Assembly: GCA_031370645.1 (NCBI GenBank)
Contig: JANMQV010000143.1
Location: 1 to 40,321, forward strand
Direction of reading: 5' to 3'
Source: Candidatus Eiseniibacteriota bacterium
GTDB lineage: Bacteria; Eisenbacteria; RBG-16-71-46; SZUA-252
DNA length: 40,321 bases
Shown here: positions 1-40,321 of the stretch, piece by piece
How positions within the stretch are numbered: the first letter of the stretch is position 1
How the letters are laid out: every line of letters begins with the position of its first letter
Program-made: the position numbers and the translations under genes
The notes under the pieces: generated by a model
Database searches by the model: none
Seen by the model: only the letters and a program-made list of their open reading frames with translations
Told to the model about the DNA's origin: nothing

Positions 1-309
1 CCGGCCTCGAAGCACCGCGGAAGGAAGAAGAAGAGCGACAAGGACGCCGCGGCGGCTACGACGGCCAACAAGGACGGAGGAAAGCCTGCGGAGATCCGGG
101 GCGTCTTCGTGATGGGGAAAGAAGGCGCGGTCGCGTTCCGCAAGGTGACGACCGGCCTTTCGAGCGACACCGACTACGAAGTCAGCGGAGACCTGAAGCC
201 GGGCGAGAAGATCGTGACCGGCCCGTTCCGCGTTCTGCGCACGCTCAAGCCGGAGCAGCGCGTGCGCGTCGAGGAACCCAAGAAGTCCGGCCAGCAGGAG
301 AAGAAATGA
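1..309 (+). CDS. MacA/HlyD-like periplasmic adaptor subunit, C-terminal fragment (5' truncated by window edge)
   Basis: Frame 1 is open from base 1. C-terminus GVFV...[24 protein letters not shown] is typical of MacA/YknX adaptors. Stop overlaps the ABC ATPase start (ATGA 306-309). Confidence 0.8.
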
Positions 310-1058
310 GCGTCGAGAACGAGCCGGCGAGCGCGGGCACTTCATCCTGGGATGGATTGCTGATCGACATCCGCGACGTCCGGAAGATCTACGTGATGGG
401 CACGAACGAAGTCCGCGCGCTGGACGGCGTGGATCTTCAAGTCAAGAAAGGCGAGTACCTCGCCATCATGGGACCGTCGGGCTCGGGAAAGTCGACCCTC
501 ATGAACATGATCGGATGCCTCGATACGCCGACGAGCGGCTCCTATAAGCTCCGCGGGACCGAGATCCGCGAGCGCGAGGACGACGAGCTGGCGCGCATCC
601 GGAATCAGGAGATCGGGTTCATCTTCCAGACCTTCAATCTCCTGCCGCGCGCCGACGCGCTCCACAACGTGGAACTTCCGCTCATCTACGCCGGGAAGCC
701 GGCGAAGGAGCGGCGTGCCCGGGCGAAGGAGATGCTCGACCTGGTCGGACTGGGCGAGCGGATGCACCACCGCCCGAACGAGCTCTCCGGGGGCCAGCGT
801 CAGCGCGTCGCCATCGCGCGCGCGCTCGTGAACAACCCGTCGATCGTTCTCGCCGACGAGCCGACCGGAAATCTTGACTCGAAGACGGGGACCGAGATCA
901 TGGCGCTCCTCGACGAGATCCACACGAAGGGGAACACCGTCATTCTCGTCACGCACGAGGAGGAAGTCGCCGCGCTCGCCCATCGCGTGGTCCGGCTCCG
1001 GGACGGCCTCATCGAATCGGACAAGAGGCACGCGCCCGCCGGCGGTCCGGGCGCATGA
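306..1058 (+). CDS. ABC transporter ATP-binding protein, MacB/LolD family
   Basis: Walker [11 protein letters not shown]-loop FIFQTFNLL, signature [15 protein letters not shown], Walker [12 protein letters not shown]-loop VTHE. Confidence 0.96.
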
Positions 1059-2308
1059 ACCCCCCGGCTTCGCCCCCGCGCGACTTCTGGATCGCGCAGC
1101 GGGAGAATCTGCGCATCGCGCTCGACGCGCTCCGCGCCAACAAGCTTCGCTCCATCCTCACGGTCATCGGAAACGTCGTGGCTGTCATGTCGGTGATCGC
1201 GGTGGTCGCGATCATCGACGGGCTGAACACCTACGTCAGCGACAAGGTGCTCCAGCAGGGACTCGGCGTCCTCACGATCGACAAATACGGCTTCATCACG
1301 AGCGAAGACGAATTCCGCGAAGCGGAAAAGCGCCGCGACCTCGGACTCGACGACATGCAGGCGCTTGCGTCGCGCATGACACTGGCGGAGCACGTGGTCG
1401 CTCAGGCGTCCCGCCGCCGCATCGTTCGCGCGGGCAGCACCGAGCTCCAAGGTGTCGACATCACCGGGACGACGGAGGGGTACGAGCGGGTCTCGAAGCT
1501 CGATGTGGAGCAGGGACGGCATCTCGAAGCATCCGATGTCGAGCGGCGACGGCCGGTCTGCGTGATCGGTACCGAGGTGGCGGAGAAGCTCTTCCCACGC
1601 ACCGACCCGATCGGAGCGAGTCTCCGCGCCGGGGGCCACGAGCTCCGCGTCGTGGGCATCTTCGCCGAGCGGGGAAACGTCCTCGGCACGAGTCAGGACA
1701 ACATCGTCTACGTTCCGCTCGGTCAGTTCTACAAGATGTTCGGATCGCGGGCCGACCTGACGATCCTCGTCCGCGGCCGGGAAGGGGTCGATCCCGCGCG
1801 CGTGCAGGACGAGGCTCGCGTCGTCCTCCGGGCGCAGCGGCACGTGCCGATCGGGAAGCCCGACGACTTCGGCATGACGACCGCCGAGACGTTCCAAGCG
1901 TTCTGGAAGCAGATCACCGGCGGCATCTTCGCGGGGACGATCGCGCTCGTCGCCATCTCGCTCGTGGTCGGCGGCATCGTGATTATGAACATCATGCTCG
2001 TGGCGGTCACCGAGCGGACGCGAGAGATCGGAATCCGGAAAGCGCTCGGCGCCCGGCGCTCCGATCTCACGATGCAATTCCTGAGCGAGGCCGTTGTCCT
2101 CTCCCTTTTCGGTGGATTCGTCGGCGTCGTGGCGGGGATCGCGATCGCGTTTCTCATCCGGGCCGCCACGCCCCTTCCGGCCGCGATCCAACCCTGGTCC
2201 ATTCTCCTGAGCCTGGCCGTCGCCTGTTCGGTCGGACTCTTCTTCGGCGTTTATCCCGCCACCCGCGCCGCGCGCCTCGATCCGATCGTGGCGCTGCGCC
2301 AGGAGTAG
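1055..2308 (+). CDS. ABC transporter permease, MacB/FtsX family
   Basis: NKLRSILT N-terminal motif, one TM plus large periplasmic domain plus three [44 protein letters not shown] terminus. Confidence 0.95.
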
Positions 2309-2311
2309 CCG

Positions 2312-3538
2312 GTGGCGATCGACGTCCGCGAAGGGGTCGGAATCGCGTTCCAGGCGATCCGCGCGAACAAGATGCGCTCCTTCCTGACCGTGCTCGGCGT
2401 GATCATCGGCATCACGTCGATCATGGCGATCGTATCGATCATCGAGGGGCTGAACCGAAGCGTGAAGGCGCAATTGGCCTCTCTCGGGACCGACGTCCTC
2501 TTCGTCCGCCCTTTCGCGCCGGGCGCGTGGGTGGGCGACTTTCCCGACAGCCTCCGTCGGAGGAAGTGGTTCAAGGTGGAGGACGCGGAAGCGATCCGCC
2601 GCTTCTGTCCCGACGTGGAAGCGGTTGCGCCCCTCAACTTCACCGAGGCGCGCCTCCGCTACCGCGAGAACGAATCGCGCATCACGTTCATCATCGGAAG
2701 CACTCCCGACTTCATGGTGACGAATAACATCTCCACGGCGGCGGGGCGATACTTCACCGACGCGGAGGTCGAACGGCGGGCGGCGGTGGTCGTCTTGGGG
2801 CCGGAGCACGTCGAGTCGCTCTTCCCGCACCAGACCGCCGTAGGGCGATCGATCACCATCGGCGGTCAACCGTTCACGGTGATCGGGGAGACGGAGCCGA
2901 AGGGGCGCCTTCTGGGTCAGAGTCTCGACGACATGGTGATCATGCCGTACACGACGTGTGAAAAGCTCTTCGGTCCGGACCTCCGGATGGTGATCAATGC
3001 GAAGCCGGTGTCGCCGGAACGGATCGATGTCGCCATCGACGAGATCCGTGACGTGATGCGACGGCAACGGAAGGTGCCATACCGCCAGAACGACAACTTC
3101 GCCGTGTTCACCGACCAGGCGCTCCTCGACCTCTACAACAGCATCACCGGAGCGTTCTACATTGTCATGATCGCCATCGCGTCGATCGGGCTCATGGTCG
3201 GCGGAATCGGCGTCATGAACATCATGCTCGTCTCCGTAACGGAGCGGACCCGGGAGATCGGCGTGCGGAAGGCGATCGGAGCGCGACAGCGGGACATCCT
3301 GTTGCAATTCATCGTGGAGGCGATGACCCTCACGGGCACCGGAGGAATCGTCGGCGTCGTCGCCGGCCTCCTCGTCGGGTGGCTGGTCGACGTCTTCAGC
3401 CCGCTCGCATTCGCCGTTCCGATCTGGGGAATCGTGCTCGCGTTTCTCTCCGCCACCTCGGTCGGACTCTTCTTCGGAATCTATCCCGCCGTGAAGGCCG
3501 CGCGCCTCGACCCCGTCGAGTCGCTCCGGTACGAGTAG
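2312..3538 (+). CDS. ABC transporter permease, MacB/FtsX family (second paralog)
   Basis: [60 protein letters not shown] start. Confidence 0.95.
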   Translation: MAIDVREGVGIAFQAIRANKMRSFLTVLGVIIGITSIMAIVSIIEGLNRSVKAQLASLGTDVLFVRPFAPGAWVGDFPDSLRRRKWFKVEDAEAIRRFCPDVEAVAPLNFTEARLRYRENESRITFIIGSTPDFMVTNNISTAAGRYFTDAEVERRAAVVVLGPEHVESLFPHQTAVGRSITIGGQPFTVIGETEPKGRLLGQSLDDMVIMPYTTCEKLFGPDLRMVINAKPVSPERIDVAIDEIRDVMRRQRKVPYRQNDNFAVFTDQALLDLYNSITGAFYIVMIAIASIGLMVGGIGVMNIMLVSVTERTREIGVRKAIGARQRDILLQFIVEAMTLTGTGGIVGVVAGLLVGWLVDVFSPLAFAVPIWGIVLAFLSATSVGLFFGIYPAVKAARLDPVESLRYE

Positions 3539-3557
3539 GGAGCCGGGCGCCGGCGCC

Positions 3558-4331
3558 GTGATCTTTCGCCACGCCATCGTCCGTCCGCCCGCCGCGTCGT
3601 TCGCGCAAGGTCTCACGACGGTCGACCTCGGCGCCCCCGATCTCGCTCTGGCGCTAGCGCAGCATCAGGCCTACTGCGAGGCGCTGTTGGAGTGCGGCCT
3701 CGCGCTCACGTGGCTTCCCCCGGAAGTGGCCTTCCCCGACTCGACGTTCGTCGAAGACACGGCCGTGCTGACGCCGCGCGGCGCCATCCTGACTCGTCCG
3801 GGCGCGGCCAGCCGAGCCGGGGAAGTGACGTCGATACGTCCGGCGCTCGAGCCATTCTTTCCCATTCAGCGCGTCATCGAGGCACCCGGCACGCTCGACG
3901 GCGGCGACGTCTGTGAGGCCGGGGAGCACGTCTTCATCGGCATCTCGGAGCGGACGAACGAGGAAGGGGCGCGCCAGTTGGCAGTTTTTCTCCATGCGGA
4001 CGGATACGCGACGGCGACGGTGGACATCCGGGGCATCGCGGGAATTCTCCACCTGAAGAGCGGCGTCGCGGCGCTCGACGACCGACGACTCGTCGTCATT
4101 CCCGAATTCCGCGAGCATCCGGCATTCCAGGCGCACGAACTCCTCTCGGTCGCTTCGGAGGAGGCCTACGCGGCGAACGCGATCCGTGTGAACGATCGCC
4201 TGATTCTAGCCGCGGGCTATCCGAAGTTCGAAGAAGCGGTCCGCCGTCTCGGACACGATCCGTTGGCGCTCGAGATGTCGGAATTTCGGAAGATGGACGG
4301 CGGACTGAGCTGCCTTTCACTTCGCTTCTGA
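3558..4331 (+). CDS. Dimethylarginine dimethylaminohydrolase (amidinotransferase/pentein family)
   Basis: FPDSTFVEDTAV, RPGAASRAGE, LDGGDV, LHLKSG and C-terminal KMDGGLSCLSLRF carrying the catalytic Cys. Confidence 0.9.
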   Translation: MIFRHAIVRPPAASFAQGLTTVDLGAPDLALALAQHQAYCEALLECGLALTWLPPEVAFPDSTFVEDTAVLTPRGAILTRPGAASRAGEVTSIRPALEPFFPIQRVIEAPGTLDGGDVCEAGEHVFIGISERTNEEGARQLAVFLHADGYATATVDIRGIAGILHLKSGVAALDDRRLVVIPEFREHPAFQAHELLSVASEEAYAANAIRVNDRLILAAGYPKFEEAVRRLGHDPLALEMSEFRKMDGGLSCLSLRF

Positions 4332-4390
4332 TGGCCCGCCGCGCCACGCTCGGGGCGCCTGGCCCGTTTCGCCGGCCCCGATTAAGCGTG

Positions 4391-4399
4391 TGGTAAACT
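4391..4399 (+). promoter_or_regulatory. Putative extended -10 promoter (TGgTAAACT) upstream of the S8 peptidase
   Basis: TGnTAnnnT match in the intergenic gap, about 60 nt upstream of ATG 4459. No clear -35. Confidence 0.45.
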
Positions 4400-4458
4400 G
4401 TCCCGGCTCAAATGGCGATTCGCTTCTACCGCCAGCGTCACATCCGATGGAGGAATTC

Positions 4459-6351
4459 ATGCGCGCCGCGTTCCCCGCTCTCGCCCTTTCGGTCCTTGTG
4501 GCCGCCACGATTCTCAGCGCGATGCCTGGTTTCGCCCCGCCGGCCGCCGCGGCTGCGAAGATTCCCATCACGAAGCTCGCCGACCTGCCGCCACACACGT
4601 ACAAGATCGCGGACAAGCCGAGCGCGCTCGTCTCGAACAAGCCGGCCATTCTCGAGTTGGCGACCGCGGTCGAGAAGGACATGAGAGGGGACCTCGACAA
4701 GTACGACATCCAGGATCAGACCGCGACGCGGCGGATCTACGGCACGCTCCTCACGATCGCGATGCTGAAGCACGACTACCCGGCCGCGCGAGAACTGGTG
4801 ACGACCGTCCGGGGGCTCCAGGAGAAGCCGGCGCAGAAGCTGACTTCCGGCTTGCTGGCGGAAGCGATCATGAAGACGAACGAATCGGCCGCGCCCGATC
4901 CGCACGCCGCGCTCCGCGCGAACCTCGAAGCCTCGCTCCGGGCGCTTCCGTACCAAGAGGTGCAGGATGTGCTCAAGTCGGCGAAGGGAAGTTTTGAGGT
5001 GACGTCGTTGAATCTTATGGTCGGCAGCATGCAGGCGAGCGTCGACCCCGCCGCCAAGGACGGAACGCTCAGCGGCGATTTCGCGACGGGGCTTGTTCAG
5101 GCGGGGTACGTGGCCGCCGAGATCCTTCCGTTCAAGGACGACATCGTCGCGGCGTACGCTGCCGTGCTCGACGCGAACAAGACGGAGGCGAAGGCCGATA
5201 TCTGGGCGGCCCGCGACGTGGCGCTCGACGCTGGCTCGAAGCTGACGCCGGTCGTCGTCGGGATCTGGGATTCCGGCGTCGATGTCGCCCTCTACCCGAA
5301 CCGCCTCTGGACGAACAGCAAGGAAATCGCGGGAAACGGAAAGGACGACGACAAGGACGGGTTCATCGACGACGTGAACGGCATCGCCTGGTCGCTCCAT
5401 TCCGACCCGGAGACGCCGTTGCTTTTTGATTTCGAAAAAGCGGTGGGCGATCGCGCCAAGTTCAAGGGCGACCTGAAGGGGTTCGAGGATCTGCAGGCGA
5501 ATCTCGAAACTCCCGAGGCGACCGCGCTCAAGCAGAAACTGAGTTCGCTGACACAGGAACAGGTGAAGCCGCTCCTCGAGGGGCTGAACGCCTATGCGCA
5601 GTACGCTCACGGTACGCATGTTGCCGGCATCGCCGCCAATGGAAATCCGGCGGCGAGACTCCTGGCGTGTCGCATGACGTTCGACTACCACGCGGTTCCC
5701 GAGAAGCCGACCGTCGAGCAGTTCACGAAGGACGGGAACGCCATGGCGAAGTCGGTCGCCTACTTCAACACGAACGGCGTGCGTGTCGTGAATATGAGCT
5801 GGGGCGGAGACCTCAAGTCGATCGAAACAGCCCTCGAGCTCAACAACGCGGGCGGAACTCCGGAAGAGCGGCGGATCTTGGCCCGGAAGCTCTACGACAT
5901 CGGATACAAGAAGCTCTACGACGCCATGAAGGCGGCGCCGAACGTTCTCTTCGTGATCGCCGCCGGCAATTCGAACAATAACGTGAAGTTCGACGAAGTG
6001 ATGCCGAGTTCGTTCAAGCTACCGAACATTCTCGTCGCGGGCGCGGTCGACCAGGCGGGGGAGCAGACGTCGTTTACCAGCTTCGGCAACGTCGACGTTT
6101 ATTCGAACGGCTTCGAAGTCGACAGCTACGTGCCGGGCGGGGAGCGTATGAAGTTGAGCGGCACGAGCATGTCGGCGCCGAACGTCACCAACTTGGCGGC
6201 GAAGCTCTGGGCGACGAACCCGAAACTGACCGTCGAGCAGGTGAAGCAGTACATCGTGAAGAACGCCGACGAGAAGAAGTCGGGAGAAAACACGATTCGC
6301 CTCATGAACCCGAAGGCCTCGCTGTCGGCGGCCTCGGGCGGCGCGCAGTAG
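4459..6351 (+). CDS. Secreted subtilisin-like S8 serine peptidase with a long N-terminal extension
   Basis: Catalytic triad motifs IWDSGVD, HGTHVAG, GTSMSAP; oxyanion AAGN; Sec-type signal peptide. Start moved to ATG 4459, which follows GGAGG (ORF track starts at 4390). Confidence 0.9.
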   Translation: MRAAFPALALSVLVAATILSAMPGFAPPAAAAAKIPITKLADLPPHTYKIADKPSALVSNKPAILELATAVEKDMRGDLDKYDIQDQTATRRIYGTLLTIAMLKHDYPAARELVTTVRGLQEKPAQKLTSGLLAEAIMKTNESAAPDPHAALRANLEASLRALPYQEVQDVLKSAKGSFEVTSLNLMVGSMQASVDPAAKDGTLSGDFATGLVQAGYVAAEILPFKDDIVAAYAAVLDANKTEAKADIWAARDVALDAGSKLTPVVVGIWDSGVDVALYPNRLWTNSKEIAGNGKDDDKDGFIDDVNGIAWSLHSDPETPLLFDFEKAVGDRAKFKGDLKGFEDLQANLETPEATALKQKLSSLTQEQVKPLLEGLNAYAQYAHGTHVAGIAANGNPAARLLACRMTFDYHAVPEKPTVEQFTKDGNAMAKSVAYFNTNGVRVVNMSWGGDLKSIETALELNNAGGTPEERRILARKLYDIGYKKLYDAMKAAPNVLFVIAAGNSNNNVKFDEVMPSSFKLPNILVAGAVDQAGEQTSFTSFGNVDVYSNGFEVDSYVPGGERMKLSGTSMSAPNVTNLAAKLWATNPKLTVEQVKQYIVKNADEKKSGENTIRLMNPKASLSAASGGAQ

Positions 6352-6365
6352 CCCGGAGCGGCGCC

Positions 6366-9218
6366 GTGGATCAGATCCGCGTTCGCGGGGCGCGCGAGCA
6401 CAATCTCAAGAATCTCAGCATCGACATCCCGCGGAACGCGCTCGTCGTCCTGACGGGCGTCTCCGGTTCGGGGAAGTCGTCGCTCGCTTTCGACACCCTC
6501 TACGCCGAGGGACAGCGGCGCTACGTCGAATCGCTCTCCGCCTACGCCCGGCAGTTCCTGGGGCAGATGGAGAAGCCCGACGTCGATCAGATCGAGGGGC
6601 TTTCGCCCGCGATTTCGATCGAGCAACGGACGGCCGGAAGCAATCCCCGCTCCACGGTGGCGACGGTGACCGAGATCTACGACTACCTCCGCCTCCTCTA
6701 CTCGCGCGTCGGGGTGCAGCACTGTGTGAACTGCGATCGCCCCATTCGGAGTCAGACCGTGCAGGAGATGGTGGATACGCTCTTGTCGTCGCATTCGGGC
6801 GCGCGGCTCCAAATCCTCGCGCCCGTGATCCGGGGCCGTAAGGGCGAGTACCGGAAGGAGTGGGTTCAGTGGCGGAAGCTCGGATTCGTCCGCGCGCGCG
6901 TGAACGGCGCCTGGCTCGAACTGGAAGAGGACCTGTCGCTCGATAAGAAGAAGAAACATACGATCGAGATCGTGGTGGACCGCTTGGTGGCGGACACCGA
7001 GAAGCGGAGCCGCCTCCATGAATCGCTGGAGACAGCGACGCGGCTCGCCGAGGGAATCGCGCTCGTGCTCCTCGCCGATGGGAGCGAGGAAACCCTCTCC
7101 GCCGGAGCGGCCTGCACGAATTGCGGCATTTCCTACGAGCCGCTCCAACCCCGCTCCTTCTCGTTCAACTCGCCCTACGGCGCCTGCAAGCCGTGCGACG
7201 GGCTTGGAACCACGATGGAGGTCGATCCCGACCTCGTGGTGCCCGACCGTTCGAAGTCGCTCGCCGACGGCGCGGTCTCCGTCTGGGGCGATCCCGACGG
7301 GACGTGGACGAAGGGTTCGATCGAGGCGATCGCGAAGCGGCTGAAGATCTCGATGAAGACGCCCTTCGCGAAGCTCCCCGCGGCGGCCCAGAAGGCGATT
7401 CTGTACGGGCTCGGCGATGAGAAGATCGACTACAAGTTCAAGATGAAGAGCGGGAAGGTCTGGGAGCACAAGGGGCGCTTCCGCGGCGTGGTGAACGAAC
7501 TGATGCGCCGGTTCAAGGAGACGACCTCGGATAAGGTCCGCCAGCAGATCGAGCAAAGCATGAGCAAGAAATCGTGCGCCACCTGCGGCGGTGCCCGGCT
7601 CAGGGCCGAGTCGCTCGCGGTGCGGGTCGACGGACGCTCCATCGCCGAGTGGGTGGGGCAGCCGGTCAGCCGCGCGCGACGGACGGTGACCGACCTGGCG
7701 CTCGCGCCCCGCGAGGCGTCGATCGCGTCCGCCATCGTGAAGGAACTCCGCCAGCGGCTCGAATTCCTGGACGATGTCGGCGTCGGCTACCTCACGCTCG
7801 ACCGCGCCGCCGCCACGCTCTCCGGGGGCGAGGCGCAGCGGATTCGGCTCGCCACCCAGATCGGCTCCCGTCTGACCGGCGTGCTCTACATCCTGGATGA
7901 ACCGAGCATCGGACTTCATCCGCGCGACAATCGAAAGCTCCTCGACACGCTTCTCCGTCTCCGCGATCTCGGCAACTCGGTCCTGGTCGTGGAACACGAT
8001 CACGAGACGATGGAAGCGGCGGACTATCTGATCGACCTCGGCCCCGGCGCGGGGCGGCGTGGCGGATATCTCGTCGCGCACGGGACTCCCGCGGAGGTGC
8101 GCGCCAATCCCGAGTCGCTCACGGGGCGCTATCTCTCGGGAGCGCGGGAGATCTCGATTCCGACGTCGCGCCGAGACGGGACGGGGAAGTCGCTCGAGGT
8201 GATCGGCGCGCGCGAACACAACTTGAAGAGCGTTCGGGCGCGTTTTCCTTTGGGCACGCTCATCTGCGTCACCGGAGTCTCCGGCTCCGGCAAGAGTACG
8301 CTCGTGAACGACATTCTCCATCGCTCGCTCGCGAAGAAGCTCCATGGCGCGCGCGACGTCCCGGGAGCGCACGACCGCATCACCGGCATGGACGAGATCG
8401 ACAAGGTGGTGGCGATCGACCAATCGCCGATCGGGCGAACACCGCGAAGCAATCCCGCTACCTACACGGGGCTGTTCACGTTCATCCGCGATCTCTTCGC
8501 GGCGCTTCCGGAAGCGAAAGTCCGCGGCTACGCGCCGGGGCGCTTCTCGTTCAACGTGAAGGGTGGCCGTTGCGAGGCGTGCGGCGGCGACGGGCTCGTG
8601 ACGATCGAGATGCACTTCCTCCCCGACGTCTACGTGACGTGCGAGGTCTGCCGCGGGAAGCGCTACAACCGGGAGACGCTGGAAGTGGTCTACAAGGGGA
8701 AGTCGATCGCCGACGTCCTCGAGATGACCGTCGACGACGCGCTCGAACTCCTCGGCCCCATCCCGACGATTCGGCGGAAGCTCGAGACCCTCCAAGGCGT
8801 CGGTCTCGGTTACATCCACCTCGGCCAGGCGGCGACGACGCTCTCGGGCGGCGAAGCGCAGCGCGTGAAACTCGCCACCGAACTTTCGCGGACCGAAACG
8901 GGGCGAACGCTCTATCTCCTCGACGAACCGACGACGGGCCTTCATTTCGAGGATGTTCGGATGCTCCTCGACGTGCTCGATCGCCTCACCGATCGCGGCA
9001 ACACGGTGGTCGTGATCGAACACAACAGCGACGTCATGAAGCGGGCCGATTGGATCCTCGATCTCGGGCCCGAAGGGGGCGACGGAGGGGGCCGCATCGT
9101 CGCCGAGGGGACGCCCGAGACGGTGGCCGCCAACCGGGAATCGCACACGGGCGCCGCGTTGCGGGGCGTGCTGGCCGCCGCGACCCCGAAGCGGGGGCGG
9201 GCGAAGGCTGCCGTTTGA
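6366..9218 (+). CDS. uvrA: Excinuclease ABC subunit A
   Basis: [13 protein letters not shown], two Walker A motifs ([18 protein letters not shown]), [14 protein letters not shown], zinc-binding CxxC motifs, two LSGGEAQR signatures. Confidence 0.98.
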
Positions 9219-9242
9219 CATCGCGCCGGGTTGTGGTAAGGT
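9215..9242 (+). promoter_or_regulatory. Putative sigma70 promoter of the gcv operon (TTGACA-N16-TAAGGT with extended TG)
   Basis: Perfect TTGACA at 9215-9220 overlapping the uvrA stop; TGgTAAGGT at 9234-9242. Confidence 0.65.
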
Positions 9243-9279
9243 ACCGGACTCTACCCGCAACTGACGAAATACAAACGAT

Positions 9280-10416
9280 ATGCTCGATACTGCCACCGCG
9301 CTGAAGCGGACTCCGTTTCACCCACGCCATGTGGCCGCGGGAGCCAAAATGGTTCCCTTCGCGGGTCACGAAATGCCCATTCAATATGAAGGCATCCTCA
9401 CCGAGCACCGGACGGTCCGCGCGGGCGTCGGCGTCTTCGACGTGTCGCACATGGGGGAGATTCGCCTCCGCGGCCCTGGCGCCGTCGCCTACGCCAATCG
9501 TCTCGTCACGAACGAAGTCGGCCCGGCTCTGCCGGACGGCAAGGTGGTCTACAGCCCGATGTGCCTGGAGAACGGCGGAATCGTCGACGACCTCCTGGTC
9601 TACGCCTTCGGGGCGGATCGTTACCTCGTCGTGAACGCCGCGAATTTCGACAAGGATCTCGCCTGGATTCGGAGCCACGCCCCAGCGGGCGTGGAGGTGA
9701 TCGACGAGAACGCCGCTACGGCCCAGCTCGCCGTTCAAGGTCCGCGCGCCGAGGATGTCGTGGGCGCCATTTACGGGGATCGAGCCCGCGCGCTGGCGTT
9801 CTACGAGTCGTACATCGACGGCACGGGCGACGGCGCCACGATCGTTTCGCGGACCGGCTACACCGGCGAGGACGGCTTCGAACTCTACATGCCCGCCGCG
9901 CGCGCACTCGACGTCTGGGATCGCGTCTTCGCCGCGGGCGCACCGCACGGCATCCGCCCCATCGGGCTCGGGGCGCGCGACACGCTGCGGCTCGAGATGG
10001 GGTACTGCCTCTACGGGAACGATATCGACGAATCGACGCATCCGCTCGAAGCGGGAATCGGCTGGACGGTTCATCTCGATAAATCCGAATTCATCGGCCG
10101 CGAGGCCATCGCGAACGCCAAGGCGGCGGGACTGAAGCGCCGCCTGCTCGGCCTCATTCTCGACGGGGCCCGCATCGCGCGCCCCAGCTTCGAGGTCGAG
10201 GTGCAGGGGAAGCGCGTCGGGACGGTCACGAGCGGCACCATGGGCATCAGCATCGGCCGACCGGTCGCGATGGCCTATCTGGAGGGCGAAGCGGCCCGTC
10301 CGGGCGCGAGCGTCGACGTCGTGACGCGCGGCGAGCGGATTCCGGCGATCGTCTCGGGCCGACCGATGTACACGAAGGGAAGCGTTCGCTCGCCCCAACC
10401 GAGGAGACCTCAATGA
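9280..10416 (+). CDS. gcvT: Glycine cleavage system T protein (aminomethyltransferase)
   Basis: KRTPFH, EHRTVRAGVGVFDVSHMGE, GGIVDDLLVY, SRTGYTGEDGFE, GLGARDTLRLEMGYCLYG. Confidence 0.97.
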   Translation: MLDTATALKRTPFHPRHVAAGAKMVPFAGHEMPIQYEGILTEHRTVRAGVGVFDVSHMGEIRLRGPGAVAYANRLVTNEVGPALPDGKVVYSPMCLENGGIVDDLLVYAFGADRYLVVNAANFDKDLAWIRSHAPAGVEVIDENAATAQLAVQGPRAEDVVGAIYGDRARALAFYESYIDGTGDGATIVSRTGYTGEDGFELYMPAARALDVWDRVFAAGAPHGIRPIGLGARDTLRLEMGYCLYGNDIDESTHPLEAGIGWTVHLDKSEFIGREAIANAKAAGLKRRLLGLILDGARIARPSFEVEVQGKRVGTVTSGTMGISIGRPVAMAYLEGEAARPGASVDVVTRGERIPAIVSGRPMYTKGSVRSPQPRRPQ

Positions 10417-10799
10417 ACGTGCCGAAGGATCTCCGCTACACGAAGGAACACGAGTGGGTTCGCTCCAAAGGGGGCGAGGTGGAGGTCGGCATCACGGAAT
10501 ACGCGCAGGGAGAGTTGGGCGACGTGATCTTCGTCGATCTCCCGCCGCTCGGAACGAAGGTGGTCGCCATGAAGGGCTTCGGATCAATCGACGCTGTGAA
10601 AACGGTGAGCGATCTCTTCGCCCCCGTGGCCGGGGAAATCGTGGCGGTCAATGATTCGCTGAAGGACAATCCGGCGCTCGTGAACACGTCGCCCTATGAA
10701 AAAGGGTGGATGGTTCGAATCCGCGCCGAGAAACCCGCGGACGTGAACGCGCTCCTCTCGGCCGACGACTACGAGAAACTGCTGGGGGCGCACGCGTGA
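10413..10799 (+). CDS. gcvH: Glycine cleavage system H protein
   Basis: LRYTKEHEWV, VGITEYAQGELGDVIFV, lipoyl Lys63 in DAVKTVSD, NTSPYEKGWM. Confidence 0.97.
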   Translation: MNVPKDLRYTKEHEWVRSKGGEVEVGITEYAQGELGDVIFVDLPPLGTKVVAMKGFGSIDAVKTVSDLFAPVAGEIVAVNDSLKDNPALVNTSPYEKGWMVRIRAEKPADVNALLSADDYEKLLGAHA

Positions 10800-12181
10800 G
10801 TTTCGTAGGCCGAAGCGACGCCGAACGCCGGGCCATGCTCGAGCGGATCGGCGCGCGGACGATCGAAGAACTTTGGAGCGCGATCCCGGCGGAGTTCCGG
10901 GTGCCGGGAGCGCTGCCGCTTCCCGCGCCGCTCGCGGAGTACGAGATCTCGAAGCGGTTCGAAGCCGACGCCGGTCGAAACGCCGACTCGGGGCGCTACG
11001 CCTGTTTCCTCGGCGCCGGAATCTACGACCACTTCATCCCGTCCGCGGTGCGCGCGCTCACGTCGCGCTCCGAGTACGCCACCGCCTACACGCCCTATCA
11101 GCCCGAAGTCGCGCAGGGGACGCTCCAGGTCATCTTCGAATACCAGTCGATGATCCGCGAACTGACCGGCATGGAAGTGGCGAACGCCTCCATGTACGAC
11201 GCCGGCACCGCCGCCGCGGAGGCCGCCCATCTGGCGGTCGGCGCGAAGGGGCGCCGCCGGATCGTCGTCTCGGCCGGGCTCCATCCACATCATCGCCAGG
11301 TCCTCGCGACCTACGCTTCCGCCGGCGGTTTCGACATCGTTGAGGTTCCTCTCTCTGGGGGCCGCACCGATGCCGCCGCCGTGAAGTCGGCGCTCGGCGC
11401 CGATGCCGCCGCTTTCCTCTGGGCTCAGCCGAACTTCGAAGGAATCGTCGAAGAGGGAGCGACACTCACGGACGTGGCTCATGCCGCCGGTGCCTACTCC
11501 GTGGCCGTCGGCGATCCGATCGCGCTGTCCGTCCTCACGCCGCCGGGGGCGCAGGGCGCCGACATCGTGGTCGGCGAAGGGCAGCCGCTCGGCGTCTCGA
11601 TGTCGTACGGCGGCCCGCTCGTCGGATTCTTCGCCATTCGCAAGGCGGACGTGCGCCGACTCCCGGGGCGACTCTCCGGGGTCACGGTCGACCTCGACGG
11701 GCGCCGCGGTTTCGTTCTCACACTTCAGACGCGCGAGCAGCACATTCGCCGCGAGCGCGCGACGTCCAATATCTGCACGAACCAGGGACTCATGGCGCTC
11801 GCGAACACGATCCACCTGGCGCTCCTCGGCGCGGAGGGGATGCGCGACGTGGCGCTCCAGTGCCTCGAGCGAGCGCACTATTTGGCCGAGCGGGTCGCCC
11901 GCGTGCCGGGAGTGTCGGTTGCGCACGCCGCACCCTTCTTCCGCGAGTTCGTGCTTCGACTTCCGGGCCCCGCGGCCTCATTCGTGGAGCACGCGCTCTC
12001 CGCGAATCTCCTCGCAGGCGTCCCGATGTCGCGCTTCGACCGGGGCAGGCCGAACGATCTCCTCGTCGCCGTGACGGAAAAGCGGACACGCGAGGAGATG
12101 GATCGCTTCGCCGCTGCCTTGGCCGCTTGGGTGAAGAGCCGCGCGGCGGCGCCCGCCGAGGAGGCCGCGTGCCCGCGATGA
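10796..12181 (+). CDS. gcvPA: Glycine dehydrogenase (decarboxylating) subunit 1
   Basis: FLGAGIYDHFIP, TAYTPYQPEVAQG, ANASMYD, LQTREQHIRRERATSNICTNQ. GTG start overlaps the gcvH stop (GTGA). Confidence 0.96.
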   Translation: MSFVGRSDAERRAMLERIGARTIEELWSAIPAEFRVPGALPLPAPLAEYEISKRFEADAGRNADSGRYACFLGAGIYDHFIPSAVRALTSRSEYATAYTPYQPEVAQGTLQVIFEYQSMIRELTGMEVANASMYDAGTAAAEAAHLAVGAKGRRRIVVSAGLHPHHRQVLATYASAGGFDIVEVPLSGGRTDAAAVKSALGADAAAFLWAQPNFEGIVEEGATLTDVAHAAGAYSVAVGDPIALSVLTPPGAQGADIVVGEGQPLGVSMSYGGPLVGFFAIRKADVRRLPGRLSGVTVDLDGRRGFVLTLQTREQHIRRERATSNICTNQGLMALANTIHLALLGAEGMRDVALQCLERAHYLAERVARVPGVSVAHAAPFFREFVLRLPGPAASFVEHALSANLLAGVPMSRFDRGRPNDLLVAVTEKRTREEMDRFAAALAAWVKSRAAAPAEEAACPR

Positions 12182-13662
12182 ACGATCCTTCGATCGTCGA
12201 GGCGACGCTCCGCGAAATCTCGGTCGCGGGGCACCGGGGGCCGCGACTTCAGCCGCTCGACGTTCCCGAGCGCGGCGCCGCGGTGCTTCTCCCGAACGTC
12301 CCGCTTCGGTCCGGCGCGCCCGCGCTGCCGGAAGTCTCGGAGCCGGCGGTGGTCCGCCATTTCGTGAATCTCTCCACGCTCAATCACCACATCGACAAGG
12401 CGATCTATCCGCTCGGGTCGTGCACGATGAAGTACAACCCGAAATTGAACGACGAGATGGCGCGGCTCCCGGGCTTCGCGGGAATTCATCCGTTCCAGCC
12501 CGACGATACCGTTCCGGGAGCGCTGGCCGTGATCGGCGAACTCCACGAGTGGCTTCGCGCGATCATGGGGATGCCGGGGATCACCACCCAGCCGGTCGCG
12601 GGCGCCCAGTGCGAGCTGACCGCGATTCTCATGGCTCGCGCCTACCACACCGACCACGGCGATCCGCGCGAGGAAGTGATCGTGCCCGATTCGGCGCACG
12701 GCACGAACCCCTCCACGGTGGCGCAGGTCGGCTACAAGGTCGTGACGGTTCCTTCGGGCCCCGACGGACTCGTCGACATGGAAGCGTTGAAGAAGGTTGT
12801 CTCGCCGAAGACCGCGGCCATGATGCTCACGAATCCGAACACGCTCGGCATCTTCGAGCGGGAAGTGGGGACGATCGCCACGTGGATTCACGACGTCGGC
12901 GCGTTCCTCTATCTCGACGGCGCGAACCTGAACGCCATGGTCGGCCTGGCGAGCCCCGGCGCCATGGGCTTCGACTTCGCGCACATCAACCTGCACAAGA
13001 CCTTCTCGACGCCGCACGGCGGAGGGGGACCGGGAGGCGGCGTCCTCTGCGTCCGTCCCGACCTCGAACCCTACCTACCGTTGCCGGTTCTCGTCGCCGT
13101 CGGATCGGGATATCGCTGGGACTACGATCGCCCGCGCTCCATCGGACGCGTCCATTCCTACTACGGCAATTTCGGCATCCTCGTCCGCGCGCTCGCGTAC
13201 ATGCGGTCGCTGGGGGCGTCGGGAATCGCGGAAGTGAGCCGCGAGTCGATCCTCAACGCGAACTATCTGAAAGCGCAACTCCGCGAGGCGTACGCGCCGT
13301 CGCACGAGGGCTACTGCATGCACGAGTTCGTCCTCTCGGCGAACCGCCAGAAGGCGCGGGGCGTGAAGGCGCTCGACGTGGCGAAGCGGCTTCTCGATTT
13401 CGGCTTCCACGCGCCGACGACCTACTTCCCGCTCATCGTGGATGAGGCGTTGATGATCGAGCCGACGGAGACCGAAACGAAGGCGGCGATCGACGCGTTC
13501 GCCGAAGCGATGCTCGCGATCGATCGGGAATCGATCGAGGATCCCGATTCGGTGCGCCGCGCTCCCACCAAGACGCCGGTGCGCCGCTTGGACGAGGCGC
13601 GCGCCGCGCGCAACCTGGTTCTCTCGTGGCAAGATCTCGAGGCCGGGCGTGGAGGCGTCTGA
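12178..13662 (+). CDS. gcvPB: Glycine dehydrogenase (decarboxylating) subunit 2
   Basis: YPLGSCTMKYNPK, PDSAHGTNP, PLP-Lys motif NLHKTFSTPHGGGGPG, MIEPTETE. ATG overlaps the gcvPA stop; in-frame GTG 12169 is an alternative start. Confidence 0.96.
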   Translation: MNDPSIVEATLREISVAGHRGPRLQPLDVPERGAAVLLPNVPLRSGAPALPEVSEPAVVRHFVNLSTLNHHIDKAIYPLGSCTMKYNPKLNDEMARLPGFAGIHPFQPDDTVPGALAVIGELHEWLRAIMGMPGITTQPVAGAQCELTAILMARAYHTDHGDPREEVIVPDSAHGTNPSTVAQVGYKVVTVPSGPDGLVDMEALKKVVSPKTAAMMLTNPNTLGIFEREVGTIATWIHDVGAFLYLDGANLNAMVGLASPGAMGFDFAHINLHKTFSTPHGGGGPGGGVLCVRPDLEPYLPLPVLVAVGSGYRWDYDRPRSIGRVHSYYGNFGILVRALAYMRSLGASGIAEVSRESILNANYLKAQLREAYAPSHEGYCMHEFVLSANRQKARGVKALDVAKRLLDFGFHAPTTYFPLIVDEALMIEPTETETKAAIDAFAEAMLAIDRESIEDPDSVRRAPTKTPVRRLDEARAARNLVLSWQDLEAGRGGV

Positions 13663-14086
13663 GGCGACTCCGGCTGTCGGGCTCGCCTGGAGCTCGTGGC
13701 CCGCGCGGCGACGCCCGCTGGCGGCCGCGGTCGTGCTCGCGTCCGTCGCGATTTTGGGGGTCCTGGTGCGTCAAGCAACCGGAGACGGGGTCCTGGCCGT
13801 CGCGGCGCCCTTCTTCGTTCTCTTGTCCGTATCGTCGTGGCTTCTCCCGACCGGCTTTCGCCTGACGGAGGAGGGGCTCGAAGTGCGATCGCTCGGTGTC
13901 ACGCGCGTTCGTCCCTGGAGCGAAATGCGACGCATGGTGGTGGATGATTCGGGGGTCTTCTTGAGCCCGTTCGAGCGGAAACACTGGCTCGACGCGTATC
14001 GGGGAGTCCGCCTGCTAACCGGAGGAAACCGCGATCAAGTGGTGGCGTTCGTGGAAGCGAAGCTCGGCGCCCGCGCCGGTGGATAG
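13649..14086 (+). CDS. Hypothetical membrane protein (two TM plus small, possibly PH-like, beta domain)
   Basis: Two hydrophobic helices, then PTGFRLTEEGLEV..RPWSEMRR..GVFLSPF...LDAYRGV. Overlaps the genes on both sides. Confidence 0.7.
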   Translation: MEASEATPAVGLAWSSWPARRRPLAAAVVLASVAILGVLVRQATGDGVLAVAAPFFVLLSVSSWLLPTGFRLTEEGLEVRSLGVTRVRPWSEMRRMVVDDSGVFLSPFERKHWLDAYRGVRLLTGGNRDQVVAFVEAKLGARAGG

Positions 14087-14483
14087 CGCGACGCCGGCGG
14101 CTCAGGCGACGGCACCGCCAAACGCGGGCGAGCCGAAGGCCGGGGCCTACACGCCCGAAGAGGAGGCGCTCCTCGACCGCCTGGCGGAGCTGACGGTGCG
14201 GCACCGCATGACGGTTCCCGCCATTCTCCTGTTGGAGTCGGTGAAGCCGCTTTCGTTTCTGGGGAGCCAGGCCCTCCTCTTTTTTGAACCGATGGTCCGC
14301 GCGTTCTTCAGCGTGCCGGACTACGATCGCGTCGTTGCGCTCCTCGAACGGCGGGAGAGCCTTGAGGCGCTTCTCGTGCGGATCGAAGCGAAAGAAGACG
14401 ACATGCGACGCGAAGAGCGGGAGGCCAAGGAGCGGCGCCGCGAGGCGCGCCGGGCCGGAACCGATGGAAAGGATCCCTCGTGA
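14079..14483 (+). CDS. Hypothetical alpha-helical protein
   Basis: MTVPAILLLESVKPLSFLGSQALLFFEP core and charged C-terminal coil. Overlaps both neighbours. Confidence 0.75.
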   Translation: MDSATPAAQATAPPNAGEPKAGAYTPEEEALLDRLAELTVRHRMTVPAILLLESVKPLSFLGSQALLFFEPMVRAFFSVPDYDRVVALLERRESLEALLVRIEAKEDDMRREEREAKERRREARRAGTDGKDPS

Positions 14484-16300
14484 GTGAGCGGAAACCGGAA
14501 GATCTGAAATCGATTCTCGCGACCGACTGCGGGAGCACGACGACGAAGGCGATCCTCATCGAGAAGCGGGGCGACGAGTATCGCTTGATCGTGCGCGGCG
14601 AAGCGCCGACCACCGTCGAAGCGCCCTTCGAGGACGTGACGCGCGGCGTACTGAACGCGATCATGGAAGTGGAAGAGTTGGCGGGCCGAAAGATCCTCGA
14701 CGGCGAGCGGATCATCACGCCGCAGGAAGGAAACGCGGGGGTCGATCTCTACATCTCGACCTCGAGCGCCGGCGGCGGACTCCAGATGATGGTGTCCGGC
14801 GTCGTGAAGAGCATGACGGGCGAGAGCGCCCAGCGCGCCGCGCTCGGCGCCGGCGCCATCGTCATGGACGTCATCGCGAGCAACGACGGGCGCCTCCCGC
14901 ACGAGAAGATCAAGCGGATCCGCCAGCTCCGCCCCGACATGATTCTCCTCTCGGGCGGGATCGACGGCGGCACCACATCTCACGTGGTCGAGATGGCGGA
15001 ACTGCTCGCCGCGGCCGACCCGAAGGCGCGCCTCGGCGCCGGCTACGAACTGCCGGTCATCTACGCCGGAAACAAGGACGCCGCCCCGATGGTCGAGGAA
15101 ATACTTGGCTCGAAGACCGCGCTCGTCATCACCGACAACCTCCGCCCGGTGCTGGAGCGGGAGAATCTGACGCCGGCGCGCGACAAGATCCATGATCTCT
15201 TCATGGAACACGTCATGGCGCACGCGCCGGGTTACAAGAAGCTGATGACCTGGTCGCCCGTGCCGATCATGCCGACCCCGGGCGCTGTGGGACTCATCAT
15301 CGAGACCATCGCGCGCGAGGAGAAGATCAACGTCGTCGGCGTGGACATCGGCGGCGCCACCACCGACGTGTTCTCGGTATTCCAGACGATCTTCAACCGC
15401 ACGGTGAGCGCGAATCTCGGCATGAGCTACTCGGTGTCGAACGTGCTCGCGGAGGCGGGGCTGCCGAACATTCTCCGCTGGGTGCCGTTCGAGATCGGCG
15501 AGCCCGACCTTCGAAACCGGATCAAGAACAAGATGATCCGCCCGACGACCATCCCCCAGACGATGGAGGAACTGGTCATCGAGCAGGCGATCGCCCGCGA
15601 GGCGCTCCGTCTTGCGTTCGAGCAGCACAAGACGCTCGCGGTCGGCCTGAAGGGCGTGCAGCAGGAGCGCACCATTTCCGACACGTTTGAGCAGACGGCC
15701 AGCGGCGAGTCGCTCGTCCGCCTCGACCATCTCGATCTCCTCGTCGGAAGCGGCGGTGTCCTCTCGCACGCGCCCCGGCGCGCCCAGTCGGCGCTCATGA
15801 TGCTCGACGCGTTCCTGCCGGAGCACGTCACGGAGCTGGCCGTCGACTCGATCTTCATGATGCCGCAGCTCGGCGTGCTCTCCACCGTGCATCCCACGGC
15901 GGCGCGCCAGGTCTTCGAGAAGGACTGCCTCATCCGGCTCGGTTCGAGCGTGGCGCCGGTCGGACCCGGCAAGGAAGGGCAGCCCGCGCTCAAGGTGTCC
16001 CTCGAACTGCCGGGCGGAAAGCGCGAGGAACTCTCGATCCCGTACGGCGCGCTTCGCCTGCTTCCGCTCGGCGAAGGGGAATTCGCGAAGGCGACGCTTC
16101 GCCCCGAGAAGGGATTCGACGTCGGCGAAGGGAAGGGGAAGGAACGGACGGTCAACCTCCGAGGCGGCGTGGTCGGGGTCATCTTCGACTGCCGCGGACG
16201 GCGCCCGTTCGGGCTCCCCGAGGATCGCGCCCGCCGTATCGTCAAACTGAACGAATGGAACGACGCACTGGCCGCTTATCCGGCCGTCGTGAGGAGCTGA
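14480..16300 (+). CDS. GlmL/MutL (glutamate mutase L)-like ASKHA-fold ATPase
   Basis: Phosphate-1 motif ILATDCGSTTTK, STSSAGGGL, LLSGGIDGG, phosphate-2 motif VDIGGATTDVFS, RTVSANLGMSYS, LVGSGGVLSHAP. Confidence 0.85.
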   Translation: MSERKPEDLKSILATDCGSTTTKAILIEKRGDEYRLIVRGEAPTTVEAPFEDVTRGVLNAIMEVEELAGRKILDGERIITPQEGNAGVDLYISTSSAGGGLQMMVSGVVKSMTGESAQRAALGAGAIVMDVIASNDGRLPHEKIKRIRQLRPDMILLSGGIDGGTTSHVVEMAELLAAADPKARLGAGYELPVIYAGNKDAAPMVEEILGSKTALVITDNLRPVLERENLTPARDKIHDLFMEHVMAHAPGYKKLMTWSPVPIMPTPGAVGLIIETIAREEKINVVGVDIGGATTDVFSVFQTIFNRTVSANLGMSYSVSNVLAEAGLPNILRWVPFEIGEPDLRNRIKNKMIRPTTIPQTMEELVIEQAIAREALRLAFEQHKTLAVGLKGVQQERTISDTFEQTASGESLVRLDHLDLLVGSGGVLSHAPRRAQSALMMLDAFLPEHVTELAVDSIFMMPQLGVLSTVHPTAARQVFEKDCLIRLGSSVAPVGPGKEGQPALKVSLELPGGKREELSIPYGALRLLPLGEGEFAKATLRPEKGFDVGEGKGKERTVNLRGGVVGVIFDCRGRRPFGLPEDRARRIVKLNEWNDALAAYPAVVRS

Positions 16301-16301
16301 C

Positions 16302-17432
16302 GTGGCCCACTCGTATACGCCAGGACTGAAGGTCACCGCGTTCGCCGTGGTCCGGCGGGAGCGGAAGCTTCCGCTCGCGGGAAGCGTCCTTGTGAATGTC
16401 GGAGACAACGTCGCCGCGGAGGCGATCGTCGCCCGAACCGAACTCCCCGGAAACGTGCAGAGCGTGAACGCCGCGAACCTCCTCGGCATCCTGCCGGAGG
16501 ACGTTCAGGACTGCCTCACGAAATCCGTCGGATCGAGCGTGGCCAAGGGCGAGGTCTTCGCGGAGAGCAAGTCGTTCTTCGGACTCTTCCGCTCGAAGGC
16601 CGTCTCCCCGGTCGCGGGAACGCTCGAGAGCGTTTCGAGCGTGACGGGGCAGGCGCTCCTTCGCGAGCCCCCGATCCCGGTCGAAGTCGACGCCTACGTG
16701 GACGGTACCATCGTGGAGGTCCACCCGAAGCAGGGTGTAACGGTCGAGACGCGCGGCACGTACATCCAGGGAATATTTGGCATCGGCGGGGAGACCTGCG
16801 GCGAGCTCCACGTCGCCGTGGCGGCTCCTTCCGACACACTGACGGAAGCGATGATCGGCGAGAAGGATCGCGGAAAGATCCTCGTCGGCGGGGCCCACGT
16901 CACAACCAAGACGCTCCTGCATGCCATCCAACTGGGTGTCCGGGCGATCGTGATCGGCGGATTCGACGACCACGACCTCCGCGAGTTCCTCGGCTACGAC
17001 CTGGGCGTGGCCATCACCGGTTCCGAGGAAAAGGGGATCACGCTCGTCGTGACCGAAGGCTTCGGCGAGATCCCGATGGCCGGACGGACGTTCGAGCTAC
17101 TGAAGGCATGCGAAGGGCGAAAGGTCTCCGTGAGCGGGGCGACGCAGATCCGAGCGGGCGTTCTTCGCCCCGAGATCATCTGCCCGCGCCTGGAGGCCGA
17201 ACTGAAGAGCTCTGCCCACGATGAGAGCCCGGGAGGCGAGGGTCTTTCCGTCGGCTGCCAGATTCGGATCATCCGCCAGCCCTTCTTCGGGCGACTCGGA
17301 ATCGTGACCTCGCTTCCGCCCGAGCCGACGGCGCTCGAGACGGAGGCGAAGGTCCGAGTCCTCGAGGTCGACTTCGGAGGCGGCGAGCGCGCGTTCCTTC
17401 CGCGCGCCAACGTGGAGCGAATCGAGTCATAG
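16302..17432 (+). CDS. Hypothetical protein with barrel-sandwich-hybrid (lipoyl/biotinyl-like) repeats and a C-terminal KOW/SH3-like domain
   Basis: VGDNVAAEAIVAR, VGSSVAKGEVFAE...SPVAGTLESV, AYVDGTIVEV; C-terminal VGCQIRIIRQPFFGRLGIV. Starts 1 nt after the GlmL-like stop. Confidence 0.8.
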   Translation: MAHSYTPGLKVTAFAVVRRERKLPLAGSVLVNVGDNVAAEAIVARTELPGNVQSVNAANLLGILPEDVQDCLTKSVGSSVAKGEVFAESKSFFGLFRSKAVSPVAGTLESVSSVTGQALLREPPIPVEVDAYVDGTIVEVHPKQGVTVETRGTYIQGIFGIGGETCGELHVAVAAPSDTLTEAMIGEKDRGKILVGGAHVTTKTLLHAIQLGVRAIVIGGFDDHDLREFLGYDLGVAITGSEEKGITLVVTEGFGEIPMAGRTFELLKACEGRKVSVSGATQIRAGVLRPEIICPRLEAELKSSAHDESPGGEGLSVGCQIRIIRQPFFGRLGIVTSLPPEPTALETEAKVRVLEVDFGGGERAFLPRANVERIES

Positions 17433-17445
17433 GCGGAAAGGAATC

Positions 17446-17474
17446 TTGACAGCCTTTCGGAAGCGCCCTACCGT
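17446..17474 (+). promoter_or_regulatory. Putative internal sigma70 promoter (TTGACA-N17-TACCGT)
   Basis: Perfect -35, 17-bp spacer and TAnnnT -10 in the only large gap of the cluster. Confidence 0.55.
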
Positions 17475-17579
17475 ACTCGCGTTGGCCGGAAGCACCCAGC
17501 ACCGGAGGCATTGCCTGCGCGTGATTTCTTGTCATCTCACTCCCCGCATCTTCGACAGGCTCGACCGAGGAGTGCCCGC

Positions 17580-18725
17580 CTGATCACTTCCATTCGTACC
17601 GTGATCGCTCGCGCCGTCGCGACGGCCGCGGTCCTCCTTACGTTAGCCCTGCCCGCTTCGACGTCTGCCTTCCCGCTCGTGGCGACGGACACGCCCAACG
17701 ACGGCGGGAAGAGCATCAATCTGACCTGGACGCTCCCGGCCGTTCCGCCGGCGCATTGGACGCTTGTCCGCCGCGAGTTCCCGAACGGCGCCTTCTCGCC
17801 GGTCGCCACGCTCGACGGCACGGACCACGCGTACCAGGATTCCGGTGAAGGGCTCACGGACGGTGTTCGTTACGAGTACCTGCTCCTGGCCGCGCCCGAC
17901 GATCCGGCGCTCCGCTCGGAGGTTTCGGGGCCCGTCTCCTCGTCGCCTGAGTGGTTCGACATGACGAAGCAGAACGTCGCCGTCGTCCTCGTTCTCTTCT
18001 TCATCGTGCTCTTCTTCTACATCGAGCAGGCCCGGAGAGGGACGAAGTGGACGTTCCGGCGCATCGCCGGCCTCGACGCCATCGAAGAGGCGATCGGCCG
18101 CGCGACGGAGATGGGGAAGGGCATCCTCTACGTTCCGGGAGTTCAGGATATCGACGACATTCAGACGATCGCGTCGATGATCCTCCTCGGACAGGTGGCG
18201 CGCACCGCGGCGAAGTATGAGACGCCGCTCCAGGTCCCCACGAACTCTCCCGCCGTCTATACGGTGGCGGAGGAGGTCGTGAAGGCGAGCTATCAGGATG
18301 TCGGACGCGCGGACGCGTACCGTTCCGAGCAGGTGCGCTACATCACCTCCGAGCAGTTCGCCTACGTCGCCGCGGTGAACGGCATGATGCTCCGCGATAG
18401 GCCGGCCGCGAACCTTTTCCTCGGCGCCTTCTTCGCGGAATCGCTCCTCTTGGCCGAAACGGGCCACTCGATCGGTGCCATTCAGATCGCGGGAACCGCG
18501 AACGTTCACCAGATGCCGTTCTTCGTGGTGGCGTGCGACTACACGCTCATCGGCGAGGAGTACTACGCGGCAAGCGCGCTCCTCTCGGGCGACTCGATGC
18601 TACTCGGTAGCCTCAAGTCCTCCGATACGGTAAAGATCTTCCTCATCATCGTCGTCGTGGTCGGGTGCATCCTCTCCTCCTCCGGCTTCACGCAGTTCGG
18701 CGACTGGTGGAGCACCACCCGATGA
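17580..18725 (+). CDS. Membrane protein with signal peptide, FN3-like domain and DUF6754-like domain
   Basis: Signal peptide ..ASTSA-F; ATDTPNDGGKSINLTW..YQD..LTDGVRYEY (FN3-like); TM; RRIAGLDAIEEAIGRATEMGK; QIAGT..QMPFFVVACDYTLIGEEYYAASA; C-terminal TM. Start uncertain: TTG 17511, CTG 17580 after GAGGAG, or GTG 17601. The DUF6754 name is recalled, not searched. Confidence 0.8.
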   Translation: MITSIRTVIARAVATAAVLLTLALPASTSAFPLVATDTPNDGGKSINLTWTLPAVPPAHWTLVRREFPNGAFSPVATLDGTDHAYQDSGEGLTDGVRYEYLLLAAPDDPALRSEVSGPVSSSPEWFDMTKQNVAVVLVLFFIVLFFYIEQARRGTKWTFRRIAGLDAIEEAIGRATEMGKGILYVPGVQDIDDIQTIASMILLGQVARTAAKYETPLQVPTNSPAVYTVAEEVVKASYQDVGRADAYRSEQVRYITSEQFAYVAAVNGMMLRDRPAANLFLGAFFAESLLLAETGHSIGAIQIAGTANVHQMPFFVVACDYTLIGEEYYAASALLSGDSMLLGSLKSSDTVKIFLIIVVVVGCILSSSGFTQFGDWWSTTR

Positions 18726-18735
18726 GGGCCCGGTC

Positions 18736-19374
18736 GTGAAGCGCGAAATTCCGATTCTGATCACGCTCATCTCGGGCCTCTTCTGCCTCATCGGCTTCTT
18801 CGTCCCACACCCCTGGGTGCGAAACAGCTACGAAGATATCCAGACCTGGGCGCTCATCCTCGTCGGGCTCACCTACGTGCTCGGCGTGGCGAATCTCCTC
18901 AGCGTGAATCTCAAGAGCGTCTCGGCGCGCCGGACGGACTGGCTCTACAAGCTCGTCCTCGTCGCCTCGCTCCTGGTCATGATGGGAATCGGGTTCTCCG
19001 AAGGGGACAAGTACCTCGACACCACGTCGAAGTTCTCCTGGATGTACCGCAATTTCTATTCGCCGATGTCCGCGACCATGTTCGCGCTTTTGGCCTTCTT
19101 CATCGCGTCGGCAGCCTTCCGCGCCTTCCGCATTCGGTCGCCGGAAGCGATGCTCCTCGCGATCGCGGCATTCATTCTCATGATCGGACGCGTCCCGGTC
19201 GGGAATCTCATCAGCCACTGGGTGCCCGACGCGGCGGACTGGCTCATGGAAATTCCCCAGAACGCCGCCAAGCGGGGCATCTTGATCGGCGCGGCGCTCG
19301 GCGTCATGGCGACCGGCATCCGGCTCATTCTCGGCATCGAGAAGACGTATGGTAGCGGAGGAGACGGCGCGTGA
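18736..19374 (+). CDS. Hypothetical polytopic membrane protein (about 6 TM)
   Basis: Hydrophobic helices; SATMFALLAFFIASAAFRAFRIRS; PQNAAKRGILIGAALG..GIRLILGIEK. Confidence 0.8.
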   Translation: MKREIPILITLISGLFCLIGFFVPHPWVRNSYEDIQTWALILVGLTYVLGVANLLSVNLKSVSARRTDWLYKLVLVASLLVMMGIGFSEGDKYLDTTSKFSWMYRNFYSPMSATMFALLAFFIASAAFRAFRIRSPEAMLLAIAAFILMIGRVPVGNLISHWVPDAADWLMEIPQNAAKRGILIGAALGVMATGIRLILGIEKTYGSGGDGA

Positions 19375-20207
19375 GCGGTCTCGGCTGGCTGAGGAATCTC
19401 GATCGCCGCTGGCTCTTCCTCTGCGTGGCCCTGCTCGTGATCGTCCCGCTCATGATGGGCTTCCACGTGGCGCCCGTTCTACCGGGGCATCGGGCGAAGG
19501 GCTTCTATGACACGGTCGAGAAGCTCCCGGCGGGCTCCACGGTTCTATTGGCGGGGGATTACGACCCGGGGACGATCGCGGAGAACTATCCGGCGCATCT
19601 CGCGGCCGTTCGTCATCTCATGAGCAAGAACGTGAAGATCGTCGCCATCGCGCTCTATCCGGGCGGCCCGCCGCTTACGGACGAGGTTCTCGCTATCGGA
19701 GCCCGCGAGTACAACAAGCAGGTAGGCATCGACTACGTCAATCTGGGGTACAAGGCCGGCAACGAGGTCGTCATGTCGCGAATGGGTCTCAGCATCCCGG
19801 AGACCTTCCCGGTCGACAGTCGCGGCGTCCCGGTGGGCCAAATTCCCGTTATGACCGGCATTCGCAATTTCAACGACCTCGATCTCCTCGTGAATATCAG
19901 CGCGGGCTATCCGGGGACGAAGGAGTGGGTGCAGCAGGTCGTCTCGCGGTACCACATCCCGATGGTCGCCGCCGTCACCGCGGTGAGCGCGCCCGAGTAT
20001 TATCCCTACCTCCAAACGGGCCAGCTCCAGGGCCTGCTCGGCGGCATGGCCGGCGCGGCCGAATACGAGGCGCTCGTGAAGCATCCCGCCCTCGCGATGC
20101 GCGGCATGGACGCGCAGTCGCTGGCGCACCTCTTCATCGCCTTCCTCATCATCCTGGGCAATCTGGCCAGCCCCCCGAAGCGGGACGCTGGAAAGCGGGA
20201 CAGCTGA
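19371..20207 (+). CDS. Hypothetical membrane-anchored protein (N- and C-terminal TM, central alpha/beta domain)
   Basis: DRRWLF plus TM; DYDPGTIAE; GIDYVNLGYKAG; YPYLQTGQLQGLLGGMAGAAEYE; MDAQSLAH plus TM. GTGA overlap with the previous gene. Confidence 0.8.
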   Translation: MSGLGWLRNLDRRWLFLCVALLVIVPLMMGFHVAPVLPGHRAKGFYDTVEKLPAGSTVLLAGDYDPGTIAENYPAHLAAVRHLMSKNVKIVAIALYPGGPPLTDEVLAIGAREYNKQVGIDYVNLGYKAGNEVVMSRMGLSIPETFPVDSRGVPVGQIPVMTGIRNFNDLDLLVNISAGYPGTKEWVQQVVSRYHIPMVAAVTAVSAPEYYPYLQTGQLQGLLGGMAGAAEYEALVKHPALAMRGMDAQSLAHLFIAFLIILGNLASPPKRDAGKRDS

Positions 20208-20851
20208 TGCATCTGAGCCCCGACTTCGGCGTCTGGATCGCGGCGTTCCTCACGCTCGGCATCTTCTCGTTCCTCTACCGCGACAACCCGGTCTACAAGC
20301 TCTGCGAGCATCTCTTCGTCGGCATCTCCGCCGGCTACTACGTCGTGCTCACGTACTACTCCACCCTGAAGCCGAATCTCGTGACGCCGCTCTTCTTCCA
20401 TTTCGGAGAAGGACGGAATTTCCTGCTGGTCGTTCCGCTTCTATTGGGCGTGCTCCTCTTCTCGCGCTTCTTCCCGAAGGGCGACTGGCTCTCGCGCTGG
20501 CCGATCGCGGTCATCCTCGGCGTCTACCCGGCGCTCCGGATCACGGGCTTCGGGCAGAGCGATCTCGTGCAGCAGATCAACGGCTCGATCCTCCCGCTCT
20601 GGGGCGGCATCGGCGCCGGCGAATTGATCAACAACTGGCTCCTCGTGATCGGGCTCCTCTCCACGCTCGTCTTCTTCTTCTTCTCGAAGGAGCACAAGGG
20701 CGCCCTCGGCGGCACCGCGAAGATCGGAATCTACTTCCTGATGGTGAGTTTCGGCGCCAGCTACGGCTACACGGTCATGGCGCGTATCTCGCTCCTCATC
20801 GGGCGGGTCATGTTCCTCCTTCGCGACTGGCTCGGCGTCCTCCGCTTCTAG
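20207..20851 (+). CDS. Hypothetical polytopic membrane protein (about 6 TM)
   Basis: WIAAFLTLGIFSFLYRDNPVYKLCEHLFVG; FLMVSFGASYGYTVMARISLL. ATG 20207 in a TGATG overlap; the ORF-track start at 19925 is too long. Confidence 0.8.
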   Translation: MHLSPDFGVWIAAFLTLGIFSFLYRDNPVYKLCEHLFVGISAGYYVVLTYYSTLKPNLVTPLFFHFGEGRNFLLVVPLLLGVLLFSRFFPKGDWLSRWPIAVILGVYPALRITGFGQSDLVQQINGSILPLWGGIGAGELINNWLLVIGLLSTLVFFFFSKEHKGALGGTAKIGIYFLMVSFGASYGYTVMARISLLIGRVMFLLRDWLGVLRF

Positions 20852-20861
20852 GAGGCTGACC

Positions 20862-21653
20862 GTGCCGGATCGCGCTCCGGTCTTCCAAGCCCTCCACCTT
20901 CCGCACCGCGTCGCTCCCGGCGAACTCCAGATGGAGATCGACGGCGCGCTCCTTCGCTGGGCCGCGGCCGCCCCCGATCGTCTCGTCGTCCGCACGTATG
21001 GATGGAGCCGTCCCACGCTGAGCCTCGGACGCGTGGAGCCGTTTCCGGCGGGATGGGACCGGGACGCCATCGCGCGGGACGGGCTCGACGTCGCGCGCCG
21101 TCCCACGGGCGGCGATGCCGTGCTCCACGACGAAGAGGCGACGTTCGCCGTGGCGGCGAGCGTTCCGGGTCCCTGGGCGGACGCTCCGCGCGCCTTCGCG
21201 GAGCGCGTCGCCGACGCCGTGGCCGCGGCCTACCAGACACTTCATCTCGCCGCGGAGCGGATCCCCTCGAGCGACCGTGGTCCGACGCTACCGGCCGGGG
21301 CGACGCCCTGTTTCGCCCGGAGCGCGCCCGGGGAAGTCCGGGTCGGCGCGTTCAAACTGGCCGGAATCGCTTCGAAGTTCACCCGAGGCGGCGCCTTGAG
21401 CCATGCGTCGCTTCCGCTCACCGGGCGACACCGCGACGTGGCGCGATACCGGAGCGATGCTCCCCAGGCGGCGGCGCTTCTTGCCGGCCACGCGCGCGGC
21501 GCGGGGGAACTACTCGGAGCGGCCCTCTCCGCGGACCTCTTGCAGGAGCGCGTCGTCGCCGCGCTCGCCACCGCGTTTGGCGTGACGCTCGAAGCCGCGC
21601 CCTTCGCCGCCGTGGGACTCCGCGATCCAGATTCCGCGATGCCGCCCTCATGA
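20862..21653 (+). CDS. Lipoate-protein ligase family protein, LipM-like octanoyltransferase
   Basis: RTYGWSRPTLSLG, VARRPTGGDAVLH, conserved CF motif (TPCFARS), catalytic Lys in FKLAG. No LplA C-terminal domain. GGAGG RBS. Confidence 0.8.
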   Translation: MPDRAPVFQALHLPHRVAPGELQMEIDGALLRWAAAAPDRLVVRTYGWSRPTLSLGRVEPFPAGWDRDAIARDGLDVARRPTGGDAVLHDEEATFAVAASVPGPWADAPRAFAERVADAVAAAYQTLHLAAERIPSSDRGPTLPAGATPCFARSAPGEVRVGAFKLAGIASKFTRGGALSHASLPLTGRHRDVARYRSDAPQAAALLAGHARGAGELLGAALSADLLQERVVAALATAFGVTLEAAPFAAVGLRDPDSAMPPS

Positions 21654-21684
21654 CCCGCGCGCTCGCGCGAGGCGGGAAGTCGTG

Positions 21685-21693
21685 TGATAGGCT
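21685..21693 (+). promoter_or_regulatory. Putative extended -10 (TGaTAGGCT) implying a leaderless gpmI transcript
   Basis: The -10 ends 6 nt before ATG 21700, and there is no Shine-Dalgarno sequence. Confidence 0.45.
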
Positions 21694-21699
21694 TCGCGG

Positions 21700-23226
21700 A
21701 TGACCGCCGCTCGCCCACCCTTGGTCGGCCTTGTGATTCTCGACGGCTGGGGACTACGCGCCGGGCGGGATGGAAACGCCGTGGCGCTCGCGCGGACCCC
21801 CGTGATGGACGCGCTCGTCGCCCGCTATCCGCAGGCGACCCTCACCACGTGCGGTGAGGCCGTCGGTCTTCCCGACGGGCAGATGGGGAACAGCGAAGTC
21901 GGCCATCTCAACCTCGGCGCGGGACGCATCGTCTATCAGGACCTCACCCGGATCGACCGCGCCGTCGCCGACGGATCGCTCGCGCGAAACCAAGTCCTCC
22001 TCGCGGCGGTGGAACGCGCCAAGGGCCGGGGACGAATCCATTTTGTCGGGCTCCTTTCTCCGGGTGGGGTCCACAGTCACGAGAAACACGTGCAGGCCAT
22101 GATTCGAATCGCCTCGGAGGGGGGCGTCGCCCATCCCTTTGTTCACGCCATTCTCGACGGTCGCGACACCGCGCCCCGTTCAGCGCGACGGTCGCTCGAA
22201 GAGACGGAAACGCTGCTCCGCGCGCAAGGCGGCGCGATTGCGACGGTTTCGGGACGTTTCTACGCGATGGACCGCGACAAGCGATGGGATCGGACCGAAC
22301 GCGCCTACCGCGCGATGGTTGGCGGCGTCGGAGAATCGGCGCGCTCTCCGGTCGAGGCGCTGGAGCGAGCCTACGCGAGAAATGAAGGGGACGAATTCGT
22401 TCTGCCGACCGTCATCGAGGGGGTGAACGGGCGGATCGAACGTGGCGACGTCGTGGTCGCGTTCAACTTCCGTCCCGACCGGATGCGGCAGCTCTCCCGC
22501 GCCTTCGGCGATCCGAGATTCGACGCCTTTGCTCGCCCCGAGTGGCCGCTCGCTCTTCAGTACTCCTGTATGACGAGCTACGACGACACCTTCACGTTTC
22601 CGGTTCTCTTCACCGACGAGCCGCTTCGCCGCACGATCGGGGAAGTCGTGAGCGAGGCCGGGATCCGCCAGTTGCGGATCGCGGAGACGGAGAAGTATGC
22701 GCACGTCACCTACTTCTTCAACGGGAGCGGGGAGACGCCCTTCCCGGGCGAGGAACGCGCGATGATTCCTTCGCCGAAAGTCGCGACGTACGATCTTCGC
22801 CCGGAGATGAGCGCGCGGGAGGTGACGGACGAAGCGGTCCGGCGGCTCTCGACCCCCGACTTCGGGTTCTTCGTCCTGAACTATGCGAATGTCGACATGG
22901 TGGGGCACACCGGAATCATCCCCGCGGCAGTCGCCGCCGTGGAGACCGTGGATGAGTGCCTGGGACGTCTCCTGAAGGCCGTGGAAGCGCGAGGCGGATT
23001 GGCCGTCGTCACGGCGGACCACGGAAACGCCGAGCTGATGGTCGACGAAGCGACCGGCGAGCCCCACACGGCCCACACCCTCAATCCGGTGCCGGTCTTC
23101 GTGGCGGGGAACGGCCCCTACCCTCTTCGGAACGGGATTCTCGCGGATGTGGCGCCCACGCTCTTGGAACTCCTTCAAATCAAGGCCCCACCCGAGATGA
23201 CCGGACGGAGCCTGATCCAACGCTAG
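21700..23226 (+). CDS. gpmI: 2,3-bisphosphoglycerate-independent phosphoglycerate mutase
   Basis: LVILDGWG, GQMGNSEVGH, GRFYAMDRDKRW, AETEKYAHVT, DMVGHTG, TADHGNAE, HTAHT. Confidence 0.98.
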   Translation: MTAARPPLVGLVILDGWGLRAGRDGNAVALARTPVMDALVARYPQATLTTCGEAVGLPDGQMGNSEVGHLNLGAGRIVYQDLTRIDRAVADGSLARNQVLLAAVERAKGRGRIHFVGLLSPGGVHSHEKHVQAMIRIASEGGVAHPFVHAILDGRDTAPRSARRSLEETETLLRAQGGAIATVSGRFYAMDRDKRWDRTERAYRAMVGGVGESARSPVEALERAYARNEGDEFVLPTVIEGVNGRIERGDVVVAFNFRPDRMRQLSRAFGDPRFDAFARPEWPLALQYSCMTSYDDTFTFPVLFTDEPLRRTIGEVVSEAGIRQLRIAETEKYAHVTYFFNGSGETPFPGEERAMIPSPKVATYDLRPEMSAREVTDEAVRRLSTPDFGFFVLNYANVDMVGHTGIIPAAVAAVETVDECLGRLLKAVEARGGLAVVTADHGNAELMVDEATGEPHTAHTLNPVPVFVAGNGPYPLRNGILADVAPTLLELLQIKAPPEMTGRSLIQR

Positions 23227-23357
23227 GGCCCCGCCGGGGCTCGAATGTGCGGGATTTCGCCCCGGAGAATGGGGGGAGGCACCCAGGATCGGGTCTGATT
23301 CAGGGGTTTACGGGCCCCCCGAGTTCGGGCCCCGCTCAATCGCCGAGAGGCGATTCA

Positions 23358-23410
23358 TGTCGAAATTTAAAGACGAGCTGTAAATGGCTTAATTATAGAT
23401 AGTTACAGCT
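23358..23410 (+). promoter_or_regulatory. Putative enhancer-binding-protein UAS (TGTC-N10-GACG) plus AT-rich inverted repeat / IHF-like site
   Basis: TGTC 23358-23361 and GACG 23372-23375; perfect IR AGCTGTAA-N19-TTACAGCT at 23376-23410; strongly AT-rich against the GC background; about 65-120 bp upstream of a -24/-12 element. Confidence 0.5.
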
Positions 23411-23473
23411 AAGCAATTTTCCACTCTTCCCCCCCTCCCGTCGGGCTCAATCTCTTCGCCCCGCAGCGACTCG

Positions 23474-23488
23474 CGGCACGTCGATTGC
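23474..23488 (+). promoter_or_regulatory. Sigma54 (-24/-12) promoter CGGCACGtcgaTTGC
   Basis: Exact GG-N10-GC spacing; matches the TGGCACG-N4-TTGC consensus except at the first base. Confidence 0.7.
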
Positions 23489-23499
23489 CATGATGTATC

Positions 23500-23682
23500 G
23501 GCGTGATCGCCAACTAGAAAGTTCCCTGCAGCGTCCGCGAGAATCGCTTGGTCCTGAGCTGATCCCCTCGACGAGACGACGCAGTTTCACCGGCACCAGG
23601 TGCACGGCGCAGGCGGGGAACGTTTAACGGGGCCACGGCCCCCACGAAGCGCCCGGATCGAATCCGGGCGCTTTCGTCGTTT
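23500..23682 (+). ncRNA. Candidate sigma54-dependent structured sRNA or 5' leader (unassigned family)
   Basis: Long irregular hairpin 23521-23621 closed by GTTCCC/GGGAAC; hairpin GGGGC-CACG-GCCCC at 23629-23642; terminal 12-bp hairpin. 5' end inferred from the sigma54 element. Confidence 0.5.
23647..23682 (+). terminator. Intrinsic terminator-like hairpin AAGCGCCCGGAT-CGA-ATCCGGGCGCTT
   Basis: Perfect 12-bp stem followed by an imperfect T-rich tail (TTTCGTCGTTT). Confidence 0.6.
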
Positions 23683-23799
23683 CCGGTCCCGCGGCGAAAG
23701 CCATTCGCGTCGATCGTTTGAATCCCCCGGGTCGCTCTGTTAGGGTGATTCCTGGCCGGGCGCGTTTCATGCGCGCCGATTCGGAACCCAGAGGACTCG

Positions 23800-24684
23800 A
23801 TGGCACGGAATCGCTGGTTGTGGGGCTGCGCGTTATTGATCGTCGGGACCGTGGCGACGGTCGCGCTCGCGTTCTTCGTTGTGAACGTCGCGATGAGCGG
23901 CGATGAATTCGGCATTGCCCAGCTCCACGGTCGCGTGGGGTTGGTTGAAGTCGTCGGAGAAATTTCCGAATCGGAGTCGGTGGTGGACCAGATCGACCGG
24001 ATGCAGCGCGATCCGAGCGTGAAGGCCGTCGTGGTGCGCCTCGACAGTCCGGGCGGCGGCGTGGCGGCTTCGCAGGAAATCTACGACTCGGTTCGCCGCT
24101 TGCGCGACGCCGGGAAGCCGGTCGTCGCCTCCATGGGCGGCGTGGCCGCTTCGGGCGCCTATTACGTCGCCTGCGCTGCCGATTCCATCGTCGCCAATCC
24201 GGGCACCCTCACGGGGAGCATCGGAGTCATCATGAGCTTCCCGAATACCGAGGAGCTCTTCCGCAAGGTCGGCGTCCGCTTCGAGACGATCAAGACCGGC
24301 AAGTTCAAGGACGTCGGCTCGATGTGGCGACCCATGACCGACGACGAGAAGACCCTGCTTCACGAGGTTCTCACCAACGTCTACGACCAGTTCATCGACG
24401 CAATCGTGGACGGACGGAGCATGGCGCGAGAGGACATTCTTCCGTACGCGGATGGGCGCATCTTCTCCGGCGATCAAGCCCAGGAGTACGGCTTCGTGGA
24501 CCGCCTGGGGAGCCTCGAGGAGGCGATCACGATGGCCTCGGAGATGGCCGGGATCGAGGGGCGTCCATCGGTCGTCCGGAAGGAGCGCCGGCGCGTCTCC
24601 GTTTTCGACTTTTTGGACGAGAAGATGAACCCCATGAAGGGGTTGCTTGGCTCCGGGCCCCGCCTGGAGTTCCGCCTGCGCTGA
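23800..24684 (+). CDS. sppA: Signal peptide peptidase SppA (S49, short type)
   Basis: N-terminal TM, RLDSPGG, SMGGVAASGAYY, TLTGSIGV, KTGKFKD, ADGRIFSG. GAGG RBS. Confidence 0.93.
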   Translation: MARNRWLWGCALLIVGTVATVALAFFVVNVAMSGDEFGIAQLHGRVGLVEVVGEISESESVVDQIDRMQRDPSVKAVVVRLDSPGGGVAASQEIYDSVRRLRDAGKPVVASMGGVAASGAYYVACAADSIVANPGTLTGSIGVIMSFPNTEELFRKVGVRFETIKTGKFKDVGSMWRPMTDDEKTLLHEVLTNVYDQFIDAIVDGRSMAREDILPYADGRIFSGDQAQEYGFVDRLGSLEEAITMASEMAGIEGRPSVVRKERRRVSVFDFLDEKMNPMKGLLGSGPRLEFRLR

Positions 24685-24714
24685 TTGACGCCCCGCCGGG
24701 GCGGATGGTAGATT
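24685..24714 (+). promoter_or_regulatory. Putative sigma70 promoter for hup/bS22 (TTGACG-N18-TAGATT, extended TG)
   Basis: TTGACG at 24685-24690 and TGgTAGATT at 24706-24714. Confidence 0.55.
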
Positions 24715-24760
24715 CCAGCGCGCCGGTGAACCGCCGGCTGTTGACTCGGGGAGGGATCCG

Positions 24761-25042
24761 ATGACGAAGGCCGATCTGGTTGACGAGATTTCGGAGCGCA
24801 CGAAGGTTTCAAAGAGCGAAACCGCGCTGATCGTCGACCAGCTCCTGAACGCGATTTCGCGCGCGTTGAGCGAGGGAAAGCACATCGAAATCCGCGGCTT
24901 CGGCACCTTCAAGGTGCGGGAACGGAAGGCCCGGAAGGCGCGCAATCCCCGTAGCGGCGCGGAAGTGATGGTCCCGGCGAAGCTGGTGCCGGTCTTTAAG
25001 GCGTCGAACGAGCTGAAAGGCATGGTCCGCGGTTCCGAGTAG
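24761..25042 (+). CDS. HU / integration host factor family DNA-binding protein
   Basis: MTKADLVDEIS, IEIRGFGTF, ARNPRSG, VPVFKAS. GGAGG RBS. Position after sppA resembles ihfB synteny. Confidence 0.95.
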   Translation: MTKADLVDEISERTKVSKSETALIVDQLLNAISRALSEGKHIEIRGFGTFKVRERKARKARNPRSGAEVMVPAKLVPVFKASNELKGMVRGSE

Positions 25043-25063
25043 CTGCGGGAGAATAGGAGACGG

Positions 25064-25159
25064 ATGGGAAGCGGAAAGAAGCGCAAACGGAAGAAGATCG
25101 CCACACACAAGCGCAAGAAGCGCCTTCGTCGCGACCGCCACAAGAAGCGGCTGCGGTAG
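25064..25159 (+). CDS. Small basic ribosomal protein bS22-like (AURKAIP1/COX24/mS38 family), 31 aa
   Basis: MGSGKKRKRKKIATHKRKKRLRRDRHKKRLR, with an AGGAG RBS upstream. Too short to appear in the ORF track. Confidence 0.88.
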   Translation: MGSGKKRKRKKIATHKRKKRLRRDRHKKRLR

Positions 25160-25204
25160 GCGAGAGGTTCGACGCGGTGACCGCGTCGCACGGTAGTCTT
25201 ATTC

Positions 25205-25248
25205 AGCGGCCCGGCACGTTCCGATTCGGGACGGCCGGGTCGTTTTTT
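25205..25248 (+). terminator. Rho-independent terminator after hup-bS22
   Basis: GC-rich interrupted stem AGCGGCCCGGC..CGTTCCG-ATT-CGGGACG..GCCGGGTCG followed by TTTTTT. Confidence 0.7.
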
Positions 25249-25256
25249 GCCTGCCC

Positions 25257-27230
25257 ATGACCTCCCGAACCATGACCGGACGCCTCCGCCGCACGCGCTT
25301 CGGCTACGGCTTCGTCGAGGTGGAGGACGAGGCGCAGCCGAACCGCGAGGATCTCTTCATTCCTCCCTTCGCCATGGGGGACGCGCTCCACGGAGATCGC
25401 GTGCGCGTGGCCTACCTCGAAACGCGCGAACAGGGCGACGCCCACGAAGTGGTGGAGGTACTCGAGCGGACCGGCTACGGCATCGCCGGCCGCATCGAGC
25501 CGCGCGGCCGCCTGACCGCGCTCTTCCCCGACCGTCCCGAATACCCCGACGAAATCATCCTCACGCTCCACGGCCGCGCGTCGGTGCCGCGAGGCGGCCG
25601 CGCGCTCGTGCGCCTCACGCCGCACCCGCCAGAGCCGCTTCTCGGCAAAGTCGTGGCGATCTTCTCGGAGGACGACCCGAGCGAGGACAGTCTCCTCGTC
25701 GCGCTCGAAGAGGGAATCGCCACCGAGTTCGAACCAGACGCCGAGACCGAGGCGGCCGGGTTCGGCCCCGAATCGGTCACGCGGGCCCTGCGGGAGCGAG
25801 AAGACTTCCGCGACGACCTCGTCGTCACCATCGACCCTCCGGACGCGAAGGATCACGACGACGCGCTCTCCATCAAGCGAGACGCCGACGGGCACGGTTG
25901 GGAGGTCGGCATCCACATCGCCGACGTGAGCCACTACGTCCGTCCCGGGAGCGCGCTCGACCGAGAGGCGCGAAGCCGCGGCACGAGCGCCTACCTCGCC
26001 GACCGCGTCTTTCCAATGCTCCCGCACGCGCTCTCTTCCGGACTCTGCAGTCTCTCGGAAGGGGACGATCGCCTCGTGGTGAGTGTCGTCGCTCGGATCG
26101 GGGCGGACGGCGTCACGCTCGGCGCCCGCGTCGTGGAGGGTGTGATTCGGAGTAGGGCTTCGCTCACGTACGACGAGGCGTGGGAGCTCATCGAACGTGG
26201 CTCGGGCGACATGGCGGAATCGCTCCGCGCCCTTCATGAATTGGCGCGCACGATGAGGGCTCGGAGACTCGAGCAGGGCGGGCTCGATCTCGACATGCCC
26301 GAGTTCCGCGCGGTGCTCGACGCCCGCGGGGAGCCGACGGCGTTCGCGGAGGTGCCGCACGTGCCGACGCACTCGCTCATCGAGGAGTTCATGCTCCTCG
26401 CGAATCAGGTCGTGGGCGGGCGCGCCTTCGCGCGGGAGCTCCCCTTCATGTACCGAGTCCACGAATGCCCTCGCTATGATAAACTGCGCGCCTTCTTCGA
26501 GGCGGCGCGCTACCTGGGGCGTCAAGGGCCGGAGATGATCGTCACCGACGCGCGGCAGCTGAAACGATGGCTGAGCCACGGGCGGACGGTGCGGGACCGG
26601 CTCCTGAACACGCTTCTCCTTCGCGCCTTGGAGAAAGCGCGGTACGATCTGGTCGATGTGGGGCACTTCGGTCTGGGCATGCGAGGCTACGCGCACTTCA
26701 CGTCGCCCATTCGCCGCTACCCCGATCTCGCGAATCACCGCGTCGTGAAGCGCTACCTGGTGGATGGCGCGGCGGGCCATGGCGATCCGTGGACGTTCAC
26801 GGCCGGTTGGCTCGACACCGCGTCGGCGGCCCTCGCCTCCGAGATGGAGATGAAGGCCGACGACGCCGAGCGCGGCGTCATGCGCCGGAAGGCGGTCCGC
26901 TTCGCGCGCGAGCGAATGGGAGAGCCGGTCCGAGGCACGGTGGTCGCCGTGACGCCGGGCGGACTCTTCGTGACGATGGACGGATGGAACATCGACGGAT
27001 TCCTGCCCAAACGGGCGCTCGGCGATGCGTCGTTTCAGATGGCCGAGCATGGGTACTCGTATCGCTCCAAGCGATCGAAACGCCGGTTCGGACTGGGGGA
27101 TTTCGTCACCGTCGTGGTGACGCGCGCCGATCTCGATCGGCGCGAGGTCGAGCTCGGATTGGCGCCTGAAAAGGGGCGCGCCTCGCGACGGCCCGCGCGC
27201 CGCGCCGCCGGTGGACGGCGGCGGCGCTGA
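25257..27230 (+). CDS. rnr: Ribonuclease R / RNase II (RNB) family exoribonuclease
   Basis: Cold-shock domain FGYGFV..DLFIPP..DALHGDRV; catalytic TIDPPDAKDHDDAL; IEEFMLLAN; HFTSPIRRYPDL; C-terminal S1 domain and basic tail. Confidence 0.9.
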   Translation: MTSRTMTGRLRRTRFGYGFVEVEDEAQPNREDLFIPPFAMGDALHGDRVRVAYLETREQGDAHEVVEVLERTGYGIAGRIEPRGRLTALFPDRPEYPDEIILTLHGRASVPRGGRALVRLTPHPPEPLLGKVVAIFSEDDPSEDSLLVALEEGIATEFEPDAETEAAGFGPESVTRALREREDFRDDLVVTIDPPDAKDHDDALSIKRDADGHGWEVGIHIADVSHYVRPGSALDREARSRGTSAYLADRVFPMLPHALSSGLCSLSEGDDRLVVSVVARIGADGVTLGARVVEGVIRSRASLTYDEAWELIERGSGDMAESLRALHELARTMRARRLEQGGLDLDMPEFRAVLDARGEPTAFAEVPHVPTHSLIEEFMLLANQVVGGRAFARELPFMYRVHECPRYDKLRAFFEAARYLGRQGPEMIVTDARQLKRWLSHGRTVRDRLLNTLLLRALEKARYDLVDVGHFGLGMRGYAHFTSPIRRYPDLANHRVVKRYLVDGAAGHGDPWTFTAGWLDTASAALASEMEMKADDAERGVMRRKAVRFARERMGEPVRGTVVAVTPGGLFVTMDGWNIDGFLPKRALGDASFQMAEHGYSYRSKRSKRRFGLGDFVTVVVTRADLDRREVELGLAPEKGRASRRPARRAAGGRRRR

Positions 27231-27274
27231 CACGCTCCGGGAACCCTCGAGACGGGGGACCGCGGAAGGAAAGG

Positions 27275-27835
27275 ATGATGGCCTTGGGGAGTCAGGAACG
27301 GCGAAGCGCTCCGCGAATCGTCGCGAAGCTCGCGATGCAGGTGGCAGGAGCCAACGACGGCTCGGTGCTCACGACCGAGAGTATCAACCTTTCCGCGAGC
27401 GGCATTCAGTTCTTGAGCCGCGCCTTTCTCTCGCCGCTCACGAAGGTGGAGCTGACGCTGCTCCTCCCGCCGTTCGGGAGCCGGTTGCGGCGCGAGCGGA
27501 TGGTGAAGTGCGAGGCGATCGTCGTCCGCTGCGAAGAAGCCGAAGGGGCGAGGAGCCGGCCGCGTTACGAGCTCGCCTGCTATTTCAGCGACGTGGAGAG
27601 CGACGACCGGGTCCTCATCGAGCAGTACGTCGGATGGCGCTCGCTGCGCCGGCTCCCGGCGATGCCGATGGTCGCCGCAAAGGCGCCGGGAATGTCGCCG
27701 GCGAAGCGGCCGGTCCGGAGCGCGGGAAAACCGTCGCGAAAGGCCGGAGCGAAAAAGGCGGCGAAGCCTGCCACGAAGAAGCGCCCCGCGGCGCCGAAGC
27801 GAGTCGTCGCGGCCAAGAAGAAGCGCCGGGCCTAG
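27275..27835 (+). CDS. PilZ-domain protein with a Lys/Ala/Pro-rich basic tail
   Basis: RxxxR motif (ERRSAPR) and (D/N)xSxxG motif (NLSASG); C-terminal KAGAKKAAKPATKKRPAAPKR. Start is 27275 or 27278. Confidence 0.85.
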   Translation: MMALGSQERRSAPRIVAKLAMQVAGANDGSVLTTESINLSASGIQFLSRAFLSPLTKVELTLLLPPFGSRLRRERMVKCEAIVVRCEEAEGARSRPRYELACYFSDVESDDRVLIEQYVGWRSLRRLPAMPMVAAKAPGMSPAKRPVRSAGKPSRKAGAKKAAKPATKKRPAAPKRVVAAKKKRRA

Positions 27836-27963
27836 CCCTTCGTGGACCCGTCGCCGATTCCCGTGGGAGCGTGCGGCGAGGCTCCCGGGGAACCGTGGGG
27901 ATCGCCGCGGGGTAGCAGCCAGAAGGCGCTCCCCCAGCGCCGAGGAAGGAGTTCGATCGCATC

Positions 27964-29007
27964 ATGATGTCGACCCCGCGCCCGTCGGACGCCGCGTCCC
28001 GGGCTCTCCCGCTGGCCGCTCTGCTGCTCGCTGCGAGTTTTCTCGTCCCGGCGTCCGCGGACGCCACCCGCTACGCGGGGGAATTCCTCCGAATCGGCGC
28101 GGGCGCTCGCGCGCTCGGCATGGGGAGCGCGTTCGCCGGCCTGGCCGATGACGGCACGGCCGCCTACTGGAATCCCGCTGGGCTCGCCACGCTCACCGAC
28201 CGCCAAGTGAACGCCATGCACGCGGAGCAATTCGGCTCCATCGTCCAATACGACTTCATTTCCTACGCCATGCCGGTCGGCGGGCCCGGGAAGCCGCGGC
28301 AAGGACTCGCCGTGTCGCTCCTTCGACTCGGCGTGAGCGATATCCCCGACACGCGTGGGCTCGAGATCCTCGATCAGAACGGCAATGGAGTCTTCGATTA
28401 TCCCGAGGACCGGCTCCTCGTGGACGAGAGCCGCTTCGTGTTCGACAGCGATAACGACGTGGCCCTGCTCCTGAGTTACGCCCGTGAATTACGGCGCGGT
28501 TTCTCCGTCGGCGGCACGTTCAAGGTGGTCCGCCAATGGCTGGGGGACAGCCTCCGGTCGAACGGGTTCGGCGCCGACCTCGGGGCGCTCTGGGTCGGGC
28601 CGAACGGATGGTCGGCCGGCGCGATCCTCCGCGACGCGACGACGACGCAGATTCTCTGGAACACGGGGACGAGTGAGTTCGTCGCTCCGTCGCTCCGCGT
28701 GGGGGGGGCGAAGTCACGCGCCTTCCGCGGACGCCGCCACGTGGTGACGGCCGCGCTCGACGTTCAAATCGGCTTCTCGGACGAGCAGTTGGCCAGCCAG
28801 GCTCATCTCGGCGGGGTAACCTTCGACTTCCATCCGGGCGTGGAGTATTGGCTCGAGCGAAAACTGGCCCTTCGTGCGGGATTCGAGGCGCGAAACTTCT
28901 CGGCCGGAGCCGGCATTCGGATCCGCAAGTTCGGTCTCGACTACGCGTACCTCGACCACCGCGACCTCGATTCGAGTCATCGCGTCTCGGGGTCCTACAC
29001 GTTCTGA
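27964..29007 (+). CDS. PorV/PorQ-like (FadL-related) outer-membrane beta-barrel protein
   Basis: Signal peptide; FLRIGAGARALGMGSAF..ADDGTAAYWNPAGLA; alternating beta-strands; LDYAY; terminal Phe. AAGGAG RBS. Confidence 0.85.
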   Translation: MMSTPRPSDAASRALPLAALLLAASFLVPASADATRYAGEFLRIGAGARALGMGSAFAGLADDGTAAYWNPAGLATLTDRQVNAMHAEQFGSIVQYDFISYAMPVGGPGKPRQGLAVSLLRLGVSDIPDTRGLEILDQNGNGVFDYPEDRLLVDESRFVFDSDNDVALLLSYARELRRGFSVGGTFKVVRQWLGDSLRSNGFGADLGALWVGPNGWSAGAILRDATTTQILWNTGTSEFVAPSLRVGGAKSRAFRGRRHVVTAALDVQIGFSDEQLASQAHLGGVTFDFHPGVEYWLERKLALRAGFEARNFSAGAGIRIRKFGLDYAYLDHRDLDSSHRVSGSYTF

Positions 29008-29074
29008 TCGGTTCGCGACGGCCGCGAGGCCGCCGCCCATCGGGCGCGTCCCACCGGGGAGGCACCGCCGCGCC

Positions 29075-30340
29075 GTGAATCCGCCGATCCTGGTCCTCGT
29101 CCTCGCCGGAGGAAAGAGCGAGCGGCTCCACGCGCTCGGCCGCGTCCGGACCTCCTCCGCTCTCCCCTTCGGGGGAAAATACCGCGTGATCGACTTCACC
29201 CTCTCCAACTGCGCCCATTCCGGACTCTTTCGCGTCGGCATCCTCACGCAGTACGCGCCGCTCTCCCTGCAGGGGCACATCGGAATCGGGAAGCCGTGGG
29301 ATCTCGACCGTCGGGACGGCGGCGTGCGGCTTCTTCCGCCGTACGTGCGCCAACGGGAGACGAATTGGTACCGGGGCACCGCGGACGCCCTCATCCAGAA
29401 TCGAAACGTCATCGAGGACGCCCAGGCACGGCACATCCTCGTCCTCTCGGGGGACCTGATCTACAAGATGGACTACGGGCGGCTCGTGGAGCGTCACGAG
29501 AGCGCGGGGGCCGCGTTGACGATCGTGACGACCGCGGCGCCGGGAAGCGAAGCCGACAGGTACGGCTACGTCGCGACCGACGGCGACGGGCGTGTGGAAG
29601 CACTCGAGGAGAAGCCGAGCTCGCCCGCGGGGGAAACGATATCGGCCGGCGTCTATCTCTTCCGCGCGCGGGACCTCCAGACCTGGCTCGAGAAGCCGGG
29701 ACTCGGACCCGATCTGGTCAAAGACATCGTGCAGCCGATGATCCGAAAGGGCGACCGCGTGGTCGCCTATGAGCACGCCGACTACTGGCGCGACGTCGGA
29801 ACGATCGACGCCTATTACGAAGCGAACATGGAGCTACTCCGGCCGGTCCCGACGCTCACGCTCCACGATCCCGACTGGCTCATCTACACGCCCAGCGAAG
29901 ATCGCGCGCCCGCGGTGGTGACCGGCGACGGCGATGTGTCAGGAAGTCTCGTTGCGCACGGCGCCCACGTGGAGGGGACGGTCCATCGCTCGATTCTCTT
30001 TCCGGGCGTCCACATCGCGCCGGGAGCCTTGGTGGAGGATTCGATCGTCATGCACGACGCGCGCATCCTCTCCGGAGCCCGGCTCTCGAAGGCGATCGTC
30101 GACAAGGGGGTTCGGATCGGGGAGCGCGCACTCGTGGGCACGGGAGAGTCGACGCCGAATCGCGAATTCCCGCGCGATCTCTCGTCGGGGCTCTGCGTCA
30201 TCGGAAAGGGCTCCGAGATTCCCGCGGGGGGATCGATCGGGCGGAACACACTCGTCGAAATCGGCGTGCGCGAGGTCGATCTCGCTTCGGGCGCGGTTCC
30301 CTCCGGCGTCGTCGTACGGGGAAGGGCGGCGGCGCGATGA
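29075..30340 (+). CDS. Glucose-1-phosphate adenylyltransferase-like subunit (divergent, GlgD-like)
   Basis: [44 protein letters not shown]. The Gly-rich loop and RAKPAV motif are altered (GGKSERL..RTSSAL). GTG start at 29075. Confidence 0.85.
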   Translation: MNPPILVLVLAGGKSERLHALGRVRTSSALPFGGKYRVIDFTLSNCAHSGLFRVGILTQYAPLSLQGHIGIGKPWDLDRRDGGVRLLPPYVRQRETNWYRGTADALIQNRNVIEDAQARHILVLSGDLIYKMDYGRLVERHESAGAALTIVTTAAPGSEADRYGYVATDGDGRVEALEEKPSSPAGETISAGVYLFRARDLQTWLEKPGLGPDLVKDIVQPMIRKGDRVVAYEHADYWRDVGTIDAYYEANMELLRPVPTLTLHDPDWLIYTPSEDRAPAVVTGDGDVSGSLVAHGAHVEGTVHRSILFPGVHIAPGALVEDSIVMHDARILSGARLSKAIVDKGVRIGERALVGTGESTPNREFPRDLSSGLCVIGKGSEIPAGGSIGRNTLVEIGVREVDLASGAVPSGVVVRGRAAAR

Positions 30341-31629
30341 GTCACGTCTCCTACGCGATGATTCTCGCCGGCGGGCTCGGGAGCCGGCTTTGCCTTCTGT
30401 CCGAAAAGCGCGCGAAGCCCGCCGTCCCGTTCGGTGGCAAGTACCGGATCATCGACTTCACGCTTTCGAATTGCGTGAACTCCGGAATCTTCGACATCGG
30501 CATCCTGACGCAGTACCGCCCCCTGTCGCTCCGAGATCACATCGGGCTCGGTCGCGCGTGGGATCTCGACCGAAAGCGCGGCGGCGTCGAACTCCTCCAG
30601 CCGTTTCAAGGATGGGCGGAGAGCGATTGGTACCGCGGCACGGCGGACGCCATCTGGCAGAACTGGGATCGCGTCGTCGAGCGAAAGGCGGAGCATCTGC
30701 TCGTTCTCTCGGGAGATCACGTCTACCGGATGGACTACCGCCCCATGATCGAAGCGCACCTGCAACGGGGCGCCGACGCCACCGTGGCGATCACCGAGGT
30801 GCCGCTCGACCAGGCGTCTCAATTCGGCGTGGTCAAGACGGACGCGGCCGGATGGATCACCGGATTCCTCGAGAAGCCGAAGAATCCTCCGTCCGGAAAG
30901 ATTTCGATGGGGGTCTACGTCTTTCGCACCGCCGCGCTCCGTGAGGAGATGGAACTCGACGCGATGCGCGCCACCGCGCACGATTTCGGGAAGAACATCG
31001 TTCCGTCGCTCGTGGAACGAGGGCGCGTTCTCGCCTTCCCGGCCTACGGCTACTGGCAGGACATCGGGACGCTCGATTCGTTCTACCGCGCCAACCTCGA
31101 CCTCGTCACCCCGGAGCCTCCCTTTCCGCTCCAAGATGTCCGCTGGCCGATCTTCACGCCCAGCACGGAGTATCCGCCGGCGCGTCTCGGAACGAGGGCG
31201 CACGTCCGCTCCTCCATCGTGACGCACGGGACGATCGTGAACGGGACGGTGGAGCGGTCGGTTCTCTTCCCGGGCGTGGTCGTGGAGGAGGGGGCGGTCG
31301 TTCGCGACTCGATCATCATGGGAGAGTCGTGGATCGGCCCGCGCGCGGAACTCGACCGCTGCATCCTCGACAAGCGCGTCCACGTCGGCCGCGCGGCGAA
31401 GATCGGAGTGGGGGAATCGCTGCGACCGAACCGTGCCTGCCCGGAGCATCTGAGCGCCGGCCTCACGATCGTCGGAAAAGCATCCCGTGTCCCCGAAGGA
31501 CTCGTCATCGGGCGAAACGTCCGCGTCGCCCCCGACATGGTGGAAGAAGATTTCCCGGCCGGGGAAGTGGAGTGCGGAGAGGTCCTCGAACGGGAAGGGG
31601 AGAGCGCGCACGCCGGAAGCGGCTCCTAG
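30337..31629 (+). CDS. glgC: Glucose-1-phosphate adenylyltransferase (ADP-glucose pyrophosphorylase)
   Basis: [52 protein letters not shown]-terminal left-handed beta-helix. Confidence 0.93.
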
Positions 31630-31639
31630 CCGCCGGCGG

Positions 31640-33055
31640 CTACCGAATGCGGATGCGCTGACCCGCGCGGATGGCGCTCGTGCTCGGGAGGCGGTTGATC
31701 TTCGCGAGGCGCGAGGCGCTCACGCCGTAACGCTGTCCGATCTGCGAGAGCGTCTCACCCCGATGAACGACATGCGTGTTCGCGCGGCGCGTGCGATAGC
31801 GCGGCGACTTGATCTCGAGCCGGTGCGCCCGCGTCGCCTGACGAAGCTCCGACTTGGTGAGCGGCTTCGGCTTGTATCCGTTCTCCAGAATGGCCTGCAC
31901 GTCCTCGCCCGCGCCCGAGGGGACGCGGAGCGGGGTCCCTTCCTTCGCCGCCGGGGCGCGATGGCGAACCAGCGCGGGATTCAGCCGGCGTAGTTCCTCG
32001 AATGGCACCTCCGTCAGCGTCGAGATCAACTGCAGATCGACCGGACCGGGGATGAGTACCGAATCGTAGCTCCACGACGAATTCTGCGGCGGCTGGAAGC
32101 CGTAGCGATCGGGGTGCGAGGCGATCTCCATCGCGGCCAGGAATTTCGGAACGTACTCCTGCGTCTCGCGCGGGAGCTTCAGCGACCAGAAGTCGTCCGT
32201 CTTCTGCCGGCGGATGGCGCGCTGAACCGTTCCCTCGCCGCTGTTGTACGCCGCGAGCGCCAGCGGCCACGATCCGTCGAACATCGTGTAGAGCTTGCGG
32301 AGGTAGCGCGCGGCCGCGCGCGTGGAGGCCTCGGGGTCGCGACGCTCGTCTTTGTACGCCGTCATCTCGAGTCCGAAGATCTTCGCGGTCCCGCGAATGA
32401 ACTGCCAGGGGCCGACGGCGCGGGCGACCGACTTCGCATGCATGTTGAAGCCGCTCTCGACGAAGACGAGATTCGCGAGTTCCTCGGGGACGCCCTCGGA
32501 TCGGAGACTCTTCGTGAAGAGTTCCATGTAGGGCCCCGACCGCTCGAGCCAGACCTGGAAGCGCTCGCGGCCCCGTCCGGAGTAGTAGGCGATCCACTTT
32601 TCCACGCGCTCGTTCCGCTCGAGCTCGACCGGGCGGAGCGAGTTCGGATCCGAGGAGGCCGTGCCGCCGGAGGTCTCGGTCGGCTCCGCATCACGAAGAA
32701 CGGACTCCCGCGCCTCCACGAGATCCTCGCGGAGCGGACCAACACCGGGGCGAGAGGGAGAGAGCGAATCGAGCGCGGCGAGGCCGATCTGGACGGCCGA
32801 GAGGGCTTCGGGGCCGTGACCCGACCGGGCCAATTCCTGGGCGCGCGAGAGCTGCGCCCGGACGCGGAGTATCGGATCGGCCGCTTGCTGAGCCACGGGA
32901 TCGGGAGCCCGATCGTCGGAGCCCAGAGCGGGTCCGGTCGTCATCCAGCCGGGGTAATCGAGGGCAATGGTGCCCCTGGCAGGGGTGGCATGAAGCACGC
33001 CCGCCGTGGCGACAAGGACCGCGAGTAGAGTGTTCTTGGTGCTGCGGATTGTCAT
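31640..33055 (-). CDS. MltD-like lytic murein transglycosylase (SLT domain plus LysM)
   Basis: Catalytic [49 protein letters not shown]-terminal Lys[19 protein letters not shown]. Start ATG 33055 has GGAGG 8 nt upstream and a signal-peptide-like N-terminus; the ORF-track start at 33613 is rejected. Confidence 0.9.
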
Positions 33056-33286
33056 CAACGGGGCCTCCGATCCCCATTCATCCCTCGAACCACCTGAACT
33101 CGAGGCCACGTTGGTGGAGCCGTTCGGGCGGAGAGATTCGGACCACTGACCAACCACTACTGGTCCGAACCCGGTCACGTTATCCGCGTTCCATGCAATT
33201 TGCAATTCCGAACTGCCGATCGCCACGGGCTTCGACCCGTTTCGGACGGCAAACTCATACTGGAGCCGCGATTCCACGGAAGTAAC

Positions 33287-33302
33287 TGCAAGACCGATGC
33301 CA
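33287..33302 (-). promoter_or_regulatory. Sigma54 promoter TGGCATCGGTCTTGCA upstream of the mltD-like gene
   Basis: Reverse complement of 33287-33302 gives exact GG-N10-GC with TGGCA and TTGCA. Confidence 0.7.
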
Positions 33303-33322
33303 GGATGCGGAGGATCGGCCGA

Positions 33323-33350
33323 TTGACATGGAATCGCGGGCTGGTATTCT
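33323..33350 (+). promoter_or_regulatory. Sigma70 promoter TTGACA-N16-TATTCT (extended TG), near-leaderless for the PEGA gene
   Basis: Perfect -35 and TGgTATTCT; ATG 33360 lies 9 nt after the -10, with no SD. Confidence 0.65.
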
Positions 33351-33359
33351 GCGCCCACG

Positions 33360-35558
33360 ATGAATGTCGAAGTAGGGACGCCTGTCCGTCTCGACGGAGC
33401 AGTACGAAGCCCCGACCGGGAAGGTGCGCTTGCGCACCTCGAGCTCGATCGGGGTTTCGCGCTGGTGGCTCGCGCGGCACTCTCCGGAATCGACGTCATC
33501 GATCCCGCCATCTGGGTGAGGGAGAAACTCTCGCTCGCGCTCTCCGGCGCGGTGGACGAGCCGCCGCTTCGCGCCGTGCTCGGCGCGCTCCGCTCGCTCC
33601 ACGGTGAAATCATGAAGCGCCCGGAGCGGGACCGATCGTGGATCTCCGCCGGCGTTCTGCTTTTTCATGGCGACGACGGCGTCGCGATCGCGGCGGGCGA
33701 CGCGCCCTGCTTCCGCTATCGCGCCGGTGTTCTCGCGAGCCTCGGCCGTCCTTCGGATGAATCGGCGAACGGAGCCCCGCGCGGTTCGCTCGGTTCCGAA
33801 ACGCAGGTCCGAATCGAAGTCGTCCCGCTCCGCCCGCAGCCAGGCGATCTCTACATCCTCGCGACGCGCCCGCTTCGTGAAGGGGAACTCGCGATCCTTT
33901 CGCGGACGCTCGAGAGCGCGCGCACGCCGGGAGAGTGGCTCCGCGCTCCGCTCGAGGGGGCGATCGACACCGGCCGCCTCGTCGTTCGAATTCTCGCGCC
34001 GCAAGAGGCTCCGACCGGTCCGGCGGCGTCGATCGCATCGCAAGGGCTTGAGCCGAACGAGGCACCGGCAGCCGACGAGACGCCTGAACCGTTGGAGATC
34101 GAGACGCTCGTTCCTCCGATGATCGAGGAGCGGCTCCAGCCGCCTCCTCCTCCGATTGAGATTGCCGAAGCGTCGATGGAGATTTCCGCGGCGTCTCCCG
34201 TGGAGTCCCCTCCGGATCGCGTGGTCGAAGCCGAAGTTCCCGCCGGGAGGTCGTGGCCGGAGGAGCCGGCCGATCGTGCCGAGGACGAAGCACCGGTCGC
34301 GCCGATTGAACGGAGCGAGAGCCGCGACAGCACTTCCATCTCGGACACGACGCTGCCGCCCGAAGTGTCCGAGGTTCCCGCGGCCGCAAGGCATCGCTCC
34401 GCGCTCGCGACGGTCGGCGAAGAGCGCCCTTGGTATGAGCCGCTCGCGCTCTGGGGCGGCGGCGCGCTCGCGATCATCGCGCTCGCGCTCTTGGTGAGGG
34501 CGATCCTGCCCGGAATCATGGGTTCGCGCCCCGAGCACGGTGAACGGGGAAGCGCTGCGATCGTGGCGTCCCCGTCGGCGACGGCGACCGCAGGGCTCGA
34601 GATCATTTCAGATCCGCCGGGCGCGACCGTTCGTTTGAACGGCGAGCCGCTTCCCGGGAAGACGCCGCTCAGCGGCATTGCGGTCGATCCCGGCGTTCAT
34701 CGTGTCGAACTCGACTGGGGCGCCGGAGGAACGTGGAGCGACACGGTGGAAGTCGCGGCCGGGTCGCGCCTGACGCTCCATCCCGCGATCTTCGGATCGA
34801 TTTCCTTCCGCGCCTCCGAGCCGAACCGCGTGCTCGACGTCTATCTCGATGGAGCCCATTCAGGGACGACGCCCGTGACGCTCGACAAGGTGACCGTGGG
34901 CCGACACCTGATCCGCTTCGGCGGTCCCGGGCTCACGCTAACCGCTCAGGAAGTGGACGTGCTTCGCGATGTGCACGTGGAGTTGATCGGAAACGCCGGC
35001 CCGATGCCGGTTCCCGGCAAGGTAACGATCGCGAGCGCGATTCTGGGCGATGAGGGATTCCAGCCGGGTAAGGGCGACCCGATTTGGGTGGATGGACTGG
35101 TGAAGGGAACGACGCCGTTCACCGCGAATCTCTCGCCCGGCATGCACAGCGTGCGCGTCGTCCGTCGCGATTTCCCGGCGCAAGTCACCGTGCTCGACGT
35201 GAAGCCGGGGAACGAACACTTCGTGACGGCCGAATTTGGGGCGCGCTCGGGCGAGCCGCTTCGCTTCACGCCGCCGGACGCGCTCTCCCGCTCGGCTCCG
35301 ACGCCGCTCACGATCGCCCTTCCGGGCGACGCCGCCGATGTGGAGCATTCGGTTTGGCTCTACGCCGCCGCTCCCGGCGGTTCGTTCCAAGCGCGCGCCA
35401 TGTCGAAATTGACGGACGACGCCCGCACCTACGCGGCGCTCGTTCCGGATGAAGTGCTGAAGAATCAGTCCGGGCAGATCCGCGTCTACTTCAAGGCGAC
35501 GGCCACCGGCGGCCACGAGATCTACTCGGAGATTCATACGATTCCCGTTCGGGAGTAG
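33360..35558 (+). CDS. Membrane protein: degenerate PP2C-like domain, Pro/Glu-rich linker, one TM, about three PEGA domains
   Basis: [10 protein letters not shown] and PGDLYILAT resemble PP2C motifs; [23 protein letters not shown] repeats [43 protein letters not shown]. Confidence 0.8.
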
Positions 35559-35624
35559 CCGGAGTTCCCACCCGCCGCGCCCCCGCGGCAGTGCACTCGC
35601 CATCGCCCCGGCGAGGATTCCATC

Positions 35625-38216
35625 GTGTCGTGGCCGATCACGTTTCGACTGCCGCCCGTCGTGGCGGCGTGGGGCCTCGTCGTCGTCGGCCACGTCGCGC
35701 TCGGACCCGGTGTGCTCCCTAGCGCCGCGGAAGCGCCGTTGCGCGTCATCGCACTCGGCAGTGGGATCGTCGCGATCTGGTTGCTCGGCGGCTCGCGTTC
35801 GCCGGGCGGGACGCGACGGGGAAGAGTTCGCCGGAGCGTCGCCGCTCTCTTCTCGGTAGCGGCGCTCGTTTCGGCGGGCGCGACTCTGGGGCTCGAAGCC
35901 GCCCGCCGCGGATCGCCTCTCGAAGTGCACCCACACTCCATCCGTGGCGAGCTGCGCGGATTCGTCGCCGACGCCTCGGCGGCGGGCGCGACGCCGGCCA
36001 CGCTTCGATTCGACGTCGAGGAAGCCCGAGTCGGTACCGCGGAGTCTCCCATCACAGCGACCGTGAGGCTTCGCTGGCCGGCGGGTGCGCCGCCTCCGTC
36101 ATGGTGCGTCGCCGGAACGCCGCTCGCGGCTCGCGGCCTGATCCGTCCGCTCGAAGACGCGAGGAATCCCGGCGGGTCGCCTCCCGGTCGCTGGCAAGAA
36201 CGGGAGGGGATCGGCGCGACGTTCGACGTCGATCCGGGGAGTGTCGAGCCGTGGGATCCTCCACCCGGAACCGCCGGACGCGACCGCCGCGGATGGGCGC
36301 GCCTCGCCGCGGAAGCCCGCCGCGCGCTCGGGCGACTGATCGACGCGCACACGCCGGCCGGCGCCGCCGCGCTCGCGAGAGGAATGCTCCTCGGCGATAG
36401 CGTCGGCATCGACTCCGAAACGCGCGACTCGTTTCGAAACGCGGGGACCCTTCACATCCTCTCCATCTCCGGGCTTCACGTCTGCATCGTCGCGGGATTC
36501 GTCGCGGCGTTCGCGAGGGGGCTCGGGCTCTCGGCGTTCGTGGGTACTTCGGTCGAACTCGTCGCGCTACTCGGCTACGTCGCGTTCGTCGGCGCTCCGC
36601 CGCCGGCCCTGCGTTCCGCGCTCCTCTGGATCCTCGGGCGCGGCGCCCGACTTGCGGGGCGGGGTTCGTCGCCGTTCGCCGGATGGGGAGCGGCGGGACT
36701 CCTCCTCCACCTCGCCGATCCCACGCTGCCGAACGACCTCGGCTTTCTCCTCTCGTTCGGCGCGGTGCTCGGTCTCGAGGCGGGCGGCGCGATGGCGCCC
36801 CATTCACGTCTCGACGCGAAGGAGGGATGGCTTCGTCGTGTCGCGCGCGGAGGCGCTGCCGCGATCGCGGCGGGCGCGGGCGCCGCGGCCGGGACGCTCC
36901 CGATCGAAGTGGCGGCGTTCGGCTCGGTCCCGCTCGCCGGGCCGGTGGCGAACCTCGTGGTCATTCCGCTCACGACGCTCTTTCTCGCTGAGGCGATTCT
37001 CCTCCTGCTCCTCGGGCCGCTCCTGCCGCCGGGGATCGGCGATCTCTTCGGGGGCGCGCTCGGAGCGGCGGGGGACCTGGTGCGCATCGCGAACGATCAC
37101 CTCGGTGGGCGAGTCGCGCCGTTCGTGCTGCACGGAGCGCCTCCCCTGATCGCGGTGGCGGCCGCGTACGCGGCGCTCTTCGGGGTTGCCGCGGTGCGGG
37201 AAGAGCGATCGAGGCGCGGGACGTCGAACCCGCGCGCGTCCCGCGCCGCGGCCGTGGCGCTCGTGTTGCTCTCGATGTCGCTCCCGCTCGCGGGAGCGAT
37301 CGGCACGCACGTGCGAACGGCGCGCGCCGCTCCGCGGCTCCTGGTGCTCGACGTCGGGCAGGGCGATGCGTCGCTCCTCCTCGCTCCGGACGGCGGCGCC
37401 GTCGCCATCGACGCCGGTCCGCGCAGCGCGCAGCGCGACGAAGGGCGGCTCACGGTCGAGCCGGCGCTCCGAGCGGAGGGCGTGCGGGGTCGCGTGATGA
37501 TCATTGCCTCGCATGGTCATCGTGATCACGAAGGGGGCATCCTCGGCCTGGCGCGGAGAGGGTGGGTCGCCAGCGTGCTGGAGAACGGGGGGGGATCCGC
37601 GGATCGCGAGGAGTGGAGAGGCGCCGTGAGCGAAGGAAAAGGAAGCGTCGAGGCGCTGCTTCACTCGAAGCGACGTCTGGAATTTCGCGGCATCTCTCTG
37701 ACGGTGGAGGCGCCGCGGGCGGGACACGATCCCGCGCGCGGGCCCGCGATCGTCGCCGGTACGAGCGCGAACAGCGCGGAGAACGACCGTTCGCTCGTCG
37801 CGTCGGCACGAATCGTTTCGAACGACGGCAGGGCGTGGAGCGCGCTCTTCGCGGGGGACCTCGAGCGGGATGGAGAGGAAGCGTGGTTGCGTGGCGGGAT
37901 TGGCCGCTTCGACATCCTCAAGGTGCCGCACCACGGGAGCCGGACCTCGAGCACCGCGGAGTGGGTGGCGAGGATCCACCCACGCGTCGCGGTCGTCTCG
38001 GCCGGCGAGCGGAATCGTCACCGCCATCCGTCGCCCGAAACGCTCCGCCGCTATCGGCGAGAGGGCGCGTGGGTGCTCCGGACCGACCAAGAGGGCGCCA
38101 TCCGGATCACCGGAAGCGACCACGGAATTCTCGTTTCGACGCGCGCGCACCCCTTGCCGCGCTCCCTCAACGGCGCCCCTCGATCGACGTTAAGTCCTTG
38201 TTTCGATTTCCCTTGA
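35625..38216 (+). CDS. comEC: DNA internalisation competence protein ComEC/Rec2
   Basis: RNPGG; GMLLGD..FRNAGTLHILSISGLHV (competence domain); GFLLSF; ANLVVIP; metallo-beta-lactamase motifs LDVGQGDA, SHGHRDH, KVPHHGS, RTDQEGAI. Confidence 0.92.
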   Translation: MSWPITFRLPPVVAAWGLVVVGHVALGPGVLPSAAEAPLRVIALGSGIVAIWLLGGSRSPGGTRRGRVRRSVAALFSVAALVSAGATLGLEAARRGSPLEVHPHSIRGELRGFVADASAAGATPATLRFDVEEARVGTAESPITATVRLRWPAGAPPPSWCVAGTPLAARGLIRPLEDARNPGGSPPGRWQEREGIGATFDVDPGSVEPWDPPPGTAGRDRRGWARLAAEARRALGRLIDAHTPAGAAALARGMLLGDSVGIDSETRDSFRNAGTLHILSISGLHVCIVAGFVAAFARGLGLSAFVGTSVELVALLGYVAFVGAPPPALRSALLWILGRGARLAGRGSSPFAGWGAAGLLLHLADPTLPNDLGFLLSFGAVLGLEAGGAMAPHSRLDAKEGWLRRVARGGAAAIAAGAGAAAGTLPIEVAAFGSVPLAGPVANLVVIPLTTLFLAEAILLLLLGPLLPPGIGDLFGGALGAAGDLVRIANDHLGGRVAPFVLHGAPPLIAVAAAYAALFGVAAVREERSRRGTSNPRASRAAAVALVLLSMSLPLAGAIGTHVRTARAAPRLLVLDVGQGDASLLLAPDGGAVAIDAGPRSAQRDEGRLTVEPALRAEGVRGRVMIIASHGHRDHEGGILGLARRGWVASVLENGGGSADREEWRGAVSEGKGSVEALLHSKRRLEFRGISLTVEAPRAGHDPARGPAIVAGTSANSAENDRSLVASARIVSNDGRAWSALFAGDLERDGEEAWLRGGIGRFDILKVPHHGSRTSSTAEWVARIHPRVAVVSAGERNRHRHPSPETLRRYRREGAWVLRTDQEGAIRITGSDHGILVSTRAHPLPRSLNGAPRSTLSPCFDFP

Positions 38217-38247
38217 GAGGTTTCCGTCGCCGTGCTATTGCTTCGGG

Positions 38248-39747
38248 ATGAAGCCGCTGCGGCTACTCCTCCTGGCGTCCGGGCGGGGGAGTCACGCCGT
38301 GAACTTGATCCATGCGACCCGGGACGGTCGCCTGAACGGGGTCGTCCTTCGCGTCGTGTCCGACCGGCCTGACGCGCCGGCGCTGGACCAGGCGCGGGAA
38401 CTTGGGATCCCGGTCACCGTACTCCTCCCTCTTCGCGAAGGGGCGCGGCTCGCGCCCGAAGCGGAGGAATCGCTCCGTTCCCTCGTGACGGAGGAGCGTC
38501 CCCATCTCGTCGCACTCTGCGGATTCATGCGGCTCCTTCGCGCCCCGTTCCTGTCGCGCCTCGGCGTGCCGGTGGTCAACGTCCACCCGTCGCTCCTGCC
38601 GCGCTTTCGGGGCTTGAACGCGCAGCGCCAAGCAATCGAAGCAGGTGCCTCCGAGACCGGAGTCACCGTTCATTTCGTCGACGCCGGGATGGATACCGGA
38701 CCGATCGTGCTCCAGCGATCGCTCGCGATCATCCCGGGGGAGAGCGGCGAGCAACTCACCGCGCGGCTTCTCCCGCTCGAGCACGACACCTATGTGGAGG
38801 CGCTCCGGCGCCTGCAAGAAGGAGATTCGATGAACGCCAGCGAGAGAGCCCTTCGCGACGTCGTCATTCCGGGACGCGCTCCCGACTATCGGGGCAAGGT
38901 GCGCGACCTCTACCTCCTGGGCGACCAGATGCTTCTCGTCGCCAGCGATCGCGTCTCCGCCTACGACGTCATCCTGAAGGAAGGGATTCCGGGAAAGGGA
39001 CGCGTCCTCACGCAGATCTCGAAATTCTGGTTCGAGAGACTCGACTCCATCGTCCCGACGCACTACATCACATGCGACGTGGCGAAATTCCCGGAGCCTT
39101 TCTCGAAGCACGCGGAACTCCTCGAGGGACGCTCCATGCTCGCGCATCGCGCCAAGCGCTTCGACGTGGAGTGCGTGGTGCGGGGCTACCTCGCGGGATC
39201 GGGGTGGAAGGAATACCAGGCGTCTCGCTCCGTCTGCGGCGTGCCGCTTCCCGCGGGGCTCACGCTCTCGTCGAAACTACCCGAGCCGATCTTCACGCCG
39301 GCGACCAAGGCCGAAGAAGGGCATGACGAGAACATCCCCTTCGAGCGGATGGCCGAAATCGTCGGCACGAAGCGGGCGGAGGAACTTCGCGCGGTCAGCC
39401 TCGCCATCTACCACGCGGCCGCCGCGCACGCCGCGTCGTGCGGCCTCATCCTTGCCGACACGAAATTCGAATTCGGGGAACGCGACGGGAAGATCATCTG
39501 GATCGACGAGGCGCTCTCGCCCGACTCCTCGCGTTACTGGCTCATGACGACCTACCGCGAGGGGGTGGCGCAGGACTCCTTCGACAAGCAGGTCATCCGC
39601 GACCATCTCGACGCCGTGAAGTGGGACCGAAAGCCGCCGCCGCCGGCCATTCCGGCCGAGATCCTCGCGAAGGCCGGACGGCGTTACGAGGAGGCGATGG
39701 AGATGATCACGGGCGCGAGAGTCGCCGGAGGGAAGGGATCGCGGTGA
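38248..39747 (+). CDS. purN-purC: In-frame fusion of phosphoribosylglycinamide formyltransferase (PurN) and SAICAR synthase (PurC)
   Basis: PurN: ASGRGS, LCGFMRLL, NVHPSLLP, GVTVHFVDAGMDTGPI. PurC from Met195 (ATG 38830): GKVRDLY, ASDRVSAYD, ECVVRGYLAGSGW, ADTKFEFG, PDSSRYW, SFDKQ. No stop between them. Confidence 0.88.
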   Translation: MKPLRLLLLASGRGSHAVNLIHATRDGRLNGVVLRVVSDRPDAPALDQARELGIPVTVLLPLREGARLAPEAEESLRSLVTEERPHLVALCGFMRLLRAPFLSRLGVPVVNVHPSLLPRFRGLNAQRQAIEAGASETGVTVHFVDAGMDTGPIVLQRSLAIIPGESGEQLTARLLPLEHDTYVEALRRLQEGDSMNASERALRDVVIPGRAPDYRGKVRDLYLLGDQMLLVASDRVSAYDVILKEGIPGKGRVLTQISKFWFERLDSIVPTHYITCDVAKFPEPFSKHAELLEGRSMLAHRAKRFDVECVVRGYLAGSGWKEYQASRSVCGVPLPAGLTLSSKLPEPIFTPATKAEEGHDENIPFERMAEIVGTKRAEELRAVSLAIYHAAAAHAASCGLILADTKFEFGERDGKIIWIDEALSPDSSRYWLMTTYREGVAQDSFDKQVIRDHLDAVKWDRKPPPPAIPAEILAKAGRRYEEAMEMITGARVAGGKGSR

Positions 39748-40321
39748 CCGGAATTCGAATCGGACGCGCGATCCTCTCGGTCAGCGACAAGACGGGCCTC
39801 GTCGAATTCGCGCACGGGCTCGCGCGACACGGCGTGAAGATCATCTCGACCGGCGGCACCGCGACGACGCTGCGCGCGGCCGACGTCGGCGTGCGCGACG
39901 TGTCGGAAGTAACCGGCTTCCCGGAACTCTTCGACGGCCGCGTGAAGACGCTCCACCCGATGATTCACGGCGGCATCCTCTACCGCCGTGGACACGCGAA
40001 GGACGAGGAGGATCGCCACCATCAGGGCATCGTGTCGATCGACCTCGTCGTCGTGAATCTCTATCCCTTCGAGGCGACCGTCGCCAAAGCGGGGGTGGCC
40101 GACGCCGAGGCGATCGAGCAGATCGACATCGGAGGCCCGGCACTCATCCGCGCGGCCGCGAAGAATCACGCCCACGTCGTCGTGATCGTGGAACCCGATC
40201 AGTACGTGCCCTTCCTCGCGGCGCTCGACGCGGGCGGTGGTGTCGTGCGGGCGTCTCTGGCGCGGGAGTTCGCCGGCCGTGCCTACGCTCGCACTTCGTC
40301 GTACGACGCCGCCATCGCGCG
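39744..40321 (+). CDS. purH: Bifunctional AICAR transformylase / IMP cyclohydrolase (3' truncated by window edge)
   Basis: GTG overlaps the purC stop (GTGA); RAILSVSDKTGL, IISTGGT, GRVKTLHP, LVVVNLYPF, IDIGGPALIRAAAKN. Confidence 0.96.
   Translation, partial: MTGIRIGRAILSVSDKTGLVEFAHGLARHGVKIISTGGTATTLRAADVGVRDVSEVTGFPELFDGRVKTLHPMIHGGILYRRGHAKDEEDRHHQGIVSIDLVVVNLYPFEATVAKAGVADAEAIEQIDIGGPALIRAAAKNHAHVVVIVEPDQYVPFLAALDAGGGVVRASLAREFAGRAYARTSSYDAAIA

Follow-up and report, generated by a model that had tools for sequence, protein, structure and literature searches.

A conserved bacterial gene module joins a MutL/GlmL-family ATPase and its partner to a DUF6754 membrane unit

Genes B to H of the window, the 40,321-nucleotide stretch of DNA analysed here, form a conserved module that is found in many bacterial phyla. 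We hold with moderate confidence that they encode one ATP-driven system, in which a cytoplasmic ATP-binding protein (C) and its obligate partner (D) would be shared by four-protein inner-membrane units (E–H) built round a DUF6754 protein. The ATPase, its partner and the four membrane proteins probably make up a membrane machine of a new kind. In the papers and libraries searched we found no description of the module, no tested homologue, no solved structure and no assigned function for any homologue. The initial annotation had proposed an undescribed ATP-dependent membrane complex tied to glycine and lipoate metabolism. Its conserved core, its ATPase–partner pairing and its view that no function had been assigned all stand, but the metabolic tie does not.

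The genes are tightly packed (Table 1). All the open reading frames lie where the initial annotation had put them, on the plus strand. Read from the sequence, neighbours overlap by 4 nt at gcvT/gcvH, gcvH/gcvPA, gcvPA/gcvPB, B/C and F/G, by 14 nt at gcvPB/A, by 8 nt at A/B and by 1 nt at G/H; 1 nt separates C from D, and 10 nt separate both E from F and H from I. The only real gap is that between D and E, and there is translational coupling inside B-C-D and inside E-F-G-H. H starts at 20207; because its homologues start after G, the longer reading frame is an out-of-frame extension. Hydropathy agrees with four membrane proteins and adds two hydrophobic segments in A. None of A, B, D, F, G and H has a Pfam family above cut-off, nor one at E ≤ 10, where A gives only a YcxB-like match below threshold.

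Table 1. Coordinates of the locus and the basis of each assignment
Feature	Position	Strand	Basis
gcvT	9280-10416	+	PF01571, 299 bits (Pfam)
gcvH	10413-10799	+	PF01597, 143 bits (Pfam)
gcvPA	10796-12181	+	PF02347, 411 bits (Pfam)
gcvPB	12178-13662	+	PF21478, 97.5 bits (Pfam)
A, 145 aa, two hydrophobic segments	13649-14086	+	ORF, hydropathy
B, 134 aa, small; first gene of conserved module	14079-14483	+	ORF, neighbourhood
C, 606 aa, actin-fold (ASKHA) ATPase, MutL/GlmL family	14480-16300	+	PF13941
D, 376 aa, partner of C	16302-17432	+	AlphaFold2 model, C-D fusions
Promoter-like hexamers and conserved block of ~45 nt before E	17446-17524	+	Sequence, alignment of relatives
E, 404 aa, DUF6754 protein	17511-18725	+	PF20539, 375.5 bits (Pfam)
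F, 212 aa, polytopic membrane protein	18736-19374	+	Hydropathy
G, 278 aa, membrane helix at either end	19371-20207	+	Hydropathy
H, 214 aa, polytopic membrane protein	20207-20851	+	Corrected start, inside ORF 19925-20851
I, 263 aa, LplA/LipB/LipM superfamily	20862-21653	+	PF21948, 52.9 bits; PF03099, 28.8 bits (Pfam)

The gene order is conserved well beyond this lineage. We surveyed 80 public loci found through D, and denominators refer to testable loci. C immediately precedes D in 56/63, and E-F-G-H follow D in order in 51/58; the fixed order of the six core genes, which the initial annotation had put forward as a check, holds in Eisenbacteria (19/19), in Nitrospira (24/24) and under other labels (8/15). 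B precedes C in 19/19 Eisenbacteria loci, 17 of the 23 in Nitrospira and 9 of the 16 under other labels; its conserved core spans approximately residues 39–83, and it matches no Pfam or NCBIfam family. A, as judged by tblastn, is lineage-restricted and lies outside this widely conserved core: it turns up in loci of Eisenbacteria type and in a few others (33–80% identity), and in no Nitrospira locus.

C and D belong together, because fused proteins that combine them exist (P0148, 995 aa; P0221, 1003 aa). Moreover, where D stands alone, C (66–78% identical) and a DUF6754 protein are encoded elsewhere in 5/5 genomes. D has a match in 182 of the 201 genomes of the phylum, a single one in most. Both D and DUF6754 were found in 176 of these genomes, D only in 6, DUF6754 only in 4 and neither in 15 (one member of this last class is inferred), so that the two are concordant in 191/201, a tally that overstates the association because related genomes are not independent. 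Six of the ten discordant genomes are <90% complete and the other four 90–98% complete. C was likewise not found in 5/5 good genomes without D. C, D and DUF6754 are thus gained and lost together. The membrane unit can nevertheless persist without the ATPase pair, since one genome (G083, 98% complete) has precisely lost C and D and keeps intact reading frames for a B-like protein (119 aa), E, F, G, H and I.

C is the only PF13941 protein of the genome. It matches the whole profile (433 bits, residues 12–483) and has about 120 additional residues C-terminal to the match. Identity is 66–94% across phyla and 66–70% between Eisenbacteria and Nitrospira; in more distant Eisenbacteria loci C is 70–76% identical, against 47–52% for gcvT. 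The nucleotide-binding stretches (residues 16–23, 289–296 and 424–426) are invariant among 19 sequences.

D has the look of an adaptor. An AlphaFold2 model (pLDDT 92.3) predicts a barrel-sandwich hybrid domain, a swivelling β/β/α domain and a KOW/SH3-like barrel, with fold matches at Z 7–9, values that, according to the tool, are often seen for models lacking any true relative. Across 72 aligned D sequences there is no invariant His, Cys or Lys that might act as a group carrier; invariant Arg, Glu, Gln and Asn residues are present.

The membrane unit combines a constant core with an exchangeable exterior. E carries an exported fibronectin-III domain, then a membrane helix, then the conserved DUF6754 core, with a further membrane helix last. 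In its model (pLDDT 72.9) the fibronectin-III domain (structure match Z 11.2) and the α/β part are good and the conserved region 287–338 is poor. Homologues of 708–2020 residues keep the core, and their outer domains differ widely, with a β-propeller or other domains where E has fibronectin-III. Conserved Glu, Asp or Gln residues lie in hydrophobic stretches of E (E310, E316, D343, E349 and E350). F has some five to six hydrophobic segments, and ten homologues of F share no consistent Pfam family; none was found in nine homologues of G or nine of H. The soluble domain of about 210 residues between the two helices of G would face outwards, because a conserved D11-R12-R13 precedes helix 1.

The start of E may be 17601 rather than 17511, which would make the D/E gap 168 rather than 78 nt: the nearest database record has 374 residues, and the Atlas copy of E begins at residue 31. 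The initial annotation had placed an internal promoter in this gap. A consensus scan found none, yet TTGACA and TACCGT, separated by 17 nt at 17446–17474, are a plausible candidate, both hexamers being kept in 7/7 aligned relatives with a spacer of varying sequence. Some 45 nt that precede E form a further block conserved in 7/7 aligned relatives; the stretch downstream is poorly conserved. There is no convincing covariation.

The genome encodes C-D once and E-F-G-H three times. The two other E-F-G-H units lie far from C-D and have glycosyltransferase genes and the gene for a polytopic TPR protein as neighbours. Three DUF6754 matches are present in 22 of the 26 good genomes of the family, and numbers per genome across the phylum run from one to nine.

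We propose that C binds and hydrolyses ATP, and that the resulting conformational change would be relayed by D, whose three domains are of adaptor type and which lacks a conserved His or Lys to which a carried group could be covalently attached. C-D would make physical contact with the membrane proteins by docking onto the cytoplasmic core of E, which is nearly invariant. At the membrane, E–H would then move or process a substrate, the choice of which would depend on E's exchangeable outer domain, and the one C-D pair would serve all three E–H units of the genome. Our leading guess for the substrate is an envelope or extracellular polymer or a glycoconjugate.

Parts of this arrangement have parallels in known systems. 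The actin-fold proteins PilM (with PilN/PilO), FtsA and MreB (with RodZ) dock onto partners in the membrane, and the module is analogous in placing a cytoplasmic actin-fold protein in one operon with bitopic and polytopic membrane partners. However, we found no sequence or family relation: C belongs to PF13941, and those families gave no match among the membrane proteins. ECF transporters share one ATPase module among several membrane components, much as one C-D pair may serve three E–H units with a variable substrate-facing part on a constant core; here the ATPase is of the actin fold rather than the ABC type, and the sharing is suggested by copy numbers only. The barrel-sandwich domain of D (residues 49–123) resembles NqrA (4u9o_A, Z 7.3, rmsd 2.3, 64 aligned) and RnfC (8ahx_C, Z 7.2, rmsd 2.8, 65 aligned), both Z values being in the chance range. 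Some D-like Atlas clusters carry RnfC_N on 19% of their members, and subunit sizes are similar to those of Nqr, but D, E, F, G and H match no Rnf/Nqr Pfam family and have no cofactor motifs. The middle domain of D (approximately residues 130–297) resembles the swivelling phospho-histidine domain of PEP-utilising enzymes, namely PTS Enzyme I (2wqd_A, Z 9.3, rmsd 2.6, 105 aligned) and rifampin phosphotransferase (5hv1_A, Z 8.8), as well as the swivelling fold of RraA and the aconitase X small subunit (3c8o_A, Z 8.5; 7cnr_B, Z 8.0). It differs from all of these in having no invariant His and no Pfam match.

Other explanations account for parts of these data. It is unlikely, though worth weighing, that C-D is a helper in the assembly, repair or regulation of E–H, as GlmL- and Hsp70-type proteins are thought to serve their clients, and that E–H works alone, for example on membrane potential. 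The named members of PF13941 are accessory proteins, two of the three E–H units here are remote from C-D, the conserved Glu, Asp and Gln residues in the hydrophobic stretches of E would suit an ion-coupled membrane protein, and E-F-G-H survive intact in G083. Four genomes have DUF6754 and no D match, but three of these assemblies are 63–81% complete and may just be missing D. C and D are extremely conserved and have been lost along with DUF6754 in 15 genomes, which fits an integral subunit better than an optional helper, and no relative is known to have a chaperone-type client. We regard as a distinctly outside chance that C-D is a soluble ATP-dependent enzyme of kinase, ligase or hydantoinase type that traps or activates a compound carried by E–H with no mechanical coupling, like a facilitator and its kinase. 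C does have weak matches to hydantoinase/oxoprolinase families (PF01968, E 4e-5; PF05378, E 1e-3), the middle domain of D shares its swivelling fold with phosphotransfer enzymes, and the invariant residues of D could line an active site. Against this, D has no residue suited to carrying a group, metabolic enzyme genes are not conserved beside the module in the flanks of the loci, and a single small-molecule substrate is hard to square with such different outer domains of E.

The family name of C suggests a reactivase of a coenzyme-B12 mutase encoded elsewhere, with unrelated neighbours; we find this scarcely credible. GlmL/MutL (a methylaspartate mutase accessory protein whose mechanism, to our knowledge, has not been tested) and Or-4 (GlmL-related, of ornithine degradation) share with C the PF13941 profile, two actin-fold halves and conserved nucleotide-binding stretches, and a B12-dependent class II ribonucleotide reductase is encoded on another contig. 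However, C falls below the NCBIfam cut-offs for GlmL (234.6 bits against 475), Or-4 (220.3 against 600) and glmL_fam (170.1 against 204), and has its additional C-terminal residues. The absence of a mutase gene noted for the window extends to the whole genome (95% complete), in which glutamate-mutase E has no match. On these two grounds, C is not a glutamate-mutase helper. Its constant neighbours are D and the four membrane proteins, and never a mutase in the scanned flanks of the 80 loci. The role in glycine or lipoate metabolism first suggested, such as taking up lipoate, octanoate or glycine or handling the cofactor of the H-protein, is very improbable too. The genes are translationally coupled to gcvPB; in Eisenbacteria-type loci gcvPB lies upstream in 15/16 and a lipoyl-transferase gene downstream in 15/16 that could be tested, an arrangement that persists in G083 after the loss of C-D, and TA06 and WOR-3 loci hold gcvPB, the module and an LplA-type gene in that order. 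In Nitrospira, by contrast, the counts are 0/21 for gcvPB and 0/23 for the lipoyl-transferase gene; flanks in Acidobacteriota, CSSED10-310, Pirellulales and Calditrichota are unrelated; GcvH is kept in 5/5 genomes lacking C and D; and the genome's other E–H units have quite different neighbours. The linkage is therefore largely bound to a few lineages, a result that the initial annotation had named as counting against its proposal, and no role of the module in the metabolism of glycine or lipoate can be demonstrated. Its position between gcvTHP and the lipoyl-transferase gene would go back to an old insertion that Eisenbacteria, TA06 and WOR-3 have retained.

Gene I itself groups by function with the gcv genes. 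It scores well short of the cut-off of every NCBIfam model, and the earlier label 'LipM-like' is better widened to the LplA/LipB/LipM superfamily. I is the sole PF21948 match and the only protein of that superfamily in the genome, and GcvH needs it with or without the module, as the genome has no other lipoyl/octanoyl transferase; lipA is present elsewhere in the genome.

Thirteen closely packed genes occupy positions 9280-21653 on the plus strand of the window. The glycine cleavage genes gcvT, gcvH, gcvPA and gcvPB stand at the start and are followed by nine reading frames, A to I, which encode two small proteins (A and B), a predicted ATPase of the actin-fold (ASKHA) type (C), its partner (D), a DUF6754 protein (E), three membrane proteins (F, G and H) and a protein of the LplA/LipB/LipM superfamily (I). 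We refer to B-C-D-E-F-G-H as the module and to E-F-G-H as the E-H unit. The initial annotation had described an ATPase and membrane gene set beside the gcv genes, and the reading frames, the Pfam searches and the junctions read from the sequence confirm this observation. Overlaps of 4 nt join gcvT/H, gcvH/PA, PA/PB, B/C and F/G; the overlap is 14 nt at gcvPB/A, 8 nt at A/B and a single nucleotide at G/H. C and D are spaced by 1 nt, E/F and H/I by 10 nt each, and the sole real gap in the run lies between D and E. By hydropathy, F has five or six hydrophobic segments, H about five, E three and A two; G has a single one at either end, and B, C and D have none. No Pfam or NCBIfam family is assigned to A, B, D, F, G or H, and at E-values up to 10 these six yield scattered matches, all sub-threshold.

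Genes of the run with their positions, strand and the evidence for each assignment
Gene	Position	Strand	Evidence
gcvT, gcvH, gcvPA, gcvPB	start of the 9280-21653 run	+	Pfam
C	14480-16300	+	PF13941 MutL/GlmL, 433.2 bits (cut-off 27)
E	17511-18725 (start perhaps 17601)	+	PF20539 DUF6754, 375.5 bits (cut-off 27)
H	start 20207, not 19925	+	junction reading
I	20862-21653	+	LplA/LipB-type catalytic domain, PF21948, 52.9 bits (cut-off 27)

Comparative evidence, namely gene order, C-D fusion, co-presence and co-loss, gives good support to the proposal that these genes form a single ATPase-plus-membrane system. We searched one genome per species with D, which yielded 80 loci, and placed the thirteen proteins at each by tblastn.

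Conservation of gene order around D, counted over loci with sufficient flank and grouped by the organism label of the record
Arrangement	Eisenbacteria	Nitrospira	Other labels	Remark
C directly upstream of D	19/19	26/26	11/18	
E-F-G-H in order behind D	19/19	24/24	8/15	
B upstream	19/19	17/23	9/16	tblastn at 1e-5, insensitive for a short protein

The exceptions to this order are loci L029, L031, L036, L039, L040, L044, L058 and L080. At L031 and L044, unrelated inserted genes separate D from C, which is 4-8 kb upstream, and in the five genomes in which D stands alone, both C (66-78% identical) and DUF6754 are found elsewhere in all five. Three loci under other labels (L008, L010 and L023) are very close to Eisenbacteria loci, so we suspect binning errors. 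Two proteins, P0148 (995 aa) and P0221 (1003 aa), are C-D fusions with PF13941 in front and D behind. Further module loci come from TA06, WOR-3, Acidobacteriota, CSSED10-310 and Calditrichota; by their titles, the records with module loci include Caldithrix abyssi and strains of Nitrospira. Among Atlas clusters resembling D, Zixibacteria, Planctomycetota, Fidelibacterota and Chloroflexota are the most frequent groups.

In the window's phylum the module is nearly core, and in Nitrospirota its distribution is patchy, with D in 8 of 61 sampled genomes. Of 201 sampled genomes from the window's phylum, 182 contain D and 180 DUF6754 (each in 110 of the 121 good genomes), which makes the module near-universal in one candidate phylum. 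Both are found in 176 genomes, D only in 6, DUF6754 only in 4 and neither in 15 (14 of these 15 are named in both lists, and G200 is assigned by inference). Leaving out G015, a genome flagged as unpublished and positive for both, changes the counts to 181/200 for D and 179/200 for DUF6754. As related genomes are not independent, we read these counts as a pattern and not as a statistical test. The ten discordant genomes are G065 (90% complete), G098 (89%), G114 (88%), G083 (98%) and six others below 90%. Among five good genomes that lack D, C was found in none and DUF6754 in one.

The chief argument against an obligatory motor comes from G083. In this genome (contig C10, 72000-88000, minus strand 3704-12688 of the extracted locus L086) C and D are cleanly missing, and the order reads gcvT-H-PA-PB, a 119-aa B-like reading frame, E, F, G, H and I, all intact. 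The membrane unit can therefore persist without the ATPase pair.

What kind of protein is C? It aligns with the whole of the MutL/GlmL family profile (positions 1-450 of 450). We excluded mutase reactivation as far as sequence can tell. C falls below the cut-offs of the GlmL equivalog NF040745 (234.6 bits against 475), the Or-4 model NF040744 (220.3 against 600) and glmL_fam TIGR01319 (170.1 against 204.05); mutase E (PF06368) has no match in the window's own genome, which is 95.4% complete; and no mutase genes were seen in the scanned flanks of module loci, although GlmL goes with the mutase subunits GlmS and GlmE. The 19 sequences compared, drawn from several phyla, do not vary at residues 16-23, 289-296 and 424-426, and together we take these stretches to be the phosphate-1, phosphate-2 and adenosine-binding motifs. 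No stretch that a nucleotide-binding actin-fold protein should have is missing from C, a predicted ATPase. About 200 columns are invariant in the same 19 sequences, and C of Eisenbacteria and Nitrospira loci is 66-70% identical. Two of the module proteins exceed neighbouring core metabolic enzymes in conservation: over the more remote Eisenbacteria loci, identity is 70-76% for C and 47-52% for gcvT. C also has about 120 extra C-terminal residues. Searches against solved structures, with the single sequence and with a profile, gave no relative of C.

D is conserved to an exceptional degree. All 8000 scored candidates are significant, and the best 120 of the 8000 are 73-92% identical, 368-392 aa long and nearly all unnamed. 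Solved structures searched with the single sequence and with a profile yielded nothing useful. The predicted model of D is confident (pLDDT 92.3, pTM 0.81) and has three parts. The first, residues 49-123, is similar to the N-terminal barrels of NqrA (Z 7.3) and RnfC (Z 7.2). For residues ~130-297 the matches are the swivelling domain of PTS Enzyme I (2wqd_A; Z 9.3, rmsd 2.6, 105 aligned), rifampin phosphotransferase (5hv1_A, Z 8.8), RraA (Z 8.5) and aconitase X (Z 8.0), and for residues 312-376 they are KOW/SH3-like barrels such as those of NusG (Z 8.8) and NdhS (Z 8.3). Z values below 8 may reflect a common arrangement alone and the Enzyme I-type matches are just above 8; because values of this size are common, we take all of these matches as fold labels only. 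Foldseek gave weak whole-chain matches, with a probability of 0.15-0.21 for whole NqrA. The PEP-utilising mobile domain has a phospho-accepting His, whereas the 72 D sequences that we aligned have no invariant His, Cys or Lys, and no near-invariant His either. Judged by these residues, D is not a phospho-, lipoyl- or biotinyl-carrier. Annotation of C as "glutamate mutase L / MutL" and of D as "NusG" is misleading.

Of D, only the N-terminal barrel has matches to Rnf/Nqr subunits. An Rnf/Nqr-like complex we rejected because the membrane subunits match no such family: at E-values up to 10 the Rnf-Nqr Pfam families have no match in the window's E, F, G and H, nor at up to 0.1 in 28 homologues of F, G and H. 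Loose-threshold Pfam searches of the same 28 homologues gave no consistent family. A machine built from duplicated subunits was also considered and dropped, as hhalign shows no relation among E, F, G and H or between the C-terminal part of C and any of the three parts of D.

E is the one membrane protein of the unit with a named family. Its predicted model is weaker (pLDDT 72.9) and consists of an FN3 domain (Z 11.2), a membrane helix, an alpha/beta region at residues 188-280 (pLDDT 80-93) and a final helix. The most conserved stretch, residues 287-338, is poorly predicted and rich in invariant Glu, Asp and Gln. Structure searches with the model returned fibronectin-III matches only and left the DUF6754 core without a match; an Atlas search that skipped DUF6754 clusters gave no usable match, and the E profile found only FN3 among solved structures. 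Basic residues follow the first membrane helix of E and precede the first helix of G, which suggests that the core of E lies in the cytoplasm, with its FN3 domain and G's soluble domain outside. The outer part is variable, the inner part constant. Among the 120 E homologues of 708-2020 aa in the matches listed, the domains ahead of DUF6754 are PQQ-like beta-propellers in 39, fn3 in 14, RHS repeats in 1 and unrecognised in 65. One of the 120 listed, P0413 (709 aa), joins a GT-C-type membrane domain (DUF2142/PMT_2, 147-394) to DUF6754 (449-690) in a single reading frame, and could be either a true fusion or a gene-calling merge.

We examined the idea of a shared ATPase through copy numbers. Contigs C32, C157 and C203 of the window's own genome each carry an E-F-G-H set, in identical order and with 36-47% mutual identity (the two paralogues of E score 379.6 and 335 bits against PF20539); A, B, C, D and I are present once. 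The unit at C157:18046-21410 (L004) has no C-D and lies downstream of GT2, GT4, WecA-type GT4 family, sigma-54 activator and methyltransferase genes. The unit at C203:11037-13908 (L005), also without C-D, is flanked on one side by a polytopic TPR-tailed protein, which has no PMT_2 match at E-values up to 0.05, and on the other by a polytopic F5/8 type C protein; the E of this unit is 266 aa long and lacks the FN3 domain. Among 26 good genomes of the same family, 22 have three DUF6754 matches, 3 have two and 1 has four, and the range across the phylum is 1 to 9. In other phyla, four genomes have 1 to 3 and a fifth, in which the contig ends just behind D, gave no match. Two TA06/WOR-3 loci (L062 and L070, ~6420-18640) have a lone gcvPB, with no gcvT, gcvH or gcvPA next to it, immediately ahead of B-C-D, behind which come a tandem pair of E-F-G-H units and an LplA-type gene.

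It had also been proposed that the ATPase and membrane complex is tied to glycine and lipoate metabolism through the adjoining gcv genes and a LipM-like enzyme. At testable Eisenbacteria loci, gcvPB lies upstream in 15 of 16 and a lipoyl-transferase gene downstream in 15 of 16. Under other labels, gcvPB is found at 3 of 15 loci and the lipoyl-transferase gene at 4 of 14, and these are the suspected mis-binned loci together with TA06 and WOR-3. No Nitrospira locus has either gene (gcvPB 0/21, lipoyl-transferase 0/23), and in the remaining phyla the flanks of the module are unrelated to each other. GcvH, moreover, is kept in all five genomes that lack C and D. The metabolic tie is thus unsupported, and the gcv neighbourhood is no guide to the function of the module. 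On the simplest reading, the module would be an old insertion between gcvPB and the transferase gene that has been retained since. The putative co-transcription with the gcv genes may be of regulatory relevance. I itself also matches PF03099 (28.8 bits, cut-off 21) and comes near the cut-off of no NCBIfam model, the best being LplAB with 25.7 bits against 550. It is the sole LplA/LipB-family gene of its genome (lipA lies elsewhere), and as such would be required for GcvH regardless of the module's role.

An internal promoter had been placed before E. A consensus scan of the gap between D and E found neither promoter nor terminator. Nevertheless, positions 17446-17474 hold TTGACA and TACCGT separated by 17 nt, and in an alignment with six relatives both hexamers are invariant or nearly so (kept in 7 of 7), whereas the spacer sequence varies. 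The ~45-nt block behind the hexamers, up to 17524, is conserved far better in the alignment than the beginning of the E frame, and has no convincing covarying structure. Hexamers and block may be a leader or a regulator site, and a putative promoter inside the run, followed by a conserved leader, is therefore plausible. Rfam has no match across the window and so offers no glycine riboswitch. A separate site of similar form lies ahead of gcvT at 9215-9245 (TTGACA, 17 nt, TAAGGT).

What might the module do? It is possible, if rather unlikely, that it represents a new class of primary membrane machine, driven by an actin-fold (ASKHA) ATPase and not of the ABC, P-type or rotary kind, in which a single C-D motor would dock on several units of the DUF6754 type and exchangeable outer domains would pick the cargo. 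In a bolder version, for which the leads are thin, the cargo would be a lipid-linked sugar or envelope glycan handled with GT-C glycosyltransferases. These leads are the P0413 fusion, the glycosyltransferase cluster upstream of one extra unit and the polytopic TPR protein upstream of the other, and GT-C genes at three of the 80 loci: a PMT_2 gene directly follows the module at L033 (14100-16514) and L037 (14603-16669), and at L080 (3981-5807) one lies behind C-D with one other gene between. We abandoned a GT-C association as a rule given this count and keep it as a lead only. A literature search, which in part covered titles and the beginnings of abstracts, found nothing on any part of the module, and we came across no experimentally tested relative of any component. 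If C-D does drive the membrane unit, this would be a new mode of coupling ATP to membrane work and would provide a function for several thousand "hypothetical" proteins; D alone has relatives in 2453 cluster representatives at E-values up to 0.001 (482 at up to 1e-30).

Two other gene arrangements in the window deserve mention. Two GlgC-like nucleotidyl-transferase genes with hexapeptide C-termini stand side by side at 28874-31629. At 38248-39747, a single reading frame combines a formyltransferase domain of the PurN type with a SAICAR synthetase of the PurC type, an unusual purine-synthesis fusion.

Follow-up and report, generated by a model that had tools for sequence, protein, structure and literature searches.

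Known sigma-54-dependent small RNAs include GlmY, Qrr1-5, Pxr, CrcZ and NrsZ, which are represented in Rfam, and most of them act by base pairing. Their layout, an enhancer-binding-protein-dependent -24/-12 promoter followed by a short non-coding RNA with a terminator of its own, is also the one predicted for the RNA described here. However, they come from another phylum and have no counterpart of its 6S-like stem. In sequence and structure the present RNA matches no Rfam family at threshold, and in the loci examined no activator gene adjoins it. The C-rich-loop sRNAs RsaE/RoxS carry several C-rich loops, and Hfq-independent sRNAs with such loops occur in Gram-positive bacteria. 6S RNA (RF00013) binds RNA polymerase holoenzyme, mimics an open promoter with its central bubble and serves as template for product RNA; its closing stem takes the position of downstream promoter DNA in the enzyme. 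Ms1 is an RNA about 300 nt long. Ms1 and other 6S-like actinobacterial RNAs are reported (PMC9130861, PMC11077062) to have a 6S-related structure, to coexist with 6S or replace it, and to bind RNA polymerase in a form that is not the primary holoenzyme. That role is of the same kind as the one considered below for the present RNA, for which polymerase binding is a proposal. We know of no sequence relation between Ms1 and the present RNA, and Ms1 gave no Rfam match in the window or in the loci outside this genome's family.

The RNA lies between gpmI and sppA in the window, by which we mean the whole stretch of 40,321 nucleotides that was analysed. Reading from the sequence, the stop of gpmI is at 23226 and the start of sppA at 23800, which leaves an intergenic gap of 573 nt. 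Pfam identified gpmI as iPGM, sppA as Peptidase_S49 and hup as HU. The sequence-only reading had placed in this gap, in order, a -24/-12 element, a rod, a GC hairpin and a terminator hairpin reaching to about 23682, and this order was borne out. The features are the following:

23358..23375, plus strand: TGTC-N10-GACG, the candidate enhancer site of the sequence-only reading
23376..23410, no strand assigned: AT-rich inverted repeat AGCTGTAA-N19-TTACAGCT, with its centre some 82 nt upstream of the -24 GG
23474..23488, plus strand: sigma-54 -24/-12 element CGGCACG-TCGA-TTGC, with the GG at 23475-23476 and the GC at 23487-23488
23500..23511, plus strand: predicted transcription start (about 23500) and 5′ hairpin GGCG-UGAU-CGCC, from promoter geometry and fold
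23521..23621, plus strand: conserved irregular rod of 101 nt, the core of the RNA family, from conservation, covariation and RNAalifold
23551..23586, plus strand: apical part of the rod including a C-rich loop of about 20 nt, invariant in 29 of 30 family loci
23630..23643, plus strand: small GC hairpin GGGGCC-AC-GGCCCC, from the fold
23645..23682, plus strand: terminator hairpin of 12-13 bp with a T-rich tail, from fold and covariation
23718..23746, plus strand: sigma-70-like promoter for sppA, TTGAAT-N17-TAGGGT, which lies outside the RNA and marks its independence

The RNA family is new, undescribed and widespread in Candidatus Eisenbacteria. Covariance models detected the rod in 107 of the 151 genomes of the phylum, mostly in a single copy. 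To our knowledge the phylum has no cultured member, and our literature search found no regulatory RNA described for it. The rod is 85-91 % identical in 35 of the 36 genomes of this genome's family. In the family alignment 99.8 % of the cells are paired, compared with 36-48 % when slid, and six pairs show compensatory changes. The phylum alignment is richer in such changes, which occur in 17 of the 35 pairs, with 95.5 % of the cells paired against 36-51 % when slid. It contains 92 compensatory cells against 19 in shuffles, and none of the 500 shuffles reached as high a value. RNAalifold independently predicted the same rod. The conservation is unevenly distributed: the sequence of the basal stem is invariant across the phylum, the middle helices covary freely, and the only change in the apical part within the family is one substitution at locus L035. 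Within the apical loop, 39 of 40 sequences in the phylum-wide alignment retain UGAUCC.

Small 5′ hairpins comparable to that at the predicted start were seen by eye in relatives, and alignments of the family loci show a hairpin of other sequence at the position of the GC hairpin. In the 30 family loci the terminator has 12 consensus pairs, of which eight show compensatory changes, and a T-rich run comes after it; outside this genome's family a U-run directly follows the rod. A simple promoter and terminator scan of 23000-24000, which was crude and covered only sigma-70 promoters, called nothing, and it missed the terminator because the T-run is interrupted. Fold and conservation together bear out the earlier proposal that about 180 nt fold into a rod, a GC hairpin and a terminator-like hairpin of 12 bp. 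We conclude that this is almost certainly a real structured RNA.

Regarding the strand, the thermodynamic fold by itself does not discriminate, as the z-score is -2.57 and the opposite strand, with -3.15, folds about equally well. The phylum alignment contains invariant U-G and G-U pairs in the rod (39/39 at two positions), which support the RNA strand given above because they would be A-C mismatches on the opposite one. Every model match is also on the strand that would be read from the promoter.

The -24/-12 element has the GG-N10-GC spacing and agrees with TGGCACG-N4-TTGC at 10 of its 11 specified positions. Matches of at least 10/11 number 62 genome-wide and 52 in the reversed-order control, which is chance level, and we set this count aside as evidence because it is not enriched over the control. 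We then examined 45 loci from across the phylum for such an element in the 200 nt that precede the rod. One scoring at least 8/11 is found in 45/45 loci and one scoring at least 9/11 in 36/45, compared with 7.7 % and 0.8 %, respectively, of the control windows (n=1038). The distance from the element to the rod varies from 11 to 157 nt amid flanking sequence that cannot be aligned. The changes in the element stay within sigma-54 tolerance: GG and GC are always retained and TTGC nearly always. An element kept in all loci amid unalignable sequence is hard to explain except as a promoter. Within the genus, conservation starts at 23462-23471, just upstream of the element. The start near 23500 is predicted from sigma-54 geometry, with the GC placed at -12.

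The gene for sigma-54, rpoN, whose presence the sequence-only reading had wished to see confirmed, was identified in this genome (462.7 bits) and in 148 of the 151 genomes of the phylum. This genome also encodes about 19 full-length enhancer-binding proteins (19 matches spanning almost the whole Sigma54_activat domain). The -24/-12 element, the discrete structured RNA behind it and the RNA's own terminator, all proposed from the sequence, are each conserved across relatives. Judging from these sequence features, the RNA is very probably made in a sigma-54-dependent manner.

For the activator sites the situation was less clear. The TGTC-N10-GACG site, earlier taken for an enhancer site, recurs in part in the closest relative (L014) and is not conserved in the other loci, and a role as enhancer site is not supported. 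The AT-rich stretch that had been described as an inverted repeat resembling an IHF site is present, and an AT tract occupies the same position in 30/30 family loci, with an AT content of 0.52-0.70 at 60-110 nt upstream of the -24 GG against a background of about 0.3. GTAA/TTAC words are concentrated at -90 to -60 in these loci. However, no dyad recurs: among the family loci the sequence of the tract is unalignable and the inverted repeats differ from locus to locus, so that no shared activator dyad was found. The AT-rich inverted repeat of this genome is a candidate activator or IHF/HU site. An HU gene, noted earlier as lying about 1 kb downstream, was identified by Pfam nearby, but nothing ties it to the sigma-54 promoter. 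It forms one half of a conserved sppA-hup pair.

We searched Rfam for known families. The whole window gave no match at the gathering threshold, and the 15 loci outside this genome's family gave none at E ≤0.01. The earlier statement that the RNA matches no known family therefore holds at threshold level, but it has to be amended by a weak relation to 6S, which appears both in Rfam and with a model of our own. Below the threshold, the Rfam 6S model (RF00013) matched with 30.1 bits and an E-value of 3.6e-4, the gathering threshold being 46.4 bits. The alignment spans the model from one end to the other, 15 nt standing in for 95 central positions. In this genome's family, the sequence just 5′ of the apical loop falls on the 5′ border of the central bubble in the Rfam 6S consensus. 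When the Rfam model was applied to 20 other copies, one of them reached E ≤1 (22.6 bits). A phylum-specific model was built from 18 Eisenbacterial 6S RNAs. With it, 36 of 40 copies could be aligned over the full length of the model at E ≤0.02, 42-59 nt taking the place of its central 121-137 positions, and it gave two off-target matches (E 0.22 and 6.6) in 122 kb. The four copies from family f9 gave no match to it, and this genome's own copy matched weakly (20.7 bits). In whole-genome scans the RNA was the sole significant match after the true 6S in four of six genomes (E 5e-7 to 2e-5); in the scans of this genome (G000) and of G026 it was absent from the matches listed. An nhmmer search gave 30 matches, 27 of which are collinear on the two ends of the rod.

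A canonical 6S RNA is encoded elsewhere in this genome (G000:C126:8931-9111, 88.8 bits), which rules out that the present RNA is the 6S gene of the genome, and because of it the novelty of the family survives the likeness to 6S. Canonical 6S was found in 41/41 relatives and in the five genomes of another check, four of them outside the 41. The two RNAs are alike in the sequence and pairing pattern of the basal or closing stem, as seen in the phylum's own 6S; both are rod-shaped and usually single-copy, and in most families a U-run directly follows the stem. They differ in the length of the rod, which is about 101-110 nt in the present RNA and about 180-200 nt in 6S. The present RNA has neither the large two-stranded central bubble nor the terminal stem but one apical loop of about 20 nt, and over the two models 95-137 positions are replaced by 15-59 nt. 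Moreover, it coexists with canonical 6S in every genome checked, and it stands behind a putative sigma-54 promoter; by eye, the 100 nt preceding the canonical 6S gene of this genome showed no GG-N10-GC. The basal stem is probably related to that of 6S. Because the closing stem is 6S-like, and a short helix and a C-rich loop stand where 6S has its central bubble and terminal stem, we regard the RNA as a truncated 6S relative.

Four metatranscriptome contigs from three studies carry the RNA. They are short (151-232 nt) and can reveal neither ends nor strand. Two of the four include letters upstream of the predicted start, among these letters the -12 region of a relative, which indicates DNA carry-over or read-through. 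One contig has adapter letters at about 23667. The contigs end at conservation boundaries, so that their ends are probably assembly breaks between strains. The 3′ end of gpmI and the 5′ end of sppA are uncovered in the contigs, an observation that we do not count as evidence.

A cis-acting leader or attenuator had been offered in the sequence-only reading as the alternative: the sigma-54 promoter would drive sppA-hup, or other genes elsewhere, and the rod and terminator would gate read-through. The position of the terminator between promoter and gene is attenuator-like, and this family and several other loci have the next gene in the same orientation as the RNA (genes for an OPT transporter or a BMC shell protein, sppA, hup), so that some regulation by read-through is possible. 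However, the downstream genes are functionally unrelated and of no constant class (sppA-hup, the OPT transporter, the BMC shell protein, DUF2284 and others), and 11 of the 15 loci outside this genome's family have neighbours other than gpmI, sppA and hup. Nor is the distance to the next gene, 118 to about 350 nt, conserved. Between terminator and sppA lies the sigma-70-like promoter, conserved as TTGnAT/TTGACA-N17-18-TAG(G/C)(G/T)T in the family loci and also in L101 and L107; it was matched to the consensus by eye and is not called by the automatic promoter scan. No alternative antiterminator pairing is evident, the rod is conserved far beyond the needs of a terminator, and no riboswitch or leader family was matched in Rfam. 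As the gene context differs in 11/15 loci and sppA has its own promoter, we take the locus for an independent sRNA gene and not a leader of sppA; the RNA is very likely independent of sppA, and a leader function is most improbable. An even smaller chance is left for a real RNA that does not depend on sigma-54, in which some other constraint would have preserved GG-N10-GC, and the RNA would come from a different promoter or be processed from a longer transcript. The chance-level frequency of the consensus in this GC-rich genome and the two contigs reaching upstream of the start speak for it, and the failure of the crude scan to call a sigma-70-like promoter in the region has been listed on the same side. 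Against it stand the retention of the element in every locus at variable distance from the rod and the fact that its changes never touch GG and GC. Two further candidates were rejected. A small protein (45-aa ORF, 23490-23627) shows variable columns distributed 11/10/9 over the codon positions, its ORF boundaries differ among loci and it has no Pfam match. For a CsrA sponge, CsrA is encoded in the genome, but the RNA lacks repeated GGA loops (by eye).

The remaining alternative concerns the mode of action and takes the RNA for a sigma-54-dependent base-pairing sRNA, whose C-rich apical loop UGAUCCCC... would block Shine-Dalgarno regions without Hfq, the likeness to 6S being due to ancestry or coincidence. 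UGAUCC(C) in the loop is the only unpaired stretch conserved phylum-wide, and in this genome's family the loop reads AUCCCCUCG, complementary to ribosome-binding sites of the GAGGGG type. Hfq was not found in the genome, which is 95 % complete, and this fits the Hfq-independent C-rich-loop sRNAs of Gram-positive bacteria. The resemblance to RsaE/RoxS lies in the conserved unpaired C-rich motif that could pair with Shine-Dalgarno sequences and in the missing Hfq; the present RNA differs in having a single C-rich loop, no sequence relation to them and no targets found. In a genome-wide search for exact complementarity the best matches of the loop were 13-14 nt long and as frequent as those of other parts of the RNA. 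Two loop-complementary sites resembling starts were rejected, one being inside a 439-codon frame and the other in a 988-codon open frame with the nearest ATG 24 nt beyond the match. A pairing seed also leaves unexplained why about 36 apical nucleotides are invariant in 29 of 30 family loci, and why the basal stem does not vary across the phylum while the middle helices covary. We regard this explanation as a whole as less likely than not.

On balance we favour an independent, sigma-54-gated sRNA gene of about 180 nt that is a truncated relative of 6S. In this gene, sigma-54 RNA polymerase would bind the -24/-12 element at 23474-23488, and one of the genome's enhancer-binding proteins, of which there are about 19, would enable the start near 23500 from the AT-rich region that lies 60-110 nt upstream. 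Transcription would stop at the RNA's own terminator near 23682, and sppA-hup would then be read from its own sigma-70-type promoter. The RNA would thus be produced only upon firing of a sigma-54 activator and would act in trans. Its most likely partner, which we name tentatively, may be RNA polymerase, as for 6S, because the basal stem is invariant across the phylum and matches 6S; it seems nearly as likely that the C-rich loop pairs with ribosome-binding sites rich in G. Since the parts with which 6S mimics an open promoter, its central bubble and terminal stem, are missing from the RNA, binding of RNA polymerase in the manner of 6S is far from assured. A more specific proposal, which we hold to be rather doubtful, is a "half-6S": a lineage-wide 6S paralogue that has kept the closing stem and the first nucleotides of the bubble, is gated by sigma-54 and its activator, and binds RNA polymerase. 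It would bind the core enzyme or the sigma-54 or sigma-70 holoenzyme, and so compete with 6S or tune a particular holoenzyme.

At minimum, the analysis provides a new RNA family that is well supported, has its covariance model and could go directly into Rfam-type curation. The retention by a whole phylum of a mostly single-copy RNA under predicted sigma-54 control points to a well-defined output of one enhancer-binding-protein pathway. If the link to 6S reflects a shared partner, the family would show a global regulator of the polymerase that was cut down and rewired to a signal-dependent promoter, and it would serve as a natural minimal construct with which to find the parts of 6S that touch the polymerase. 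Should the half-6S proposal be true, the RNA would join 6S and Ms1 as a third type of polymerase-binding RNA and be the first of them with sigma-54-gated synthesis.

The gap between gpmI and sppA spans 573 nt, and all elements listed for it by a sequence-only reading, which had proposed a sigma-54 promoter with a novel sRNA or else a leader of sppA-hup, are present in it by sequence. Read on the window strand, the features are:

21700-23226: gpmI (iPGM by Pfam)
23358-23375: TGTC-N10-GACG, the candidate enhancer site of that reading (by sequence)
23376-23410: AT-rich inverted repeat AGCTGTAA-N19-TTACAGCT (by sequence)
23474-23488: sigma-54 type element CGGCACG-TCGA-TTGC with GG-N10-GC spacing (by sequence)
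23500-23511: small 5′ hairpin (predicted fold)
23521-23621: irregular rod (predicted fold)
23630-23643: GC hairpin (predicted fold)
23645-23682: hairpin of 12-13 bp with a T-rich tail (predicted fold)
23718-23746: sigma-70-like element TTGAAT-N17-TAGGGT, between the RNA end and sppA (by sequence)
23800-24684: sppA (Peptidase_S49 by Pfam)
24761-25042: hup (HU-family protein by Pfam)

The established promoter geometry, with the GC at −12, would place the transcription start of the RNA near 23500, where the 5′ hairpin begins. Two GC-rich hairpins 3′ of the gpmI stop (23229-23243, GCCCCG-C-CGGGGC, and 23338-23355, AATCGCC-GAGA-GGCGATT), neither followed by a T-run, may be ends of the gpmI transcript.

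In the genome of the window (G000) alone, promoter and fold are no better than chance. TGGCACG-N4-TTGC at 10/11 positions or better had 62 matches in the 3.0-Mb assembly versus 52 for the reversed consensus, the window strand folded 2.6 standard deviations better than shuffles with the opposite strand equally good, and simple promoter and terminator scans of the region called neither. As no signal stands above chance in this genome by itself, the case rests on comparison with relatives.

With the gap as blastn query against 60 relatives, matches were obtained in 35 of the 36 genomes of the same family (four genera); the 24 genomes of other families gave no comparable match, only one of 29 nt to the 3′ part of the gap (E 0.002). 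Conservation within the genus runs from 23462-23471, just 5′ of the −24 element, through to sppA, and across genera it is limited to approximately 23521-23621 (85-91 % identity). Among 30 aligned family loci the sequence 5′ of the promoter was unalignable. Despite these diverged surroundings, the GG-N10-GC element was found in all 30, as GGCACG/GGCACA, GGTACA, GGAACA or GGTCCA followed by N4 and TTGC (CTGC in two loci), some 30 to 100 nt from the rod. In every one of the 30, sppA and hup follow downstream; gpmI lies upstream in 29, the remaining locus stopping short of that point. One genus (L019-L023, L029, L030 and the X5 metatranscriptome contig) has 30-65 nt more between promoter and rod, and this leader always carries a GGAGG word ~20-25 nt 5′ of the rod, which could pair with the C-rich loop.

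RNAalifold predicted 35 pairs for the rod from the 30-locus alignment (25 distinct sequences), with 99.8 % of cells paired, and pairing fell to 36-48 % when the 3′ partners were slid by 1-3 columns. The apical 36 nt (23551-23586) are identical in 29 of the 30 loci, with one substitution in the last; the helices flanking the apex show compensatory changes, and six pairs of the rod have changed on both sides. After addition of 15 distant copies (39 distinct sequences), both-side changes were seen in 17 of the 35 pairs and 92 cells, versus 19 cells in shuffles (0/500 as high), and 95.5 % of cells were paired versus 36-51 % when slid, in an alignment fitted to a covariance model, which favours the structure. 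The prediction made by RNAalifold itself on the same alignment was the same rod with 29 pairs, 15 of them compensatory. Two positions hold U-G/G-U pairs in 39/39 sequences; since these would be A-C on the opposite strand, they fix the strand of the RNA. The terminator hairpin of the family has 12 consensus pairs, 8 of them compensatory, followed by a T-rich run. We rejected a small protein encoded by the rod, because the 45-codon ORF over it had no Pfam match, its variable columns were spread evenly over codon positions (11, 10 and 9 of 33, 34 and 34) and the boundaries of the open frame vary between loci.

Among the species records of the genome collection, 32 contained the exact 26-mer of the loop, 25 titled Candidatus Eisenbacteria and seven assigned to other phyla (L042, L045, L053, L056, L065, L067 and L071, under the titles Bacteroidota, Binatia, Acidobacteriota, Omnitrophota, Limnocylindrales, Dormiibacterota and Hyphomicrobiales). 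For the latter, wrong labels or wrong binning of MAG contigs is the probable explanation, not a genuine presence of the RNA beyond Eisenbacteria. A covariance model from the family copies was matched over its full length in 16 genomes, which belong to eight other families of the class. A second model, from 40 copies, recovered the RNA in 107 of the 151 sampled genomes of the phylum and in 84 of the 118 high-quality ones, tallies that take in one unpublished genome (G081, one match in f17). By family (f numbers denoting families of the phylum), presence was f1 30/31, f9 55/60, f8 6/7, f17 5/6, f11 4/5, f12 2/2, f18 2/3, f2 1/1 and f3 1/1, with no match to this model in the 34 genomes of f5, f6, f7, f10 and f13-f16. 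The copy number is usually one and in five genomes two (G157, G084, G110, G135, G156); the G157 copies stand in tandem ~420 nt apart (C82:2586-2690 and 3112-3215). At five f9 loci (L097, L098, L100, L104, L105) a leader of 80-93 nt precedes the rod and a second long hairpin, GGGCCCCG...CGGGGCCC, follows it, then ATGAT and a T-run; the f9 RNA may be ~280 nt long.

Regarding the promoter, we fetched 15 loci from other families for comparison. Canonical (T/C/G)GGCA(C/T)-N5-TTGC lies at most 140 nt 5′ of the rod in 14 of them, and the fifteenth has TGGCACAAGGATTGC 157 nt 5′ of the rod. The best GG-N10-GC word within 200 nt 5′ of the rod was scored against 11 consensus positions in 45 loci, with 1038 windows from the same loci as controls. 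Scores of at least 8/11 were reached by 45/45 RNA loci and 7.7 % of control windows, at least 9/11 by 36/45 and 0.8 %, and at least 10/11 by 20/45 and 0.1 %, the 45 loci being related and thus not independent trials. Persistence amid divergence, at a changed distance from the rod, is the behaviour that would be expected of a functional promoter, and we infer that the RNA depends on sigma-54. The gene rpoN, whose presence the sequence-only reading had left to be confirmed, was found in G000 and in 148/151 genomes of the phylum, RNA-less families among them, and G000 (3.0 Mb) has 19 matches over nearly the whole sigma-54 activator domain. A CsrA gene of G000 (C131:99439-99594) lies ~2.4 kb from an activator gene (C131:101997-102500). 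The proposed enhancer site TGTC-N10-GACG fared less well, being only partly common to the closest relative. In 30/30 family loci the AT fraction is 0.52-0.70 at 110-60 nt 5′ of the GG (~0.3 elsewhere), with GTAA/TTAC words concentrated in this tract; its inverted repeats differ from locus to locus, position and not sequence being kept. The tract could contain a site for an activator, a bend made by IHF/HU, or the two together.

Parts of the stretch occur in 24 listed sequencing runs, eight recorded as RNA, four of which were compared with the window by assembled contigs. In each run a single short contig covered the RNA (151-232 nt, depth 2-10). Contigs carry no information on strand, ends or level, and libraries of this kind may include DNA. 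Apart from these contigs there was just a 36-nt stretch matching sppA, in one run. One of the four contigs spans 23516 to ~23667 and continues into sequencing-adapter letters, indicating a short insert, which fits a small RNA. Two contigs reach 5′ of the predicted start, including the −12 region of a relative. The contigs begin and stop where conservation does, and their ends are probably assembly breaks between co-occurring strains. All that they indicate is the presence of the sequence in RNA libraries of three studies, and the upstream letters add a caveat to the start at 23500.

No Rfam family matched the RNA at threshold in the search envisaged with the original proposal. The sole match of weight was 6S, the RNA polymerase-regulating RNA (RF00013), with 30.1 bits against a threshold of 46.4 (E 3.6e-4, 801 nt searched), aligned end to end with 15 nt in place of 95 central model positions; among 20 other copies, this general model reached E 1 or better in one. 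The canonical 6S of G000 is found at C126:8931-9111 (+) (L001 1501-1681; 88.8 bits), with a U-run directly after its closing stem, and by eye no GG-N10-GC was seen in the 100 nt 5′ of it. Canonical 6S was present in 41/41 relatives, including genomes of f4-f7, f10, f13 and f14 without detected RNA, and in 5/5 distant genomes checked (four outside the 41).

Side by side, the first ~20 and last ~20 nt are common to the RNA and the 6S RNAs of the phylum. With seven true 6S RNAs as an nhmmer profile, 137 kb yielded 30 matches with E <10, each weak (best E 0.01); 27 of these lay at one end of the rod, 5′ or 3′, with order and strand correct. A covariance model of 18 Eisenbacterial 6S RNAs, quickly calibrated so that its E-values are rough, recovered 36/40 copies at E 0.02 or better (best copy 36.8 bits, E 2e-8; window copy 20.7 bits, E 4e-4) and did not match four f9 copies, which belong to the set with the long leader and second hairpin. 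All these matches ran end to end, with 42-59 nt in place of the central 121-137 positions; off-target matches numbered only two (E 0.22 and 6.6). When whole genomes were scanned with this model, the RNA was the only significant match after true 6S in 4/6 genomes (E 5e-7 to 2e-5), and in G000 and G026 it was not among the matches listed. G090 has, besides the short RNA, two full-length 6S matches above threshold (C55:8337-8518 and C42:36048-36224; 63.1 and 57.3 bits), the second of which comes closest to the short RNA at both its 5′ and its 3′ end. From these sequence comparisons we conclude that the basal stem of the RNA and the closing stem of 6S are related; the simplest account would be descent from a copy of 6S through loss of the central part. 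As it lacks the defining architecture, the RNA does not belong to the 6S family itself.

An attenuating leader of sppA-hup, the other possibility raised originally, is disfavoured by the changing neighbours, the terminator and a separate promoter-like element. Outside the family, gpmI, sppA or hup is nearby in only 4/15 loci; other contexts are a CAAX-protease-like gene upstream with an OPT transporter downstream, an oligopeptide ABC ATPase upstream, and BMC shell proteins or DUF2284 downstream. In genomes of two families, the BMC shell protein genes (L099 1592-2026, L100 1959-2267) come just after the RNA and share its strand. A U-run directly follows the rod in most outside-family groups, so the basal stem looks like a terminator there. 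Between the RNA end and sppA, the family has TTGAAT/TTGACA-N17-18-TAGGGT/TAGCGT, an element also present, as TTGACA-N18-TAGCGT, in L101 and L107, two sppA-linked loci of other families. At 23718-23746 it is a putative sigma-70-like promoter for sppA-hup. Given the varied neighbours, the terminator-like end and the promoter-like element of sppA itself, a leader is far less likely than an independent RNA that acts in trans, and we infer action in trans.

Beyond the structure, conservation, promoter element, terminator and variable gene context observed here, two modes of action may be considered. Tentatively, the RNA could have a protein partner in common with 6S, RNA polymerase being the obvious candidate. 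This is supported by the five innermost basal-stem pairs, invariant in 39 sequences across the phylum while the middle helices covary freely, by the same stem sequence being retained in the 6S of the phylum, and by the ~36 apical nt that are invariant across four genera in which the identity of the gpmI protein to that of the window is as low as 65-73 %. Base pairing with G-rich ribosome-binding sites is a nearly equal possibility, each of the two being somewhat less likely than not: the loop is C-rich and complementary to such sites, its UGAUCC(C) is the only unpaired stretch conserved phylum-wide, and Hfq was not found in the 95 % complete G000. A search for complementary sites in G000 stayed at chance level and decides neither mechanism.

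Both sigma-54-dependent sRNAs and 6S-like RNAs have precedents. In the literature, as far as listings and the opening lines of abstracts go, no such RNA was found described for Eisenbacteria or as a 6S-like or sigma-54-dependent sRNA. To our knowledge, the combination seen here, a shortened relative of 6S with a sigma-54 promoter in front of it, conserved across a phylum next to canonical 6S, is a new variant.
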